From: a virus
Length of the DNA: 64,000 nt
Strand: one strand, 5' to 3'
IMG/VR virus record: IMGVR_UViG_3300044908_000045
Span: 58,239 to 122,238 of that record
Of the stretch, positions 1 through 64,000 are shown one piece after another. The translations under genes and the position numbers were made by a program. Numbering within the stretch: the first letter of the stretch is position 1; each line of letters starts with the position of its first letter. A model generated the notes under the pieces. The model saw nothing but the letters and a program-made list of their open reading frames with translations, was not told the DNA's origin and ran no database searches.

Positions 1-141
1 ATTTTTAGAATTGCCGCCTGATGGGCTCGCGGCGCTGGACCAAGCATTCGCGCGCGGAGGTCACAATACCCAAAGCGTGTGGCAACTAGTGCCGAATCTC
101 GGTGAATTGCGCAACGCTCTGATATGGGAAGGCTCCGTATA

Positions 142-1251
142 ATGGCGCGCACATCTGATTTTACTCATGAACGGCGAATTGTTCGCCGGTCGCACGCAGT
201 TGCGCCGACACCGGCTAGTGTTGTCGTGAGGCTGATTGTGCAGGCAACGGCACCGCCAGTCTCAGGCAGCGGCATGGGGCTTTCTATCACGTCACTGATG
301 ACCGCTATCGTGCTTCGCTCGGCGGGTATCGACTGTGAGGTGTGGACTGTATCCGATGGCGAGCAACTACAGCAAAAGCTCCAGTCCTATGTCTATCAGA
401 CCGAGCGTCCGATAACTCATGTCGTCATCAACACGCCGGAGTTTATCGGCCCGCTTACTTATGGCACACTGTCTGCCGCATGGCCGAACATAAATTTCGT
501 CATGCTCAATCACACTGGGCTCGCGTACCTATCAATCGACCACGACGGGTGGCGCAACATCCGCTGGGATTTGCGGCTTCAGCGGTCAACCGACAACATC
601 TTCGTAGCAGGAAACAACCCTCGCTTTGCTGCCAGCATACTAGCGCAGGACGGGGTTGCGGCATTGTGGCTGCCGAACCTCTACGACACCTCGACGTTTC
701 GGAAGCTCCGCGCTCCCCGTCCTTCCTACTCACCGTTGCGGATCGGCTCTTTTGCCGAGGGCCGCCCTTGGAAAAATCAGTTGGTTGCGGCACAGGCAGC
801 ATTGGCAATTGCCAGAACCCTCGATGCGGATCTGGAACTATATGTGAATCAAGATCTCTGGGCCGAGACCAAGGCGCTTTCGGAGGCGCGGAGACAGCTT
901 TTCTATGGGCGCCCACGGGCTAAGTTGATAACGGTACCTTGGACGGACTGGGCCAACTTTGTCGATACCGTTGAGGCGATGGATCTGCTCCTCTACGCAT
1001 CGTTCGATGAGGCGTTCGGCATGGTTCCAGCTGACGGGATCGCGGTCGGCGTGCCCAGCGTCACCAGCGGTGCGCTGGAGTGGACGCCGCACACTTGGCA
1101 GGCCCCTAATGTGTGGGACCCGGCGAGCCTGACAACCGTTGGGCTGGCGCTGCTGAACGGCCGCCTCGGTGCGGTCCAAGCTGGTCAATCCGCGCTAGAG
1201 GACTACGTCGCGATGGGTACGAAGCGCTGGATCGACTATTTGACCGCCTAA
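142..1251 (+). CDS. Glycosyltransferase, GT4/GT-B-like
   Basis: C-terminal DLLLYASFDEAFGMVPADGIAVGVPSVTS resembles the GT4 E-x7-E/D nucleotide-sugar motif; WKNQ motif upstream; ATG 142 follows GGGAAGG (ORF open from 124). Confidence 0.7.
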   Translation: MARTSDFTHERRIVRRSHAVAPTPASVVVRLIVQATAPPVSGSGMGLSITSLMTAIVLRSAGIDCEVWTVSDGEQLQQKLQSYVYQTERPITHVVINTPEFIGPLTYGTLSAAWPNINFVMLNHTGLAYLSIDHDGWRNIRWDLRLQRSTDNIFVAGNNPRFAASILAQDGVAALWLPNLYDTSTFRKLRAPRPSYSPLRIGSFAEGRPWKNQLVAAQAALAIARTLDADLELYVNQDLWAETKALSEARRQLFYGRPRAKLITVPWTDWANFVDTVEAMDLLLYASFDEAFGMVPADGIAVGVPSVTSGALEWTPHTWQAPNVWDPASLTTVGLALLNGRLGAVQAGQSALEDYVAMGTKRWIDYLTA

Positions 1252-1265
1252 AAAGGAAGACGACG

Positions 1266-2357
1266 ATGCCGATCCAGATGCGCAATCACTTGGCGCTGCA
1301 CTCAAATTTCAAGAGGATACTAGCGCCAGCAGGGTTAGCGGATTCCCAACCCTTTGCCTGGAAAGTTCCCGACCTCTGCAAAGCCTATGGCTGGCCGACG
1401 AACATCGCTGGGGCTGGGGAGATTGCGATTGTCGAGCTTGGCGGAGGATATCTGTCGTCCGATACCGACAAGTTCTGCCAGACCTACGGGATGCCGGTTC
1501 CAACCATCACGGATATTTCGGTGGATGGCACGGTAAATAGCCCAGGCATCTCCGATGCTGACGGCGAGGTCGCGCTCGACATCCAAGTATCGCTGACGGC
1601 GTATTCATCTGCTACTGGCAAGCCAGCCAACATTTTTATGTACTGGTCACAGGACATTGCCTCTGCGGTGACGAAGGCTGCTGACGATGGCCGTGATGTC
1701 TGCTCGATAAGTTGGGGGGCGGACGAAAGCGCATGGGGAGACGCAGCACTGGTACAGATGGAGGCGGCACTGCTCTACGCGACATCTAAGGGGATGGTCG
1801 TTCTGGTCGCGAGCGGCGACAACGACGCAGATGACGGCGGGGGCATGACAGGTGTGGACGCGCCAGCGTCGTGTCCGCACGCTATTGCCTGTGGGGGAAC
1901 CAATAAATTTCCGAACCAAGTCGAGAGGGTGTGGAACGACAACCCCGGTAACGTAGCCGGCGAGGGAACTGGGGGCGGGTTTTCGGCTTATTTCCCGGTT
2001 CAGGCGTGGCAATTGGGTCGCGCGCAGACGCCCCCCAAGGGGCTGGGCCGCATGGTCTCGGATGTGGCGGCGGTTGCCGATCCCGCGACGGGTTATCTCG
2101 TTGTCATTGCTGGGCAGGTTGAGATCATCGGCGGGACGAGCGCGGTGGCACCCCTGTATGCGGGGCTGATCGCTTCCTGTGGGCGCAAGCTCGGCTGGAT
2201 CACGCCAACGCTGTGGCAGAACCCGAGTTGCTTCGTCAAGGTGCCAGAGGGGAACAACGGAGTTTATGGCGGACTGGTGTGCTGTGGTCTCGGTCGACCG
2301 CGCGCGAGGATGCTCGCAACAGTGCTGGCGGAGGGGCGTCCCGTCATAGCAGTTTAG
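1266..2357 (+). CDS. S53 family (sedolisin/kumamolisin-like) serine peptidase, no obvious prodomain
   Basis: EVALDIQ (catalytic Glu/Asp), SISWG, ASGDN (oxyanion Asp), GTGGGFS, GGTSAVAP (catalytic Ser); AAGGAAG before ATG 1266. Confidence 0.9.
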   Translation: MPIQMRNHLALHSNFKRILAPAGLADSQPFAWKVPDLCKAYGWPTNIAGAGEIAIVELGGGYLSSDTDKFCQTYGMPVPTITDISVDGTVNSPGISDADGEVALDIQVSLTAYSSATGKPANIFMYWSQDIASAVTKAADDGRDVCSISWGADESAWGDAALVQMEAALLYATSKGMVVLVASGDNDADDGGGMTGVDAPASCPHAIACGGTNKFPNQVERVWNDNPGNVAGEGTGGGFSAYFPVQAWQLGRAQTPPKGLGRMVSDVAAVADPATGYLVVIAGQVEIIGGTSAVAPLYAGLIASCGRKLGWITPTLWQNPSCFVKVPEGNNGVYGGLVCCGLGRPRARMLATVLAEGRPVIAV

Positions 2358-2667
2358 GTTCTGGCTGGCGCTCTGGTGCCGGCAAGCCTTGGCGGACACC
2401 ATCTGCGATGTCCTTCGCGAGATCGGCCGCAAATTGCTGGGCTGTGATGTAGACCAGCGGTGGGCCAGATGTCGCTAGCCGAGCCGCAGCATCAGCGATC
2501 CCGGCGCACCGCTCCCGCTCCTCGGCGACTGCGGCCAAGATCGCCTCAGAGAATTCCTGCTGTTGGAACGGCCCCATCTCCTCGCGCGGATAGCCGTGTT
2601 TAATCGCGCCAGCCGCAGCCTCCCTCTGCGCCTGATTTACGCGGCGCAGTGCTTCTGACTTCGTCAT
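2344..2667 (-). CDS. Phage hypothetical protein (AAVAEERERC motif)
   Basis: ORF with ATGA overlap in the leftward operon; motif shared with 2664..2984. Confidence 0.6.
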   Translation of the reverse strand: MTKSEALRRVNQAQREAAAGAIKHGYPREEMGPFQQQEFSEAILAAVAEERERCAGIADAAARLATSGPPLVYITAQQFAADLAKDIADGVRQGLPAPERQPEPKLL

Positions 2668-2984
2668 GGCACCTTCTCTGGCTTCGGCTGGAGATCGGGA
2701 ACCTTGCCAGAAATTATGTCGGCGATGTTTTGTGCCGTATTATAGCTAACGGCCAAATTGGCGTGGCCCCAACTCTCGGGGTTATAACGACGAGCCACCA
2801 TCTCGCACCGTTCGCGCTCTTCGGCGACTGCTGCCTGGATAGCCTCTGCGATCGTGTCGGCGAACATGCCGCGTTCGGCGACTGTGCTGTGGTCCCATGT
2901 CGTGTATTTCAGTTCAGCGGAACACTTCGCCTGGTAGCGCTCCACGGCCGCATTAAACGCCGCATCGGCTTCCTTACGCGTCAT
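2664..2984 (-). CDS. Phage hypothetical protein (AAVAEERERC motif)
   Basis: Start MTRKEAD after GAGG; ATGA coupling at both ends. Confidence 0.6.
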   Translation of the reverse strand: MTRKEADAAFNAAVERYQAKCSAELKYTTWDHSTVAERGMFADTIAEAIQAAVAEERERCEMVARRYNPESWGHANLAVSYNTAQNIADIISGKVPDLQPKPEKVP

Positions 2985-3400
2985 GGCGCATCCTCTTCTA
3001 ACGGGTCCGGCACCTTGTCGGCGTGTTTCCATCGCAGTCGCGCCGCGATCTCACGAAAGTGCTGGACAGCGTTCGTGCCACCCTCGTACTCGGCATGATC
3101 GACGTGCATGCGGATTCGATCGATGACCGCGTGCGCAGCATCGTAGAGTTCGAGAAAGTCGGCGACCGGCACGGTGCCCTTCACGGCGCATTCCTCCGGC
3201 TCCGGCTGGCGGTCGGGCTCATCTTTGAACCAGCAGAACCGCTCTCGGGGCCAGTGAATATATCGGTGGGTACCTGTTGCTTCATCTGTGTATTGCGACA
3301 CGACCAACACTGAATTGCCGGCCGTCCAGAAGACCGTCTTAACGCGCTCATAGACGACCTGAACGGTGCTATCGTCGCGATAAATTGTCAGCGTTCTCAT
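2981..3400 (-). CDS. Phage hypothetical protein, possibly two fused cassettes (second GTG at 3184)
   Basis: GGAGG RBS before ATG 3400 and an internal GGAGG...GCCGTG junction motif. Confidence 0.55.
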   Translation of the reverse strand: MRTLTIYRDDSTVQVVYERVKTVFWTAGNSVLVVSQYTDEATGTHRYIHWPRERFCWFKDEPDRQPEPEECAVKGTVPVADFLELYDAAHAVIDRIRMHVDHAEYEGGTNAVQHFREIAARLRWKHADKVPDPLEEDAP

Positions 3401-3608
3401 GGCGTATCCTCCGGCTCCGGTTGCGCGTCACGCTCAATGCTGTCGAGGCGCGCCCGGACTTCTTCAGTGACCGGCGAACCACATAGAGCGGCACTGGCGT
3501 CTCCAATCCTGGCCCAACTTCACGGTCAAGGCTGTCACCAGCCCACTCGGAACAATTTTTGGCGATGTAGGCGCAGCGGCGAGCAAAAAGTCGGTAGGTC
3601 AGGCTCAT
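3369..3608 (-). CDS. Phage hypothetical protein
   Basis: ORF coupled to its neighbours in the leftward operon. Confidence 0.45.
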   Translation of the reverse strand: MSLTYRLFARRCAYIAKNCSEWAGDSLDREVGPGLETPVPLYVVRRSLKKSGRASTALSVTRNRSRRIRHENADNLSRR

Positions 3609-3799
3609 GACTTGTCATCCGGGTCTGGCCGCCCGCCGCCTTCGGATATCCCAGAGCCGGCGGTATCGCAGCACGACGCAATCCCGCTGCCCTGGCATTC
3701 GGGGCACGGGAGTTCCTGCGTCACAATGAACGAGCCGTCTTCCGACTTGACCCGCACGACAGGGAACTTGCCTCGACCGAAGCAAAGAGGACAGATCAC
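3605..3799 (-). CDS. Small DnaJ-type zinc-finger protein
   Basis: CPLCFGRG and CPECQGSG (CxxCxGxG) repeats. Confidence 0.65.
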   Translation of the reverse strand: MICPLCFGRGKFPVVRVKSEDGSFIVTQELPCPECQGSGIASCCDTAGSGISEGGGRPDPDDKS

Positions 3800-4062
3800 G
3801 GCTGCTTCTTCCGCGCGATCTCGGCGTCGTTAAGGTAATCTACTTCGGCCGAGGTCATGTTGACGCGTCTTAGAATCCATTCCGCCTCCCTCATGTTCCG
3901 ATACCGCGCCGCGTCGCGCATCATGGCGGCGGCGCATTTCATATGAAACGGGCGCGCGGATTGCTCTGCCGGCAGCATCGTTGGCCATTGACCGGGGTCA
4001 CCCGCGAGGCTGTTGCAAAACTCTCCGCAGGCGTAACAAGGCTCATTGTGCCCTTCAGCCAT
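3796..4062 (-). CDS. Phage hypothetical protein (Cys-containing; RDAARY...DAEIAR tail)
   Basis: Coupled ORF; C-terminal module shared with 4055..4390. Confidence 0.55.
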   Translation of the reverse strand: MAEGHNEPCYACGEFCNSLAGDPGQWPTMLPAEQSARPFHMKCAAAMMRDAARYRNMREAEWILRRVNMTSAEVDYLNDAEIARKKQP

Positions 4063-4390
4063 TGGGCTTCTCCCGCGCGATCTCGGCGTCGATCGCTTGC
4101 CTTATTTCTTTTGGACTCTCGCCGCGCAGACCTATCCGCTGATGCTCAATGAGCCAATTCAACCGCGCCGCGTCGCGCAGCAGGTCGTCGATGCGCGCGA
4201 CTATGCGCCAGCTAGGCGGGAACCATCGATCCAGCCGCCCAGGCAGACACCAATATCCCTCCTCTTGGAGCCGGAGCGGGAATTCATTGTCGCTGTCGGC
4301 TGAGCGTATCCAATACCACCCCGACTCCGGGTTCGCGTCGTCATCCATCGGTTTTGGCGGGGTGCGCCAACGCTCGCCATCTTCAGTCAT
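4055..4390 (-). CDS. Phage hypothetical protein (RDAARL...DAEIAR tail)
   Basis: Coupled ORF, AAGG RBS. Confidence 0.55.
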   Translation of the reverse strand: MTEDGERWRTPPKPMDDDANPESGWYWIRSADSDNEFPLRLQEEGYWCLPGRLDRWFPPSWRIVARIDDLLRDAARLNWLIEHQRIGLRGESPKEIRQAIDAEIAREKPNG

Positions 4391-4613
4391 TTACGGACCT
4401 TCTCCCGATATCCACACTTCCTTTATCGGCGATAGGCGGAATCTGGTGGTGCATGACGACGCCGATGATGGCGCATGCCGATGCGCAAAGCAGCGAAAAC
4501 GGCACAAGGACGTTTAGCCCTACCAAGTAGTCGAAGACGGCGAACGCCACGGAGCCGACAGCGCACACCGCCATGAGATCGCGGTCGCGCCGGGGATTCT
4601 TCGATTTGAACAT
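4383..4613 (-). CDS. Small two-TM membrane protein
   Basis: Start MFKSKNP after AGGAGG; two hydrophobic segments. Confidence 0.55.
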   Translation of the reverse strand: MFKSKNPRRDRDLMAVCAVGSVAFAVFDYLVGLNVLVPFSLLCASACAIIGVVMHHQIPPIADKGSVDIGRRSVND

Positions 4614-4614
4614 C

Positions 4615-4983
4615 TCACTCGTCCTCCTGGGTTTTGAGAGCATCACGCATCGCTTGGTCTGGGCTGCGGGCGACAAAGGCGGCGGCGATGGCGAACAGAT
4701 CAATGTGGTACAGGCGCTCGAATGCGGGCTGGCCCACCTCATGTTGTTGGGTGTGGTGAGCTACGCAGAGGGCAATTGAATCCCAGTCGGCTGGCTTTAT
4801 TCCAGTTCCAGAGTTTGCGGCACTCCGCACATGCGCGACCTGTATGGGCAGGCCCGGACAATTTGGCACGCAGCACTGGTGCGCCCGCACAAATTTCCTA
4901 TGCCGAGGCCATTCGCGCGCGACTGCGCGCTCGATGCCTGATCGCGGGCGCACCCGCCTGGGCGGGAGCCGAGTGTAACTCAC
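4615..4983 (-). CDS. DUF968/HNH-like zinc-binding nuclease
   Basis: HRKFVRAHQCCVPNC, AHVR, ALCVAHHTQQH motifs; GTGA overlap with the recT stop. Confidence 0.7.
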   Translation of the reverse strand: MSYTRLPPRRVRPRSGIERAVAREWPRHRKFVRAHQCCVPNCPGLPIQVAHVRSAANSGTGIKPADWDSIALCVAHHTQQHEVGQPAFERLYHIDLFAIAAAFVARSPDQAMRDALKTQEDE

Positions 4984-6140
4984 CCCTTTCCCTCCAGTTT
5001 TCGCATTCTTGCGGTGAAGGCGTCGTGCCAGCGCTGATACGCCACGTCGTCTGAAATTGCTTGGATTACGCGCCCGTTCTTGCGCGCGAACGCGTTGCAT
5101 CCCGCCAAGGTTTGCAGCTTCTCGTTAGCCTCGATCAGATCGGTGACGGTTGCGCTCCAATTCACTGCGCCCGCCAGATCAAGGCGCAGCGGGATTTCGG
5201 GAATCTCGACTTCACCAATATCTGGCGGCGTACCCGAACTCTTCGAAGGGTCTCCGATCGAAGTAGAGACGCCGTCGGAGTTCGCTAAAGGGTCGGGCAG
5301 CCCCTCTCGTCTGGCAGCCGGCGAGGACGACGAGGGTATGTCACCCTCGTCGTCCTGCGGCGCCTCACGCTCGGATGGGGGGTCGAGCGGAGCTGGGGGA
5401 TCAGGGAGAATTGGGACGGGCATCGGTAGTGCGGGCGTGTCGTCGAGGAACGACGTGTCGGTCTTCACCGGCTCAGGCGGCATGTCCTCGACCAACTCGC
5501 GGATCGCCAACCCCATCAGGTCGTCGGCAAACCCATCGCTCGCGGGACGATGAAATGCACGCCACTTTAGCATCCTTTTGGGGTGTTGGGTCCACGGTTG
5601 GCGATGCGGGTCCATCCACAGCCGGGCGCGTTTGGCGTCGCCGACCGTGAACTCGCCAACATAAGGCTCGTCTTGGTCTTTGCGTTTCATCGTGACGCGG
5701 ACACCAAATCCATCACTGAACTTGCCGGTTTCGGTCGCCGCATCAGGTCGGGGGCCGATCTCCTCGATCTTCATCCATTCCAGGTGCCCCTTGTTTTGGA
5801 TCAGGGCGCTGATCCCGTCTCCAAACACACAGGGAATATTGTTAATTATGCCTATGGTTGAGAGCGCGGTTAGCGGCGGCAGACCAACCTCGGAGCCCTT
5901 CTGAATGCCCATTACGACACGGGCGACTTGGACCTCTTTGGGGTACGGCCCGCCTCTGTTCTTGGTGTAGCTGTCAGGAGCGATTCCCGACAGCAGCACC
6001 GCTTCGGCAAACCGCCAAATCTCCTCGATGGTGCGCGGGATGATTGGCGTCGGGTTTCCGCCAGCGACCAACTCAGCCCGGCGCACGCGATCAATTGCGC
6101 GATCGACAGCAATCTCGGTTGAGAGAGGGGCATCGTTCAT
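4980..6140 (-). CDS. recT: RecT-family single-strand annealing recombinase
   Basis: GSEVGLPPLTALSTIGIINNIP, FTVGDAKRARLW, PWTQHPKRML motifs; near a RecE-like exonuclease. Confidence 0.8.
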   Translation of the reverse strand: MNDAPLSTEIAVDRAIDRVRRAELVAGGNPTPIIPRTIEEIWRFAEAVLLSGIAPDSYTKNRGGPYPKEVQVARVVMGIQKGSEVGLPPLTALSTIGIINNIPCVFGDGISALIQNKGHLEWMKIEEIGPRPDAATETGKFSDGFGVRVTMKRKDQDEPYVGEFTVGDAKRARLWMDPHRQPWTQHPKRMLKWRAFHRPASDGFADDLMGLAIRELVEDMPPEPVKTDTSFLDDTPALPMPVPILPDPPAPLDPPSEREAPQDDEGDIPSSSSPAARREGLPDPLANSDGVSTSIGDPSKSSGTPPDIGEVEIPEIPLRLDLAGAVNWSATVTDLIEANEKLQTLAGCNAFARKNGRVIQAISDDVAYQRWHDAFTARMRKLEGKG

Positions 6141-6454
6141 CGCCGCACCCGGTTGCGAGGGCGCAGGTGTATGCCGCGTTCCTCTAACGCCTCACACCCA
6201 ATCTCTCCTATGGCGTGCACCACCAGGGGGAGTCCAAACGCCACAGCCGCAACCGCCATGGCTCCAAGGATCACGAGCAGCGGCACAAATAACATGCCTA
6301 TAGGCCATGGAAATTCGCTCCAACCTCCAGAAACTTTCTGGAGTTCCAGCGCCGCAAAATAATCCGCCACCACCGGGATTGTGATCAAAGCTACTCCTAC
6401 CACAGTTTCTGTTATCTCGCGGCGGGGCTCGCGGAAGATGTTGGATAGAGCCAT
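6137..6454 (-). CDS. Membrane protein
   Basis: Two hydrophobic helices; GGAG RBS. Confidence 0.55.
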   Translation of the reverse strand: MALSNIFREPRREITETVVGVALITIPVVADYFAALELQKVSGGWSEFPWPIGMLFVPLLVILGAMAVAAVAFGLPLVVHAIGEIGCEALEERGIHLRPRNRVRR

Positions 6455-6481
6455 CAGTCGTCTCCCTCTGGAAGGTTGAGT

Positions 6482-7561
6482 TTAGTACGCCCTGTAAATG
6501 AAGTCTTCGTCAGCGAACGTTTCGATCTCGGATAAATCGACCCATGGCGCCTCGCCAAAAACCCGCCAATTTCGCGCCCAAATATGCTTGGCATCTTCGA
6601 CCTCAGCCTTGGCGACTTCCATGTACGTCAAGTGCCGATGCGCCACGAATCCTTTCGCAACCGGCGCTGGTCCTTTCGCACTGAAAACGAACATAAAGGT
6701 TGGTTCGGCGGCAACACTTTGCAGAAAGGCGGGGCTGACATCGCCGTAGACCAGGCCCGCGTCAATTAGGGTGCGCGCTTCTCTGGCGGCGTCGAGATAG
6801 ACACACGCCTGGGTAAAATAACGGTACCGGAGCATCGCTTGGGCTATGGCTGTCTTTAGGGGCAACCCACGACTGTCAAACGATTTCAGATCCGCAATCG
6901 CGTTGGTTTTCCAATAGTCCAAGCGCGCCTTCATCGGAACCCCAGTCTCAGGATCGCGCCAGAAAACCGACACCTCGCTATACCCACCCTTGAAGGCTTT
7001 GCCCAACTGCGGATGAGCCTCGATCATGTGCGCCGCCATCTCGATCTTGCGCACCGTTTTGGCCGAGAGAAACTCCTTGCCCGCATGGCGGCGCTCATGC
7101 GTTTGGAGCAACGATTCCCAGACTTGCGCCTCGGGATCGTAGCCAAGCAGCATCTCAATCAACTCGTCCTTGCGCTTGCCAGAGAACCCCTTTATCGGGC
7201 CGCCAGCAGCGACGATCGCCGCCGCGATGTCCTTGTTGGTTTTGAGCGCATCCGGGAAGTCGCGATCGTCGAGCTTGGCGGCATACCGAGCGTAGAACGT
7301 ATCCCGACCCTCCAATATGCGGGAGTGATACGCAGATCCAATTATTTTGGCCTCGCTGTCCTCTTCGTCATCGGGGTCGTCGTTGAGCGGACTGCGAGAC
7401 CACCAATCTAGCGGGCTGACCCGCAGCCACTTGATTCCCGAAGCGCTCAAAGCGAGAGCCTGATGGTAACGAGACTCATCTAGCCCGAAGAAAACCCCCG
7501 AAGGGTGCACCAACGGGTGCACCACTTCGATCGGCTGGTCGTCAAGCGGGACTGCGCTCAT
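6482..7561 (-). CDS. RecE/ExoVIII-like PD-(D/E)XK exonuclease (DUF3799-like)
   Basis: YH...LSASGIK, GSAYHSRILE, SEVSVFW, KARLD, ADLKS, YFTQACVY. Confidence 0.85.
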   Translation of the reverse strand: MSAVPLDDQPIEVVHPLVHPSGVFFGLDESRYHQALALSASGIKWLRVSPLDWWSRSPLNDDPDDEEDSEAKIIGSAYHSRILEGRDTFYARYAAKLDDRDFPDALKTNKDIAAAIVAAGGPIKGFSGKRKDELIEMLLGYDPEAQVWESLLQTHERRHAGKEFLSAKTVRKIEMAAHMIEAHPQLGKAFKGGYSEVSVFWRDPETGVPMKARLDYWKTNAIADLKSFDSRGLPLKTAIAQAMLRYRYFTQACVYLDAAREARTLIDAGLVYGDVSPAFLQSVAAEPTFMFVFSAKGPAPVAKGFVAHRHLTYMEVAKAEVEDAKHIWARNWRVFGEAPWVDLSEIETFADEDFIYRAY

Positions 7562-7955
7562 CTACCTTGGACTCGATGAATTGGATTTGCGGAACCTGCT
7601 CTGCCTCGCGGTAGGCAATCGCTTGGTCGAACTTCCGCAAGACCCCCCGTTTGGTGCGCCACCAGCGGTTGTTGTACGTGGGCACTTTCCTTACGGTTCT
7701 GCCAACCGCCGCGCCGAGATCGCAGATCGCCTCCATTATCGCGCTCTCCTCAGCAACATGACAACAAATCCAGGGGCTCTCGGTTTCTAACCCAGCCGCA
7801 GCACACACCACACCGATCATGCAATAGCTCACGGCACGCGGATCGGTGGGCTTGCACGGCAGGCCGTTGGCTCTCCTTGCGTAGGCTCTCTTGCACAGAT
7901 CGGCCTCAGCGAGGATTACCCGCGCATCACGCAGGATTTGCAGCGCCTCGTCCAT
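7542..7955 (-). CDS. DUF6197-like phage protein
   Basis: CKRAYAR...YCMIG...YNN..RTKRGVLRKFDQAI pattern matches the copies at 35-41 kb. Confidence 0.65.
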   Translation of the reverse strand: MDEALQILRDARVILAEADLCKRAYARRANGLPCKPTDPRAVSYCMIGVVCAAAGLETESPWICCHVAEESAIMEAICDLGAAVGRTVRKVPTYNNRWWRTKRGVLRKFDQAIAYREAEQVPQIQFIESKVDERSPA

Positions 7956-7973
7956 TTGATCACCTCCTCTCTG

Positions 7974-9647
7974 TTAGTTGAACCGACCCTCGATTCGACC
8001 CAGTCGCTTGTTGACCTCGACGAGAACCTCGACCAAGCGATTGACCTTGGTGTTGACCGAGGGGACCAGGGCGTCGGGCACATCGTCGCGCCCGACTGCG
8101 GCTTGGATAAATCCAGCGTTGCTCTGAATGTGTCGCGTCCGACCTGCGGTGTCGTTAACTAGGCGCTCGACCGCGTCGGGGTTTTTGAATCCGTCCGCTC
8201 CGTTGCCGTTATGCAGGATGGCTTGAAAGCTCTCAACGAACTTTTCGGCGTCGGATTTGTCACCGAGGTTCCGATTGAGCAGACCCAACTGGAATCCCAT
8301 GCTCTCGGCCGAGATAAACAGGTCGTGGTCGCTCAATTGGTCCGCGTCACGCCCGACCATCGACAGGGTGGCGCGCGACACGCACTCCCGGATCGAAGAT
8401 GGGATTTGCCCGGCAAGCGCTTCGCCGGCTTTGGGCAACGGCAAATCCTGCGGGATCAGGTCGCGGGCGTAGAACCGCAGTAGGCGCTCGACGGTTGGGG
8501 CGTCGGGGGCTTTGAGCGAGATGATCGCATCGAGACGGCCGGGGCGCAGCATCGCTTGGTGGATTTCGTCAACGTGATTAGTTGACAGCAGCACCATGAC
8601 CTCGTCGTCCTTGCCGACAACGCCGGAGATCGTGTTGATCAGATCGTTGGCGTCTTCGTCTCGCTCTTCGGTGATGCGGTCGATATCCTCGGCAAACACA
8701 ACGCACGGCATGTAGCGCCGCGCGAGGTGCAGCGCGGCGGTCAAACCCTGGACCTTGTCGAGCAAAATATAGGTCCACTCGCCATGCCGCTGTGCGACGT
8801 TGGCTACCATGCGCGCGGTCAAGGACTTGCCGGTGCCGAAGCGGCCTTCGAGCAGAACTTTGCGCCCAAGCGGGATTTTACGCTGGCGGCACGCCTCGGA
8901 TTTCAGCAATGGCACCAGCAGATTGACCGTGATCTGATCGGTCGTCACGTCATCGAACAAAACCGCCGCCTCGGTGGTGTCCTCGACGTTTAGGAAGTCG
9001 GGTCCCTCGGCCAGCATTAGTTGGCCGTTGTCATCGACTTGGATGCTGATCGCCTTGCCGCGATAGATTGATTCCTCGCGGACGATGCGGCGGGTTTCCT
9101 CGGCGATCCGCAGGATGATCTCGCGATCCTTCTTGGCCACCGTGCCCATGATGACCATACCGGGATGACCCTTGTTGTTGAAACTGAACCCGGTGGTGAT
9201 CTGCTTTTCGACGCCGGGCAACTTGAAGTTCCCCATCGCGACTTGGACGAACTCGCCTGGCCGATACCCAGTTTTGATCGTCAGCATCTGCGGGTCGGAA
9301 TACCAAGTGCTGACCGGCGACGACAGCCCGTAAAGGTTGCGGCACGCTTTGGTGAACGCCACCGCAGCGTCGTGCGGGAAAGCGTCGATCCACTCGAATA
9401 CCTTGAAATCCTGGTCTTCGTCCTTGATGATGCGGTCGAGGGTTTCGCGCGCGACCGTTAGCGGCATACGCGCCGGATCGGCTGGCAATTGGATGCGGCG
9501 ACCGCCATCGGGCCAGTCCACCGGAACGTCAATCTTGCTCCAATTGGGCTGCTTTTTGCCGGATAGCCGTTCGGCCAATTCCAGCATGACATCGGCCAGC
9601 GCGGCATTTTCCAGCACTGGGGTTTCGGCAACTACTAACTTAGCCAT
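7974..9647 (-). CDS. AAA+ ATPase (classical clade, FtsH/CDC48-like ATPase domain, no protease domain)
   Basis: Walker A GRFGTGKS, Walker B VVFAEDID, STN sensor, SRH AMLRPGRLD; GAGGGG RBS before ATG 9647. Confidence 0.9.
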   Translation of the reverse strand: MAKLVVAETPVLENAALADVMLELAERLSGKKQPNWSKIDVPVDWPDGGRRIQLPADPARMPLTVARETLDRIIKDEDQDFKVFEWIDAFPHDAAVAFTKACRNLYGLSSPVSTWYSDPQMLTIKTGYRPGEFVQVAMGNFKLPGVEKQITTGFSFNNKGHPGMVIMGTVAKKDREIILRIAEETRRIVREESIYRGKAISIQVDDNGQLMLAEGPDFLNVEDTTEAAVLFDDVTTDQITVNLLVPLLKSEACRQRKIPLGRKVLLEGRFGTGKSLTARMVANVAQRHGEWTYILLDKVQGLTAALHLARRYMPCVVFAEDIDRITEERDEDANDLINTISGVVGKDDEVMVLLSTNHVDEIHQAMLRPGRLDAIISLKAPDAPTVERLLRFYARDLIPQDLPLPKAGEALAGQIPSSIRECVSRATLSMVGRDADQLSDHDLFISAESMGFQLGLLNRNLGDKSDAEKFVESFQAILHNGNGADGFKNPDAVERLVNDTAGRTRHIQSNAGFIQAAVGRDDVPDALVPSVNTKVNRLVEVLVEVNKRLGRIEGRFN

Positions 9648-9678
9648 GTCGTCCCCTCTCTTAGGTTGATAGTGAAAA

Positions 9679-10077
9679 TTATTCTTCGGCGTTGGGTGCG
9701 GGCTCGAAACGCGTCGAATCAACATGGAAGACGACGAAGTCGCCGTCCTTGTCCCACTGCCCGATTCGCATGTCCATGTGGTGCCGATAATACGGCGAAC
9801 CTGAGTCACCGTTCCTTCCCGCATTGTCAATGACTGCCTTGGGCAGGATTTCGACGACGATCGAGAGCCCGTTGTCTCCGGCATCGCGGTAGAGGCGGCA
9901 GGCGGGCTTTTGCCGCACGATCATGCCGACGGCGAACGTGTTGACGGTCTGCAGAGAGCGCAGCGCACAGCGGAGGTTCTCGATCTCGCCTTCCCGCGAG
10001 ATTTTCTGTCTCGCGGGCGGCTCATCGTCGTCAGCCTCGGCGCTGGCTCTCATCATTTGGATGAGTGGGTGGGTCAT
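9679..10077 (-). CDS. Phage hypothetical protein, first gene of the leftward operon
   Basis: AAAGGGGA RBS; downstream of the operator at 10108. Confidence 0.6.
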   Translation of the reverse strand: MTHPLIQMMRASAEADDDEPPARQKISREGEIENLRCALRSLQTVNTFAVGMIVRQKPACRLYRDAGDNGLSIVVEILPKAVIDNAGRNGDSGSPYYRHHMDMRIGQWDKDGDFVVFHVDSTRFEPAPNAEE

Positions 10078-10107
10078 TTCCGTCCCCTTTGAGTGATGGT
10101 AGGTGAT

Positions 10108-10122
10108 GTTGGCATAACCAAC
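10108..10122. promoter_or_regulatory. Putative repressor operator (OL-like) GTTGGCATAACCAAC
   Basis: Palindrome GTTGG-N5-CCAAC, 13/15 identical to the reverse complement of the site at 10559. Confidence 0.75.
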
Positions 10123-10185
10123 GGCGTGTGTCTAGCGGAATTTTGTCGGCGTCCCCAACGGCCCTGGCGCGGCATAGTGTCGCAT

Positions 10186-10524
10186 CTACTCGGCGGCGAC
10201 CGCCGGTCCGACGCGGGCGCGGATCAGCGCCAGATGCGCCTTGGCCTCGGTCGCGGGAAGCCGTCGGTAACACAGAAGCAAGGCGGTTTCGTCTTCGGTT
10301 GCGGGGTGATTTCCGTTGCCGTTACCAATCAGCTGATCGGTTGATACTTGGAAAAGCTCGGCCAATGCTGAGAGCGCCTCGCGACCGGGCAGCATGTGAT
10401 CGTTTTCCCACCCCGCATAGGTGCTGCGCTTGCGCCCGATCGCGGCAGCGACGCGGGCTTGCGTCCAACCAACGTGCAACCGTAGCTGAGAGAGGGTTTC
10501 GCCGAGATGTCGGGGGGTGTTCAT
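10186..10524 (-). CDS. CI-like XRE helix-turn-helix repressor (no S24 peptidase domain)
   Basis: LSQLRLHVGWTQARVAAAIGRKRSTYAGWEND...LAELFQVSTDQL; divergent from a cro-like gene. Confidence 0.85.
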   Translation of the reverse strand: MNTPRHLGETLSQLRLHVGWTQARVAAAIGRKRSTYAGWENDHMLPGREALSALAELFQVSTDQLIGNGNGNHPATEDETALLLCYRRLPATEAKAHLALIRARVGPAVAAE

Positions 10525-10558
10525 TATGAACCTATGTAAAAAATCCTTGCACGCCGCC

Positions 10559-10573
10559 GTTGGAAATGCCAAC
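10559..10573. promoter_or_regulatory. Putative repressor operator (OR-like) GTTGGAAATGCCAAC
   Basis: Palindrome between cI and cro, just downstream of a TTGCAC -35-like hexamer. Confidence 0.75.
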
Positions 10574-10582
10574 GATAGGGTC

Positions 10583-10786
10583 ATGGATGTCGAGCAGGTT
10601 ATCGCCGCTGCGGGCGGCACGATCGCGCTAGCGGAGGCGGCGGGGGTAGACCGCACCACCGTTCTCTACTGGCGCTCACGCGGGCGCATTCCGGTCGAAC
10701 GGGCGTTGCGGATCAACGAGGAATTGGGGATACCGCTGCATGAGATGCGCCCCGATGTGTGGAAGCCGTTCGCGGCTGTGGGCTGA
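10583..10786 (+). CDS. Cro/YdaS-like regulator
   Basis: IAAAGGTIALAEAAGVDRTTVLYW...IPVERA...HEMRPDVW is typical of the Cro/YdaS family. Confidence 0.85.
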   Translation: MDVEQVIAAAGGTIALAEAAGVDRTTVLYWRSRGRIPVERALRINEELGIPLHEMRPDVWKPFAAVG

Positions 10787-10987
10787 GCCAACCATGGGTG
10801 CTAGTTGGGGGTTGTAACGCAGCGTTGTCAAGCCAAAATATACGGCTTGCGCCAAATGCCAAATTACCGTATTATGGATGCGCGCCCCTTTCCGGGGAAT
10901 TGATCAGCACCTTTGCGCATCCCGCGCCCAACGCTCGGTCTCTTGTTAGGCAGAGCACACCCATCGGAGAACGACGAGGAGAACGAG

Positions 10988-11953
10988 ATGCTGACCGCGA
11001 AATCCGGACCAGCCACGACTGTCCCCAATGTTGGTGCTCGGCCAGAACTGAAAAAAGCCGACGATCGCGCGGCCAAGCCGCTCAGCCACATAATCGTTGA
11101 AGGGGTAATCACGATCACCCCCGAGCTTGCCTGGCGGATCATTCAGGAGGCGCCCTACGCCAAGCAGCGACCGATTCGCAAGGCGCATGTTGACGCGCTG
11201 GCGATGCAAATGCGGCGGCATGAGTGGACGGGGGGCACTCAGATCCATTTTGGCCGAGTCAAGGGTGACGATCCGCTACTGGCGTTGGTTAACGGCAATC
11301 ATCGGATGCATGCCGTAATCAAGGCTGACACCGCAATCTCGTTCCAGGCCCTGGTCAGCGAGGTTGAAAATGCAGGCGGCCTTGATCGGCTGTACCGTCG
11401 CCACGATCGGCTGGTGGCCCCACGTTCGGTGCAAGATGCGCTGAGGGCGGAAGGCATTGAAGTCCAGCATGATCTCCAAAAAGGATTTGCGGCAGCGTGC
11501 TTCCGCGCCCTTCCGATGATCGAGTCGGGGTTCCAGCACGTCCGAACCCACGCCGATCCGTACTTGCTACGCTCGGATGAGGCTCGGCTGCGGCTCGCCG
11601 AGCCGTGGTGGCCGGTCGCAAGAGTCATCCAAGACGCGGCCCTTGGAGGTCCCAACACTAGGTTCGTCAAGGCAGCTGGGGTGATGGCGGCTGCTTTGGT
11701 GACGATGCGCTACCAAGAGATGAAGGCGTTCCCGTTCTGGCAAGGGATCGCAACTGGCGATAGGTTGGCGCAAGATGATCCGCGGGCGGCCTTGATCCGC
11801 GCCTTTCAGCATCCGCGGCTGCGTAGTGAAGTGAACAGCGCCAAAAGCACGTCAGCCGCGTGGAATGCGTTTTTCCGTGGCGAGCCGCTGTCAATCGTGC
11901 GAGCGACAGCCGGACCGATACGGTTTCTTGGAACTCCATTCGAGAAGGGCTAA
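10988..11953 (+). CDS. ParB/Srx-like N-terminal domain protein
   Basis: ITPELA, QRPIRKAHV...M...W, LVNGNHRMHAV; GAGGAG RBS. Confidence 0.7.
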   Translation: MLTAKSGPATTVPNVGARPELKKADDRAAKPLSHIIVEGVITITPELAWRIIQEAPYAKQRPIRKAHVDALAMQMRRHEWTGGTQIHFGRVKGDDPLLALVNGNHRMHAVIKADTAISFQALVSEVENAGGLDRLYRRHDRLVAPRSVQDALRAEGIEVQHDLQKGFAAACFRALPMIESGFQHVRTHADPYLLRSDEARLRLAEPWWPVARVIQDAALGGPNTRFVKAAGVMAAALVTMRYQEMKAFPFWQGIATGDRLAQDDPRAALIRAFQHPRLRSEVNSAKSTSAAWNAFFRGEPLSIVRATAGPIRFLGTPFEKG

Positions 11954-11960
11954 TCGTCCG

Positions 11961-12833
11961 ATGCGGCTCGCGATTGCCGCGATCTCGGTTGGCTCGCGCC
12001 TGCGCCAGTTGCGCGAGCCAATCGTTCGCGAGTTGATGGATAGCATTTCGATGCTGGGCCTGCGCGAGCCGATCTCGGTATCAACCGGGCTCGGCCAACG
12101 CGAGGGCGGCGGCCCCGAGGTTGTGACTTTTGCTCTTGTCGTTGGGCGGCATCGGCTAGAAGCGTGCCGCCGTCTAGGGAGAACCGAAATCGAAGCAAAT
12201 ATTCTCCAACTGGACGAAGCAGAATGCAAGCTGTGGGAGATTGACGAGAATCTGTGCCGCGCCGAGCTATCGCAATTGGAGCGCGCCGAGCATCTGCTCA
12301 AGCGCAAGGAAATCTTTGAGAAGCGCTACCCATCCGCCAAAGCTGGGGTTATGCGAGCGCTAGGCATGAACCGCGCGCTCGGTCGCAACGTTGACGACAG
12401 CGTTGACGCCAACGTCTCCTCCTTTACCGAGGACACCGAGACCAAGACGGGAATTGCGCGGCGCAATGTCCAGCGTGCGCTGCGCCGCGCCGATGGGATT
12501 AGCCAGGGGGTGCGCGACCGCATTCGCGACCGAGATGGCATTGCCGACAACGGCGTGGAACTCGATACCTTGGCTAGTCTGCGCCCATCCGATCAGGAAA
12601 TGGTTGTCGGGCTAGTCGAGAAGGGTGAGGCGTTTAGTGTGCGCGAAGCGGCGCGTCTGTTGGCTCTGCCCGCCAAAAACGTTACTAAGGCAGAGGCGCG
12701 GGAAGAACAGGAGTTCGAGCGGCTGATGCTGGCGTGGAAGCGCGCTGGGACAGCGGCGAGACGGCGGTTCCTGACGGAAACCGCAAATTGGAGGGAGTTA
12801 TCGAATGGCGCCACTGAATCCGGAACCGAATGA
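11961..12833 (+). CDS. ParB N-terminal domain protein with HTH
   Basis: LMDSISMLGLREPISV, LVVGRHRLEAC, EIDENLCRAELSQLE. Confidence 0.85.
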   Translation: MRLAIAAISVGSRLRQLREPIVRELMDSISMLGLREPISVSTGLGQREGGGPEVVTFALVVGRHRLEACRRLGRTEIEANILQLDEAECKLWEIDENLCRAELSQLERAEHLLKRKEIFEKRYPSAKAGVMRALGMNRALGRNVDDSVDANVSSFTEDTETKTGIARRNVQRALRRADGISQGVRDRIRDRDGIADNGVELDTLASLRPSDQEMVVGLVEKGEAFSVREAARLLALPAKNVTKAEAREEQEFERLMLAWKRAGTAARRRFLTETANWRELSNGATESGTE

Positions 12834-13143
12834 CGACGGCGAGGAGCCCGATCGCGACTTCGCCAAGATGTTCGATCTTGATCGCAGTACGCTGATCAAG
12901 ACCTTGGTGGACGCGATGGAGCAGACGTATCGCGATACCGATGCCGCACGGGACAGTCTAAAGGAGATCGTCTCGCAGTGTCGCGCCGCCGAGTTCCCGC
13001 CGCGCGACATCATCGCGATGAAGCGAATCGCCAGATTGCGCAAGGACGACAAAGGCGGCGAGGCGCGCGAGCAATTGGCGGCATTGGAACGAATCGGGCA
13101 CGCGGTCGGCTACGATTTGTTCGATTGGGCCGCCCAGGCGTGA
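12805..13143 (+). CDS. GapR/DUF2312-like nucleoid-associated protein
   Basis: RDSLKEIVSQCRAAEF...AMKRIARLRKDD resembles the GapR core; DLF near the C-terminus. Confidence 0.6.
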   Translation: MAPLNPEPNDDGEEPDRDFAKMFDLDRSTLIKTLVDAMEQTYRDTDAARDSLKEIVSQCRAAEFPPRDIIAMKRIARLRKDDKGGEAREQLAALERIGHAVGYDLFDWAAQA

Positions 13144-13149
13144 TCTGCC

Positions 13150-13368
13150 GTGACGATCCGACCACCGCTTCCGGGCACCCCGGAGGCTAAGACCTTGGGT
13201 TGCCCCTGTACGCTTGGGCAGCCCAGCGGCACCAACGAAGAGCGCGACTGGGAGCACGATTTCTGGGGTCTCCCGCCAGTGACGGTGTGGATTGTTCACC
13301 CTGAGTGCCCGCTGCACGTCAAGCCGCAGGCGTGGTGCGAGCCGTCAGTCGAGAGCGCCGGGAATTGA
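13150..13368 (+). CDS. Phage hypothetical protein (PGTPEA..GCPC...CPLH)
   Basis: Cys/His motif ORF within the operon. Confidence 0.55.
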   Translation: MTIRPPLPGTPEAKTLGCPCTLGQPSGTNEERDWEHDFWGLPPVTVWIVHPECPLHVKPQAWCEPSVESAGN

Positions 13369-13787
13369 CGTTGTTGCCAATTGTGGTGTCCTTGGATGGG
13401 CCTCCCCGCGGGAAAGGGCGTGGACGTGCCGTCAGCACCACAATGGGTGCTCGCGTCTATACCGACGCCAAGACGCGTTCCTACGAGGCTCAACTGCGCT
13501 ATGCCGCGCAACAGGTGATGGCGGGGGCGGCTCCAATAGAAGGCCCGCTGCGCGTTGACATCACGGCGAACGTGTCAATCCCGCGTTCAATGCCGCGCAA
13601 AAAACAACTTCTCGCAATACTCGGTGAACTGCGTCCGCAAACTAAACCAGACTGGGATAACTACGCCAAAGTATGCGATTCTATGAACGGAGTCGTTTGG
13701 GGTGACGACAAGCAGATTGTCGATGGCCAGGTGCGCAAATTCTATTCAGAGCGTCCGGGTTTGCACATTCGGGTGTCACGACCGTGA
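13365..13787 (+). CDS. rusA: RusA-family Holliday junction resolvase
   Basis: PRGKGRGR, KPDWDNYAKVCDSMNGVVWGDDKQIV. Confidence 0.9.
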   Translation: MTLLPIVVSLDGPPRGKGRGRAVSTTMGARVYTDAKTRSYEAQLRYAAQQVMAGAAPIEGPLRVDITANVSIPRSMPRKKQLLAILGELRPQTKPDWDNYAKVCDSMNGVVWGDDKQIVDGQVRKFYSERPGLHIRVSRP

Positions 13788-13824
13788 ATTGGCTTATCCC
13801 GATGCGGGACTGTGAGGGGACGTA

Positions 13825-14016
13825 ATGGCTTGTTCTTGGGATTTAGAATATGACGAGCCCGATCCAGAGACGCGGCAGGTAACTTGCCGCTGCCGGGCGT
13901 GCGGGAAATTTGCCGATCTCGACTGCGAACGGGACTTCGCGTCTGGCGACATCATTGTGCAGGTCATGACATGTTCTGCGAAAGGCGGCACGCAAGCCGT
14001 GCGGGAAGCGGCGTGA
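13825..14016 (+). CDS. Small Cys-rich hypothetical protein
   Basis: GAGGGG RBS; CRCRACG. Confidence 0.45.
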   Translation: MACSWDLEYDEPDPETRQVTCRCRACGKFADLDCERDFASGDIIVQVMTCSAKGGTQAVREAA

Positions 14017-14356
14017 CTGAGGCTCAGGGGAGCACGCGATGTGGACCGTCGTCATTGACATCCTCGCCGTCGTCGGGGCGCTAGCGATCGGCAGGTTCGT
14101 CGCCTGTCTGGTCCTTGAGTTTCTCGACTGGCCAGCGCGGCAGAACAAGAAACACTGGGATCACCTTGGCGATGGCTGACCAACTCAACCTCTTTGCGCC
14201 AGCGCCGCACGCTCCGCTTTACGCGAACTGGCAACCAGATCCGATGTCTGCGCCTGCCCACGAGGCCAACTGGACCCTGATGACAGAAGGCGTCCTACGG
14301 CCCGGCCAGGACGTATGGGCGGCGCTGTTCCGCGAGATCGCCGATCGGCGGCAGCA

Positions 14357-14554
14357 ATGACCGAGCATCTTGAATGGCGCGTTGTGATCCGCTACGGCGA
14401 CAGCGTTCCCGACGATCGCTCGGTCCCGATCCTGACGCCAAAGTGGATGCGCGGGACCGTGTTTGATGCGCGCTTTGACACAGAGACCGAGGCGCGGGAG
14501 TTTGCCAAGCAATACGGTGGGGTGGCTTATTTGAAAGATTGGTCTCTGGCGTGA
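14357..14554 (+). CDS. Phage hypothetical protein
   Basis: ATGA/GTGA coupling on both sides. Confidence 0.5.
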   Translation: MTEHLEWRVVIRYGDSVPDDRSVPILTPKWMRGTVFDARFDTETEAREFAKQYGGVAYLKDWSLA

Positions 14555-16485
14555 CAGTAAAAATCATCAATACCCATGTAATGGAGGGACTCCGCAGCCT
14601 GGCGGATGAGAGCACCCACTGCGTTGTATGTTCTCCACCATATTACGGGCTCCGCGATTACGGCATTGAGCCGCAGGTGTGGGAGGGCAATCCAAATTGC
14701 GAGCACGAATGGGGAGATGAGACGCGCCGCAAACAATCGCCGCAGCGGGATCACGCGCCTGACGGCTCATTCGGCGACACGAGGGGCACAGAACCATCTC
14801 GCGCCGGCATGACCTATGAGTCGAGCCAAGGCGCGTTCTGCCGCCTCTGCGGTGGTTGGCGAGGCTCATTGGGATTGGAGCCCAGCCTCAGTTTGTACCT
14901 GGACCACATGGTCGAGGTGTGCCGCGAGATCCGTCGCGTGCTGCGGAGCGATGGCACATTTTGGATGAATCTGGGTGACTCGTACTCTGCTCATGCTGGG
15001 CAGCGAAAAGAAACAGACAAGGCGGGTATCAAACAACAATCGAATGTGGCGTCTACAAGCGCACCCAGCCGCTGTGAGCCTACGCTAAAGCCGAAAGACC
15101 TGATGATGGTGCCGGCGCGGCTGGCTATTCGTCTACAAGAAGATGGGTGGGTTTTGCGATCCAATATCCGCTGGTGCAAAAAAGCGCCGATGCCTGAAAG
15201 CTGCGAGGATCGCCCGACGAGCGCTGTCGAGGACGTATTCTTATTCTCAAGGGCAGAATGGCGCGGGACTGAGAAGCCGCTCCCGCTACGCCGCGAGGAT
15301 GCTGCGTGGCTCGCAGCGCTCATTGATGGCGAGGGCACAATCTGCTTTCAGGAACGCGCCGATGCGACGGGCTGCGCGCCGTCTGTGAGCATCCGGCTTT
15401 CGGTCGTCAATACGCACCGCGGACTGCTGGAGCGCGTGCGCGAGATCGTGGGATACGGCGGTTCCGATACACCTTCGCCACGCTGGCGCAACGATGGCAG
15501 TTCGGGGCGACCAGTCTTTACTTGGCAGGTAGGAAACGCCAAGGCAGCGCGCGTGATTGCCGCTATCAGGCCGTATCTGATCGCCAAGGGTACGCAGGCT
15601 GATCTGGCGCTCAAATGCCACGAATTAAATCAAAAGCACCGGGGCCGCCGCGTACCGACAACGAGCGCAGCCGAGCTTGCATTCAAGCGGCGACTGTCTG
15701 CGGCGTGTTCAGCACTCAATCACGGCGAAGATGTTGATCTGTCGTGGTTCAAGCCAGCGAGGCTCGGCCGATGGGTTCCGCTTCCTTACAGCTACGACGC
15801 CGAGGCGGTCAAGGAGGACGGAGGTGAATTAGGCAATAGAAATGCGTTTCGTGGTTTTGGCGATTACACGACTCAAGGGGGCGGCGCGTTCGATAATAGC
15901 AAGCCCCGCAATGGAAATCAGATTGCAGGAAACGATGGCGTCCGATCGAAGCGCAACATGCGAAATTACATGTTGCTCGGGCCGTCGCCCTTCCCAGGTG
16001 CGCACTTCGCAACTTTTCATCCGGAGATTCCAACAATTGCGATTTTGTCTGGCACGTCAGAAAAAGGAGTTTGCCCGAAATGCGGCGCGCCATGGACACG
16101 GGTGATAACCAAGGAAGAATCTGATTGGCAGGGGCGCCTAGCAAAAGGTGCGCCAATGCGCTCTGGACTGGCCTCGGCAGCGGCATCCCCGACTTATGGG
16201 AACTTCAAAGACCGTTCTGCTGAAACCATCGGCTGGCGTGCGACATGCCGTTGCGACGCTGGTGAGCCGGTGCCAGCCACGGTATTGGACCCGTTCGCTG
16301 GGGCGTTCACTACGTGTCTGGTCTCAGAGCGGCTGCAGCGCAATTCGATTGGCATCGAATTAAATCCGACGTACTGCGAGATGGGCCGCAAACGGCTTGC
16401 CGAGGATGCGTCATTGTTCTTTGCCGAGACTCCAGCGGAGCCCAGAGGCGAGGATGAACCGCCAAGGCAGGCGATGTTACTGTAA
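14551..16485 (+). CDS. Beta-class N4-C/N6-A DNA methyltransferase with in-frame LAGLIDADG insert
   Basis: N-terminal SPPY, LRSDGTFWMNLGDSY, HFATF, C-terminal VLDPFAG and GIELNP. Confidence 0.9.
   Translation: MTVKIINTHVMEGLRSLADESTHCVVCSPPYYGLRDYGIEPQVWEGNPNCEHEWGDETRRKQSPQRDHAPDGSFGDTRGTEPSRAGMTYESSQGAFCRLCGGWRGSLGLEPSLSLYLDHMVEVCREIRRVLRSDGTFWMNLGDSYSAHAGQRKETDKAGIKQQSNVASTSAPSRCEPTLKPKDLMMVPARLAIRLQEDGWVLRSNIRWCKKAPMPESCEDRPTSAVEDVFLFSRAEWRGTEKPLPLRREDAAWLAALIDGEGTICFQERADATGCAPSVSIRLSVVNTHRGLLERVREIVGYGGSDTPSPRWRNDGSSGRPVFTWQVGNAKAARVIAAIRPYLIAKGTQADLALKCHELNQKHRGRRVPTTSAAELAFKRRLSAACSALNHGEDVDLSWFKPARLGRWVPLPYSYDAEAVKEDGGELGNRNAFRGFGDYTTQGGGAFDNSKPRNGNQIAGNDGVRSKRNMRNYMLLGPSPFPGAHFATFHPEIPTIAILSGTSEKGVCPKCGAPWTRVITKEESDWQGRLAKGAPMRSGLASAAASPTYGNFKDRSAETIGWRATCRCDAGEPVPATVLDPFAGAFTTCLVSERLQRNSIGIELNPTYCEMGRKRLAEDASLFFAETPAEPRGEDEPPRQAMLL
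15253..15786 (+). mobile_element. Single-motif LAGLIDADG homing endonuclease domain inserted in-frame, no intein motifs
   Basis: AAWLAALIDGEGTI, VVNT, FTWQV, IRPYLIAK; splits FLFSR / YSYDAEAVKE; boundaries approximate. Confidence 0.8.
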
Positions 16486-16514
16486 AATCAACTCAAGCCA
16501 GAAAGGGACTGACG

Positions 16515-16700
16515 ATGAGTAGAACACGCGAGGAACTGGAGACGCAGGCTGATCGCATCTGCAACGCGATCAACGACAAATACGTCGAGATCAACCAACT
16601 GCTGATCCAACTACAGGAATTGCATGAGGAGTTGTCGCCAGAGCCGATGGACGATGCCGATGGCGAGCGCGCGGTCAAGATTCTGGCGCTGCCAGCGTGA
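16515..16700 (+). CDS. Small coiled-coil hypothetical protein
   Basis: AAAGGGA RBS; GTGA overlap with the next gene. Confidence 0.5.
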   Translation: MSRTREELETQADRICNAINDKYVEINQLLIQLQELHEELSPEPMDDADGERAVKILALPA

Positions 16701-16948
16701 AACTGGTCACCAGCGTCGTGCTCTCGCCTACAGAACGGATGGCGCTGCGGGCGGCGCGGAGAGCGGGCGGGCTGACGGCAAAGGTCGTCGCGCATCAAGC
16801 AGGCTGCACGGTGTCGCTGCTTTACTCATGGGAGGCTGGCACTCGTCATCCGTCGGGGGATGCGTTTAGCCGCTGGTGTGTCGTCCTTTCCGACGCTCTC
16901 GACGAAGCCGAGAAAAAGCGGGTGACAACCCTTCATCAGGTGGCGTAG
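16697..16948 (+). CDS. XRE-family HTH protein
   Basis: LRAARRAGGLTAKVVAHQAGCTVSLLYSWEAG. Confidence 0.75.
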   Translation: MKLVTSVVLSPTERMALRAARRAGGLTAKVVAHQAGCTVSLLYSWEAGTRHPSGDAFSRWCVVLSDALDEAEKKRVTTLHQVA

Positions 16949-16949
16949 G

Positions 16950-16964
16950 GTTGGCTCTCCCAAC
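16950..16964. promoter_or_regulatory. Operator-like palindrome GTTGGCTCTCCCAAC
   Basis: Same GTTGG-N5-CCAAC arms as OL/OR; intergenic, upstream of the replication genes. Confidence 0.55.
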
Positions 16965-17282
16965 CTCATCTGATGGAGGGAACCGATGCCCGATACGCGC
17001 CCAGATGGCGATTCCCGCGCCAGCTTATCGCGCGCTATCAGCCAGATAGCCACGCTTTTGGAGAAGGGGGCAATCTCCCCTCCAATAGCGGGAGAATGGC
17101 TCAGGAAAATTTCCGAGCAGATAATGCTGATAGAGCTTGACGGAAGAAACCCCTGTTCGTAAAGCAGTATGCGTTGGCGGCCTAGATCGGAAGTCATGAC
17201 CCGGTCGAAGGCTCTGATGTCGCACCAGCCCGACGAGCGGATTCGGCCGCCAACGTCTTCCCGCTGGGCGGGAAGGCTGGAA

Positions 17283-18104
17283 TTGAAACCTCGGCGCATA
17301 GATTGGTATCCAGTAGACTGGCTTGATGGCGTAGCAACGATGCCGCCAGATCAACGTGGCGTTTATGACACCATTATCAATTTGATATACGCCCACGCGG
17401 CGGAAGACGGCTCAATAGAGATCGGGGAAAGAGAGTTGGCGGTTCGCTGTTGCTGCCACTGGCGGGAGCTGCGGCGCATTCTTGCGGCACTTGTGAGGGG
17501 GGGTAAAGTGACGCAGGATGGTCGCAAGCTATGGGTCACGCGTTGCGCAGACGAGTTGCAGAAAGCCCGCAAGCGCACCGCACAAGCTCATCATAACGGG
17601 GCAAAAGGTGGGAGACCCAATGGGTTAAGTGAACCTGACGGTTTCGCCAACCAAAAGCTCGCGCGCGCGTCATCCATCAACCATCAACCATCAACCATCA
17701 AAGAATCCCCCCCGACGCCTGCGGCGTCTCTTCCCCCAACCGAGCCAGCGGAGAAGGCCAACGGTCATGACCGACGAAAGCCACGACGACAAATTCCAAA
17801 CGATTGGCAGCCTGACGAGCAAGATTGCGGATTCGCTGAAAAACAAGGTTTTGACCTCGGGCGCATTGTTGCCGAGCGGGACAAATTCGTTGACTGGCAC
17901 CGCTCGAAAGCCAATGTCTTTGCCGACCACCACGCCGCTTGGCGAACGTGGGTTGGCCGTTGCGCCGAACAGTCTCCGACAAATGGTCGCAACCAGCCGC
18001 AACCCCGCCGAGGTGGATCGGAGCCTGCGAGCGTCGTTGCATCCGCTCGTCGAGTTATCGAGCGAGTGCGAATGGCTAACGGAAGACCCGCATCAGATGG
18101 GTGA
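17283..18104 (+). CDS. Phage replication initiator, DUF1376/YdaU family
   Basis: WYPVDWLDGVATMPPDQRGVYDTII, NGAKGGRP, C-terminal KFVDWH...AAWRTW; TTG start inferred (ORF open from 17169). Confidence 0.8.
   Translation: MKPRRIDWYPVDWLDGVATMPPDQRGVYDTIINLIYAHAAEDGSIEIGERELAVRCCCHWRELRRILAALVRGGKVTQDGRKLWVTRCADELQKARKRTAQAHHNGAKGGRPNGLSEPDGFANQKLARASSINHQPSTIKESPPTPAASLPPTEPAEKANGHDRRKPRRQIPNDWQPDEQDCGFAEKQGFDLGRIVAERDKFVDWHRSKANVFADHHAAWRTWVGRCAEQSPTNGRNQPQPRRGGSEPASVVASARRVIERVRMANGRPASDG
17674..17701 (+). repeat. Tandem repeat (CCATCAA)x4, probable origin-associated repeat inside the initiator gene
   Basis: Four perfect 7-bp units in the initiator linker, where lambdoid origins usually lie. 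Confidence 0.75.
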
Positions 18105-18606
18105 AATCCGCCGTTTCAGCGTCTCTGGCGAGAAGGCTCCCGATGGCTTGCAATCTGCGTCAGAACTCATCAACGCGGTGCGCCACCCGTTGCCAATCGA
18201 GGACATCATTGCAGCGCTGACAAATGTGCGGGTACTAACAATATCGCGGGCTTCGACCAGCGAAGACCTTGATCTCACTTTGGCGGCTTTTGCGGATGCG
18301 CTTAGTGAATTTCCTGCGGACATCGTGCGAAAAGCCCTCCGCGACTGGCCCCAAAGCCACAAGTATTGGCCGACTCTCGCCGAGATCAGAGCGTCAATGG
18401 AGCCATTGTTGCGAGAGAGAGGCATGATTAGCGATGCCATCGAGCGAGCGCAGAACGGTAATTTTGCTGATCGCGAAAACGGTGCTTGGCCGAGTTGGCT
18501 GGAAAAGATTTGGGGCAAGTTGCCAAATGGCCTGCAACAGCGCCTCGATGCGATCGAAGGTCAACAGAGATCCCCCGAAACCCCGGCAACTGAGGAATCC
18601 GTATGA
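18097..18606 (+). CDS. Helicase loader/inhibitor (G39P-like); start uncertain (frame open from 17629)
   Basis: FADALSEFPADIVRKALRDW...WPTLAEIR, directly after the initiator. Confidence 0.65.
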   Translation: MGEIRRFSVSGEKAPDGLQSASELINAVRHPLPIEDIIAALTNVRVLTISRASTSEDLDLTLAAFADALSEFPADIVRKALRDWPQSHKYWPTLAEIRASMEPLLRERGMISDAIERAQNGNFADRENGAWPSWLEKIWGKLPNGLQQRLDAIEGQQRSPETPATEESV

Positions 18607-19037
18607 ATCGTATCACTATTCTGACCGCCGCCGCCGCAGCTTTTGCCGCCGCCTTGGCCATTGGTCGGGTTGACGCCCAAGCACCCCCGCCGCCTCCATC
18701 GGCACCGCAGACCTCGGTGGACATGCAGATCCAAGTGTTGCAGCAGCGGATCGCGCAGGACACCCAGACCCGCGACACGCTGCAAAAAAACCTCGATGCG
18801 ATTCGCTCCGGGGCATTGTCGACCGCGAATGTCACCAAGCAGCTCGATGCGGTCGGGGCATTGCTGGCGAACGACCAAGCTGAGTTGCGTAGGCTACAGG
18901 CGCCGCCCCAAGCGCCCGCAAGCTATCTGAGTGACAACGGGCGTCCCCTGTCGGTGGATGCGCCCCCACATGGCCCACAGAGCTTCCCTGCGCCTCCTGT
19001 GCGGCGCGTCCCTGGCTCACCTTTGCCGCAGCGGTGA
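18603..19037 (+). CDS. Secreted coiled-coil protein
   Basis: Sec signal peptide MNRITILTAAAAAFAAALAIGRVDA. Confidence 0.6.
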   Translation: MNRITILTAAAAAFAAALAIGRVDAQAPPPPPSAPQTSVDMQIQVLQQRIAQDTQTRDTLQKNLDAIRSGALSTANVTKQLDAVGALLANDQAELRRLQAPPQAPASYLSDNGRPLSVDAPPHGPQSFPAPPVRRVPGSPLPQR

Positions 19038-19500
19038 TTTGCGATGACCGGGTCAGAGAAGCGCGATATCGCGCGGGCCAAGTGATCTACCTCCCTGCCG
19101 CGCTGGTTGCGTTCACGCTGTTCTCGCGACCCTTCACGTTCCCGATCTACCAAGTGCTGCCGCCGCCACCCAACGGATGCGTATTTGGCAACCCGCCATT
19201 GCCATGCGAAATGTTCAACCTCGATGCTGGACCAGAACCATCTCTTCTGCAGGACAAACTGATTGGCGGCGAGCATCTGGAGGTGAGATGACAAATCAGC
19301 GGGTGCGGTTCAATGAGGGATCGCCGCGCGCTGTGCCGCGTGGAGTGCCGTTCCCGTTCCGTGGGCATCGCCCGCTGTCGCATTTCTCGTTCAATAACTG
19401 CCAGCGCTGCGGGGTGAGAATGAGCAAGGCCGAAATGGCCATCGGGGTGCTGTGCGCGCTTTGCTCAGGCCCACAGCACCCTGAGCCCGCTGCGTAGGGC

Positions 19501-21099
19501 TTAAGGCGCATCCGGGCTGTCGGCCGCTGGGCTGACGATCGTGAAACCAAGTGGCGTCGAGGCAGCGGTGTCGACCGTATCCGAGGGAGAGACCGTGATG
19601 TTCTCTATTGTGACCCCGCTGGTATCCGTCTCGACGACGTTCCCTGATACGGTGCCTTGGTTGTTCCCGAAATCATTCACTGCGCTGTAGACTGTCCCGC
19701 CCGAGGTTATCGTGACGTTCCCGGTAGCGGTGCCGTTGAGCAGGACCTGCGGCGTGTTGAGGATGCCGGAGGCTATGACGTTGGCGCCGTACTGCGGCAT
19801 CGCTACGGCGACTGAGGTGATGGTGCCCTGCACCTGCTGCTGCACGTATGACGCCGCCTCAGCGACATTCGGCGCTGCGTCAGCAATCTGACCGTAGATG
19901 ATCGATGCGGCGGCGTTCTCCGAAGCTGCTAAAGCAGCGCCGTTTATTTCTAACGAGGCCGCCTGTAGACTAAGCTGAGTCTGGACCGACGCGCCTGCTC
20001 TGACCGCTGCGTTCTGCGCCGCCGCGACGCTAGTTTGGACGCCAGCGATTACTGTCTTTATCTGCTGTAGGAGCGCGGCCTGATTCTGGACGGCGGCAGC
20101 TTCGTTCTGCTCAGCGAGGTTCTCCGCCAGCCGCACTTGGCTCAGCACCGAGGAGATCACCTGCGCCAGTATAGCGTTGGCGCTCGGCACGGTCGGCCGC
20201 ACGAATGCTTGTTTGTCGATCAGGGTCGCCGGGGTGATGCCAGGAGTCGGGCTGAAGTTGAGGAACACCTTGGCGAGGCTGGCCTGCAAGCCTCGGAGAT
20301 ACTGACTCGCGGTCGAGACGATGGGAGCGAAACCGCTGGCGGGCGATCTCGTCGGCTGGCCGAAGTACAGGGAGTATACGTCGGGCGCGCCTGAAGCTGT
20401 CTTGATGCCGGTATTGACCATCGGCCAGTTGAAGGCGACGCTTGGGATCTGATCGCTCAGCGGGTTGTTGTCGCGATCCGCCCAGAACCCGGTCGGCGGG
20501 ACATTGATTACGTAGTCGTCCACGTCGATATCGACCGCCTCGATCAGCCAACGTGGCGTCGAGGCTTGGGTCTGGCCGATTGTGACGTTGACCTGGTGCC
20601 AGTCGCCATCCACGGACGACAGCATATCGGGGATCAGGTAGTTGAAGAACGCGGCGTTGGGGTTCTCAGAATTGGCGGTTGCGAAGACCTGCAGGATCGG
20701 CGTCGGTGTCGTCGACAGCCTGGCGTTCGGCGGCAGCATTCGCACCGCGAAGCTCTCATTGCCCAGTAGCGAACCGGTGCCGAGGAGGGTCTGATAACCT
20801 GGATAGTTCGCGGCCATGATCAGCCCCTGCTTGATGAAGAGGCTCACGACGGCTCGCCCGGTCGATAGGGGAAGCGGGTTCAACGGCGGTGGAACTGCGG
20901 CCAGCGTCTTGGTATTGAGCACGACAGCAGTGCCTAGTTTAGTAGCGGTGCCTTGGAAAAACTCCACCGCCTGAATGGCATTCTCAGCAGCAAGCAACCG
21001 AGCGTGAGGCAGGGCAAATAAGGCTGCGGTCGCTCCAGCGCCCTTGAACAGTGCGCGGCGACTCAGGCGGCTCTGGTCGGGCAAGTTTGTCGGGGTCAT
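19501..21099 (-). CDS. Tat-exported protein of unknown function
   Basis: SRRALFKGAGATAALFAL twin-arginine signal; beta-rich domain followed by an Ala/Gln helical insert. Confidence 0.7.
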   Translation of the reverse strand: MTPTNLPDQSRLSRRALFKGAGATAALFALPHARLLAAENAIQAVEFFQGTATKLGTAVVLNTKTLAAVPPPLNPLPLSTGRAVVSLFIKQGLIMAANYPGYQTLLGTGSLLGNESFAVRMLPPNARLSTTPTPILQVFATANSENPNAAFFNYLIPDMLSSVDGDWHQVNVTIGQTQASTPRWLIEAVDIDVDDYVINVPPTGFWADRDNNPLSDQIPSVAFNWPMVNTGIKTASGAPDVYSLYFGQPTRSPASGFAPIVSTASQYLRGLQASLAKVFLNFSPTPGITPATLIDKQAFVRPTVPSANAILAQVISSVLSQVRLAENLAEQNEAAAVQNQAALLQQIKTVIAGVQTSVAAAQNAAVRAGASVQTQLSLQAASLEINGAALAASENAAASIIYGQIADAAPNVAEAASYVQQQVQGTITSVAVAMPQYGANVIASGILNTPQVLLNGTATGNVTITSGGTVYSAVNDFGNNQGTVSGNVVETDTSGVTIENITVSPSDTVDTAASTPLGFTIVSPAADSPDAP

Positions 21100-21137
21100 C
21101 GTCGTCTCCGGTGTGTGGGTTGATGATGTCGTTTCTT

Positions 21138-21416
21138 TTACCGACGCGCTTCCGGGTCGGGGGTTTCGTCGAGGAACAGGTTGAGGAAATCCCGAAGGCG
21201 CCGGGCTTGGTCGCGCGGGATCACGGTCGAAGGGAGCTGCATGAATCCGTCATGCGTTCTGAAGCGATTGTAATGCTTAAGTTCCGACTCGGGAATCGCG
21301 GTGCGGAAGAAGAGGCCAATTCCCGGATTTGTTTGCGGATCGGTGCCTGCCCGTGCGGGCGCACTAAATTCCAAATCCGTGAGGGGCAGATTCACGACGA
21401 TTGTGCGGGATTTCAT
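21138..21416 (-). CDS. Phage hypothetical protein
   Basis: GGAGG RBS; ATGA overlap. Confidence 0.5.
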   Translation of the reverse strand: MKSRTIVVNLPLTDLEFSAPARAGTDPQTNPGIGLFFRTAIPESELKHYNRFRTHDGFMQLPSTVIPRDQARRLRDFLNLFLDETPDPEARR

Positions 21417-21889
21417 GCCTCGCCTCCCAGCAGATTGGCGAACCGAGAGGTCATTGACACGCCTTCCGGGTCTAGCATCAGATCGGTGCAGTTGCCCCTG
21501 GGGTCACGGTGGGTTGCCCAACTGCGCCATACTGTATGGATGCCGTCAGTGGCGAACGCCATCACGCATTCTTGACGATCGGGACGCTGTGAAGGCATGA
21601 CCCCGATCGGCTGGCCATGATCCCATCCGGGCGGCTGAACCGCTCGCCATCCCTCGCTCAGAAACGAATAGCGGGTGACGTGGTGCTCGCGGATCAGCTC
21701 GCGCACGGCTGCGGTAGCGCGATCCTTGTCGTCGTTATTGACAAATGGCGTACCGACGATGATTCGATCGCCGTTGCCCGCGACCAGCAGAAAAACCGGC
21801 ATCAATTCCTCTTCGGTGCCGATCATGACGCGGCGGGCGTGATCACCCGCCGCATCGACGAGTGTGGTTAGCGCGTCGGCGTCTGGCAT
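21413..21889 (-). CDS. Phage hypothetical protein
   Basis: GAGG RBS before MPDADAL; YSFLSEGW...RPDRQE motif. Confidence 0.6.
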   Translation of the reverse strand: MPDADALTTLVDAAGDHARRVMIGTEEELMPVFLLVAGNGDRIIVGTPFVNNDDKDRATAAVRELIREHHVTRYSFLSEGWRAVQPPGWDHGQPIGVMPSQRPDRQECVMAFATDGIHTVWRSWATHRDPRGNCTDLMLDPEGVSMTSRFANLLGGEA

Positions 21890-22631
21890 TTGACGTGCCT
21901 CTAGTAAGAGCCCTTTTCGCAGCGAAAAGGGCGATTGCGAACAACAGCAGTCCAAACGATTGCGGTTCCGGTGTGGACGACCCGTTTGTCGGAGGCGGGG
22001 GGGTTTCCGAGGGAGGGATGGGAGTGAAAATTTCGCTCGGCGTTTCCTGGAATGGCGGCACGATCGCGGCGCTTGTCGATGTCCCTCCGGTACTGCCAGA
22101 TGGCACCTCATAGGCCGCAGGGAGGGCACCTGGCGAGCCAAAGCCTCCGCCGAGACCGCCGTAGCCTCCGCTGCCCCATCCGTAGCCGTAGCCCTCCGTA
22201 TCGCCCTCACCGCCCCACTCAGGAAGCGCCCAACCCTCACCTATCGGGGGCGTTCCCCAAATCGGGAAGGGCGGGACGCGTTCATAAGACCAATTCCCGC
22301 AAACTTTGGGCAGGATCAGCGCATTGCCTCTGCCGTCGGTGCATTCGAGAATGAGCCGCGACGCGTTGGCAGGCCAATCATCAACGTCAACGAATACGCC
22401 ATAGGCCACCTGACCGTGACCGAACACCATCGCGTCAACGATCTCGCCTTGCTGCCACGCGCGGAATCGGCAGAATCCGCGCGTCTCGATTGCCGCCAGC
22501 GCTGGGCGCGTCAGGAAAAACGCTGCGGCCGGATAGAGCAAATCGAGCGCGTGGTCTGTCGTTCCCCGATACGAATCGCCACCAGGATGTTGGTAGATCA
22601 TAGCTGGCGGTGATGCAGCTGCCATAATCAT
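21843..22631 (-). CDS. PEP-CTERM sorting domain protein
   Basis: Gly/Pro/Thr-rich linker, then TPEPQSFGLLLFAIALFAAKR (PEP + TM helix + basic residues). Confidence 0.7.
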   Translation of the reverse strand: MIMAAASPPAMIYQHPGGDSYRGTTDHALDLLYPAAAFFLTRPALAAIETRGFCRFRAWQQGEIVDAMVFGHGQVAYGVFVDVDDWPANASRLILECTDGRGNALILPKVCGNWSYERVPPFPIWGTPPIGEGWALPEWGGEGDTEGYGYGWGSGGYGGLGGGFGSPGALPAAYEVPSGSTGGTSTSAAIVPPFQETPSEIFTPIPPSETPPPPTNGSSTPEPQSFGLLLFAIALFAAKRALTRGTSNARRRRANHTRRCGG

Positions 22632-22660
22632 GGCCGCCCCCTTCCGCGCGTTGCGCGATC

Positions 22661-23017
22661 TTAGCGGTAGTGCGCAGTATCGGTGCCGTCAGGATCGGTT
22701 GTGATTCGAATGTAGGAGGTCTGGCAGAGATCGAAGCCGTCGGTAAAAGCGTCCACTACCCCGTCATTGAATTCGAGCCGAAGCTGCTGGTGGCATGGGA
22801 ATCCGGGGTGATTGAAGGTAACATGCGTAGTCTCGCCGGGATCAATCACCTCTCCTTGGACGGGGTACCAGCGGTTATCAGACGGCGTGGAAACCGCCAC
22901 CCCGACAATTGTGTGACCGGTTTCGTTGACCAAATCGAAATCGCCAGTGGTGCCCGCATGAGCAGAGACCGCATAAAGCAGAATTGCGGCGGCGAGTGGT
23001 AGATAGCGAGTAGTCAT
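22661..23017 (-). CDS. Small secreted beta-sandwich protein
   Basis: Signal peptide ending AHA; FDLVNETGHTI...W...C...DLC. Confidence 0.65.
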   Translation of the reverse strand: MTTRYLPLAAAILLYAVSAHAGTTGDFDLVNETGHTIVGVAVSTPSDNRWYPVQGEVIDPGETTHVTFNHPGFPCHQQLRLEFNDGVVDAFTDGFDLCQTSYIRITTDPDGTDTAHYR

Positions 23018-23300
23018 TGTGGTCGTCTCCCTTTGTTTTGGGGTAGGAACTAGAGTCGGTTGGTGTTGTCTTTTATTCCCTGAATTTCCAGGAGTGTTTT
23101 CCGCAGGCGTTGCAGGTCGAGCCGTTCCTATAGGTCGGGGTCCAGGCTCCTTTGTGGCGGCAGAAAATCTGGCGGATTTTCACCTGGCCCCGATCACTGA
23201 CGGCAAATTTGATGCCGCGAACAATCAGCACGGTAGACCCGACGAAGGCACAGACGGCAAGCACGTCAATCGCAGCATCAAACATGGGTGATCTCCCTTT

Positions 23301-23816
23301 CTAGCAGCGTCCGAAATCGGGTGATCCCGGTACGTTGCAATTCCGCCACTGCTGTTGCTGCTGGAATTGTTGCTGCATTTGATAGGCATTCTGGTCGGCT
23401 TGGTCGTGGAGATACGCGGTAACGCCGGGGTTCGGGTCGTAGGGGTTGTCATATTGTGATGCTGGCGGACGCGGATCGTTGTAATATTGCGCCTGTGCCG
23501 CGCCGATCACCGCAACGGCGAGCAATCCAGCAGCAATTAGCATTTTCGTCTTCTCGAAGAGGTGGAAAACGAGGCTCCCGCCGTGAAGTTGGCAGGTTCC
23601 AACGTGCTTTAGCGAATCAACGTGATCGGGGATAGGATGCCCGGTGCCGGCGAATACAAATCGGCGCGTTTCGGTGGACGCGGCATCAGGATCAACCAAC
23701 GCCCAAAGCGTGGGAACATCGTGTTGCGCTTGAAACGCCAGCAGTTTTGCGCCGACAGGCATTTCGATTTCGGGGTTGGATTGCGGCTCGATCGGAAATT
23801 TGTGAACCGTTGGCAT
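23301..23816 (-). CDS. DUF7352-like domain fused to a secreted Gln-rich peptide
   Basis: MPVGAKLL..Q...LWALVD...GTGHP...GTCQ...VFHLFE, then an internal signal-peptide-like segment. Confidence 0.55.
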   Translation of the reverse strand: MPTVHKFPIEPQSNPEIEMPVGAKLLAFQAQHDVPTLWALVDPDAASTETRRFVFAGTGHPIPDHVDSLKHVGTCQLHGGSLVFHLFEKTKMLIAAGLLAVAVIGAAQAQYYNDPRPPASQYDNPYDPNPGVTAYLHDQADQNAYQMQQQFQQQQQWRNCNVPGSPDFGRC

Positions 23817-23884
23817 TGTGATCTCCTGGGGTGCACAGCGCACCGTGACGCGCCGGGGTCCAGCCGGCGCGCGGCGGTAAGCTG

Positions 23885-24277
23885 TCAGCGGCGCGCCGCT
23901 CTGGATCGAACTAGGCCAGCAATCATCTTCTCGGCCGCCTCGCCAGGTTCTTTGATTTCGCGCAGACCGTGGGCGCGAGCTGCCGCTCCTGAGCGGAATA
24001 CAGGGACATCCGTTTTGTAGTCGTAGATCGCGGGATTGATATCCGGGTTATGGAACCGCAGGGCCAGCAATTCTTGGGGGCCGTGACACGCAAGCCAACC
24101 CGCGCAGAGGTTGCCATCGCGTTGATGGCACATGAACAATTTTGGCGATTGACTCCAAGTGGGGCCATCGTAGCTGGGTAACTTGTCATACTCGTCACGG
24201 CTCCAGATCCCCGAAGGAACATCGCGCCTATAGGGACAGGAGCCGCACGGAACGCGAGCGGCGGTGATTGCGGTCAT
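23885..24277 (-). CDS. DUF6283-like Cys/His protein
   Basis: PCGSCPYRRDVPSGIW..EY.KL..YD...FMCH...CAGW. Confidence 0.75.
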   Translation of the reverse strand: MTAITAARVPCGSCPYRRDVPSGIWSRDEYDKLPSYDGPTWSQSPKLFMCHQRDGNLCAGWLACHGPQELLALRFHNPDINPAIYDYKTDVPVFRSGAAARAHGLREIKEPGEAAEKMIAGLVRSRAARR

Positions 24278-24462
24278 GGCTATTCCTCCGCAAGTTTCTC
24301 GCCGGTTTTGGCGTCGTGTATGGTGGCGTTGTCCACAACTGCCGTGGGCATGTCGAGCAACTCATCGACCGAGCGGTTCTCCGCCCACTCTAGCGCCTCA
24401 AAGAGAGTGTTCGCCTTGACTTGGCAGCGGACGAGCACGCGAATTTCGTAAGTCATTGCTGG

Positions 24463-24657
24463 TCACTCCTTTTCGTAATCGTCACACCAATGCCCCATTC
24501 GCTCGGTGCGCCGAACATTCACGGCCTTGGTTGCGGTCGAACTGCTGGTTTCGGGATCGCGGCACCAGGCCTGCGCTTCGTCTAGGGTCAGACCCGTGGC
24601 GAGCGTGCGGGCATCGTAATGTAAATAGGTGCGGACGATTTTGTAGGTCTCGGCCAT
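24463..24657 (-). CDS. Phage hypothetical protein
   Basis: GAGGGAG RBS; TGLTLDEAQAWCRDPETSS. Confidence 0.55.
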   Translation of the reverse strand: MAETYKIVRTYLHYDARTLATGLTLDEAQAWCRDPETSSSTATKAVNVRRTERMGHWCDDYEKE

Positions 24658-24669
24658 TATCGCGCTCCC

Positions 24670-25083
24670 TCACTTGTAAACGGCGATGCCGCGGGAATAG
24701 TAAGAGTCGGCCCTTTCGCCATCGGGCACGTCGCCGGGGCGCAGGATATAGAGAGACGCGCCGCGCGGATCGCCTTGCACGTAATGGCCGAGCGTCGGGT
24801 AGCGAGTCATGATCGCGGTCAGCCGCTTTAGCGCGCCGTTCTCGCGATCGGCGACGGGATAGCGCCGAGGCTTGCCCTGACCGCCGTAGTAAACCCAGAA
24901 TGGCGCGCCGTCGCCATTCTCACCAGCGCGCTCGATGCAGCCATTATCCGTGCCGCACTCCAATTCGTGCCAGCGATGCAGGGTCATTGAGATACGCCGC
25001 AGCGCCTTTGCGTCTTCGTACTCGATGCCGGCTTGGATCAGGCTGCCGATGCAGTCGTGGTTACGGTTCGGGTGGTTTGCCAT
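24670..25083 (-). CDS. Phage hypothetical protein (MANHPNR start, QGDPRG motif)
   Basis: GAGGGA RBS; first gene after the promoter at 25142-25170. Confidence 0.65.
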   Translation of the reverse strand: MANHPNRNHDCIGSLIQAGIEYEDAKALRRISMTLHRWHELECGTDNGCIERAGENGDGAPFWVYYGGQGKPRRYPVADRENGALKRLTAIMTRYPTLGHYVQGDPRGASLYILRPGDVPDGERADSYYSRGIAVYK

Positions 25084-25129
25084 TTCGTCCCTCAAGCCCC
25101 TGAAACCGCCGAGGCGCGCGGTCTGTCTC

Positions 25130-25243
25130 GTTAACAACGCCAACATAAGCCCGCAGCGATAGGGCGTCAAGGATTATTTTCGGCTCATTCGCGCTTTTTC
25201 GCTTGCCGCACGCCCCGCGCTGCATTATGTTAGGAATGTCAAC
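25130..25243. promoter_or_regulatory. Divergent sigma70-like promoter pair, each overlapped by a GTTRR-N5-YYAAC operator
   Basis: Minus strand TTGACG-N17-TATGTT with GTTAACAACGCCAAC (25130-25144); plus strand TTGCCG-N17-TATGTT with GTTAGGAATGTCAAC (25229-25243). Confidence 0.65.
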
Positions 25244-25531
25244 CCGATGAGGGAGAAGATGATGGCCCCGAGCTATCGCAGCGCTATTGTTGTCGGCACA
25301 AAATCCGAGGTCGAATTCGAGATATCCCGAATTCGGAGATTGTCTAAAGCTTGCGGCTGGAAGGCTGACAAGTGCAGACCGCTATATGCGCGGCTGCGGT
25401 GGCTTCGCTGGGAAGCCGAGGCAGACAATATTTGGTTTGGTGGAAGAATATGACCAAAGAGCAGTTGCGCGCTTGGCGCGATCATCGCGCCTCATGTTAA
25501 TAATGTCAACCAGATGAGGACTTAGACGACG

Positions 25532-25732
25532 ATGACCACCACCCAGGAATTGCTCGCGGCAGTCCTCATCCAAGTGAATGAGCTTATCGCCTGGGCGACT
25601 GCTGACTATGAGCACTCGCAAGAAGCCGATGCGCCCGAGCAAGCAGAAAGTGACTTAGTGCGCGTTAATGAGTTGTTGCGGGCGCGCGATGCTCTTGTGG
25701 CCGCGGCCCATCAGGAGAGGCAACAACTTTGA
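25532..25732 (+). CDS. Small helical hypothetical protein
   Basis: GAGGA RBS; operator-like site at 25496-25510 upstream. Confidence 0.5.
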   Translation: MTTTQELLAAVLIQVNELIAWATADYEHSQEADAPEQAESDLVRVNELLRARDALVAAAHQERQQL

Positions 25733-25947
25733 CCAAGGAACAACTGCGCGCTTGGCGCGATCGGCATTTCGGGTTGCACGGCAATCGGGATGCCGCCCAC
25801 AAGCTTGGCTTGTCGATAGATCAGTTTCAAAAGCGGCTTTATGGCTCGGTCAAGATTGACCGCACGCTAGAGTTGCTGTGCGCCGCGCTCCAGCGGGAAT
25901 GGCTTAGGGAAGGCGCGTTCGACCATACGGCGCTGCAAGGAGAATGA
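25729..25947 (+). CDS. Small HTH protein
   Basis: MTKEQLRAWR...AAHKLGLS...G..KIDRTLELLC. Confidence 0.65.
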   Translation: MTKEQLRAWRDRHFGLHGNRDAAHKLGLSIDQFQKRLYGSVKIDRTLELLCAALQREWLREGAFDHTALQGE

Positions 25948-26501
25948 CGATGTTCGATGCCGCTGATTGTCAAGATGCTACGCCCCATAGCGTTTAGTCC
26001 CTGGCTCTATCCGCTATGGGGATACCCATACCTTTGGCTCAACTGGCGCCTTGGCGCGCGTGGCCATGTCTGGCATCGCCTTGTGGCGCGCCAACGGTGG
26101 GCCGAATTGGTCGCCGAGGATGAGCGCAGACGCCAGCGAAAGGCATTTGATCGCGCCAACAGAATCGGCTAACATGCGCCATGTGCGGCCCGGCTGATTC
26201 CGCTTCGTCCCCTCCTCTGCGGTTGAGTCACCCTCCCGCAGAGGGCGGCATTGACCGGGCCGCACAAAGCCTGCGCCGTGCGTTTGGCGGCTGGCCTGAG
26301 ATCCCTTTGCCGCTTCCTGAGCTTGGCGTGCTACTGGGCCGCTCGCCGGGGTTTGTCGGCACTCGCGACAATCAGATTCACGTGTATTTGCGCGTCAAGC
26401 AGCGCGACCTCGGTGGCGTGCTGCCCTATGAATGGCACGGGTTCCCAGTCGAATACCACTATGGTATCGGGATCGCGCTTGTCGGGGAAGGATGATAACC
26501 C

Positions 26502-26732
26502 ATGGCTCGCCGAAATGGGTGCGACGGCAAGAGACGGCACGCTACGTTATTGACCGCGCAGATTGCTTGTCGCCGCAGCAAAAATTGTAGTTTGCACCCT
26601 TATCGCTGCGACAAATGCGGAGGATTCCATGTGGGCCATAGCAACAATGCGTTTCTACGGGCTAAGCGGATAGACCAGTTAATTACCCGCTCCGAGCGGA
26701 GCCGCGTTGCCACTAATGAGGGAGAGAGATAA
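26502..26732 (+). CDS. Small zinc-finger phage protein
   Basis: CDGKRRH...YRCDKCGGFHVGH. Confidence 0.6.
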   Translation: MARRNGCDGKRRHATLLTAQIACRRSKNCSLHPYRCDKCGGFHVGHSNNAFLRAKRIDQLITRSERSRVATNEGER

Positions 26733-27002
26733 ATGATGAATTTCAGCGATGCGTTAGCAGCACTGAAACGTGGCGAAAGGGTCCGCCGCAAGGGCTGGAA
26801 CAAAGGAATGTATTTGTTCCTAGTTGACGGGTCGGAGTTTCAGGTTAACCGAGCGCCGCTTAACAAGATTTATCCAGAAGGAACATGGGTAACTTACCAT
26901 GCTCATATAGATATGTTTACGGCACAAGGGTATGTTGTGCCGTGGTTAGCGTCACAAGCCGATTTGCTTGATGAAGACTGGGAAATCCGCGATGAGATAT
27001 GA
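26733..27002 (+). CDS. DUF2829 / Tad2-like anti-defence (cyclic nucleotide sponge) protein
   Basis: MNFSDALAALKRGERVRRKGWN...PWLASQADLLDEDW is the DUF2829 signature. Confidence 0.85.
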   Translation: MMNFSDALAALKRGERVRRKGWNKGMYLFLVDGSEFQVNRAPLNKIYPEGTWVTYHAHIDMFTAQGYVVPWLASQADLLDEDWEIRDEI

Positions 27003-27311
27003 AGTGGAAGCCGAGGTGACCCGCCTTGGTATCCTTGCGGGGTTAACCGCATTGATCGTTGGCGTAGCTTGGCTGACGCTCAAAAGGCGCAAGCCCAAGG
27101 GAAAATTCGAGGATGAATGACGACGCCTTTTCGGTCGAAAGCCGCGAACTGGCGGCGAATTTTGCCGATCAGCTCGACGGCAAACCGAGGCTAGTGGCAC
27201 TAACCGCAGTCTGCGCCTTGTTTGGCGCGATTGCATCGCAGATGGACGTGAACCGGGCGGCTTGCCACGCGATGTTGGATAGTGTTTTTGACGATTTGGG
27301 AAAGTGAGTCA

Positions 27312-27584
27312 ATGCCGCAGACTGATAGCTTGAGCTTGCATAGGGTCTGGCATATGACGGGCTTTTTGCAAGCCAGCGTGCAAGCCGAGATAGTGGAGCA
27401 CCCAGCAATTCGGGAAAACCCGGAATTGGAAAACCTCGCAACTCGCGCGGGATTTGCGCTTGGGATGCTTTATCTGGCAATCGGCAAGATGCACTCCGGC
27501 TTGGCAAAGCCGCCTAGCGATCCGGAGTCAGCCTGGACAAATCTGCACCCTCTCTCTCAAGGAGCAAACGATGCCGCAGACTGA
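27312..27584 (+). CDS. Hypothetical protein, MPQTD paralog 1
   Basis: Same first 14 nt as 27571; similar HM..FLQ..V.AE..EH.AI core. Confidence 0.55.
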   Translation: MPQTDSLSLHRVWHMTGFLQASVQAEIVEHPAIRENPELENLATRAGFALGMLYLAIGKMHSGLAKPPSDPESAWTNLHPLSQGANDAAD

Positions 27585-27768
27585 CGATTACGGAGTCCAC
27601 GAGATCCTGCATATGGCCGCATTCCTACAGCGTGCCGTCGAAGCCGAGCTGTGCGAGCATGAGGCAATCAACCTGGATCCTCGATGGCGCAAGCTAGCTG
27701 ACCAAGCGGCTGATATTTTGGCCGATCTCTGTCAAGCGATCGGCCGCTACCACGTAAGCTCGGAATGA
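27571..27768 (+). CDS. Hypothetical protein, MPQTD paralog 2
   Basis: AAGGAG RBS; paralog of the upstream gene. Confidence 0.6.
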   Translation: MPQTDDYGVHEILHMAAFLQRAVEAELCEHEAINLDPRWRKLADQAADILADLCQAIGRYHVSSE

Positions 27769-28689
27769 TCAGCCGATGAAGTCGCGCACGTCGGCGGCGC
27801 TAAGCCCGTACTGGCGCAACAGGTTTGCCACGCCTTCCGGGTTGTCGCGCACAACCTCGGTTAGCTCGTCCTCGTCATACTCGCGCGGACCAATCTGCCG
27901 ATATTTGCGCCAATCATCGCAATCATCATTGGCCAAAATGATAGGCTCATGGCGTGCGATCCGATGCGGCGCCAAGCCTTTCAGGCTCATGGCGCAGACC
28001 GCATCACGCAGCTCGCACAAATGGCCAACGTCAAGCCATTCGGTCGGACCGTGTTCCCGCTCATAGCCGACACTGAGATTGGTGCACTCGGGAACCAAGT
28101 GAGTGTAATTGGCCGTATCGGTGAAAACGCCGCTGTCGTCCAGCCGATAGGGCAAGTTCAGCCGCTTGATAAAGCCTCGCGCCCATTGGTCGGAACAGCA
28201 GCGATCCCATGATTGATGGGTTATCAACGAGTTTGTCCCTTTGCGATCGAACGCAACCGCGCAATTCATTTCGGCCAGCAGCTCGGGAGTGTAATCGGCA
28301 ATGTAAGCGCTCCCCAAACCGCCCCGCTCCTCGCCCCGGTGGAAGATGTAGAGCCCTGGCCGCTCGGCCAAGATCATTTGCCGCATCAGCCAAACGCCAG
28401 CGCCATCGTCGGCGCCGAGACACATGCCGGCCTTGCCTTTGACCAAGGTAGCGACTCCATCGCGCATATGGATCGTCTGTCGCCCGCCGCGCGCATGCAC
28501 CGTATCAGTGTGGCATGACCAAATGACCGGCATTTGCCCGATCCGCACCATGTGGTTGCCAAAGGCGTCGACCAAGGGTGCCAGCGGCGCCACGTATTCG
28601 TTGACGAAAGCCTGCTCGGCACCACTGCCATAGGGGCGCGCCCAGCTCAGGATCTCGGCAATCTCGTCACTGTCTGTTTTGAAAGTCAT
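27769..28689 (-). CDS. Zn-dependent M28/M20-like peptidase/amidohydrolase
   Basis: CHTDTVH, GADDGAG, GEERG, AFDRKG, YEREH metal-binding motifs. Confidence 0.85.
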   Translation of the reverse strand: MTFKTDSDEIAEILSWARPYGSGAEQAFVNEYVAPLAPLVDAFGNHMVRIGQMPVIWSCHTDTVHARGGRQTIHMRDGVATLVKGKAGMCLGADDGAGVWLMRQMILAERPGLYIFHRGEERGGLGSAYIADYTPELLAEMNCAVAFDRKGTNSLITHQSWDRCCSDQWARGFIKRLNLPYRLDDSGVFTDTANYTHLVPECTNLSVGYEREHGPTEWLDVGHLCELRDAVCAMSLKGLAPHRIARHEPIILANDDCDDWRKYRQIGPREYDEDELTEVVRDNPEGVANLLRQYGLSAADVRDFIG

Positions 28690-28699
28690 TGGTGGTCCC

Positions 28700-30007
28700 C
28701 TATTCCGCTGGCCAAAGGATAATTTCGGTTTGCCTCGGATCGTCGATTGTCGGAGTCGTTGGCGAAAGGACGACTATCCCGTCATCCTCGGGGGAATCGT
28801 CGTCCTCGTCCTCTTCTGGCATGCAAGCATCGCAATAGTGCTCGCCGTGATGGTATTGCAAATCGTGATGTGGAAAATGCTCATCGCATCCATAGCACCG
28901 GCCAAGGTGCCGATTGGCACAACGCTCGCACCAGGTATCGCCATCATGATCAGTGATTGCGTCCTCGCGGTAAACTTCTGTGCTACAGTTGACGCATGAC
29001 GAGAAATGCTCGGAATAACAGTCGTCGCACCAATCATAGCCGTTATCGTCGGTATAACCGCAATCCTCGCGATCGAAACGATCGCCGCAATTGTGGCAAC
29101 GCGCGCGCGTATCCTCAGTCAGCCCGTTAGTATTGCGAGCGTCAATATCGCCTCCGATGCGCAAGAACTCGCCATCATCCTCGACTCCATGGTGCGGATC
29201 ATCGAGGTATGGGCAAACAAAGCCGTTATCGTCCTCGATGCGGAGAAGCTTGGCGCCGTCAAAGGATGGCTCGCTGCGCCGAATGTCACCGAACCCCGCC
29301 GATTCCAGCATAGGGACAAGCTTACCGGCATCCCCATACACACGACCGAAAATCTTGCGAGCCGGCCAGCACAATGCCCGCGCGGTGACATGACCTTTTT
29401 CCGGTTCCAGGTAGGCAATGGCCAAATCGCCTGCGCCATAGACGCGAACGGGATGGCATGAACTGTCGTAATCGTCCGCTGGGTGACACATGCAGGAATT
29501 CGGCCCATGCCGATAGACCCGCTCGATATCGTCCGGTATATCGGCAAAGCGCAATTTGGTCGGATGGTTTTCGATCGCCCATGCCGAGCACCATTCGCGC
29601 ACGTCGTCGTCGTCGAGTTTCAGAACGCTCGCGAGATACTTGCCTGGCCGCATGCGAACCTGGCGATCATCGCGCCCATGCGCCGCGTCTGGCGTAAACG
29701 CTAGTTTTGTCGGGTCGTCTGTGCTAACGTGTGCGAAGTGATTGACGTTGGCAAAGTCGTGATAGCGCCAGGGAACGCCTTTGTAGGTTCCATCATTGAA
29801 CCGTTGCTGTTCGCGCGCTTGCCAGGTGATATCCGCTATTTCATCGGCATCGAGCCGGACAACGCGGAAACGCTCAGCCGTTCCCTGGCGCTTGTGGACA
29901 TCATTTAGATATTTGGCGAGTTCGGCCGCACCCTTGCCGGTGCGTTCGACACAATGGCGTTCGCCATCGCTCACTCGTATGACTGCAAACATTTCGGTCA
30001 TCCCCAT
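28700..30007 (-). CDS. Phage protein with C-terminal tandem CxxC zinc ribbons
   Basis: GPNSCM...ARALCW..GRVYG core, six CxxC pairs and an acidic tail. Confidence 0.65.
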   Translation of the reverse strand: MGMTEMFAVIRVSDGERHCVERTGKGAAELAKYLNDVHKRQGTAERFRVVRLDADEIADITWQAREQQRFNDGTYKGVPWRYHDFANVNHFAHVSTDDPTKLAFTPDAAHGRDDRQVRMRPGKYLASVLKLDDDDVREWCSAWAIENHPTKLRFADIPDDIERVYRHGPNSCMCHPADDYDSSCHPVRVYGAGDLAIAYLEPEKGHVTARALCWPARKIFGRVYGDAGKLVPMLESAGFGDIRRSEPSFDGAKLLRIEDDNGFVCPYLDDPHHGVEDDGEFLRIGGDIDARNTNGLTEDTRARCHNCGDRFDREDCGYTDDNGYDWCDDCYSEHFSSCVNCSTEVYREDAITDHDGDTWCERCANRHLGRCYGCDEHFPHHDLQYHHGEHYCDACMPEEDEDDDSPEDDGIVVLSPTTPTIDDPRQTEIILWPAE

Positions 30008-30015
30008 GTCCGTGT

Positions 30016-30056
30016 GTTGGCAACATCAACATATCATGTAGCGCTAGGCTGTCAAC
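30016..30056 (-). promoter_or_regulatory. Sigma70-like promoter with operator GTTGGCAACATCAAC (30016-30030)
   Basis: TTGACA-N16-TATGTT on the minus strand, directly upstream of 28700..30007. Confidence 0.6.
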
Positions 30057-30195
30057 ACGTATTTGGGCGAATGAGGATATTTATTTGTGGCGGGGAGAGT
30101 CGGAACGCGCAACGCCAGCGAGCGCTGGGATTACCCAACGCTGGCCGGCGGTTTTGTGGAAAGGGCGCCGCTGCGGCGCGCGGTAGTAAGCTCAG

Positions 30196-30516
30196 TCAGC
30201 GGGCGACGATGACCAGCGCCGTTGGAAACGGGATTAACTGCAGCTTGGCAGCGGCGGAAAAGGCTTGTGTGCGCTCACCAAACGTCAAGTCCGGTGGAAT
30301 AGTGCCAAGGTTCTCAATCGTATTCGCCACCGTGTGGCAATCGCCGCCCATACGGTATGCGGTTTCCCGCGCTATGCGATCATACATAGTTGAGCCAGCC
30401 TGCTCATGCGTTGCCGCGTTGGCGCGCAAAGTTTCGCAAAGCAAAGTAGGATGACACATAATCGAGCGTTGGATTACGTCAACTGCCGTTGCTGTGTTAA
30501 GATCGATTGGATACAT
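30196..30516 (-). CDS. Phage hypothetical protein
   Basis: GAGGGA RBS before MYPIDL. Confidence 0.5.
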   Translation of the reverse strand: MYPIDLNTATAVDVIQRSIMCHPTLLCETLRANAATHEQAGSTMYDRIARETAYRMGGDCHTVANTIENLGTIPPDLTFGERTQAFSAAAKLQLIPFPTALVIVAR

Positions 30517-30539
30517 AGCGAGAGTCCCTCTGAGTTGGG

Positions 30540-30842
30540 TTAGGTATTGACGTGCCAGGAATGATGAGTCTCGGTATTGGTGCGCTCGGTCAAGCCCCAA
30601 CGCTTGCCCCGACTGCGGAACCAATCAAGCGCGACAGTAAAATCAGCAAACGTTGTCCGGGCGCAACTGTCGTCATAGAAGCTAACGCTCACGTCTGCAC
30701 CGCGAGGCGATCCGTCGAAAGCGGTTAGCTTTTGCACCGATACAAAGCGCACCCCGATCTTGCCAGCCCTAGAGATAATGCCGCGCAAATTTTTGGAGCG
30801 CTGCACCGTCTCGCCGTTCAATCTGATCTCGATCATGGTCAT
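30540..30842 (-). CDS. Phage hypothetical protein
   Basis: GAGGGG RBS; RSKNLRGI motif. Confidence 0.55.
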   Translation of the reverse strand: MTMIEIRLNGETVQRSKNLRGIISRAGKIGVRFVSVQKLTAFDGSPRGADVSVSFYDDSCARTTFADFTVALDWFRSRGKRWGLTERTNTETHHSWHVNT

Positions 30843-31265
30843 TTTCCCTCTTTGCAGGCTTTCGTGAAACGTTCCATATCGAAACGTGGGTTAGATTTCC
30901 GCAGCACCTCAGCGACGCGGAAAATGATATGGTCTGGCGCGCCAAAGAGCGCTTCCGCTAGGGCTTCAAAATCTTTCTTGGTCATTGTGTCGTCTCCTGG
31001 CTGGGTACACGTAAGCGCTGCGGACAGCGCTTCCGTCTGCTCAGCGGGCAGCTTACCAAAGCTGCAATTTCACGTATCGAGCACCTTCCAACTTCGTGGC
31101 AAGATCATCAATCTGGTCCATTGCCGCTTGATCTTTTACAAGCTCGCGACCTTTCCAATCCTTTACGTACTTGTATGACCGCAGAGCCGCTGTAATTGTC
31201 TCTGTTTCCCAAGCTGTAAGCTTTGCCATCTCTCACTCTCCTATTGCTGGACTGGCGGGTTAGAC

Positions 31266-31487
31266 TCACCAGCTCTCAATTCGAGCCGCGAGCGTTTGTG
31301 TCTGGGATCCTGCGCGTTGCCACATAGTCGCATCGTGGTCGTGGTGGTCATAGTTGCTGCGGATATGTTCCGCTTTCTCATGCGCAATGACTCCGATCGC
31401 ATCGAGCACGCGAGCGAGTCCGCACTCGTCAATCAGGTTTTCAAGCGCGCAGTCTTGTTCTGGCGAAGTGAGCTTGTATGCAAACAT
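31266..31487 (-). CDS. Phage hypothetical protein
   Basis: AAGGGA RBS; downstream of TTGACG-N17-TATATT (31524-31552, minus strand). Confidence 0.55.
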   Translation of the reverse strand: MFAYKLTSPEQDCALENLIDECGLARVLDAIGVIAHEKAEHIRSNYDHHDHDATMWQRAGSQTQTLAARIESW

Positions 31488-31683
31488 CGTGGTTCCCTTG
31501 CGTTGGCGTATCTGACAAACAGGAATATATGCGGCGCTCCATATGCCGTCAAGCCTAAAATGCGCGCGATCAGCCTAATATATACTGAGCGCTCTGCCGT
31601 CCGATTCCGCTCGCGAGGCTATAGCTTTTCCGTCGCGGATATCATACACTTAGCCTCTGATCGGTTCAGACTGCGGTTGCGAC

Positions 31684-32670
31684 ATGACGCGAAAACCCAA
31701 TCTCACCAATAAGATATGGCAGGCCGGGTTCGACGATGGCGCCAAGGGCGCGCGAGCCAAATCCAGGCTTCCCACGTATCTCGCCGGTCACAAAGCCGGA
31801 TCAGACGCCGCTCGCGACGCAAAAGCCATTGCCGATGAAAGACTTAATCCAATCCCGCTCGCACCCAAAATCAGCGCCTCGCCGGCTGTCAGCGAGCCCG
31901 CACCGCAGCCTAAGCCTACCAAGCCCCGTCCCGGCGGTCACAAAGCCCGCCGCGCTCAAATCATCGCACAAACCGATCCGACCTCACCTACCAGCACTCC
32001 CGTAACGCCAAAATCACCTCGTAACGCTACGGCCGAAAGCGACGGGTCGCAGACCTCCCGCAAAATCGCTAAGCCCCAGAAGCCAAAGCGCAAAACCATC
32101 CGACCCGATAACTACACCTTCGGCCGCCCTAGCAAATACAACGAGTCCGTCGCCTCAGAAGTCCTTAACCTCATGCAAGCCGGACTCTCGCTTAGGCGTA
32201 TATGCGCGCTCCCAAACATGCCGCCAGCGTTCTCGGTCTATCACTGGCAAGCAACGCACCCGGACTTCTCTCAACGTTATGCGCGCGCTCAGCTTGATCG
32301 GGCTCAATTCTGGGCTGAGGAGATACTGGACATTTCGGACGATGGGTCTAACGATTGGGTTGAACAGCAGCGGAACGGCAGAACCGTAATGGTTGCCGAT
32401 CATGAGCATATTCAGCGGTCGCGGTTGCGAGTTGACACACGTAAGTTCTTGATGGCAAAGCTAGATCCGAAACGGTGGGGCGATAAGATCCAAGTGGGCG
32501 GCGATGCGGACAATCCGTTACAGATCTCGGTTCGCGATCTAGCCAAGGAACAGCATGCGCTGTCGCCTCCTGAGCTGGCGGCGTTGCAGGCTTTCGCCGA
32601 GGCGCGGCGGAACGCGACCGAGATAGAGTCGAACGACAGTAGCGCGACCGACCCGAGTGAAACCGACTAA
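31684..32670 (+). CDS. terS: Terminase small subunit (Sf6 gp1-like) with long Pro/Lys-rich N-extension
   Basis: GRPSKY, GLSLRRIC..MP....VYHW, YARA, EEILDISDD, RSRLRVDTRKFLMAKLDPKRWGDK. Confidence 0.85.
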   Translation: MTRKPNLTNKIWQAGFDDGAKGARAKSRLPTYLAGHKAGSDAARDAKAIADERLNPIPLAPKISASPAVSEPAPQPKPTKPRPGGHKARRAQIIAQTDPTSPTSTPVTPKSPRNATAESDGSQTSRKIAKPQKPKRKTIRPDNYTFGRPSKYNESVASEVLNLMQAGLSLRRICALPNMPPAFSVYHWQATHPDFSQRYARAQLDRAQFWAEEILDISDDGSNDWVEQQRNGRTVMVADHEHIQRSRLRVDTRKFLMAKLDPKRWGDKIQVGGDADNPLQISVRDLAKEQHALSPPELAALQAFAEARRNATEIESNDSSATDPSETD

Positions 32671-33624
32671 CACGCTGATATAGCTAACGCATTCAGGTTG
32701 TCGCCGTAGTCGTGACAATGGGTGTTATCCCGAATAGCTAAACTCGCCTAGCTGAGCCGGAACTGTGCTGGCCGGCGATCCTGGCACGCTTTGACCCCCG
32801 TATACCCCGCTGGCTGAGTCGGCCTATTGCGTGATTCCGCCCTCGACCTTCGCGAAAAATTCCCAGGAAATTCGGGGAATGTTGGGGGTGTTGACGATTG
32901 TGCTTGATTTTTGCGTTACCGTAACGCTAAATTCCTTAGCATGAGGATTGGCCCGAAGGAGGCTCAGCGGCGAGCGTTACGGGAGCGGGGCGAGTCACGT
33001 TTGGCGCCGAAGATTGTTGACGGGCGGTGCGATGTTCCTGTTGACGCCGGGGACCCGGCAACTGAGGAAGCTGGACCATCTGCGTCGGTTTCGGGTTCAC
33101 GAAGGCGGGGGCGACCTCGGCTTGAGTTGTCTGGCGAGGAGCGTGTAACGCTAAAACGTGAGCAGACGAAGGCTCGCGTTGCGGCGCATCGGGCTAAGCG
33201 GAGGGGGTGATGGGTGAGTTTGAAAGCCGCGACGGGTTTCCGTATTTTTGGTTAGGGGCGGAGGCTGAGAGCATTCCGACCCCGTGGCGGACGGTGTGGC
33301 TTGGGTCGTCCACTGAGGAGCGCGCGCCTGCGCCGAAGTTTGACCGGGCGGCGTACCAGCGGGAGTACATGCGACGGCGGCGTGCGGCCCAGGTGAGGAA
33401 ATCGGAATGAGTTTACCGAGGGTGAGGTGCCCGCGCTGTGGTGGGGATCACTTTGTATGGGGGTGTCCGTCTGTGGGGTTGGTCTTGAAGAGTGAGGGGT
33501 CTTCGAGGGGGCGCGGGGCGGCGTTATGTGCGCCGCCTGGGGAGTGTGAGCATTGCGATCGGCGTCGGGCGTATGCGGCGGCCTCGATGAGGCGGTGGCG
33601 GGCGGAGAAGGCGGGGGATTCGGG

Positions 33625-34467
33625 ATGAGCGACTTGGTTCTTGATCGCGCGCTGGCGGAGCGGGACGAGGCGCGACGGCGGGTTGAGGAATTGACGCATT
33701 TTATAGAGGTGTACCAGGGGTTGGTGGGGGTCGCGGTCCTCCCGATCGAGGCGGTGCCGCGTTTGCGTGGGGTCGGGTCGCCGATTGATTTGGCGGGGCG
33801 GCGGTTTGGGCGGTTGGTAGCGATTGCGCGGTCGGGGCGTGCTGGCAAGGGTCGGCATATTTATTGGGTGTGTCGGTGTGATTGCGGGGTAGAGACGGAG
33901 GCGCGGGGCGATGCGCTGCTAAACGGGTATCACTTGAGTTGCGGGTGTCATCGGGTGGCGGCTTCGGCGGAGCGGGCCACGCGGCAGTCGGCGCTGCAGC
34001 CTCGGGTCAATGGTCACTTTGTGGCATTCCCTGAAACGGTCACGGTTGATGCTGCCTGCGATTATTTGCGAGAGCGGGGGGTTGCGGCCGATCGGCTGGA
34101 TGGGGATCATGTAGTTATTGATGGCGTCGTAGGTGACCGGGTGGATCTCATTCGCGAGGTAAACCGTCATAATGAGCCGCCGGTTGCGATTTCGCTTGGC
34201 GTCTTGATGCCGGAGGTCGAACCCAATCTTGGGCTAGCTAAGAAATGCTGTGCGTGGTGTGGCGGAGCGATGCCTGCGGATCGGGCTCACAAGGTTAGGG
34301 TGAAGTATTGCAACCCGCGGTGTCAGATTGCCGCTCAGAATGATCGCTATCTGCGGCGTCAGCGGTTGATTATGGCTGCGGTGACGGGTGCGATTGGGGT
34401 CGAGAAGGAGGATCGGGATGATTGCGATGCGGACGAATCTGCTGCCGAGGATGGCGCCGCCGGTTGA
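33625..34467 (+). CDS. Multi zinc-finger protein with HNH/AP2-associated N-terminal module
   Basis: DLAGRRFGRLV...WVCRCDCG...SCGC plus CAWCG...YCNPRC; no intact HNH seen. Confidence 0.6.
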   Translation: MSDLVLDRALAERDEARRRVEELTHFIEVYQGLVGVAVLPIEAVPRLRGVGSPIDLAGRRFGRLVAIARSGRAGKGRHIYWVCRCDCGVETEARGDALLNGYHLSCGCHRVAASAERATRQSALQPRVNGHFVAFPETVTVDAACDYLRERGVAADRLDGDHVVIDGVVGDRVDLIREVNRHNEPPVAISLGVLMPEVEPNLGLAKKCCAWCGGAMPADRAHKVRVKYCNPRCQIAAQNDRYLRRQRLIMAAVTGAIGVEKEDRDDCDADESAAEDGAAG

Positions 34468-34596
34468 GGTTGTGGTGCCGCTGAAGGTTGGGGCGCTGCC
34501 GGTGCCGAAGCGGCGGAAGCCGCAGGCGAAGCGCGATCGGAAGGCATACATGCGCGGGTACATGGCGCGGCGGCGAGCTAAGGCGGAGGATGGGGA

Positions 34597-35103
34597 ATGA
34601 GCGAAGGGAGGGTGGAGCGGGTCGCGCGAGCGATTGCGGCGTTACGAAGCTGCTCGCTCGAATGGGGGCCGAAACAGCCGATTTGCGCGTCGTGCAGCAA
34701 CGCTCGCGGGTATTCTGACGATGTGGGTTGCGTGACGCTCGCCCGCGCGGCGATGGCCGCGAGGGATGATCGACGCTGCGCTGGGCGAAGGGGATGGCTG
34801 ATGGTTGACGAGTTGCATGAGAAAATCCGTCGGGCGCAGGTTGCGGCTGGGGAAAGGGTGGTGTGTGAGTATCTCGAAAAATCGGGACTTCTCAAGCCTC
34901 GCGCACCGGCTGACGACGACATCCCCGTTAGCGGCGCGATGATCGAGGCGGGCGCACGCGAGTTGGAGGACGGGCAGGGTTGGCATCGCGGTTGGCTGCA
35001 AAATGCTCCGCAAGTCATGACCGCCATCTACCGCGCGATGGAGCAGGTGCGCCGCGCCGAGGCGGACGCCGAGGTCATTCGGCGGAGTGTGAAGCAGGAT
35101 TAA
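34597..35103 (+). CDS. Phage hypothetical protein
   Basis: VERVARAI...ARAAM and AMIEAG...IYRAM motifs common in phage accessory proteins. Confidence 0.5.
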   Translation: MSEGRVERVARAIAALRSCSLEWGPKQPICASCSNARGYSDDVGCVTLARAAMAARDDRRCAGRRGWLMVDELHEKIRRAQVAAGERVVCEYLEKSGLLKPRAPADDDIPVSGAMIEAGARELEDGQGWHRGWLQNAPQVMTAIYRAMEQVRRAEADAEVIRRSVKQD

Positions 35104-35118
35104 CCAAGGGAGACGACG

Positions 35119-35430
35119 ATGCCGTTTGACGGAACGCAGCTAAACAAGACCGCAGCTCATCTGATGCGGGCTAAGCGCTACATCGAGGAGCACGGGTGGT
35201 GCCCGCTTGGTAACAGAGATGAAGATGGCCGGGTATGTATGGTTGCGGCCCTGGTCGTCGAGGATTACGGCACGGCGCTGCCGGCGCTACGCAGCCTCTT
35301 CGAAGCCGCTGGCGAGGGCGACGTATTTCATCTGGCGCGCTGGAACGACACCCCCGGCCGCACCGTCGAAGAGGTCTACGCCGCGTTCGACCGGGCGATT
35401 GCGCTCGCGATGGAGACGCCCGATGCGTAA
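35119..35430 (+). CDS. DUF6197-like protein, MPFD family
   Basis: GWCP...GRVCMVAAL...WNDTPGRTVEEVYAAFDRAI. Confidence 0.75.
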   Translation: MPFDGTQLNKTAAHLMRAKRYIEEHGWCPLGNRDEDGRVCMVAALVVEDYGTALPALRSLFEAAGEGDVFHLARWNDTPGRTVEEVYAAFDRAIALAMETPDA

Positions 35431-36630
35431 TCTGACGTTGCAACCCCCCACCTTCCCCGCCGAAGTCGTCAAAGATGCCGTTATGTGCGACGCGTGGCGG
35501 GTCGAGAAGCTGGATGCCGATGGCGATGGCGGAGTGGATGTGACGATCTTCGCCGGTCCTGATGCGCAAAAGCGCGCCGAGGAATACGCAATATGGAAAT
35601 ACGGAAGCCAAATCTGAAATGAACCGCATCACCCGTGCCGCGCCCATCGCCGCCGCAGCCGTTGTGTCGCTCTCCATCGCGCTCGCGATGGAGACGGCTG
35701 CTCCGTAAAAATTCCCAGAAATTCTGCGAGGTTGAGGCGATGAGCGACGGGACAGGGGTTGCGGCGCTGTCTTTCTGGGAAGATATCGTGACGGCGCCGA
35801 CTGACGGCACGGCCTTTTACGCCGTTATTCACGGGGTTGACATGGAAAAGTACGACAACCCCGGTCAGGCGGTATGTGTCTTCGATTCGGAGGGGCAGTG
35901 CCGGGTTGCGACGGGATGGGTCAAGTGCGTTGCAACCCGCTGGCATCCGCTGATGCCCGATGTCTGAGATCAGCGAGCGGATGCTGCTGGCGGGCACGCT
36001 GGCGATTGCGAAGAACCGCGGGGTTTCCGAAAAATCCGACAAATTCTACGACCTTGACGATTGGCGCTGGTGCCAAGACGACGCCCGAGAGAGCTATCTG
36101 GCGATGGAGGCTGAGAGACGGCGGGAAGAGACCGAGAACGAACGCCAAATCGCGTGGCTGCGCGACTCAGCAGCCAAGATAAAAAGTGGATCATGACCCC
36201 GTATCAGTGGATTATGCCCTGAGGGGAAATCCGTTATGACCGACAAACCGAAGGCGAGCCTGTGGCAAGGTCTAAAGCGATGGGCGCTCCCCAGGATGAA
36301 TCTGTCGCTCTATGGAGATCGGGATGGACTCTGCGGTGCCGATGCCGCAGTGCTGTGGCTGGGCCGGGCATGGCTGCGCCACAACTTAGAAGAGAGACCG
36401 CAACATGGATAAACCGATCTGAGAGGAAATCATGGACTACCTGATCTGGCCTCTGCTGGCGGCATTCATTGTGACCTGGATCGCCGCGATGCGGATCATG
36501 CGCAGGAAGCAAGTCGAGGGAATGATGGAGATTGTTGCGATGGCTTACAGTGCCGGCCAGGACGCGGGTCAGCCAGCCCCCGGCCCGCATCCCCCGCATG
36601 AACCGGGCGCGATTTGATAGGAAAGGGGGA

Positions 36631-36882
36631 ATGACCGAGCCGACAGAAGCCGATTACGCTGCGACCCGCTCATTGTTGGACGGATGGCCGTTCGACGACA
36701 ATGAGCATTCCTACTATGCGGACATCGGCACATGCACGCTCTACCAGGCGATAGCCTGCAAGATCGCGACCGCCCGTGCGGAGGAGCGCGAGCGCTGTCT
36801 CGGGCATGCGGAAGCGCGAATGAAACTTGACTGGACGGTGGTAGACGAGATTGCCGCCAAGATCAGGAGCGGTGGACCATGA
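36631..36882 (+). CDS. Hypothetical protein, MTEPT paralog 1
   Basis: Shares 17-nt 5' end and 20-nt 3' segment with the next gene; AEERERC. Confidence 0.55.
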   Translation: MTEPTEADYAATRSLLDGWPFDDNEHSYYADIGTCTLYQAIACKIATARAEERERCLGHAEARMKLDWTVVDEIAAKIRSGGP

Positions 36883-37082
36883 CCGAGCCGACAGACCGCC
36901 TCCGCGAAATTGCGACAAAGATCGTGGTCAAATATATCGACCGCGGGGCAAACAAAGAGATCGTCGGGTATGTCGCCGCGTGGCTCGCAACCGCATGCGC
37001 TGAGGAGCGTGAGCGGTGCGCCGCCGAGCTTGACCGACAGCGTCTTCCGTGCCTCGCCGCCAAGATCAGGAGCGGCGAATGA
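36879..37082 (+). CDS. Hypothetical protein, MTEPT paralog 2
   Basis: ATGA coupling; AEERERC...AAKIRSG. Confidence 0.55.
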   Translation: MTEPTDRLREIATKIVVKYIDRGANKEIVGYVAAWLATACAEERERCAAELDRQRLPCLAAKIRSGE

Positions 37083-37429
37083 ACATCATCGAGCAGTGCG
37101 CCAGGTGTTGCCGCGAACAATTTGGCCATAGGCCAGTCCCAGACTGGTGGGAGCAGATGCACCAGGGCGCCCGCGAGCACTGGATTAGCGGGACGAATGC
37201 CGTCCTCGCCGAGTTCGCGCGGCTGGCGCAGAGCGAGGAGATGGTCGAGAAGATCGCCAAAGCGATCTGCGCTGCCGAGGGGCACGACCCCAACGAACTT
37301 GTATTCACAGAAAAGAGTGTTCTGCGCGGCGAGGGCAGGGGCTACGAATATCGTCTTTCGGAAGACTATAGGCCACAAGCTCGTGAGGCCCTCGCCGCAC
37401 TGTTCCACGAAACTGGGGTGATCTCATGA
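37079..37429 (+). CDS. Phage hypothetical protein
   Basis: ATGA coupling; EMVEKIAKAIC...GHDP...QAREAL. Confidence 0.5.
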   Translation: MNIIEQCARCCREQFGHRPVPDWWEQMHQGAREHWISGTNAVLAEFARLAQSEEMVEKIAKAICAAEGHDPNELVFTEKSVLRGEGRGYEYRLSEDYRPQAREALAALFHETGVIS

Positions 37430-37713
37430 TGCCGCTGGCACGCGTTTTAGTATGGCTCGGCATCCCGACCGCTGCGTGGTTTCTGATCGTGTGGCTGGGT
37501 TAGTCTGTCCCAGTCTGCGCGGTAAGCGCGGTGCTCAAACTTTGGTTGATCGCGAGTTGTGCCGCAGCGGGTGGTCCGGCGACGGTCCAGTATTGACCGC
37601 TCTGCATCCGAATGGTGGTGTTGCTGGGACCGTTTGGCCCGACCGATTCGACATGCTCGCCGGAGATGTACTCGATTGTCAGGCTATTCGCCAAGGTGAA
37701 CGGAATCAGCATT

Positions 37714-38073
37714 TTATCGCCAGAACGGCCCGCGCAACGGCGACGGGTCTTCGGCTGGCTCTCGGTTGACCGGGGTTTCAAGCCGTTCCTTCATCACCGC
37801 CAACTCGGCGAGCGCTTGGTCACGCTCATCCAGAGCTGTGTCGCGCTCGATCGTCATCGCCTGTAGCGCACGCCGATGTTCTTCGGTTGCCGCGAGAGCG
37901 GCGAGGAATTTGCTCTCCATCCGCTTCCGAGCCTCGTCGGCTTCGGTGGCTGTGCCGGTCGCGTAATTACCACCGTAGAGCGAGTTGATGGTCAGCGGCA
38001 GAGGCTGATAGAGCAGATTCTGCGTCTGCATCCACGCCTGCTGCATGGCTTGGTTGAAGTTTTGGTCAGCCAT
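37714..38073 (-). CDS. Coiled-coil hypothetical protein
   Basis: GGAG RBS before MADQNF. Confidence 0.45.
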   Translation of the reverse strand: MADQNFNQAMQQAWMQTQNLLYQPLPLTINSLYGGNYATGTATEADEARKRMESKFLAALAATEEHRRALQAMTIERDTALDERDQALAELAVMKERLETPVNREPAEDPSPLRGPFWR

Positions 38074-38150
38074 CGCGATCACTCCCGTTATCCCTTCGAG
38101 CAGACAATACCCGATCGCCCGATCTCGGCGCAATCCCCGCGTTGACCCTC

Positions 38151-38186
38151 TTGACAGACGCCCGAGATAGCGTTAATGTCCCCAAC
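38151..38186 (+). promoter_or_regulatory. Sigma70-like promoter with operator GTTAATGTCCCCAAC (38172-38186)
   Basis: TTGACA-N17-TAATGT upstream of the PEP-CTERM gene. Confidence 0.6.
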
Positions 38187-38205
38187 TCATCAGAGAGAGG
38201 GACAG

Positions 38206-38844
38206 ATGCGTAGCTTACTTCTGGCTGCCACGGCGGTCATGGCGTTAACCATCACGGCGGCGCAAGCCGATCAGATCACGGGCGGGGCTGGCGGAGACTG
38301 GGCGACGACAGGGTCGGGAGGCGGAGCGCTCAGCATGAGCACGGGCGGTTGGTCGGCAACGGCGTTCGATCCAGCCGACGATTTGGGGAATGCGGTTTTT
38401 GGTGCCTCATCCCTCACGACCAATGTGCAGTCGGCCGGTGTATTTTCTGTGAAGACCGGGGGTGTGCAGTCGTTCTCATTCACCAGCGGCGCGAACACGC
38501 TGGATGGCACCCTCCACTTGGCGGACGTTGTTGACAATTCGTTGAATCCTCATGTTGACGGGACGCTCGACATCACCGCGGTGACGGGAGACCTTCTGTC
38601 CACATTTACGGTCGGCGGCACGGCGTCGTTCGACGCGATCATGGAAGATGTGACGACGCGGCTGGATGCCTTGTCGCTCACCAAAAATGAGGAGAATATT
38701 TTTACCAGTAGCTTTGAGATCGTACCAAACAATGTCCCCGAGCCGGCTTCGGCCTTGCTGCTCGGCGTCGGCCTGCTCGGTATCGGTTGGATAAGGCGCC
38801 GGCGCGCACCTGCCGCCATGCGGGCAGGCGTCGGCGGCGTCTGA
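38206..38844 (+). CDS. PEP-CTERM sorting domain surface protein
   Basis: Sec signal MRSLLLAATAVMALTITAAQA; C-terminal VPEPASALLLGVGLLGIGWIRRRR. Confidence 0.9.
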   Translation: MRSLLLAATAVMALTITAAQADQITGGAGGDWATTGSGGGALSMSTGGWSATAFDPADDLGNAVFGASSLTTNVQSAGVFSVKTGGVQSFSFTSGANTLDGTLHLADVVDNSLNPHVDGTLDITAVTGDLLSTFTVGGTASFDAIMEDVTTRLDALSLTKNEENIFTSSFEIVPNNVPEPASALLLGVGLLGIGWIRRRRAPAAMRAGVGGV

Positions 38845-38920
38845 TTAACCAGCTCTGCCGCCTTTAGCGTTTCAGGCGGCGAGACGCGGAGCCGGTGGAC
38901 TCCGTGGTCCTCCCAAACTT

Positions 38921-38944
38921 GACCCGGCTAGCCGGGTCTTTTTT
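38921..38944 (+). terminator. Rho-independent terminator
   Basis: GACCCGGC-TA-GCCGGGTC stem followed by a T6 run. Confidence 0.8.
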
Positions 38945-38973
38945 GTGGGATTGCCGCGCTCTAAGGTGATGAT

Positions 38974-39435
38974 GTGCACCAAAGCCAACTGTTCCCCGGC
39001 GACAACAAATTTCACCGTGGGAATGGCGATGATGGAAAGCACTATTGGCTGACGCCGCCTGATCTCTATGCGGCGCTCGACGCAGAATTTCACTTCGATT
39101 TTGACCCCTGCCCCTATCCTTTGCCGCCTGGATTCGATGGCCTGCGTTGCGAATGGGGATCGCGGAATTACGTCAATCCTCCCTTCGGATCCATCATCCA
39201 CCACGGCAAGAAGAAAGGTCCGACCGCATGGGTGCGGAAGGCAATTGCAGAGCAAGCCAAAGGGCGTCTCTCGGTGTTGGTCTATCCCGTCGACAAATGG
39301 GTGCTCATGCTCTTGGCGGCGATCGGTACGGAAGTTCGCAATCTGGGCGACGTGCGCTGGCTCTCTACCGAGGACCGTAAACCCGGCAAAGGCACAGGTC
39401 GCCATATCGCGGCTTTCATCCTGACACCTAGATAG
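38974..39435 (+). CDS. Phage Dam-type N6-adenine DNA methyltransferase
   Basis: WLTPPDLYAALDAEFHFDFDPC, DGL..EWG...YVNPPF. Confidence 0.8.
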   Translation: MHQSQLFPGDNKFHRGNGDDGKHYWLTPPDLYAALDAEFHFDFDPCPYPLPPGFDGLRCEWGSRNYVNPPFGSIIHHGKKKGPTAWVRKAIAEQAKGRLSVLVYPVDKWVLMLLAAIGTEVRNLGDVRWLSTEDRKPGKGTGRHIAAFILTPR

Positions 39436-39505
39436 CGGGGGCGTCATGGATGCGCATCGCCCTTTTTGCGCTCTCACCAAAATGGTGCTTGCCCGCCGTT
39501 CCGGT

Positions 39506-39520
39506 GTTGGTTATGCTAAC
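39506..39520. promoter_or_regulatory. Operator GTTGGTTATGCTAAC upstream of the MPFD gene array
   Basis: 14/15 identical to the reverse complement of the OL-like site at 10108. Confidence 0.7.
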
Positions 39521-39547
39521 CCCATTCGACTCATCAAGGGGATGACA

Positions 39548-39910
39548 ATGCCATTCGATGACAACACGATCCTGTCCTATCGCGAGGAGACGCCGCTTGA
39601 CCGGCGGCGTCAACTGATCGCCGCCCTGCGGAACCTGCCAAAAGAATTCGAGTGGAACTTCGTTGTGGCCAGAAAGAAGGCCGAATGCGGCAGTCAGGGG
39701 TGCGCACTCGGGCTGGCCAGCATCCTGTGGCCCGACAAAGTTCATCCGGAATGGCCTAATTTTACCGCAGTCGGCAGTCAAATCGGGCTTTCGCGAAAAG
39801 CTACCTGCCATATCATGGGTCTTTATGGGCGCTTCGCTGGTTACCCTAGATACTCGGTTACCGCCGCGATGGTCGCCGATGCCCTGGAGGAGACGATCGA
39901 TGCCGTTTGA
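39548..39910 (+). CDS. MPFD-family protein (divergent; CGSQGCALG)
   Basis: AAGGGG RBS; MPFD start; its DAV-stop overlaps the next MPFD start. Confidence 0.6.
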   Translation: MPFDDNTILSYREETPLDRRRQLIAALRNLPKEFEWNFVVARKKAECGSQGCALGLASILWPDKVHPEWPNFTAVGSQIGLSRKATCHIMGLYGRFAGYPRYSVTAAMVADALEETIDAV

Positions 39911-40244
39911 TAATCTCCCGGTTGTTTCAAACCCGGTGCGCGACGTGATCGACCAAGCGATCGATCGCATCGAGACCGATGGGTGGTGCCAGGGATCTCT
40001 GGGTGTGCACCCAAAAAGCACCAGAGGGCTCAGCGTTTGCCTGCTCGGCGCGATCGGGATTTACCAAGTCAGGGGGTCGTACTTTGCGCCTACCCCAGAT
40101 GTCGAGGAAGCGAAGCGATTGCTCGCCGAGATGATTCCGCGGTGCGGAGACGAGCAGCACTCGCTCTTTATGTGGAATGACGATCCCCAGCGCACCCGCG
40201 ACGAAGTCATTGATTTGCTGAAACGAGTCCGCGACCTCGCGTAA
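39900..40244 (+). CDS. DUF6197-like protein, MPFD family
   Basis: GWCQG...VCLLGAI...WNDDPQRTRDEVIDLL. Confidence 0.75.
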   Translation: MPFDNLPVVSNPVRDVIDQAIDRIETDGWCQGSLGVHPKSTRGLSVCLLGAIGIYQVRGSYFAPTPDVEEAKRLLAEMIPRCGDEQHSLFMWNDDPQRTRDEVIDLLKRVRDLA

Positions 40245-40257
40245 CAAGGAGATTAGC

Positions 40258-40635
40258 ATGCCGTTTGACGGAACGACGAACCCAACCCTCGAAACCCTGA
40301 TCCGCGCAAGACAAATCCTCGCTGAGGATGGGTGGTGTCAGGGTGTCTTGTGGGACCATCGCGGTCGGGTATGTGCGATCGGAGCGCTGCTCAAAGGCGG
40401 CGGACTGCCATGGGAAGATGACCGTCGCTCGATCCTCCCTGCTCTCGGAGTCCTCATTGAGGCCAATCAACTCCCACCAGAGGATGATCCTCGTTTACCC
40501 ACTCCCGAAGCCCGATTGCAGATCAGCGTCGTTAGATGGAATAACGCCGCCGGTCGGACCAAAGAAGAAGTGCTCGATGCGTTCGACCGAGCCATCGAAA
40601 GCCTAATTCCGAGGAGTCATTGCGATGCCGTTTGA
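40258..40635 (+). CDS. DUF6197-like protein, MPFD family
   Basis: GWCQG...GRVCAIGAL...WNNAAGRTKEEVLDAFDRAI. Confidence 0.75.
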   Translation: MPFDGTTNPTLETLIRARQILAEDGWCQGVLWDHRGRVCAIGALLKGGGLPWEDDRRSILPALGVLIEANQLPPEDDPRLPTPEARLQISVVRWNNAAGRTKEEVLDAFDRAIESLIPRSHCDAV

Positions 40636-40945
40636 CGGCGCTGAACTAAACGAGACCGCCGCCGCCCTCCTCCGCGCGCGGCAATATTTAGTGGAGCGCG
40701 GCTGGTGCAAGGGCGCATTTGGGGATGATGGGTCGCCTCGTTGTATGGTCGGCGCTATCCTGAGCGCGACTGGAGCGCGCGGATGTTTCGACCCTCTGAT
40801 CTTGGGAGCAATGCGGGCGCTGAAGCCTGTTATTGGCAGTTCCGGCACGGTCGTGGGATGGAATGACGCTCCTGACCGCACCGAGCAGGAAGTGCTCGAC
40901 GCCCTCGATCGAGCCGCCGCCATCGCGCATAGCGAGGCGCTGTGA
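40625..40945 (+). CDS. DUF6197-like protein, MPFD family
   Basis: GWCKG...CMVGAI...WNDAPDRTEQEVLDALDRA. Confidence 0.75.
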   Translation: MPFDGAELNETAAALLRARQYLVERGWCKGAFGDDGSPRCMVGAILSATGARGCFDPLILGAMRALKPVIGSSGTVVGWNDAPDRTEQEVLDALDRAAAIAHSEAL

Positions 40946-41178
40946 GCGGCGAGATGGAGGAATTGTTTGTCTGGGTCGAGGACGGCTCAGACAACAAGGA
41001 GGGGACGATCGCCGCGATCATCCAAGGGTTTTCGGGTGGCCCGATACCCCTCCAGTCCCGCAGTCGCGCCATTGCGATGCAATTTCGCGAGTTCGCCGAA
41101 GCCCATCGCCAAGCGTTCGGCAACCCAGTACGCCTGCTGCGCTTCCGCCGCGACAGTGTGGTCGAGGAACTTCCCTAA
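40942..41178 (+). CDS. Phage hypothetical protein
   Basis: GTGA coupling with the upstream gene. Confidence 0.5.
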   Translation: MSGEMEELFVWVEDGSDNKEGTIAAIIQGFSGGPIPLQSRSRAIAMQFREFAEAHRQAFGNPVRLLRFRRDSVVEELP

Positions 41179-41912
41179 TATATAAGGTGAACGATGGACC
41201 AGATGATCATCGCGACCCCGCCGCAGGAGGACGAGATTGTCCTGTCGCTGATCGAACAGAAGACCGTCACCCACGACACGGTGCGGATCAATGTTACGGT
41301 AGCCGCGCAACGCGACGCCGAGACCGACGAAACCGAACTGCGCCAGCGGATTCGGGCGGTATTGCGCAAATTTATTGAAGGCGAATGGCGGTTCACTGGG
41401 GTTCAGCGATTACAGGGGCAGACACGGTTCGAGATCGTCAATGTGCAGGCGGTGGTGCGAGCTTCCGAGAGTGAAAACCGGCAACTGGCCGAGCGCGCGA
41501 AGGCGGTGTCGCAGCAGGGTTTGGAATTGGTCAACCCGCAGGCGACATACGCTCTGCCGGTGGCGAAGGTACGCGAGATCAATCGCGACTTGCGGGTCGC
41601 GCTGGCGGCACAGGCTGCCGCCGAATGCGCGCTCTACAACAAGAACGTGCGACCGTCAGGGCTGTATCGCGTCGCCGTCATCGAATTTGCCGACACTTGG
41701 CGGCTCAATGCCCCAAGTGCGGATCTGGCAGCGCAGAAGATGCGGGCGTCTTCGGCATACGCTACCGCGAACAATGTCTACACGCCGAGCGGCGGCAGCG
41801 GAGCCGAGCCGGATGTCGAGGAGGGCGGGGCTGATCTCGGCGTCAGCGAGCGGTTCTGGGTCGCGGGTCAAGTCACCCTGCGCGCCAAGATCGCGTGAGC
41901 CCTAATATATAA
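41173..41912 (+). repeat. 13-bp direct repeat CCCTAATATATAA (41173-41185, 41900-41912) flanking one gene
   Basis: Exact AT-rich repeat in GC-rich DNA; 11-bp match also at 31574-31584 upstream of terS. Confidence 0.75.
41194..41898 (+). CDS. Hypothetical protein, possibly SIMPL/DUF541-like fold
   Basis: V..DTVRINVTV near the N-terminus and a terminal beta strand GQVTL; weak similarity only. Confidence 0.5.
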   Translation: MDQMIIATPPQEDEIVLSLIEQKTVTHDTVRINVTVAAQRDAETDETELRQRIRAVLRKFIEGEWRFTGVQRLQGQTRFEIVNVQAVVRASESENRQLAERAKAVSQQGLELVNPQATYALPVAKVREINRDLRVALAAQAAAECALYNKNVRPSGLYRVAVIEFADTWRLNAPSADLAAQKMRASSAYATANNVYTPSGGSGAEPDVEEGGADLGVSERFWVAGQVTLRAKIA

Positions 41913-41924
41913 TGAGTCCCAGCC

Positions 41925-42557
41925 ATGCCGAAGAAGGGCGTTTCTCTCACCCCTGAGCATCTGGCAGCGATGGCTGAGGGACGCCGCCGTGCCGCTGCGG
42001 AGCGAGATGCGGTCGTGTCCCCGATCCGCCCGACGACCCGACCAGTTCCAGAAGAATCGGGGAACGCCGCGATGCTCACTGAACTCCGCGCGAGCCGCAC
42101 GCTCCTCGAAGCAATTCGCGCGCTCCTAGAAACGAGGTTGCCTAGTTGGGCGGCTACTGCGCCAAGTACAGTCGCACGCGACATGAACCGCGAGACCAGC
42201 AGACAGTTCGTTGCGGCAAAGCTCGACCGCGCCAAAGAGGCCGTTCGCCAATTCACCAACACCAAGGTCAGCGACGGCAATCAGTGGAACGACACAGGAT
42301 CACCCAGTGCGGTCCCAGCTGTCGAGCCCGATGGCGCAGAGGACGTATTCGATCTCGGCGATGAATTGACTGAACTCAATCGCGAGATCGCCGACGAATT
42401 GCCCCCACCGCCATCACTCGATGAGCAGTGGGTCAGCCGATTGGATAAGTTCAAGCGATTTGGGATGTGGCTGCCAGAGTGGTCGGGTCGCCCCGGTCAA
42501 GCAGATTGCGATGCGCCAGTCGAACTCCTGGAGGAATACGGCTTTGTCAAGCGATAG
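41925..42557 (+). CDS. Phage hypothetical protein
   Basis: Long ORF; C-terminal W...W.GRPGQ.DC.AP..LL motif. Confidence 0.55.
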   Translation: MPKKGVSLTPEHLAAMAEGRRRAAAERDAVVSPIRPTTRPVPEESGNAAMLTELRASRTLLEAIRALLETRLPSWAATAPSTVARDMNRETSRQFVAAKLDRAKEAVRQFTNTKVSDGNQWNDTGSPSAVPAVEPDGAEDVFDLGDELTELNREIADELPPPPSLDEQWVSRLDKFKRFGMWLPEWSGRPGQADCDAPVELLEEYGFVKR

Positions 42558-42763
42558 GTTTGTCGTGGCTTGGCGATTCCCATGTGATGCCCGGCATCGG
42601 ACACTAGACCAAGCACTCGCCGCCGGTGCAATCGAACGCCAGCGCTGGCACGATCAGAACCCAGACCACAAACTCGGCGCATTGTGTGTTCAGCGCATCG
42701 GTGCCAATGATGAGTGGATCGTGTCGGCTTCCGTTCTTGGTACATCCGCACTAAATCTGGTGC

Positions 42764-45061
42764 GTGAAGAGCAAGGAACGACCTCTAGCGGGGAAGGGCA
42801 CTAGACGCCAATCCCCCGTCCTGCGGCTAGGCGACGAGGCAATACCGCCCGAGTTACGCCATCTCCGCAATCACCCCGCCTTCGAACTCGCATACCGCTT
42901 CCCAAAGGAAGGACTAAAGCACTTCGAGCGACTGCGGTGTGAGCAGTCGCTATTGGCGTTTTTTGAGCGGGCGTGGCGAGAGATCGACCCGGCACCACTT
43001 AAGGTTAACTGGCACCATCAGTGCGTGTGTGCACACCTGGAGGCCGTAACTCGTGGCGAAATCCGCCGTCTCGTGGTGAACGTCCCGCCGCGCGCAACCA
43101 AAACGATCATAGTAAACGTATGCTGGCCAGCGTGGTGCTGGACACAACCAAAAATAGGTCCATTGTCGGGGCCGCAGACCAAGTTTATGTGTATTTCCTA
43201 TGGGCAAAGGCTCTCGACTGAAATTGCAACTCTTGCGCGGCGGCTGATCCTGTCCGATTGGTACCAAGGTCATTGGGGCGAGCGGGTTAAAATTCTCGAT
43301 GACCAAGGACGCATCGACAATTTCGGCACGACAGCGGGAGGGTTCCGTATCGCCACCTCGATGACCGGATCGACTCTTGGCCGAGGCGGCGATTGCGTTG
43401 TTGGCGATACTACAGTAATAGGCTATGCTGGACCGCAGCGCATAGATGAAACAAAGCTAGGCGATTATGTATTATCCTGCACGAAAGAAGGAATACCAGT
43501 CTACCGTCGAGTTATTGCTGTCGCTAGGCGCCCGCCGAGGGCCATCTGGCGGGTATGTACTCGATCTGGAAACGTGGTTGAGGCGACGGGAGAGCATATA
43601 TTCTACACTAGACGGGGTTCAGTCAGCGCAATGGCCCTTCGTCCTGGTGATGTTCTCTTGCGCGCACTGCGGCAAAATTTGCTGTATCCCGCACGCGGAG
43701 GAGCGTTCCAAGTCGAAGACGATATCGTTTCCGTGGTTGAGAAAACGGACAGAGAGGAACTCGTCTATGATATCCAAGTCGAAGAAACGGGCTGCTTTTT
43801 TGCAAATGGAATAAAAATCTCCAATTGTCGAATAATTGATGATCCCCAAAGCGTAGAAGATGCCAATAGTCAGGTAGAAACCGAAAATGTTACGCGGACC
43901 TATCGGGAATCGCTGCAAACCCGCGAGACCGACCCCTCGACCTCGGCTGAGGTGCTGATTATGCAGCGCCTCGGTCAGGATGACCTTTCAGGATACATCC
44001 TGCAAAAGGCTCGCGACGATGTTATTCACGTTTGCTTGCCAATGCGCCACATCCCCGAGGCGCACTGCACGACACCGTGGTACGACGATCCACGCACCGA
44101 ACGCGATGAATTGCTCTGGCCTGAGCAATTCCCCAAGGAAGTTGTTGACAACTATGAGTTTGAATTAGGGCCGTTTTCGTTCGCCGGTCAGTTTATGCAG
44201 CAGCCTGTCCCACGCGGGGGCGGGATTTTCAAAAACGAGTGGTTCGAAGCGTGGCCACCGCTTGACGAGATGGGCGAACCGCCGATCGGGGCGATCGTCA
44301 ATGGTCGGATCATCTACCCAGCGCTTGAGTATGTCGTAGCATGGCTCGACACCGCGCACACGATCAAAGAGGAGAACGACTTTTGCGCGATGCTGACTTT
44401 TGGCGTCTTCCGCGCCGAAGGGAAGGGGCGGATCGAACGCCAAACCGACGGTCAATATATCCGAGTGGCAGACGATCAGGGATATCCGAAGGTTCTGCTG
44501 CTGAATGCGTGGCTGAAACGGCTGACAATCCACGGACCCCCGGAAGAACTGCCGCCTGGGGTCGATCTTAAAACCTGGAATAGCCCTCAGTATCTGCTGG
44601 AGCGGCAGAAGAACTGGGGGCTCGTCGAGTGGGTCCATCACACTGCGAAAAGATACAAAGTTGACCATCTCGGCATCGAAACCCAGGCCGTAGGCCATCA
44701 GCTTGAGCAAGAACTGCACCGCCTGCACTCTGACGCAACGTGGAGCGTCGAACTCGTCCCGGCTCGGGGTGATAAGGTGGCGCGCGCCTACGCAGTGCAA
44801 GGGATTGTATCGTCAAGACAAGTATATCTCCCCACTTTTCCTGATGGAACCTACCCAAGCTGGGTAGATCCTTGCCTAGATCAGATTCTTATGTTCCCCA
44901 AGGGAAGATACGACGACGCAACTGACGCTTTTTGTGCTGCTCTAAAGCATCTCCGCGACATCGGCATCTTTGAACGGCGTGGCGAATACGAGATTGCCGA
45001 AGAGCAATCCAAGATTTGGATACCTGGACAGCAGCGACTCGAATTGCCCTACGATCTCTGA
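42764..45061 (+). CDS. terL: Terminase large subunit with mini-intein
   Basis: NWHH, RLVVNVPPRATKT (Walker A region), GRGGD/IIDDP (Walker B), DTA...ND, GIE, FPKGRYDDATD nuclease motifs. Confidence 0.95.
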   Translation: MKSKERPLAGKGTRRQSPVLRLGDEAIPPELRHLRNHPAFELAYRFPKEGLKHFERLRCEQSLLAFFERAWREIDPAPLKVNWHHQCVCAHLEAVTRGEIRRLVVNVPPRATKTIIVNVCWPAWCWTQPKIGPLSGPQTKFMCISYGQRLSTEIATLARRLILSDWYQGHWGERVKILDDQGRIDNFGTTAGGFRIATSMTGSTLGRGGDCVVGDTTVIGYAGPQRIDETKLGDYVLSCTKEGIPVYRRVIAVARRPPRAIWRVCTRSGNVVEATGEHIFYTRRGSVSAMALRPGDVLLRALRQNLLYPARGGAFQVEDDIVSVVEKTDREELVYDIQVEETGCFFANGIKISNCRIIDDPQSVEDANSQVETENVTRTYRESLQTRETDPSTSAEVLIMQRLGQDDLSGYILQKARDDVIHVCLPMRHIPEAHCTTPWYDDPRTERDELLWPEQFPKEVVDNYEFELGPFSFAGQFMQQPVPRGGGIFKNEWFEAWPPLDEMGEPPIGAIVNGRIIYPALEYVVAWLDTAHTIKEENDFCAMLTFGVFRAEGKGRIERQTDGQYIRVADDQGYPKVLLLNAWLKRLTIHGPPEELPPGVDLKTWNSPQYLLERQKNWGLVEWVHHTAKRYKVDHLGIETQAVGHQLEQELHRLHSDATWSVELVPARGDKVARAYAVQGIVSSRQVYLPTFPDGTYPSWVDPCLDQILMFPKGRYDDATDAFCAALKHLRDIGIFERRGEYEIAEEQSKIWIPGQQRLELPYDL
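43394..43825 (+). mobile_element. Mini-intein (144 aa, no endonuclease) in TerL
   Basis: Starts CVVGDT; block B EATGEH; block F VYDIQVE; ends FFANGIKISN followed by +1 Cys. Confidence 0.92.
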
Positions 45062-45103
45062 TAAAGGGCTTGACGCCCCGCGATTTGTGGGCTTCAATTG
45101 CGC

Positions 45104-45325
45104 ATGAAGCGCACCCCCAACCCTCGCCTGCACTTCGAAGTCTCGGAGACATTGGATGCTGAACTTCGGGCCATCGCCGAGGATCAGGGGGTTACCCTAG
45201 CTACCGTGCTGCGCGCCGGGATCGCGCTGGTCAAGATTTACCACCGCACGAAGCAGACCAAACGCCATCTCGGGATTGTTTCCGACCCGGCGGTTCTCGA
45301 CACCGAGATCATCGGGCTTTTTTAA
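45104..45325 (+). CDS. Ribbon-helix-helix (CopG/Arc-like) regulator
   Basis: RLHFEVSETLDAELRAIAEDQGVTLATVLRAGI. Confidence 0.7.
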   Translation: MKRTPNPRLHFEVSETLDAELRAIAEDQGVTLATVLRAGIALVKIYHRTKQTKRHLGIVSDPAVLDTEIIGLF

Positions 45326-45340
45326 CCCTCGGAGGACGAC

Positions 45341-45787
45341 ATGCAAGTGCCCGAAATCATCACCAAGCGGCTAGCCGAATTGAACCGCTACATCGACGAG
45401 CTGGAACAGCTTTGGCCGCTTCTCGAAGAGCGCGAAGCGCTACAGATCGCGATCGATGCGATCCGCAGCAAGGGTGCCCCAGCAGGCACACAAGAAGACT
45501 TCGAGCGAGTCGCCGCTACACACCAGGATATGCTTGCGGCAAAGGCTTGGGCGTCTGCTGAGCCGATCCCGCATCTGCGAAATACAGACAAGGGCGAACC
45601 TCCAGAGGGGTTGCTGCCAACGATTTCTGAGAGGATTCTGGGGGCGCTCACCGAGCCGATGACCGCGCTGCAAATCGCGCACGCGCTTGGTGTTCCGGTC
45701 GCGAATGTTTCGCCGCGACTGACAACATTGTATCAGCGCGGCAAACTGACCCATGAAGGGAATTTGTGGGGTCCGACTGCTGGCTGA
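45341..45787 (+). CDS. Coiled-coil plus winged-HTH protein
   Basis: GGAGG RBS; ILGALTEPMTALQIAHALGVPVANVSPRLTTL. Confidence 0.6.
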   Translation: MQVPEIITKRLAELNRYIDELEQLWPLLEEREALQIAIDAIRSKGAPAGTQEDFERVAATHQDMLAAKAWASAEPIPHLRNTDKGEPPEGLLPTISERILGALTEPMTALQIAHALGVPVANVSPRLTTLYQRGKLTHEGNLWGPTAG

Positions 45788-45921
45788 ATTAGAGCCGCGA
45801 GTGATCGCTCGGAAGACAAGAACGACCGCCGAGTAAATCGTGATATAAACTAGGGGCCAGCCGAGATCGCTGGCCTGATCCGCATCCAGCCTCGGGGTCG
45901 TGGCGTGCGTAAAGGCACGTC

Positions 45922-48276
45922 ATGCCCGACGATCTGGCGCACGGGTTCTCCCGTATCCCGCCTCCCGATGAGCCCGAGGGTCTCCCCGAGGACGAGGGCG
46001 GCGAGGTCTCGGTTCTCACCGACGACCCCTCAGTCAAGCCCAGGCTTGACCCCAAGACTGGGGCCTTGTCAATTGACACCGAGGATGGCGGCGTTGTTGT
46101 CCAATTCAACCCGCCGAAGCCGCAAGCCGACACCGGCGACGACAAGTTTTTCGCCAATCTCGCCGACAAGATCAGTGCCGAGGCCCGCAACGAGATCGTC
46201 AGCGAACTCCTAGAGGGGATCGCGGCCGATGACCAGTCGCGCACGCAATGGCTCGACATGCGTGCCGAAGGGATCAAGATGCTCGGCATCGCGCTGGAAA
46301 AGCCGCGCGCCGATGCTGGCAATACGACCGAGCCGTTCGAGGGGATGTCGACAATCCGGCATCCGCTGCTCTCCGAAGCCATCGCCCGGTTCCAAGCCAA
46401 TGCCGCTGCCGAACTCTACCCGCCGAGCGGCCCCGTCAAGGTTCGCGACGATCGGCCTTCGAAGCCGAGTGGCGCTAATGACATCCCCGGTATCGGCGAC
46501 AATGGCGGTCCGCCTCTCGATGACGGTAGCCCGCCCGTTCAGGCGACCCGTGAGGAACTCGCCGAGGCACTGGAAAAGGGCTTCAACCACAATCTGACGG
46601 TGGTTGACCGCGGCTATCGTCCTGACAGCGTGCGGATGCTGTTCGAGATCGGGTTCTCCGGCTGTGCCTTTAAAAAGGTCTACGACTGCCCAATCCGCGA
46701 ACGCCCGATCAGCCGCTTTGTCAAGGCGACCGACATCATCGTCGCCGACGCCACTTCGGACGCGCGCGATGCCGGCCGGCTGACGCACCGCATTGTGATG
46801 CGGCAGAGCGTGGTCAGGCGGATGCAGATCCTCGGCGTCTACCGCGATATCGAACTGCATGAGCCATTCTTCGAGCCCAATGCTGCGGAACAAGCGACCG
46901 CCCGCGCTCAGGGGCTCGAAGACAAGCCGCAGCGCCAAGAGGACCAACCGCGCACGATCTACGAATCCTATGTCGAACTCGACATTGAGGGGTTTGAGCA
47001 CAAACGGCACGGGAAGCCGACTGGGCTGCCGTTACCCTACAAGGTCACGATCGACAAAGACAGCCGCGAGATGCTCGAACTGCGGCGCAATTGGGAGGAA
47101 GACGACGACACCTTTCAGCCGCGCACCGTGTTCGTCAAATTCGGGTTTATCCCAGCGCTCGGGTTTTACGACATTGGTCTGTTGCACCTGTTGGGTAACG
47201 GCGACAAAGCCCTGACCGCTGCGTGGCGCGAGGCGCTCGACACCGGGATGTTCAATAACTTTCCGGGGTTCATGTATAATGAAGGCGTCATCCGCAACTG
47301 GACGAATCAGAACCGCATCCCGCCTGGCGGGGGGCTTGGGATCAAGGGAGTACCCCCCAATGTTCCGCTGCGCAATGTCCTGGAACCGCTGCCGTACAAG
47401 GATGTCAGTGCCGGGCTCGTCGGCATCACGACACACATCGAGCAGCGCATGGACCGGGTCGCCAGCATGGGCGAATTGCCGGTTGGCGAGGGCGTGCAAA
47501 ACGCGCCGGTGGGAACCACTTTGGCTTTGCTCGACCAAGCCCAGAAGTTATTGGCTGCGGTGCATATCGGGCTGCACGCCAGCCAAGCCGAGGAATTTGC
47601 CCTATTAAAGGAGCGCTACAAGCAGAACCCAGAATCGTTCTGGCGGTGGAACAAGAAGGGCTATGCGTGGGAGGAGAGCCTGTTCCTCCAGGCCCTCGAC
47701 GATTGCGAGATCGTCCCGGCGGCCGATCCGAATACCGCATCGCACACCCTGCGGCTGATCAAGTGCCAAGCGGTCAAGCTGGTGGCGCAGATGAACCCGC
47801 AGATGTACGACATGAAAAAGGTTGATGAGTGGGTCTTCAAGATGATCGGGGTCGCCGATTCCGACTCGTTCTTTGCGCCGCCGCCCGATCCTAACGCGCC
47901 ACCACCAGCGGTCCCGATTGACCCCAACAAGCAGGCGCAGGTCCAGCAAAAGCAGGATCAGGTCCAGACCGAGAACCAAGCCAAGATCGCCGCGCTGCAA
48001 CTCAAGGGACAGCAGCAGGAGCAGGACAACGCTGCCAAGATGGCCGAGATGCAGACGGGGCAAGCGGCAGAAGCGCGCGACGCCCAACTTCAAGCACAGC
48101 AAAGCGTTGTGGAAAGCGCCGACCGCGAGGCCGACCGCGCATCGCGCGAGCGGGTCGCGGCGATGCGCGAGCAGACCGAGCAGGCCAAATTGCAACACGA
48201 GGCAACGCAAAACACCATGGACCGCGCCCACGAAGCGCTAACCGCACCTCCGCCAGCCGCCCCTGAATCGCCATAA
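45922..48276 (+). CDS. Portal protein (P22-like podovirus type)
   Basis: 784 aa after terL; SRTQW, HPLLSEAIARFQA, GCAFKKVY, APVGTTLAL, long C-terminal Gln-rich helical barrel. Confidence 0.88.
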   Translation: MPDDLAHGFSRIPPPDEPEGLPEDEGGEVSVLTDDPSVKPRLDPKTGALSIDTEDGGVVVQFNPPKPQADTGDDKFFANLADKISAEARNEIVSELLEGIAADDQSRTQWLDMRAEGIKMLGIALEKPRADAGNTTEPFEGMSTIRHPLLSEAIARFQANAAAELYPPSGPVKVRDDRPSKPSGANDIPGIGDNGGPPLDDGSPPVQATREELAEALEKGFNHNLTVVDRGYRPDSVRMLFEIGFSGCAFKKVYDCPIRERPISRFVKATDIIVADATSDARDAGRLTHRIVMRQSVVRRMQILGVYRDIELHEPFFEPNAAEQATARAQGLEDKPQRQEDQPRTIYESYVELDIEGFEHKRHGKPTGLPLPYKVTIDKDSREMLELRRNWEEDDDTFQPRTVFVKFGFIPALGFYDIGLLHLLGNGDKALTAAWREALDTGMFNNFPGFMYNEGVIRNWTNQNRIPPGGGLGIKGVPPNVPLRNVLEPLPYKDVSAGLVGITTHIEQRMDRVASMGELPVGEGVQNAPVGTTLALLDQAQKLLAAVHIGLHASQAEEFALLKERYKQNPESFWRWNKKGYAWEESLFLQALDDCEIVPAADPNTASHTLRLIKCQAVKLVAQMNPQMYDMKKVDEWVFKMIGVADSDSFFAPPPDPNAPPPAVPIDPNKQAQVQQKQDQVQTENQAKIAALQLKGQQQEQDNAAKMAEMQTGQAAEARDAQLQAQQSVVESADREADRASRERVAAMREQTEQAKLQHEATQNTMDRAHEALTAPPPAAPESP

Positions 48277-48319
48277 AGGGGCTTGCGCGCCGATACGTGG
48301 CGTATTATCTCTGCTGCGG

Positions 48320-48514
48320 ATGACTGCAGAAGAGTTCAGTGACATCGGCAAAAAACTGGTCGGCGCGCGTCCAGGATGGCAGCGCCGATTGGGGCTTAAG
48401 CTCGGCAAGGAACAGGCGACTATCAGCCGCTATGCGGCGGGAAGCTTGTCTATTCCTCATACTGTAGCGGTGGCGTTGGAAGCTCTGCTTGGTCGTATCC
48501 ATCATCCCAAATGA
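48320..48514 (+). CDS. Small HTH protein heading the inserted operon
   Basis: GWQRRLGLKLGKEQATISRYAAG...IP..VAVAL; TTGCGC...TATTAT promoter-like sequence just upstream. Confidence 0.65.
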   Translation: MTAEEFSDIGKKLVGARPGWQRRLGLKLGKEQATISRYAAGSLSIPHTVAVALEALLGRIHHPK

Positions 48515-48527
48515 GGGGTACCACGCA

Positions 48528-49286
48528 ATGTCTCTCTTGCCGTTTGCCCGAAACTTTTTCACCGTTCAGGGCAACAATGCTGCGGCGGCGGTCACGAAGG
48601 CGCTCGTCAATCTGGACCCGGAAGGCGCTTCCGCTGCCGATCTCATGTCAATGGAGCAGGATCTCGACCGAGCGGGCGGCGTCATTGCTAAGCTCCGAAA
48701 GGATCTGGTCACCGAACAGCGCGAATTCGACGCGTTAAACAGACAGTACACCGAACTGATGGGAGCCGCTGAAATCCTTCAAAAAAAGCTGGAGGGCGGC
48801 GACGCCTCGGTCGAGGCATCCCTTGCATCGCTTGTCGGTAAAATTGAGAACATCGCGCCTGAGTTGGAGCGCGACCGCAAGGATGTTGACGCGACCCAAA
48901 AGCTGATCACAGAGGCTGAGAATGCCTATCAGCAAAAAGCGGCGGCGCTGACCGGAGCCAAGCGCAACCTCGATGCGGCCCGTCACGATCTGGCGCACGC
49001 CAATATCCAAGAGGAGCGCGCACGCGAACGCGCACAGCAAGCTGCTGTTGTGGCGGGTCTCACAAAATCTCCGACGAGTGGTCTGACGGTGGCGCTTAAC
49101 GTGATGCAACAGAGCGCAGATGACGCGCGGCAACGCGCCGAATCGGCGGACATGAAGGCCGCAGCCCTGCACCACGCGGGCAACGACGCCGCCGACGATC
49201 CGAACATCGCGGAGGCACTCGCCGAAGTGCACGGTGCGGCGTCGACCAAATCACTGAGTGAGCGGCTCGCAGCCCTAAAAAAATAG
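48528..49286 (+). CDS. PspA/IM30-like (YjfJ-like) coiled-coil protein
   Basis: DPE near the N-terminus, long heptad helices, C-terminal LSERLAALKK; context matches yjfJ...yjfM-yjfC. Confidence 0.6.
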   Translation: MSLLPFARNFFTVQGNNAAAAVTKALVNLDPEGASAADLMSMEQDLDRAGGVIAKLRKDLVTEQREFDALNRQYTELMGAAEILQKKLEGGDASVEASLASLVGKIENIAPELERDRKDVDATQKLITEAENAYQQKAAALTGAKRNLDAARHDLAHANIQEERARERAQQAAVVAGLTKSPTSGLTVALNVMQQSADDARQRAESADMKAAALHHAGNDAADDPNIAEALAEVHGAASTKSLSERLAALKK

Positions 49287-49296
49287 GAGCAGGCAC

Positions 49297-49863
49297 ATGC
49301 GCGTTCGTAACGCCGCGTGCCTTGGCTCACTATTGTTGCTCGCCGCCTGCGGCCCTAACGGTTGCAGCGGCGATAACAGCCAAGAGCGCGTCTTCAACTC
49401 TCTCGCCGAGTGCCAAAAGGACCCAACTTACACTGCTCAACAATGCCTAGATGCCTTTGCTAGGGCATCTCAGGAACAAGCGGCGAGCGCCCCGCGCTAC
49501 TCTAATAGAGATAGCTGTGAGGAACTCTACGGACCAGGGAACTGTGTGCCGAGAGGTAGTGGAGATAGTTCATTCATACCGATGATGACTGGCTTCATGC
49601 TTGGCAACATGATGTCTGGTGGCGGTGGAACGACCTATATTTCGCGTCCTGTCTACATTGATCGCGGGGGCACTGCGTACACCACGGGTGGGCGTTCCAT
49701 CGGCACGGTGACGCCGGGTCGAGGCGGGTTTGGCGGCTCAGCCAGTTCGTGGAGCGGGTTCCATTCCTCATCCTCGTCGCCGGGCATCACATCGGGTGGC
49801 TCGGTCTCTCGCGGAGGTTTCGGAGGTTCGGCGTTCTCCGCCTCCTCGTCTGGAGGCGAATGA
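49297..49863 (+). CDS. DUF1190 (YgiB/YjfM-like) lipoprotein
   Basis: Lipobox LLAAC; FNSLAEC...C...APRY....CEELYGPGNC, FIPMMTGFMLG, Ser/Gly tail with VSRGGFG. Confidence 0.88.
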   Translation: MRVRNAACLGSLLLLAACGPNGCSGDNSQERVFNSLAECQKDPTYTAQQCLDAFARASQEQAASAPRYSNRDSCEELYGPGNCVPRGSGDSSFIPMMTGFMLGNMMSGGGGTTYISRPVYIDRGGTAYTTGGRSIGTVTPGRGGFGGSASSWSGFHSSSSSPGITSGGSVSRGGFGGSAFSASSSGGE

Positions 49864-50042
49864 TGATCCGCATCTGTGTCGAGATCATCATTGCGATCAT
49901 CATCGCGTGGTTTGTGGCCCACTTCCTCTTCTGGGTTCTGTGGAAAGCCGCCACTCTCGCTGCCTTCATCGGCGTGTTATACGGCACGATTCGTGTATTT
50001 TCGCACTTCAGGGGATTACCAAAATGGAACGGATCACCATAG
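49860..50042 (+). CDS. Small two-TM membrane protein
   Basis: GGAGG RBS, ATGA overlap, two hydrophobic helices. Confidence 0.6.
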   Translation: MMIRICVEIIIAIIIAWFVAHFLFWVLWKAATLAAFIGVLYGTIRVFSHFRGLPKWNGSP

Positions 50043-51166
50043 ACCCGCGACCCAACTGGTCGAGCGAAATCGAGAAACTGGGGTTCGACTTCTACCTAAT
50101 GGACGGGATACCGTACTGGACCGAGAACGCCTATTACCATTTCACCGCAGCGGAAATTGACGAGATCGAAGCGGCGGCGAATAAGGTACATCGGCTCTGC
50201 ATCTACGCCGTCCAGCGCATCATTGACGAACGGCTGTTTCCGCTTCTCGGTATCGAGCCTGAGTTGGTGCCGTTGATCGCCGAGAGCTGGGACCGCAAAG
50301 ACCCAGCGATCTACGGCCGCTTTGACATGATGTACGACGGCAAGTCGCCACCAAAGCTCCTCGAATACAACGCCGACACACCCACCAGCCTATTTGAGGC
50401 ATCCATCGTGCAGTGGAACTGGCGCGAGCAACGCTTTCCCAAATCAGACCAGTTCAACTCAATCCATGAGCACATCGTCGCTCGGTGGCAGAATCTGCTG
50501 GTCGGTCGTCGAAATGCTGATCGGCTCTACGTCACTACCGCAACACCCATGCCCGAGGACGAGGCTACTGTTCAGTACATTGGTCGCACGGCTGAGGACG
50601 CCGGCTACAAGGTCAAATTCCTGCCCATCAAGGAGATCGGCTGGCACGATGGCCTAAACGCCTTCGTTGATCTCGACGGCACCGCCATGCGACAGATCTT
50701 CAAGCTATACCCGTGGGAGTGGCTGATGCGTGACGACTTCGGCGCTCACATTCGCGGGTCAGGCTCAGTCTGGCTAGAGCCGGCATGGAAGATGCTGCTC
50801 TCGAACAAAGGTCTGCTCCCGATCCTCTGGGACATGTTCCCTGAGCACGAGAACCTATTGCCTGCGTTCCGCGAACCCAGTCCCCTGCAAGGGAAGCCCA
50901 TGGTGCGTAAGCCGCTACTTGGGCGCGAAGGCAACAACATCGGCATCTACGACCCAGCGGGCCATGTGCTCGCCGAGACTGATGGTCGCTACGCCGAAGG
51001 CAACTTCGTCTATCAAGCCTATGCCGAGCCGCCAGAGTTCTCAGGATGTCGCGCTAATCTTGGTGTCTGGATGGTGCACGACGAGGCATGCGGCATGGGC
51101 GTCCGTGAGGACAATGGGTTGATCATCTCGAATAGTTCGAGGTTCGTCCCGCACACATTTGATTGA
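50024..51166 (+). CDS. Glutathionylspermidine synthase-like ATP-grasp ligase (YgiC/YjfC family)
   Basis: YWTE, YGRFD, KLLEYNADTPTSLFEAS, QFNSIHE, FKLYPWEW, EPAWKMLLSNK, KPLLGREGNNI, SRFVPH. Confidence 0.93.
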   Translation: MERITIDPRPNWSSEIEKLGFDFYLMDGIPYWTENAYYHFTAAEIDEIEAAANKVHRLCIYAVQRIIDERLFPLLGIEPELVPLIAESWDRKDPAIYGRFDMMYDGKSPPKLLEYNADTPTSLFEASIVQWNWREQRFPKSDQFNSIHEHIVARWQNLLVGRRNADRLYVTTATPMPEDEATVQYIGRTAEDAGYKVKFLPIKEIGWHDGLNAFVDLDGTAMRQIFKLYPWEWLMRDDFGAHIRGSGSVWLEPAWKMLLSNKGLLPILWDMFPEHENLLPAFREPSPLQGKPMVRKPLLGREGNNIGIYDPAGHVLAETDGRYAEGNFVYQAYAEPPEFSGCRANLGVWMVHDEACGMGVREDNGLIISNSSRFVPHTFD

Positions 51167-51248
51167 TGCCCACCCCAGCGCGTCGGGATTTGGTATTGAG
51201 CTAATCGGTGTGCTAGACTGCGGCTCTCTGTCTATGGGAGCCGCCAGT

Positions 51249-52109
51249 ATGGCCAACTCGCACGACCACTCTCATCTGCGCCACATGGCGGTGCAGCAGC
51301 ACGCCGAGCGGATTCATGAAATCCAGCGCGATCACCGCGCACATGGGGGTCGCGGCGACGAAGCCGCTGACAAAATTCTTGTGACGAAGGGCGTGCATGA
51401 CCACGAGCGCGCAATGCACAAGGGATCGCCGCTCACTCACTTAAATCTCCGCGATGGCGGTCACGCCGAGGGTCACTCAGGCAGGCATCGGCTTGATCGG
51501 GCAAGACGCGCGGACGGCGGCAAGGTTGACTCGATCTACCGCGACCGCAATGGTGGTGAGGGGGCGTCGAACAGCGGCAAGGGACGTGACGCGTCGGGCG
51601 AGAAAGACGCCGCCCGCATGCATGCCGAACAGAAGCGCGATGTTGACCATTACGCTCGTGATCGGTTTGCCGATGGTGGCCACACAAAGCGTGGCGGCAA
51701 GGCCAGCCACGTCAATGTCATCGTCGCACCTGGGCAAGGTCCGGCGCGCCCGGTGCCGATCCCGGTTCCTGCGGCTGGGATTGGCGGCGCGCCACCGCCT
51801 CGACCACCGATGCCCCCAATGGGCGCGGGCGGACCACCAATGGGCGGTCCTCCTCCGGGAGGTATGCCGGGAGCGGGAATGCCACCGCGCCCAGGCATGC
51901 CCATGCCGATGGCACCTGGCGGGATTCGCCGCAATGGGGGGCGTGCTGGGCGAGCCGATGGCGGTAGTATCGAGGAAGAGGCTGGCGAGCCGCATCCGCC
52001 GTTTAGCGCTGACCCAGAGATGCGTGGCGGCGCGCAGGGTGCGCTCGGCCGTCTCGAAAAGACCAAAAGCGCCCGCAAGATCGGCTCTGCCGCTGTGGCG
52101 GGAGACTAA
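51249..52109 (+). CDS. His/Arg/Gly-rich disordered protein with repeated xxGG motifs, putative head/core protein
   Basis: RAHGG, LRDGG, RADGG, FADGG, KRGG, RRNGG; Pro/Met-rich tract; GRLEK near the end. Confidence 0.6.
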   Translation: MANSHDHSHLRHMAVQQHAERIHEIQRDHRAHGGRGDEAADKILVTKGVHDHERAMHKGSPLTHLNLRDGGHAEGHSGRHRLDRARRADGGKVDSIYRDRNGGEGASNSGKGRDASGEKDAARMHAEQKRDVDHYARDRFADGGHTKRGGKASHVNVIVAPGQGPARPVPIPVPAAGIGGAPPPRPPMPPMGAGGPPMGGPPPGGMPGAGMPPRPGMPMPMAPGGIRRNGGRAGRADGGSIEEEAGEPHPPFSADPEMRGGAQGALGRLEKTKSARKIGSAAVAGD

Positions 52110-52364
52110 AAGGAGAGCCCGTCATGCGGGCGTTGGTGCTGACGCATGCGGGCGAATTGTCGGCGATGGAAAAACGTCGAGACCGCCGCGGTGCCGCTCC
52201 TGGTCATCAGCAGTGCGATGGTCTGATCGAGCCGCATATCGAATATGACCGTGAGCAGGGCTGGCGCATTACCCATCGGTGCAAATGTGGCAATGTCACC
52301 CGTAGCGATGGGTGGCACAGCGAACTGACCATGATCGAGCATGGTTTTTGGCGGAGGTTACGGG

Positions 52365-52646
52365 ATGACGGAGCAAAGTAGACCGCGTCAATTCAATGGA
52401 TTTGTCATTGACATTCACGCGCTGGAGAAAGCTCTTGGAATTCCGCGCGATCACCGCATCGTTCGAGTGTCCACGACGACTGACGACTACGTTCCTGGCA
52501 TTAAAATCATCATCGAAGGTCCAGCGTGTTATCTTCTTGCTGGCTCGCGAGCCCCAGTCGCATATGACGATTTTGAGCGATGGTTGCAAAATGTTGATGA
52601 AATCAGAGAGGCGGGGATTGATCGCTATGGACCTTACGAGTGGTAG
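52365..52646 (+). CDS. Phage hypothetical protein
   Basis: GGAGG RBS before MTEQSR. Confidence 0.5.
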   Translation: MTEQSRPRQFNGFVIDIHALEKALGIPRDHRIVRVSTTTDDYVPGIKIIIEGPACYLLAGSRAPVAYDDFERWLQNVDEIREAGIDRYGPYEW

Positions 52647-52649
52647 GGG

Positions 52650-52665
52650 TGTTTCACGTGAAACA
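52650..52665. promoter_or_regulatory. parS: Canonical chromosomal-type parS site TGTTTCACGTGAAACA
   Basis: Exact match to the bacterial parS consensus, inside a 20-bp palindrome (52648-52667), intergenic. Confidence 0.85.
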
Positions 52666-52677
52666 CCGAGCCGCCGC

Positions 52678-52706
52678 TTGACAATGGCGCAATTGATTCG
52701 TAACTA
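52678..52706 (+). promoter_or_regulatory. Sigma70-like promoter
   Basis: TTGACA-N17-TAACTA. Confidence 0.6.
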
Positions 52707-52713
52707 GCATCGG

Positions 52714-52850
52714 TACTGGCGAACCTCAGCCACGAATGCTGGGAAAGCCGCGCTCTGGTAGCGCATAGCGGTTCGACGGACTGATCCCAGAACCGCACGG
52801 CGGCATCGCCATCAGAACGAGGCGCGCGATGGGATTCTCCGCGACCAGTA
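52714..52850 (+). ncRNA. Candidate structured leader/ncRNA
   Basis: Closing stem TACTGG/CCAGTA; internal stems CTGGGA/TCCCAG, GCGCT/AGCGC, CATCGC/GCGATG; lies between a promoter and a GTG start. Confidence 0.4.
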
Positions 52851-52851
52851 A

Positions 52852-53370
52852 GTGACGGTAGTGTGCTTCAGGGATGGGATTCTCTGCGCCGACAGACTTG
52901 TCACAGCCAGCTATGGCGGTCGCGTCGGTCACCGCAGTAAAATCTTCCGCACTTCGGCCGAAGGCAATCACTACGGCTTTTCTGGCCCTATCGGTGCCGC
53001 CGCGATATTTACGCGTTGGCTTGCCGAAGGGGGTGCCCTGAAAGACGCCCCCGATCTTGATGAGCACCAAGCAATCGAAATTCGATCGGGCAATCGGGTT
53101 GCGCTGTCCTCCGGCAAGAAGCCCGTCTTTATTGAGGTTGAAGCACCGTTTTACGCCATTGGCTCAGGCTGGCAATTGGCGCTGGGGGCCATGGAAATGG
53201 GGGCGACCGCCGAGCAGGCGGTCGAGGTGGCGATACGCCATGACGAGGGCTGCGGGGGTCAGATTGATGTGATCCGGTGCTACGAGCAGGCGATGCAGTT
53301 TGCCCCGCAGGCGGCAGCGGTGACCTTCCCAAATCGCATTGACCCGATCCACCTTGGGGGGCCGCGATGA
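52852..53370 (+). CDS. Ntn-hydrolase, proteasome-beta/HslV-like peptidase
   Basis: N-terminal (M)TVV...CADRLVT, SKI, FYAIGSG...ALGAM..GA.AEQAV..AI..D..CGG. Confidence 0.8.
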   Translation: MTVVCFRDGILCADRLVTASYGGRVGHRSKIFRTSAEGNHYGFSGPIGAAAIFTRWLAEGGALKDAPDLDEHQAIEIRSGNRVALSSGKKPVFIEVEAPFYAIGSGWQLALGAMEMGATAEQAVEVAIRHDEGCGGQIDVIRCYEQAMQFAPQAAAVTFPNRIDPIHLGGPR

Positions 53371-53464
53371 CTGCGTATCCCGCCGTCAATTCGTTCGACG
53401 ATAGCCAATATCATCTAGTGGGTCATCTGGTTTTCCGCATCTACAGCCGTCAGGATTTCGACTG

Positions 53465-53668
53465 ATGATCGGTGGTGGCTATAATCCCTGGTTTGTGGAC
53501 GAGTTGATTCGGCGAATTGATACCGATCGCCGCGACAAAGCTTCCGATCTCGGGAATGGGATTGCCCCTGATTTCGGTGCCTACCAGTATGCTTGTGGGG
53601 TGATCGAGGGATTGCGGCTCGGTGCCGAGCACGCCGAAGATATTAAAAGAGAGCAGGACCGGCAATGA
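53465..53668 (+). CDS. Conserved small head-module protein
   Basis: LGNG...DFGAYQYACGVIEGL, typical upstream of phage GroES-like genes. Confidence 0.6.
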   Translation: MIGGGYNPWFVDELIRRIDTDRRDKASDLGNGIAPDFGAYQYACGVIEGLRLGAEHAEDIKREQDRQ

Positions 53669-54150
53669 ATACCAGTTTTTTAATGCCTGAACGGGCGTTG
53701 GTGACGCCGAGCGGCGTGCGTCCCGCAGAGCATCGGGTGACGTTCTCTGAGGAAAACGAAGCCAAGGAGCAAGCCTATCGGCTATTGGGCGATCTCGATG
53801 ACATTGAGTTGTTCTTCAACGACGTTCTGATCCTGAAATACATTCGCACCCAATTGAGCGAGAATCTGACGGCCTCAGCCGAGACGCAGAAAGAAGACAA
53901 GTGGCAAAGCAGCATTGGTTTGGTGCTCAAGGTCGGCCCGACCGCTTTCGTTGATGACGAACACACCAAGTTCCACGGCGCCACTGTGGCGCGTGGTGAT
54001 TGGGTAATGTTCCGCGACAGCGACGGCTGGAACCGCGGCATTCAGGAACTCTACGGGTTTCATCGGTTTGCGCATTGCCGGGTACTGCAGGACGCGCACA
54101 TTCGGGCGCGGGTCAAATACCCCGGTCGATTTATGGCACTGGAATGGTGA
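53665..54150 (+). CDS. GroES-like co-chaperonin
   Basis: NDVLI...GLVLKVGPTAF...GDWVMF...RVLQD.HI. Confidence 0.8.
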   Translation: MNTSFLMPERALVTPSGVRPAEHRVTFSEENEAKEQAYRLLGDLDDIELFFNDVLILKYIRTQLSENLTASAETQKEDKWQSSIGLVLKVGPTAFVDDEHTKFHGATVARGDWVMFRDSDGWNRGIQELYGFHRFAHCRVLQDAHIRARVKYPGRFMALEW

Positions 54151-54158
54151 TCTAGCCC

Positions 54159-55178
54159 ATGTCTGAAACTCGGGTCACTGACCCCAATACCGATGTTGAT
54201 CAGAAAAATCGCGAGATCGAGATCGTCGATGAGCCGATTGACGATCAGAGCGGCATCGTCGAGGAGATGAAGCGGCAACTGGCTGAGCTTGAGGAGCGGG
54301 ATCGGAAGCGCGAAGATGAGATCAAGGCTGAGCGCCAGCGCGCTAGTGATGCCCAGCGCGCCCGCGAGGCGGCCGAGGCTCGGGCGCGTGATGCCGATGC
54401 CCGCGCTCGGGATGGCGCCGACACCGCTGCCCGCTCGGTCGATGACGCTCAGTTCGAGGCGATCTCAACGTCGCTGACGGCGGCAACCGATCAGATGAAC
54501 GGTCTGAAAGGGCAGTACAAGACGGCGTTCACCGAGGGCGATGCCGACAAACTGGCCGAGATTCAGGCTAATATGGCGTTGCTTGGATCGAGGATTACAA
54601 CGCTCGAAGCGGGCAAGCGAGCATTGGAGGCACGCAAGGCAACCCCCGATGCGCAGCGGCGACAAGAGACGCAATCCGAGCCAAGTGAATCCGAACGCCA
54701 AGAAACCTTTATCCGCGGGCAACCTCCGCGCGTCCAAGACTGGCTGCGCGCCAATCGCGAGCGCTATTTCAATGACGCCGATTTCCAGCAGCAGGTCGCC
54801 GCTGCCGCCGGGTACGCACAGCGCATCAAGCGCCTAGACCCCGGCAGTCAGGAATATATTGACTATGTTGATTACGAACTTGGTTTGCGTCAGCGGCCAG
54901 ATCCGGTTGCGGCGCAAACCAATGAGCGGACCAATCAGCCAGCAGGACGCAATCCCGAGGATCGCGATAACCGCAATGACCGGCGCATGGTGACCGCTCC
55001 AGCAGGGGGGAGTGTGCCGAACACCGCGCAGGCGAGCGGCGGCACCGAGCAGGTCTATCTGACCCGCGAGGAAAAGGAGCAGGCCCGCCGCGACGGAATC
55101 ACCGAGGCGGAATGGGCCAAGGCCAAGCTCGAATTGATCCGCGAGGGTCAGTTGGGGCCAAACCGGAGGAATAGATGA
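54159..55178 (+). CDS. Capsid scaffolding protein
   Basis: Acidic coiled coil; C-terminal LTREEKEQARRDGITEAEWAK; upstream of the capsid genes. Confidence 0.7.
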   Translation: MSETRVTDPNTDVDQKNREIEIVDEPIDDQSGIVEEMKRQLAELEERDRKREDEIKAERQRASDAQRAREAAEARARDADARARDGADTAARSVDDAQFEAISTSLTAATDQMNGLKGQYKTAFTEGDADKLAEIQANMALLGSRITTLEAGKRALEARKATPDAQRRQETQSEPSESERQETFIRGQPPRVQDWLRANRERYFNDADFQQQVAAAAGYAQRIKRLDPGSQEYIDYVDYELGLRQRPDPVAAQTNERTNQPAGRNPEDRDNRNDRRMVTAPAGGSVPNTAQASGGTEQVYLTREEKEQARRDGITEAEWAKAKLELIREGQLGPNRRNR

Positions 55179-55433
55179 ACCCCCGGATCATTTGCGAAGC
55201 TGACAAGGCGGCGCGCACTATCACGTTTTACGTGCGTGAGGGATTTGGTGACGGCAGGGATTTCCGAGGATTGTGCCTTGCCGATCCTGAGCAAGAACGT
55301 GCCGTGGCAATGAGAACGTTTGGTGAGGCCATCGATGTCATCACGGGCAAGAAGCGGTCAGCGGTCGCTGTCGAAAAGTGGTGCACGATGACCTATCTCG
55401 ATGATGGATCTCCGACTGACGGGAGTTTGGCAC

Positions 55434-55976
55434 GTGAATGACGCAGGCTACCAATCTGAGGCGCGGGCTACCGATCGTGCTCCACGCCTCTCGCCGCGCG
55501 ACGGCAATCCGCGTCTTGCCAGCACCCCGACCGATGGTCCGCGCTTGCAGCGCCGCCGGCATCAGGTCAACATCATGGAGTCGCCCAAGCCTCCGCCCGG
55601 CTTCACCTATGAGTGGAAGGCCGAGAAAATTTACGGCGAGCCGCAGAACGAGCATATCATCGACATCCGCGAGAACCATTGGAAGCAGGTGCCGGCCTCG
55701 CGCCACCCGGAATACGCCATGGGCAGCGACACCGTAATTCGCCGCAAGGATACTGTACTTTATGAGCGCCCGACCTATCTGGTCGATGAGGCCCGCATGG
55801 AGCAGATCGAGGATGCGATGAAGCCGGTGCTGCACCAGGAGCAGATCATGTATGGGGGTGCCCCGGATCAATTGACCCGCGATCACCCTTCGGTGCGGCG
55901 CATCTCAAAAATCAATCAGCAATACGCGCCGGGAGCCCCCATATCAGATGACGGCCCCCTATCATCGGAGCCATAA
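55434..55976 (+). CDS. Conserved head-module protein
   Basis: PPGFTYEWK...W..VPASRHPE...LYERP motif seen before podoviral capsid genes. Confidence 0.6.
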   Translation: MNDAGYQSEARATDRAPRLSPRDGNPRLASTPTDGPRLQRRRHQVNIMESPKPPPGFTYEWKAEKIYGEPQNEHIIDIRENHWKQVPASRHPEYAMGSDTVIRRKDTVLYERPTYLVDEARMEQIEDAMKPVLHQEQIMYGGAPDQLTRDHPSVRRISKINQQYAPGAPISDDGPLSSEP

Positions 55977-56249
55977 AATGCGCGAATACAAGATGGTTGA
56001 GATGGGGACCTCCGAGTATCTGTCCCTGTTAGACACCAGACTGCTTCCCGATCCAGGCAATAATTGGTGGAAGGCCAACCCAGACGGTTGGCATCAGCGG
56101 GCAGTGGTAGACAATCAGGTGTTTTTCTGTCGCGAGAGAATGGAACACGGTCAAGACGGTTGAGTGACCTAGCCCAACAGGGCTGAAAAACCCCGTCCGG
56201 CGGCAGGAGAAAACGTTACGTCGTCCCCGTTCTCCGTGGCCGCCAATCC

Positions 56250-56286
56250 CAGTGCGTCAAGTTTCTTAAACCCGCTTGACGCACTG
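56250..56286. repeat. 12-bp inverted repeat CAGTGCGTCAAG / CTTGACGCACTG
   Basis: Perfect arms with a 13-nt spacer; each arm carries TTGACG; upstream of the capsid operon. Confidence 0.7.
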
Positions 56287-56457
56287 CCAGTAGTTACTTT
56301 ATAGAGTCACAATTAACGGACTTGCGGGAAGTCCGAGAGACGGTCCCCCAGCGCGACGGGCGCTGCTGACGGGATTGAGAGCGCGATCGGCGGGTCGATC
56401 GCAAACCCCCGCAAACCCAGATCGGTCGAGGGTTGAGGGCCAAGTCGGGAAGTCCCG

Positions 56458-57078
56458 ATGGCCAATATCTTCGCGCCGAACGGGTTTCAGGACTCAGGGC
56501 TCCAGATCGGAGCTGCGTGGTCCGCGAACCAGACGCGCTATCAGATCCTCTATTCGAACACCCACACCATTTTCCAGGGTGACCCAGTCACCCTGCTGTC
56601 GTCGGGCTACATCGACACCCTAACTCCAGGGTCGGTCAGTTCGACGGTGATGCCCGTCGGCATCTTCAACGGCTGCTACTACATCTCGGCCTCCCAAGGC
56701 CGTCTGGTGTGGAGCGCTTGGTATCCAGGCGGCGACCAGTTGACCAACGGGGTTGTTTACGCTTCGATCGTAGACGACCCCAATGTCACATTTGTCGTCC
56801 AGACCGGGTGGAGCGGCGGATCGCCAGTTCCCGCTACCCAGGCAATGGTCGGGATGAATGCGACCTACGCCTACGGCACAGGCAACCAGCTAAACGGCCA
56901 GTCGGGCGCTTATCTCGATCTCAATACGACCCCAGCGACCACCGCCGCCTTTCCGTTTCGCATCCTGTCGCTGGTCACTGACCCGCCAGGCTCAAACGGG
57001 TCCGATACGACAACTGCCTACAACAAAGTTCTGGTGATGTGGAACAATGAGTTCTACCGCCAGCTGACGGGAGTGTAA
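56458..57078 (+). CDS. Capsid decoration/cement-type structural protein
   Basis: MANIFAPNGF, IFQGDPV, GIFNGC.Y, VDDPNV.F.VQ; directly upstream of the MCP. Confidence 0.7.
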   Translation: MANIFAPNGFQDSGLQIGAAWSANQTRYQILYSNTHTIFQGDPVTLLSSGYIDTLTPGSVSSTVMPVGIFNGCYYISASQGRLVWSAWYPGGDQLTNGVVYASIVDDPNVTFVVQTGWSGGSPVPATQAMVGMNATYAYGTGNQLNGQSGAYLDLNTTPATTAAFPFRILSLVTDPPGSNGSDTTTAYNKVLVMWNNEFYRQLTGV

Positions 57079-57081
57079 CCG

Positions 57082-57996
57082 ATGCCAGTCGCACTCTCAT
57101 CAATCCACGATATGCTGCTGCCGGGGCTGCGCGCGGTCACCGGCAAATACCAGCAAATCCCCCGCCAATACGACAAGATTTTCCAATACATCAAGTCGGA
57201 GCAGGCGGTCGAGCGCACGATTGAAAACCGTTACCTGCCCTTGGCGCGACTGAAGAATGAAGGCGCCACGACGGTTTTCGACAACCGCGCGGGCCAACGT
57301 TTCACGTGGAACCAATCGCATCTGGAAATCGCGCTCGGCTACGCGATCACCCGGCCGGCGATCGACGACAACCTCTACAAGACCCAGTTCAATCCGTCGA
57401 ACCTCGGTCTGCAAGAGAGCTTCAACCAGACCAAGGAAATCTACGCCGCCTCGGTCTTCAATCTCGGCTTCGTCTACCAGCAGGCTGTCGGCGGCGACGG
57501 TCAGCCGTTGTTCTCGACGGTTCACCCGATCGACGGCGGTTCCTACGCCAATGCCTTCACGACCGCAGCCGATCTGTCCGAGACGACACTGCTGTCGGCA
57601 ATGATCTCGATCCGCCGTCAGTTTGTCGATCAGGCGGCATTGAAGCTCTATGCGCGCGCCAAGATGCTGCTGATCCCACCGGAGTTGGAGCCAGTCGCGA
57701 TCCGGCTATTGGAGACCCAACTGCGGCCCGGCACTGGCGACAACGATGTCAACGCCATCCGCTCAACCACTGGCGGTCTAAAGGAAGGGTATTTCGTCAA
57801 CGACTACCTCACCTCAGCCTATTCGTGGTTCCTGCTGACCAACGTGCCGGGGTTGGCGTATATGGAACGTATCCCCTTTGAGATGAGCATGGAGGTAGAA
57901 TTTTCTACCGACAATTTATTGGTCAAGGGGTATGAGCGCTATTCATTGAGCTATTACAACCCTCGGTCGTGCTACGGCACTAATCCAACGAGTTGA
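57082..57996 (+). CDS. Major capsid protein (HK97 fold)
   Basis: LLPGL, ALGYAIT..AIDDNLY, GGDGQPLFS..HP, LLIPPEL, YLTS..WFL.T, ERYS. Confidence 0.88.
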   Translation: MPVALSSIHDMLLPGLRAVTGKYQQIPRQYDKIFQYIKSEQAVERTIENRYLPLARLKNEGATTVFDNRAGQRFTWNQSHLEIALGYAITRPAIDDNLYKTQFNPSNLGLQESFNQTKEIYAASVFNLGFVYQQAVGGDGQPLFSTVHPIDGGSYANAFTTAADLSETTLLSAMISIRRQFVDQAALKLYARAKMLLIPPELEPVAIRLLETQLRPGTGDNDVNAIRSTTGGLKEGYFVNDYLTSAYSWFLLTNVPGLAYMERIPFEMSMEVEFSTDNLLVKGYERYSLSYYNPRSCYGTNPTS

Positions 57997-58061
57997 GTTG
58001 TATGCGCTGTTGCCGATCACCTGAGTTACAATCCGTCTGTAAAACGACGGAGGAATGTGCT

Positions 58062-59048
58062 TTGGCGACGACACCGAGATTGGATGTGCTGCGCGAGCTT
58101 CTGGCATACGATTCGGAAACGGGCGAGTTTCGTAATCGCGTGAAACGTAGTGGGGTCCGGTTTGGCGGCTTGGCCGGAACAATCAATTCATCTGACGGGC
58201 TGCGATATATTCGGATTGATGGTCGACGGCATGCCGCGCAGCGACTTGCGTGGCTCTACATACATGGCGTAATGCCGAAGGAAGAGGTTGGATTTAAAGA
58301 CCCAACGCTGCCGAGCTCAGCCCGCGAGCGCCTCGCTAACTTAGCCGTCGTGGTTCCTGGCGCGCTTACGGCAGATGATGTCCGGAAAATTCTCCATTAC
58401 GACGCCAAAACGGGAATCTTCACATATCGGGCTTCTCGAAAATCGGTTACGGCAGGCAAACGGGCTGGCAGTGTTGAGCCGAACGGATATCGGTTTATTG
58501 GGTTCAGAGGCGAGCGGCATCCTGCGCAGCGTTTGGCGTGGCTTTATGTCTACGGCGAATGGCCAGATGGTGCTGTGCGGTTCCGCAATAACGATCGCGA
58601 TGATTGCCGGATCGAAAATCTGTACCAGCCTGATGGCTATAGCCAAGTGCCTGAGTTGCGCTATGCACATGCGCGCGAAGACCGAAAGAACAATCCGGCC
58701 AAATATCGTCGTTACGACATCCGCAAAAAGTGGGGTCACGAAGGCGAGGTCGTCTTTGCTCGCCTATTTGCTGAGCAGAACGGTGTCTGTGCCAGTTGCG
58801 GCGAGCCCGAGACTGCGATGCGCAATGGCAAGGTCAAGGCGCTCGCCATGGATCACGATCACGCTCTCGAAGAGGCGACTGGCGAACTACACGTTCGAGG
58901 GTTGCTCTGCGGTCGATGCAATCCGCTCATCGGCTTTGCAAAAGACGATACTGCCCGAATGCACAAGGCGATAGCGTACATGGAGCGCGTAGGCATCGTT
59001 CGTTCGGAGAACGTGATCACGCTGCCCAAGAAAAAGGACAGCGCCTGA
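58062..59048 (+). CDS. Homing-type endonuclease: two degenerate HNH-like repeats plus C-terminal endonuclease VII domain
   Basis: Two L.YD..TG.F...AG...AQRLAWLY..G..P repeats; QNGVCASCG...MDHDH...VRGLLCGRCN. Confidence 0.8.
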   Translation: MATTPRLDVLRELLAYDSETGEFRNRVKRSGVRFGGLAGTINSSDGLRYIRIDGRRHAAQRLAWLYIHGVMPKEEVGFKDPTLPSSARERLANLAVVVPGALTADDVRKILHYDAKTGIFTYRASRKSVTAGKRAGSVEPNGYRFIGFRGERHPAQRLAWLYVYGEWPDGAVRFRNNDRDDCRIENLYQPDGYSQVPELRYAHAREDRKNNPAKYRRYDIRKKWGHEGEVVFARLFAEQNGVCASCGEPETAMRNGKVKALAMDHDHALEEATGELHVRGLLCGRCNPLIGFAKDDTARMHKAIAYMERVGIVRSENVITLPKKKDSA

Positions 59049-59963
59049 ATGGCTCGCACTGATTTCACTGGCCCGGTAATAGCGTTTGGCAAGGGTCGCA
59101 GCCCTGGCGGTATTGGATTTTCTCAGGACAACAACCCTGACGATCCCTCTCCGTCGCTGGGCAACAGGGGCTGGGGCTGGCTAGACCCGCGTCCGCCGTT
59201 CACCTATCAGCCGGGGATGAGCGCGACGGAGCCGTTCTACGGGTTTGCGGCCGGCGAACTCACTCTGATCGACCAAGCGCCTTCAGCGTTGGCGGCCAAC
59301 AACATCGCGGCATCGCAGGCAGTAACTGCCGGCACTGCGGCGACATTGGTTGCGACTAGCGGTGCCGGAATTACGGTTGGCGCTTCGGTAGTCAACGCGC
59401 TGACTGGACAATTGGTCACTGGTTTGCTAGCGATCGACGGCACGCATGGTGGGGTGGCATTTGGTGCCAATGCTGCTGCCAATGCGTGGAATCCGGCAAC
59501 GGCGATAAGTCGCTGTCTAGTCGTCGCTGGCCTTACCGGCACGATGCTGATTTCGGGTTACGACCTCTACGGTTACCCGATGACGCAATTGGTGACGGGC
59601 GCTGCAACAACATTGAAGGCGTTCAAGTACGTGGCGTCGGCGGTGCCGCAGGCCGGGTCCAGCGGCAGCGCGCTGACGATCGGCACGACCGACGTATATG
59701 GCATTCCGCTGGCGGTGTCGGCTTTCGGATACCTCACGGTTTATTGGAACAACGCGCTGATCGCGGTTGCTGGGACGGGTGTCGCATTTGTCCCGGCGGT
59801 AACGACCTCGCCGAGCACCAATCTGCTTGGTGACGTTCGCGGCACGCTGAATATCGGCACCGGCACGCCGTCGAACGGCACTGTCGCAATGCAATTGTTC
59901 TGGCGTCCCAATGTGAATAATATGCTGACTCAAGCTGGCATCTTCGGAGTCCAGCAGGTCTAG
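59049..59963 (+). CDS. Virion structural protein
   Basis: MARTDFTGPV start; Ala/Gly/Thr-rich; SGYDLYGYPM, KAFKYV, IGTTDVYGIP, GDVRGT. Confidence 0.65.
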   Translation: MARTDFTGPVIAFGKGRSPGGIGFSQDNNPDDPSPSLGNRGWGWLDPRPPFTYQPGMSATEPFYGFAAGELTLIDQAPSALAANNIAASQAVTAGTAATLVATSGAGITVGASVVNALTGQLVTGLLAIDGTHGGVAFGANAAANAWNPATAISRCLVVAGLTGTMLISGYDLYGYPMTQLVTGAATTLKAFKYVASAVPQAGSSGSALTIGTTDVYGIPLAVSAFGYLTVYWNNALIAVAGTGVAFVPAVTTSPSTNLLGDVRGTLNIGTGTPSNGTVAMQLFWRPNVNNMLTQAGIFGVQQV

Positions 59964-60065
59964 CCAATACCGCCGCCAATGCGGCAGTAGCCTCGCCCCT
60001 TTACCGGGACGGGTCCCAGCTGGGAAACCGGCGGCGCGGATCGCCGAGATTGAAGGAGACTAGCG

Positions 60066-60464
60066 ATGGCCGGAAGAGGACATCACAGACGTAAGGGCGG
60101 CGAAGTTGACATGCCAGAGGAGCATGGCGGCAAGCCAATGAGCTACACGGCGGACAACAACGTCGAGAAAGAGGCTGAGGGCGAAGAGCGCAGCAAGGGC
60201 GGTCGTGCCAAGCGCGCTCGCGGCGGCGCTGCCAAGCATCACGTCGAGCACCATCAGGCCGAGCATGTCGAGCACCACCATTACAAGCGGGGTGGCGGCA
60301 TGAAAGAGGCGGAGATGGAAGGCGGCAAGACCAAGCATCGCCGGATGGACCGCCCTGGCCGCAAGCGCGGTGGCGGTATTGGTGCTGATGCGACGCCACT
60401 GTCGACGGCGGCCCGCACCAAGCAAGAAGGCCACATGGCCGATAACGACGAACTCGCGTCTTAG
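60066..60464 (+). CDS. Basic His/Gly-rich protein with repeated (K/R)xGG motifs
   Basis: AAGGAG RBS; RKGG, SKGG, RARGG, YKRGG, RKRGG; ends TPLSTAA... Confidence 0.65.
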   Translation: MAGRGHHRRKGGEVDMPEEHGGKPMSYTADNNVEKEAEGEERSKGGRAKRARGGAAKHHVEHHQAEHVEHHHYKRGGGMKEAEMEGGKTKHRRMDRPGRKRGGGIGADATPLSTAARTKQEGHMADNDELAS

Positions 60465-60481
60465 TTGCGGCGGGAATTCTG

Positions 60482-60928
60482 ATGGCCAAGAAGGGCCGTG
60501 AGGCGGATTGCGACGATGTGACTCTGCCGTCAATCCCAGATGCCCCTGGGGTCGGCAAGATGCCGCATTACAAGCGCGGTGGTGCTGCCAATGGCGTTGG
60601 CCCATTGCCGCACTACAGCCGTGGGGGGAAAACCAAGCATGTTGAAGAAGACGGCGGCTCTAAGGGCCGTCGCCGCCTCGATCGCGGGGGATGGAAGAAA
60701 GGCGGTCGCCTGACTTACGGCGAGCGCGAGAAAATGCCCAGCAGTGAATTTGCATTGCCCGGCAAGGGATCTGGCCCCAAGGGTAAGGGCGGAGGCTCCT
60801 ACCCGATTCCAGACCAAAGTCATGGACGCAATGCGTTGGCCAGAGTCGCGCAACACGGCTCTCCGGCTGAAAAAGCTGAGGTTCGCCGCAAGGTGCACGC
60901 CAAATTCCCAGACATTGGCAAAGAGTGA
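60482..60928 (+). CDS. xxGG-repeat protein with DUF6582-like C-terminal domain
   Basis: YKRGG, YSRGG, WKKGG; ER..MPSSEFALP...YPIPD.SH.RNALARV.Q. Confidence 0.65.
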   Translation: MAKKGREADCDDVTLPSIPDAPGVGKMPHYKRGGAANGVGPLPHYSRGGKTKHVEEDGGSKGRRRLDRGGWKKGGRLTYGEREKMPSSEFALPGKGSGPKGKGGGSYPIPDQSHGRNALARVAQHGSPAEKAEVRRKVHAKFPDIGKE

Positions 60929-60992
60929 TCTGCGGGCTGTCTCGCAATCGTCACTGGCGCGTTGGGCCAATAAATGATATTAGGACGCCGCA

Positions 60993-61421
60993 ATGAGTGA
61001 TCCGCCCGACGCACTGAGCCAGCCGATCAATATCTTCAATTTCGGCAGCTACCTCGGTCAGGTGCTGGCGATCGTGCAGGACATCGCGCAGTCGGTTGCC
61101 GCAATAATTTTCACTCAGAACGAAGCAACCGTCACCGAAAATCTGCTGGCCACCAATCAGGCAGCATTGCAGAACCAGGTCACGCTGTTGACGCAACAGG
61201 TCGCCGCACTGGCAGCCACTGTTGGGAACACCGTCAATCTGCTGCTGGTGACGATTGATGGGCTGGGCAACGTTGCCACTGCCCCATTGCAGCAGGAGGA
61301 GATCACCCTGCTTGAAGAGATCGCGCAGAACGTCGCTCCAACCCGGCCGGTCGAACTGGGGTTGGATTTCACCAATGTCGCTTCGACCAAACAATCCGCG
61401 CCAACCGACGCGGGTCCGTGA
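60993..61421 (+). CDS. Coiled-coil hypothetical protein
   Basis: AGGA RBS; heptad Gln/Leu/Ala segment. Confidence 0.55.
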   Translation: MSDPPDALSQPINIFNFGSYLGQVLAIVQDIAQSVAAIIFTQNEATVTENLLATNQAALQNQVTLLTQQVAALAATVGNTVNLLLVTIDGLGNVATAPLQQEEITLLEEIAQNVAPTRPVELGLDFTNVASTKQSAPTDAGP

Positions 61422-61439
61422 AGCCAATAGGAGCTTTTG

Positions 61440-61859
61440 ATGGCAACTCTCACTACCCTACCCAATGGCCACTTGGCGCTGCCGAGCGACGAGGTCACCG
61501 CAATCGCGCTGGTTGCCCTCGACGCATCCCAGACTCAAGTGCCGATGCCGGCCAGCAACGTCTCGACGGTTGTAACCACAGGTACCTTTGCCGCCAGTCT
61601 CGGCGCCGCAATTGGTGTCATGCCGGGCACGACCAACGCTGCTGTAATCCTGACCCCGCTCGTACTCGAAAGCGATGCAGGCAATTCGGGCGGCGGCATC
61701 GGGCTCACGATCACCGACACGGCCGGCTTGCCGATCACAACGGGAACGACCGCTGCGTTGTTCGACATCGTTGTTGATGCGACACCGGCAGCCGAGGGTC
61801 TTGACCTTACGAATGTCGTTTCGACCCCGCAGACGGCACCAGTCGCGCCTGGCCCGTAA
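61440..61859 (+). CDS. Ala/Thr/Val-rich putative structural protein
   Basis: AGGAG RBS; C-terminus similar to the upstream gene. Confidence 0.55.
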   Translation: MATLTTLPNGHLALPSDEVTAIALVALDASQTQVPMPASNVSTVVTTGTFAASLGAAIGVMPGTTNAAVILTPLVLESDAGNSGGGIGLTITDTAGLPITTGTTAALFDIVVDATPAAEGLDLTNVVSTPQTAPVAPGP

Positions 61860-61866
61860 TCGGAGC

Positions 61867-61893
61867 GATAGGGCGGCATTGAGCCGCCCTATC
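61867..61893. terminator. GC-rich hairpin, possible terminator
   Basis: GATAGGGCGGC-ATTGA-GCCGCCCTATC 11-bp stem right after a stop codon; no clear U-tract. Confidence 0.5.
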
Positions 61894-62051
61894 ACCATTC
61901 CAGGCCGATGCCCGCCCCTCCTTCCCTCGCCATTCCGCGCCTGCGCTGCCATGCGCAGCCGTACCCTGCGATGCCCTGCGTGGCGACGCCACCGACCACT
62001 CTAACTGTACCCGTTGAGAGCGTCAACAAATCGCGGGATTAGGAGAGCCTG

Positions 62052-62258
62052 ATGATCGGCTTGTTGATCCAAATTCTTATACTATGTCTTGTTTTAGGAT
62101 TAATTTTGTATATTTTTGGGGCGGTGCCAATCTTGGCACCGTTCCGCTGGCTCGCGCAGATCATCTGCGTCGTCATCGTGGTGATTTTCCTGATCGAGAT
62201 CCTGCTCGGCATCTCGGGAGGCGGGGTGAGCTTCCCCGCTTTCCATTCGATCAGATGA
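62052..62258 (+). CDS. Small two-TM membrane protein
   Basis: AGGAG RBS; two hydrophobic helices joined by P..APF. Confidence 0.65.
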   Translation: MIGLLIQILILCLVLGLILYIFGAVPILAPFRWLAQIICVVIVVIFLIEILLGISGGGVSFPAFHSIR

Positions 62259-63369
62259 CCGTTTCAGTTTGATCGCGGCGCGGGCCAAACCCGCGATAGC
62301 CGATCGCTAACCCAACATCGGGCATGGCGATCGTAACCTGATCGCAGCAGGTCAGGGCGAGATGTACAGACGATACTGAGCGACCACCAATCGCTAGGTC
62401 GTGGCTCACCCTTTCTTTGAGGCCACGCGGATCGAGATGACCAAAGCGCAAGGTGCCTTGGTAGGGATGACTTTGGTTGGTTGCGTCTATCGGGACCGGG
62501 TTCGGAACAAATTCGTTTTTGATCGCTCCAGCGCCGTGGCGCGTCAAATAGGTGCGCGAGACGTAAACAACGTCGAGTTCGAGGGCAAGTGCGCGGGCGA
62601 TCGGCACGACATTTTTGAGCCCCGTGTTCGATCGGGTCACATGCGGGAACTCGCCGTATTCCTGGTCTAGCAGCAACCCCTGTGCGCCCTCGAAGATGAT
62701 CTGCGAACTCTGGATGTATTCCAGCCCCGCTGAGGGTACGGCATGATCAAACTTCCGTGCGGCGGCGATGAACGCGTCAACCCAGTTGTTGCCGAGATGC
62801 GTGTCGTCTCCAACCAGTGGCGGGACGCCAAGTTGGTGCAGTCGCGCGGGCATCCAGTTGTCGCGGATGTTGATCAGTTTCTGCTTCAATAATTTATCAG
62901 AGGCTGACAGGTCGTCTTTTAACAGGCGAAACGCCGGATAGTTGTTGCGCTCAATGGTCTCGCCAAATCCGACCCCGCAACTGCCGTGTCGTGCGGCACC
63001 TCGGTGGTCTTCGACCATCTGGTTGATCAGCATATCGTAAGGCGTCGTCATGTAGCAGCGCGGGTCAGCCGCGACTGGGGGCGCTAGCCGAACCTCCAGA
63101 AACTCGGCGTATTCATGCCAAAACAAGATCGGATTGAGCACAAAGTGCTTGGCGAGGTAGGTCTTGGCCCCAGCGAGGGTGCCGGAGCCAAGATGGTGGA
63201 ACACACGTCGCCGATCATCGGGCGTGACGACGGTGTGCCCAGCTTGGGCTCCGCCATTAAAGCGCACGACAGCGCAATCGGCCGAGACGCCAGATGCGAG
63301 GTAATCAACCATCCGCCCTTTGGCCTCGTCGCCGTAGTTGGCCCCGATAACGGCTGTCGCGCGCCTCAT
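62251..63369 (-). CDS. Adenylosuccinate synthetase-like protein (divergent, short PurA family)
   Basis: GANYGDEAKG, RFNGGAQAGHTV, HGSCGVG, FEGAQGLLLD, PHVTRSNTG, YLTRHGAG, QGTLRFG. Confidence 0.85.
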   Translation of the reverse strand: MRRATAVIGANYGDEAKGRMVDYLASGVSADCAVVRFNGGAQAGHTVVTPDDRRRVFHHLGSGTLAGAKTYLAKHFVLNPILFWHEYAEFLEVRLAPPVAADPRCYMTTPYDMLINQMVEDHRGAARHGSCGVGFGETIERNNYPAFRLLKDDLSASDKLLKQKLINIRDNWMPARLHQLGVPPLVGDDTHLGNNWVDAFIAAARKFDHAVPSAGLEYIQSSQIIFEGAQGLLLDQEYGEFPHVTRSNTGLKNVVPIARALALELDVVYVSRTYLTRHGAGAIKNEFVPNPVPIDATNQSHPYQGTLRFGHLDPRGLKERVSHDLAIGGRSVSSVHLALTCCDQVTIAMPDVGLAIGYRGFGPRRDQTETVI

Positions 63370-63384
63370 GGGTCGAGCCTCCAG

Positions 63385-64000
63385 TTAGTAGTTGAGCCTG
63401 ACGGCTCCCTCGCGGTGTTCGCCGGCAACGATATCGCGGATCGCATTGGCGACCACGACTGACGTGGCACCAGACCACGACCCGGCGACGGCATCTTTGT
63501 CGCGACCCTCGGCAACCTCTATTGCGGAGACGATCACTTCAGCGAGTTTTCTGTGATCACCGAGAGGCAGAACATGCTGGCCCAAGGTCTTGACCCATTC
63601 GCGCCGAACCTGATCGGGATGCGCTCGCGCGTGGCTACCTTCCTCGACGATGACGTGGAAAATGTCATATGTCGCGGAGGCCAATTTTAGGATTTCGGGT
63701 CCGGTCAGATCCTTGACCTCGTCGAGACCAAGGAATTTCTGGATGTGATGGGCGTACAGAATCGGGGTCGGCTGTTCGTCGCCGACGGTGAAAAGATACC
63801 CGCGCTTGCCGCGTTTCTCGAAGCAATCGATCGAGGTCTTGGTTGCCGCGAACAGCCATGCGGCGGCGTAGGATTCGTAGTGGTTGCCACCACCGCCGCG
63901 CTCCAGGTGGATTTTCTCCATCTGCTCGACGAGCGGTTTGTTCTCGGCTTCGAACTGGGTCGCTTGCACCGGCGACCGATCACATTCGAAATCGCCGATT
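63385..64000 (-). CDS. vWA-like protein, 5' part beyond the window
   Basis: Frame open to the window edge (IGDFECDRSPVQATQFE); GGGGNHYESY, KRGYLFTVGDE motifs. Confidence 0.7.
   Translation of the reverse strand, partial: IGDFECDRSPVQATQFEAENKPLVEQMEKIHLERGGGGNHYESYAAAWLFAATKTSIDCFEKRGKRGYLFTVGDEQPTPILYAHHIQKFLGLDEVKDLTGPEILKLASATYDIFHVIVEEGSHARAHPDQVRREWVKTLGQHVLPLGDHRKLAEVIVSAIEVAEGRDKDAVAGSWSGATSVVVANAIRDIVAGEHREGAVRLNY

Follow-up and report, generated by a model that had tools for sequence, protein, structure and literature searches.

The window, a 64,000-nucleotide stretch of a soil phage genome of about 122 kb whose host is probably an alphaproteobacterium, carries a 2,904-bp accessory cassette (48287–51190) between the portal and head genes. 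The portal gene (45922–48276, plus strand; phrog_1216, E = 2.4e-16), 99% identical in three sibling phages (L007, L008, and L009), forms the conserved left flank. Directly on the right lies a conserved head-region gene for a Pro/Gly-rich basic protein (51210–52109, plus strand), which matched no family in Pfam and PHROG searches and whose uncertain start is taken from the GTG start of the matching sibling gene. Farther downstream are the head genes for an HslV-like peptidase (52852–53370) and the major head protein (57082–57996; phrog_371).

The cassette comprises five plus-strand genes, encoding a 64-aa Xre/Cro-type HTH protein (48320–48514), a 252-aa coiled-coil protein, CC252 (48528–49286), a 188-aa DUF1190 lipoprotein (49297–49863), a putative 60-aa hydrophobic peptide with one or two membrane helices (49860–50042), and a 380-aa YjfC/YgiC-type ATP-grasp ligase (50024–51166). 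Gaps of 13 and 10 nt separate the HTH, CC252, and DUF1190 genes; the DUF1190 stop and the start of the 60-aa frame share a 4-nt ATGA overlap, and the 60-aa and ligase frames overlap by 19 nt. A Shine-Dalgarno-like purine run lies 5–12 nt upstream in each of the four coupled genes, with GGAGG 5 nt upstream of the 60-aa frame. An earlier note on this DNA had placed these genes at 48285–51166, between portal and head genes; all five are present, on one strand and tightly spaced, and its interval nearly coincides with the segment replaced in the siblings. The promoter-like element it had described was not recovered, as a sigma-70 scan of 47900–51500 gave 0 sites (shuffles, 1.0 ± 0.9); a weak hairpin (48287–48303) is present at the left cassette edge.

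The cassette is genuine phage DNA and no assembly chimera, since contigs from four other soil runs span its junctions (left, X2, X3, and X4; right, X3 and X24). It is in place in 97–98% identical variants from other soil runs (X3 records 17 and 24; X24 record 16), and its G+C content is like that of the rest of the phage. None of the 24 sequencing runs listed is on record as RNA. Of two possibilities that the earlier note had raised against itself, a chimera and a one-off capture, the bridging contigs dispose of the first, and the cassette is more than a single sighting, though absent from all three near-identical siblings.

Proteins encoded by the cassette

The ligase matches PF03738 (GSP_synth) over model positions 1–370 of 371 (E = 4.4e-143, 477.4 bits, cut-off 29.3), and its closest PDB matches are YjfC (7uk6, E = 9.3e-94) and YgiC (7uk8, E = 4.2e-91), ahead of TryS (4.1e-35) and GspS (E = 3e-29). 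The GspS match begins at GspS residue 247, behind its N-terminal part, and the phage protein lacks the GspS amidase domain. An alignment of 18 ligases retains 57 invariant columns. By homology, the protein belongs to the YgiC/YjfC family, with predicted peptide-spermidine ligase activity. Peptide-spermidine ligase activity has been reported for YgiC and YjfC (Pederick 2023, cited in PMC12568646 and PMC11762307), which gives the substrate, unknown in the earlier note, a partly known class.

The DUF1190 protein matches PF06693 (E = 4.8e-31, 108.7 bits, cut-off 22) and phrog_3739 (E = 2e-27); both family assignments suggested for HMM checking, GSP_synth and DUF1190, are thus confirmed. It carries a signal peptide with an LLAAC lipobox, read from the sequence, and a Ser/Gly tail containing, as previously noticed, RGGFG twice and ending in GGE. 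The GGFG motif is invariant in all 19 aligned DUF1190 sequences; the tail ends in GG in 23 of 28 viral homologues, from which the GGE of this phage differs. Complex prediction of the tail with the ligase scored 0.55 (runs, 0.54–0.57; best of three controls, 0.01), to be read against a mark reached by 58/80 solved complexes and 2/110 mismatched pairs, where passes at 0.60 or under comprise only 7/80 solved complexes and both mismatches. Contact agreement between runs is 52% or higher, and the partner pLDDT is 56 or higher. The prediction, together with the invariant GGFG, weakly suggests the tail as a candidate ligase target, in line with the substrate proposed earlier. Because the lipoprotein is exported and the ligase cytoplasmic, such a modification would require a step before export.

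CC252 had been called PspA-like, a label that HMM search does not return: PF04012 gives no match to CC252 even at E ≤ 10, and none anywhere in the phage genome at E ≤ 1. The best PF04012 score in the CC252 family is that of P0119 (17.5 bits, E = 0.0033, almost full length), against a gathering score of 33.9 bits. In two alphaproteobacterial metagenome-assembled genomes (MAGs) that encode CC252 homologues, PF04012 finds other, canonical PspA genes and misses the homologues at E ≤ 1. Profile-profile comparison by hhalign of 147 family members with 12 PspA sequences gave a probability of 82% (E = 1.1e-6, 252 columns) in global mode and 48% (E = 1.9e-4, 231 columns) in local mode, with reversed-template controls at ≤1.3% (E = 0.016–0.12); A1 against E. 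coli YjfJ alone gave nothing (probability 1.4%). An N-terminal DP motif and a C-terminal LAALK-like motif line up between the two families.

A CC252 model built with an alignment comprises helices 4–29, 31–88, 93–175, 185–222, and 225–234, with hairpin pLDDT above 90; an ESCRT-III-like fold would have an N-terminal helix, a long alpha1/alpha2-3 hairpin, and after it alpha4 and alpha5. The top four Foldseek matches among 350,542 chains are Vipp1 chains, at E values of 0.015–0.031 and all above 0.001; the title of one matched entry, 6zvr, names PspA too. A first, single-sequence model listed no PspA among its Foldseek matches. VIA-align superposes CC252 on the PspA hairpin 4whe at Z = 11.5 (123 residues, rmsd 1.9), a score that many unrelated helical hairpins equal. 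The Foldseek ranking, at these weak E values, leans towards the PspA/ESCRT-III fold that had been expected, which superposition does not distinguish. The Atlas structure search lists first a cluster with 100% PF04012 membership (TM 0.54), and neighbours of CC252 carry the names PspA/IM30. Profile comparison, fold ranking, and operon context together point to CC252 as a divergent member of a PspA/IM30-like family, with 697 cluster representatives conserved at full length. In PADLOC searches, the sole matches of CC252 were to LmuB and JetC, in their coiled-coil arms (E = 7.8e-6 to 7e-4).

The HTH assignment draws on an HTH_3 match below threshold (14.5 bits, Pfam cut-off 23; E = 0.037) and on a 32% identical paralogue encoded at another site of the phage genome (E = 5.4e-5); the small gene named in the earlier note is real, its class less firmly established. 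It gives a weak PDC-M64C match in PADLOC-DB (E = 0.0071) and probably encodes the regulator of the cassette. The 60-aa peptide belongs to no Pfam, PHROG, or PADLOC family, shows no likeness to DUF350 on comparison, and has no known relatives in the Atlas (best score, 0.80). PADLOC-DB likewise holds no match for the DUF1190 protein, the ligase, or five proteins of the sibling cassettes.

An exchange slot behind the portal

DNA identity to the three siblings stops at 48286, 10 nt past the portal stop, and returns at 51191, about 20 nt ahead of the next gene. At these identical breakpoints the siblings, all without the cassette, carry an SPFH/Band-7 membrane cassette: L007 and L009 encode four small secreted or membrane proteins and a 460-aa SPFH protein (PF01145, E = 5.2e-14), and L008 a shortened form. 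One sibling genome, complete at 120,565 bp with terminal repeats, contains neither a ligase nor a CC252 relative, and the cassette-bearing phage itself contains no Band_7 gene. The region behind the portal is a recombination-prone slot, here holding a self-contained accessory cassette, and the exchange of a PspA-like for an SPFH cassette at one phage locus is new.

The nearest relatives of the cassette genes are bacterial. Two alphaproteobacterial MAG loci with ordinary chromosomal flanks (L033 and L034) encode DUF350, a CC252 homologue, DUF1190, and the ligase in the order seen in the phage, at identities to the cassette of 60–64% (CC252), 38–40% (DUF1190), and 66–72% (ligase); neither has a counterpart of the HTH or 60-aa gene. 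The best metagenome protein is 76% identical to the cassette ligase, and viral ligases reach at most 48%. In the ligase tree, proposed earlier as a check, the cassette ligase falls in a clade of 56 tips (support 0.98) that includes the two MAG ligases and is otherwise free of viral ligases. The cassette therefore combines a phage-type HTH gene, foreign to the bacterial operon, with three genes from a chromosomal alphaproteobacterial operon and an orphan 60-aa membrane peptide; the source lineage is likely the DUF350-CC252-DUF1190-ligase operon. The cassette is incomplete, as the DUF350 gene was not taken along: the phage has no DUF350. No cassette protein matches DUF2170 or DUF2491 in Pfam either, and the description of a complete system cannot be kept. 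Across 15 bacterial CC252 loci, DUF350 is the usual partner (10/15), and DUF1190 and ligase adjoin CC252 in only three; PspA-like protein and ligase are hence not obligate partners.

Parts of the cassette recur in phages. The ligase is present in 145 of 50,697 GenBank phage records and 111 IMG/VR contigs, PHROGs holds families for both the DUF1190 lipoprotein and the ligase, and DUF1190 and DUF350 occur in 28 and 22, respectively, of 80 IMG/VR ligase loci. Phage PspA has also been described, a 2026 preprint proposing membrane stabilisation and reporting SPFH neighbours (bioRxiv 10.64898/2026.10.24.761521). As phage cargo, then, the system is no novelty; the earlier note had known of no such case. 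The new part is the PspA-like partner alongside the ligase in a phage: the 80 other viral ligase loci contain no CC252-family gene and a single weak PspA match (L064, E = 2.5e-4).

Proposed role of the cassette

We consider it somewhat more probable than the opposite that the cassette is a swap-slot module, derived from a bacterial operon, that cares for the inner membrane of the infected cell. The PspA-like protein would coat and stabilise the inner membrane of the infected (or lysogenised) cell and help to keep the proton motive force. The ligase would amidate a peptide carboxylate with a polyamine, most plausibly acting before export on the conserved GGFG tail of the DUF1190 protein, whose gene lies just upstream. 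The SPFH cassettes of the siblings may organise the membrane to similar effect in a different way. A bolder form of this proposal, which we regard as rather unlikely, holds that near relatives exchange equivalent inner-membrane protection modules, either a PspA-like protein with a DUF1190-tagging polyamine ligase or SPFH with small membrane proteins, that decide the outcome against membrane-attacking defences or rival phages, and that the CC252 family is an unrecognised PspA/ESCRT-III branch.

Superinfection exclusion or receptor masking, in which an envelope DUF1190 lipoprotein, perhaps polyamine-tagged, blocks competitors and the PspA-like protein is accessory only, would account for the lipoprotein signal and for the DUF1190 genes that stand alone in 92 GenBank phage records, most of them with no ligase close by among the matches listed. 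E. coli ygiB-ygiC shares an operon with tolC, a phage and colicin receptor gene (PMC11762307), and receptor masking by phage envelope proteins is discussed in the preprint cited above. We nevertheless find this improbable: no known exclusion family was matched in PADLOC, the PHROGs annotation is of unknown function, and neither a cytoplasmic PspA-like protein nor an SPFH inner-membrane protein as the alternative allele is explained. Less probable again is a counter-defence role, guarding the inner membrane against depolarising or perforating abortive-infection effectors with SPFH as the alternative answer. Near-identical phages do carry one or the other of two membrane-scaffold systems at a single locus, in a manner that would resemble accessory islands under diversifying selection, and PspA limits proton leakage according to the same preprint, but no cassette protein matches a known defence or anti-defence family in PADLOC.

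That the cassette is passenger DNA, recently captured and of no use to the phage, with CC252 a generic coiled coil, appears very unlikely. Its absence from all three close siblings, the incomplete capture of the bacterial operon, and the failure of CC252 against PF04012, with helical hairpins matching many folds, are set against intact reading frames with ribosome-binding sites and stop/start overlaps, retention in the variants from other soil runs, a phage-like G+C content with a phage-type HTH gene added in front, and full-length conservation of the CC252 family over 697 clusters. Least probable of all is polyamine management for packaging: a ligase beside the portal would capture spermidine, or buffer it, so that the genome can be condensed, and the remaining genes would be passengers. 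The spermidine use cited for the ligase family (PMC12568646, PMC11762307), the position between portal and head genes, and the frequency of ligase genes in large phages speak for it; yet siblings with 99% identical portals package without the cassette, the ligase is not close to packaging genes in other phages, and the position is a swap slot that implies no functional link.

Care of the inner membrane, the reading we prefer, bears on the physiological role of the bacterial yjf/ygi-type PspA, DUF1190, and ligase genes and on the natural substrate of the ligase, narrowing the search for its target to the short conserved DUF1190 tail. Near-isogenic phages that differ at one locus by this cassette, an SPFH cassette, or a shortened SPFH cassette offer a natural comparison for a role in infection. 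The CC252 family is a sizeable PspA-like family that Pfam-based PspA surveys of phages and bacteria would miss.

Relation to known systems

PspA operons with an ATP-grasp ligase, DUF350, and DUF1190 have been described, as have variants with a band-7 protein in place of the PspA pair (Ravi et al. 2024, PMC11237479). The E. coli yjfI-yjfJ-yjfK-yjfL-yjfM-yjfC cluster, of the "third group" in that work, runs yjfJ (PspA)-yjfK-yjfL (DUF350)-yjfM (DUF1190)-yjfC and has the PspA-type, DUF1190, and ligase genes in the order of the cassette, on one strand; the phage ligase aligns with YjfC end to end. With the MAG loci, this bears out the earlier statement that the gene set is chromosomal in bacteria. 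Unlike the E. coli cluster, the cassette is without DUF2170/CesT-like, DUF2491, and DUF350 genes, its PspA-like protein belongs to a separate family that PF04012 misses, and an HTH gene and a 60-aa membrane peptide are added within a phage structural module. By HMM, only DUF1190 and the ligase are present, and on this gene content the cassette is a reduced version of a yjfIJKLMC-type operon rather than a full member.

The alphaproteobacterial operon (L033 and L034; also L137 and L145) shares CC252, DUF1190, and the ligase in identical order, whereas it opens with DUF350, lacks the HTH and 60-aa genes, and has DUF1190 tails ending in GS or GGS instead of GGE. In Ralstonia phage phiRSL1 (ORF051-ORF052), Aeromonas phage 31 (ORF096c...ORF093c), and many IMG/VR contigs, a GGFG-tail lipoprotein likewise adjoins a YjfC/YgiC-type ligase. 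Some of these phage modules include DUF350 and others do not; their ligases share no more than 48% identity with the cassette ligase and fall outside its clade, and in the three phages inspected none of them follows the portal gene. Closest in suggested role are the PspA and SPFH proteins that large phages encode (bioRxiv 10.64898/2026.10.24.761521), where PspA-type genes stand beside membrane-associated genes, with maintenance of membrane function during infection as the proposed role. The text of that preprint contains 0 occurrences of spermidine, and the screen it describes (PF04012, E ≤ 1e-5) would miss the phage described here, which gives no PF04012 match even at the far more permissive threshold applied above.

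Gene content and surroundings of the cassette

The cassette (48287-51190) is composed of five plus-strand genes, encoding a 64-aa HTH protein (48320-48514), the 252-aa coiled-coil protein CC252 (48528-49286), a 188-aa DUF1190 lipoprotein (49297-49863; PF06693, 108.7 bits), a 60-aa hydrophobic peptide (49860-50042) and a 380-aa ligase (50024-51166; GSP_synth PF03738, 477.4 bits), with the two Pfam scores far over the cut-offs. Spacing is tight throughout: gaps of 13 and 10 nt are followed by overlaps of 4 nt (ATGA) and 19 nt. A purine-rich ribosome-binding stretch lies ahead of each coupled gene. The earlier note's observation of a small HTH gene and four tightly coupled genes interrupting the head module stands, except for its promoter-like element: a scan of 47900-51500 revealed no sigma-70-type site.

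The window makes up the final 64 kb of an IMG/VR virus record of 122,238 bp, whose estimated completeness is 93%. Upstream of the cassette on the plus strand are the genes for the large terminase (terL, 42764-45061; phrog_38, E 3.6e-66) and the portal (45922-48276; phrog_1216, E 2.4e-16). TerL carries an insertion of ~144 aa (43393-43829) that is missing in the sibling phage loci L007 and L009; its sub-threshold Hint and Intein_splicing matches make it a likely mini-intein. The terminase gene of L009 has an insertion of ~1.3 kb in its 3' part (L009 6162-7493) relative to the window and L007.

Directly after the cassette, also on the plus strand, is the gene for a Pro/Gly-rich basic protein (51210-52109) that matches no Pfam or PHROGs family and whose length differs among siblings (about 300, 372 and 358 aa) via internal insertions. 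It is followed by genes for an HslV-family peptidase (52852-53370, +; phrog_1040, E 2.2e-30), which may be the prohead protease, a GroES-like protein (+), a scaffold-like coiled-coil protein (+) and the major head protein (57082-57996, +; phrog_371, E 7.7e-8). An HNH endonuclease/endonuclease VII gene (57993-59048; phrog_99, E 1.1e-45), possibly a homing element, overlaps the 3' end of the major head gene. Comparing 42000-56000 with GenBank phages by megablast gave no match.

The slot behind the portal

A portal-based IMG/VR scan yielded 26 related loci, in none of which any of the five cassette genes has a relative (E <= 1e-3). Three of them, the sibling loci L007, L008 and L009, have portals 99% identical to that of the window. 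DNA identity to all three breaks off at 48286, 10 nt past the portal stop, and identity to L007 and L009 is restored at 51191, about 20 nt ahead of the next gene; the L008 sequence stops short of this right breakpoint. Between the breakpoints, L007 (6608-9663) and L009 (12366-15422) hold about 3.06 kb of other DNA encoding four small secreted or membrane proteins (a Gly-zipper-like secreted, a Trp/His/Tyr-rich secreted and two multi-pass membrane proteins), then an SPFH/Band-7 protein of 460 aa (PF01145, E 5.2e-14). L008 (3990-4753) presents a shorter form, in which one small secreted protein, the first of the set, is followed by the SPFH gene, the last of the set. Because these gene sets differ at one locus, the slot has at least three allelic states in near-identical phages. 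Neither GSP_synth nor a CC252 relative occurs anywhere in the complete sibling genome of 120,565 bp, which has terminal repeats. A Band_7 gene is absent from the phage of the window.

An assembly chimera is ruled out, as both junctions are bridged in contigs outside the likely source run. Parts of the stretch are present in 24 public runs, none of them recorded as RNA, and four contain at least half of its sampled words; one of these four may be the source sample, and the junctions were checked in contigs of four other runs (X2, X3, X4 and X24). The left junction is spanned by X2 record 4 (48246-48582, 0 differences), X3 record 17 (47600-49145) and X4 record 26 (48251-48428), and the right by X24 record 16 (50707-51641) and X3 record 24 (50898-51800); X2 record 6, extending only 29 letters beyond the right junction, was left out of the count. 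The X3 and X24 contigs and the window differ at 2-3% of positions, so soil samples hold a small natural population of the cassette-bearing type.

Origin of the cassette and affinity of CC252

A scan of species-representative genomes with a CC252 alignment revealed two MAG loci, L033 from an uncultured alphaproteobacterium and L034 from a Stellaceae bacterium, carrying CC252, DUF1190 and ligase genes in the phage order within ordinary chromosomal surroundings (CoA-transferase, MFS transporter, amidohydrolase). Identities between the phage and MAG proteins are 60-64% for CC252, 38-40% for DUF1190 and 66-72% for the ligase. Both loci begin with a DUF350 gene (E 5e-32 and 9e-33), which was not found in the phage, and the earlier description of the system as complete was thus overstated. 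The 60-aa peptide has no relatives in the MAG loci or the Atlas and is not DUF350-like, which rules it out as half of a DUF350 protein. The HTH gene lacks a counterpart in the bacterial operon and has a 32%-identical paralogue elsewhere in the same phage. The cassette is therefore composite: its HTH gene is a phage gene, three of its genes were captured from bacteria, and its small peptide is an orphan.

In a FastTree phylogeny of 190 ligases, the window enzyme groups with both MAG enzymes in a 56-tip clade (support 0.98) without any other viral ligase, the next appearing only from a 123-tip node up; the rows marked 'meta' in this tree are of unknown origin. The best viral match of the window ligase is 48% identical and its best metagenome protein 76%. 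There are also CC252 homologues at 68% identity; these and the 76%-identical ligases (P0270-P0272, P0002) may be of phage or chromosomal origin. We consider it very probable that the cassette is host-derived and sits in a swap slot.

The earlier note had called CC252 PspA-like, and on homology its interpretation was partly right. Several comparisons miss PspA. PF04012 finds no match in CC252 at E <= 10 or across the whole phage at E <= 1, and in both MAGs it detects canonical PspA genes elsewhere while leaving the CC252 homologues undetected. An hhalign run of the CC252 alignment (A1) against E. coli YjfJ alone gave nothing, Foldseek with a single-sequence CC252 model showed no PspA among the matches listed, and VIA-align placed PspA 4whe (Z 11.5, rmsd 1.9 over 123 residues) level with many unrelated hairpins. 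A PDB sequence profile search with A1 gave only generic coiled-coil matches (best E 0.016, occludin), in NCBIfam CC252 matched nothing beyond SMC and Rad50 coiled coils, all below threshold, and PF04012 is not among the 25 commonest families in Pfam scans of 30 CC252-family members.

Other evidence points towards PspA. The helices of the alignment-based CC252 model follow the PspA order and include a confidently predicted hairpin (31-88 and 93-175), and the model's four best Foldseek PDB chains are Vipp1, with PspA entries lower (E 0.015-0.2). Aligned by hhalign, 147 family members and 12 PspA sequences are co-linear across 231 columns in local mode (E 1.9e-4) and 252 in global mode (E 1.1e-6), against E 0.016-0.12 for reversed controls. 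An N-terminal DP motif and a C-terminal LAALK-like motif line up. One family member, P0119, matches PF04012 over nearly its full length (E 0.0033), and two members bear the name PspA/IM30 in their sources. In the Atlas, CC252 adjoins clusters that were automatically named PspA/IM30 (0.96-0.97), and the cluster closest to it in structure is 100% PF04012. The CC252 gene occupies the position of yjfJ in E. coli. On balance, CC252 is read as a divergent PspA/IM30-like family, a putative rather than proven member of PspA/IM30.

This family is compact, with nearly all of its 697 representatives (E <= 0.001) measuring about 250 aa, and occurs in single copy in 15 of 401 sampled genomes of the class. 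DUF350 and CC252 look like its core pair, judging from gene order, because DUF350 lies directly upstream in 10 of these 15 loci, mostly without DUF1190 and ligase after it (e.g., L135-L142). DUF1190 and ligase genes follow in three of the 15; downstream of CC252 in the 12 loci without DUF1190, nothing conserved was seen among the raw reading frames. Among viruses, tblastn of CC252 against GenBank phages found no match, and two pattern-limited IMG/VR scans gave pattern hits but no relatives.

Ligase, lipoprotein tail and known counterparts

The ligase aligns end to end with E. coli YjfC (E 9.3e-94) and YgiC (E 4.2e-91) and far more weakly with GspS (E 3e-29); accordingly, the enzyme was assigned to the YjfC/YgiC type and a true glutathionylspermidine synthetase was rejected. 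YjfC carries the RefSeq name peptide-spermidine ligase, an activity for which PMC12568646 and PMC11762307 cite Pederick et al. 2023, stating that the physiological substrate is unknown. In DUF1190 homologues adjoining ligases, a GGFG motif 8-13 residues from the C-terminus is invariant (19/19). The C-termini of 28 viral homologues are GG (23), GA (3), GS (1) and GE (1), the window tail ends in GGE and the MAG homologues in GS or GGS; a Gly-Gly end is therefore common, not invariant.

Complex prediction for the ligase with mature DUF1190 scored 0.55 (runs 0.54-0.57; best of three controls 0.01), with at least 52% of contacts shared between runs and a partner pLDDT of at least 56. Of 80 solved complexes, 58 pass the mark, as do two of 110 mismatched pairs; passes at scores <= 0.60 come from just seven of those 80 and from both mismatches. 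The model thus lends weak support to a predicted ligase-DUF1190 complex. Action of the ligase on DUF1190 meets a topological difficulty, the lipoprotein being exported and the ligase cytoplasmic.

That the cassette as a whole cares for the inner membrane of the infected cell is a function we infer and only slightly favour; our confidence in a host-derived cassette in a swap slot is much higher. A role as a defence system is unsupported by PADLOC.

The earlier note did not know the system as phage cargo, which is wrong, as PHROGs, GenBank and IMG/VR already show phage ligase or DUF1190 genes. The ligase belongs to phrog_6215 (moron/auxiliary metabolic gene class) and the lipoprotein to phrog_3739. 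Ligase homologues, all below 60% identity, are present in 145 of 50,697 GenBank phage records; 57 of the 145 are 'Acinetobacter' records, and the one inspected resembles a bacterial contig, which puts the real number of phages below 145. An IMG/VR scan with the single ligase protein found nothing, whereas an alignment-based scan did find homologues. Among 80 IMG/VR ligase loci, DUF1190 is present at 28, DUF350 at 22, CC252 at none and a weak PspA match at one. In this last locus (L064, 4749-9131 of a 359,890-bp contig), the weak match to canonical PspA (E 2.5e-4) lies close to the ligase and to DUF1190, whose tail ends in GGE as in the window.

A GGFG-tailed lipoprotein and a ligase are already paired in Ralstonia phage phiRSL1 (ORF051-ORF052) and Aeromonas phage 31 (ORF096c...ORF093c). 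The bacterial operon class is described by Ravi et al. 2024 (PMC11237479), who include variants with a band-7 protein in place of the PspA pair. An October 2026 preprint (bioRxiv 10.64898/2026.10.24.761521), screening with PF04012, found pspA in 184 huge phages and in 667 genomes of IMG/VR, describes SPFH neighbours of phage pspA and proposes membrane stabilisation; its main text does not mention spermidine. Two features are new here: in a phage, the DUF1190-ligase pair is accompanied by a PspA-like partner, and this partner alternates cleanly, as an allele, with SPFH cassettes in the slot behind the portal.
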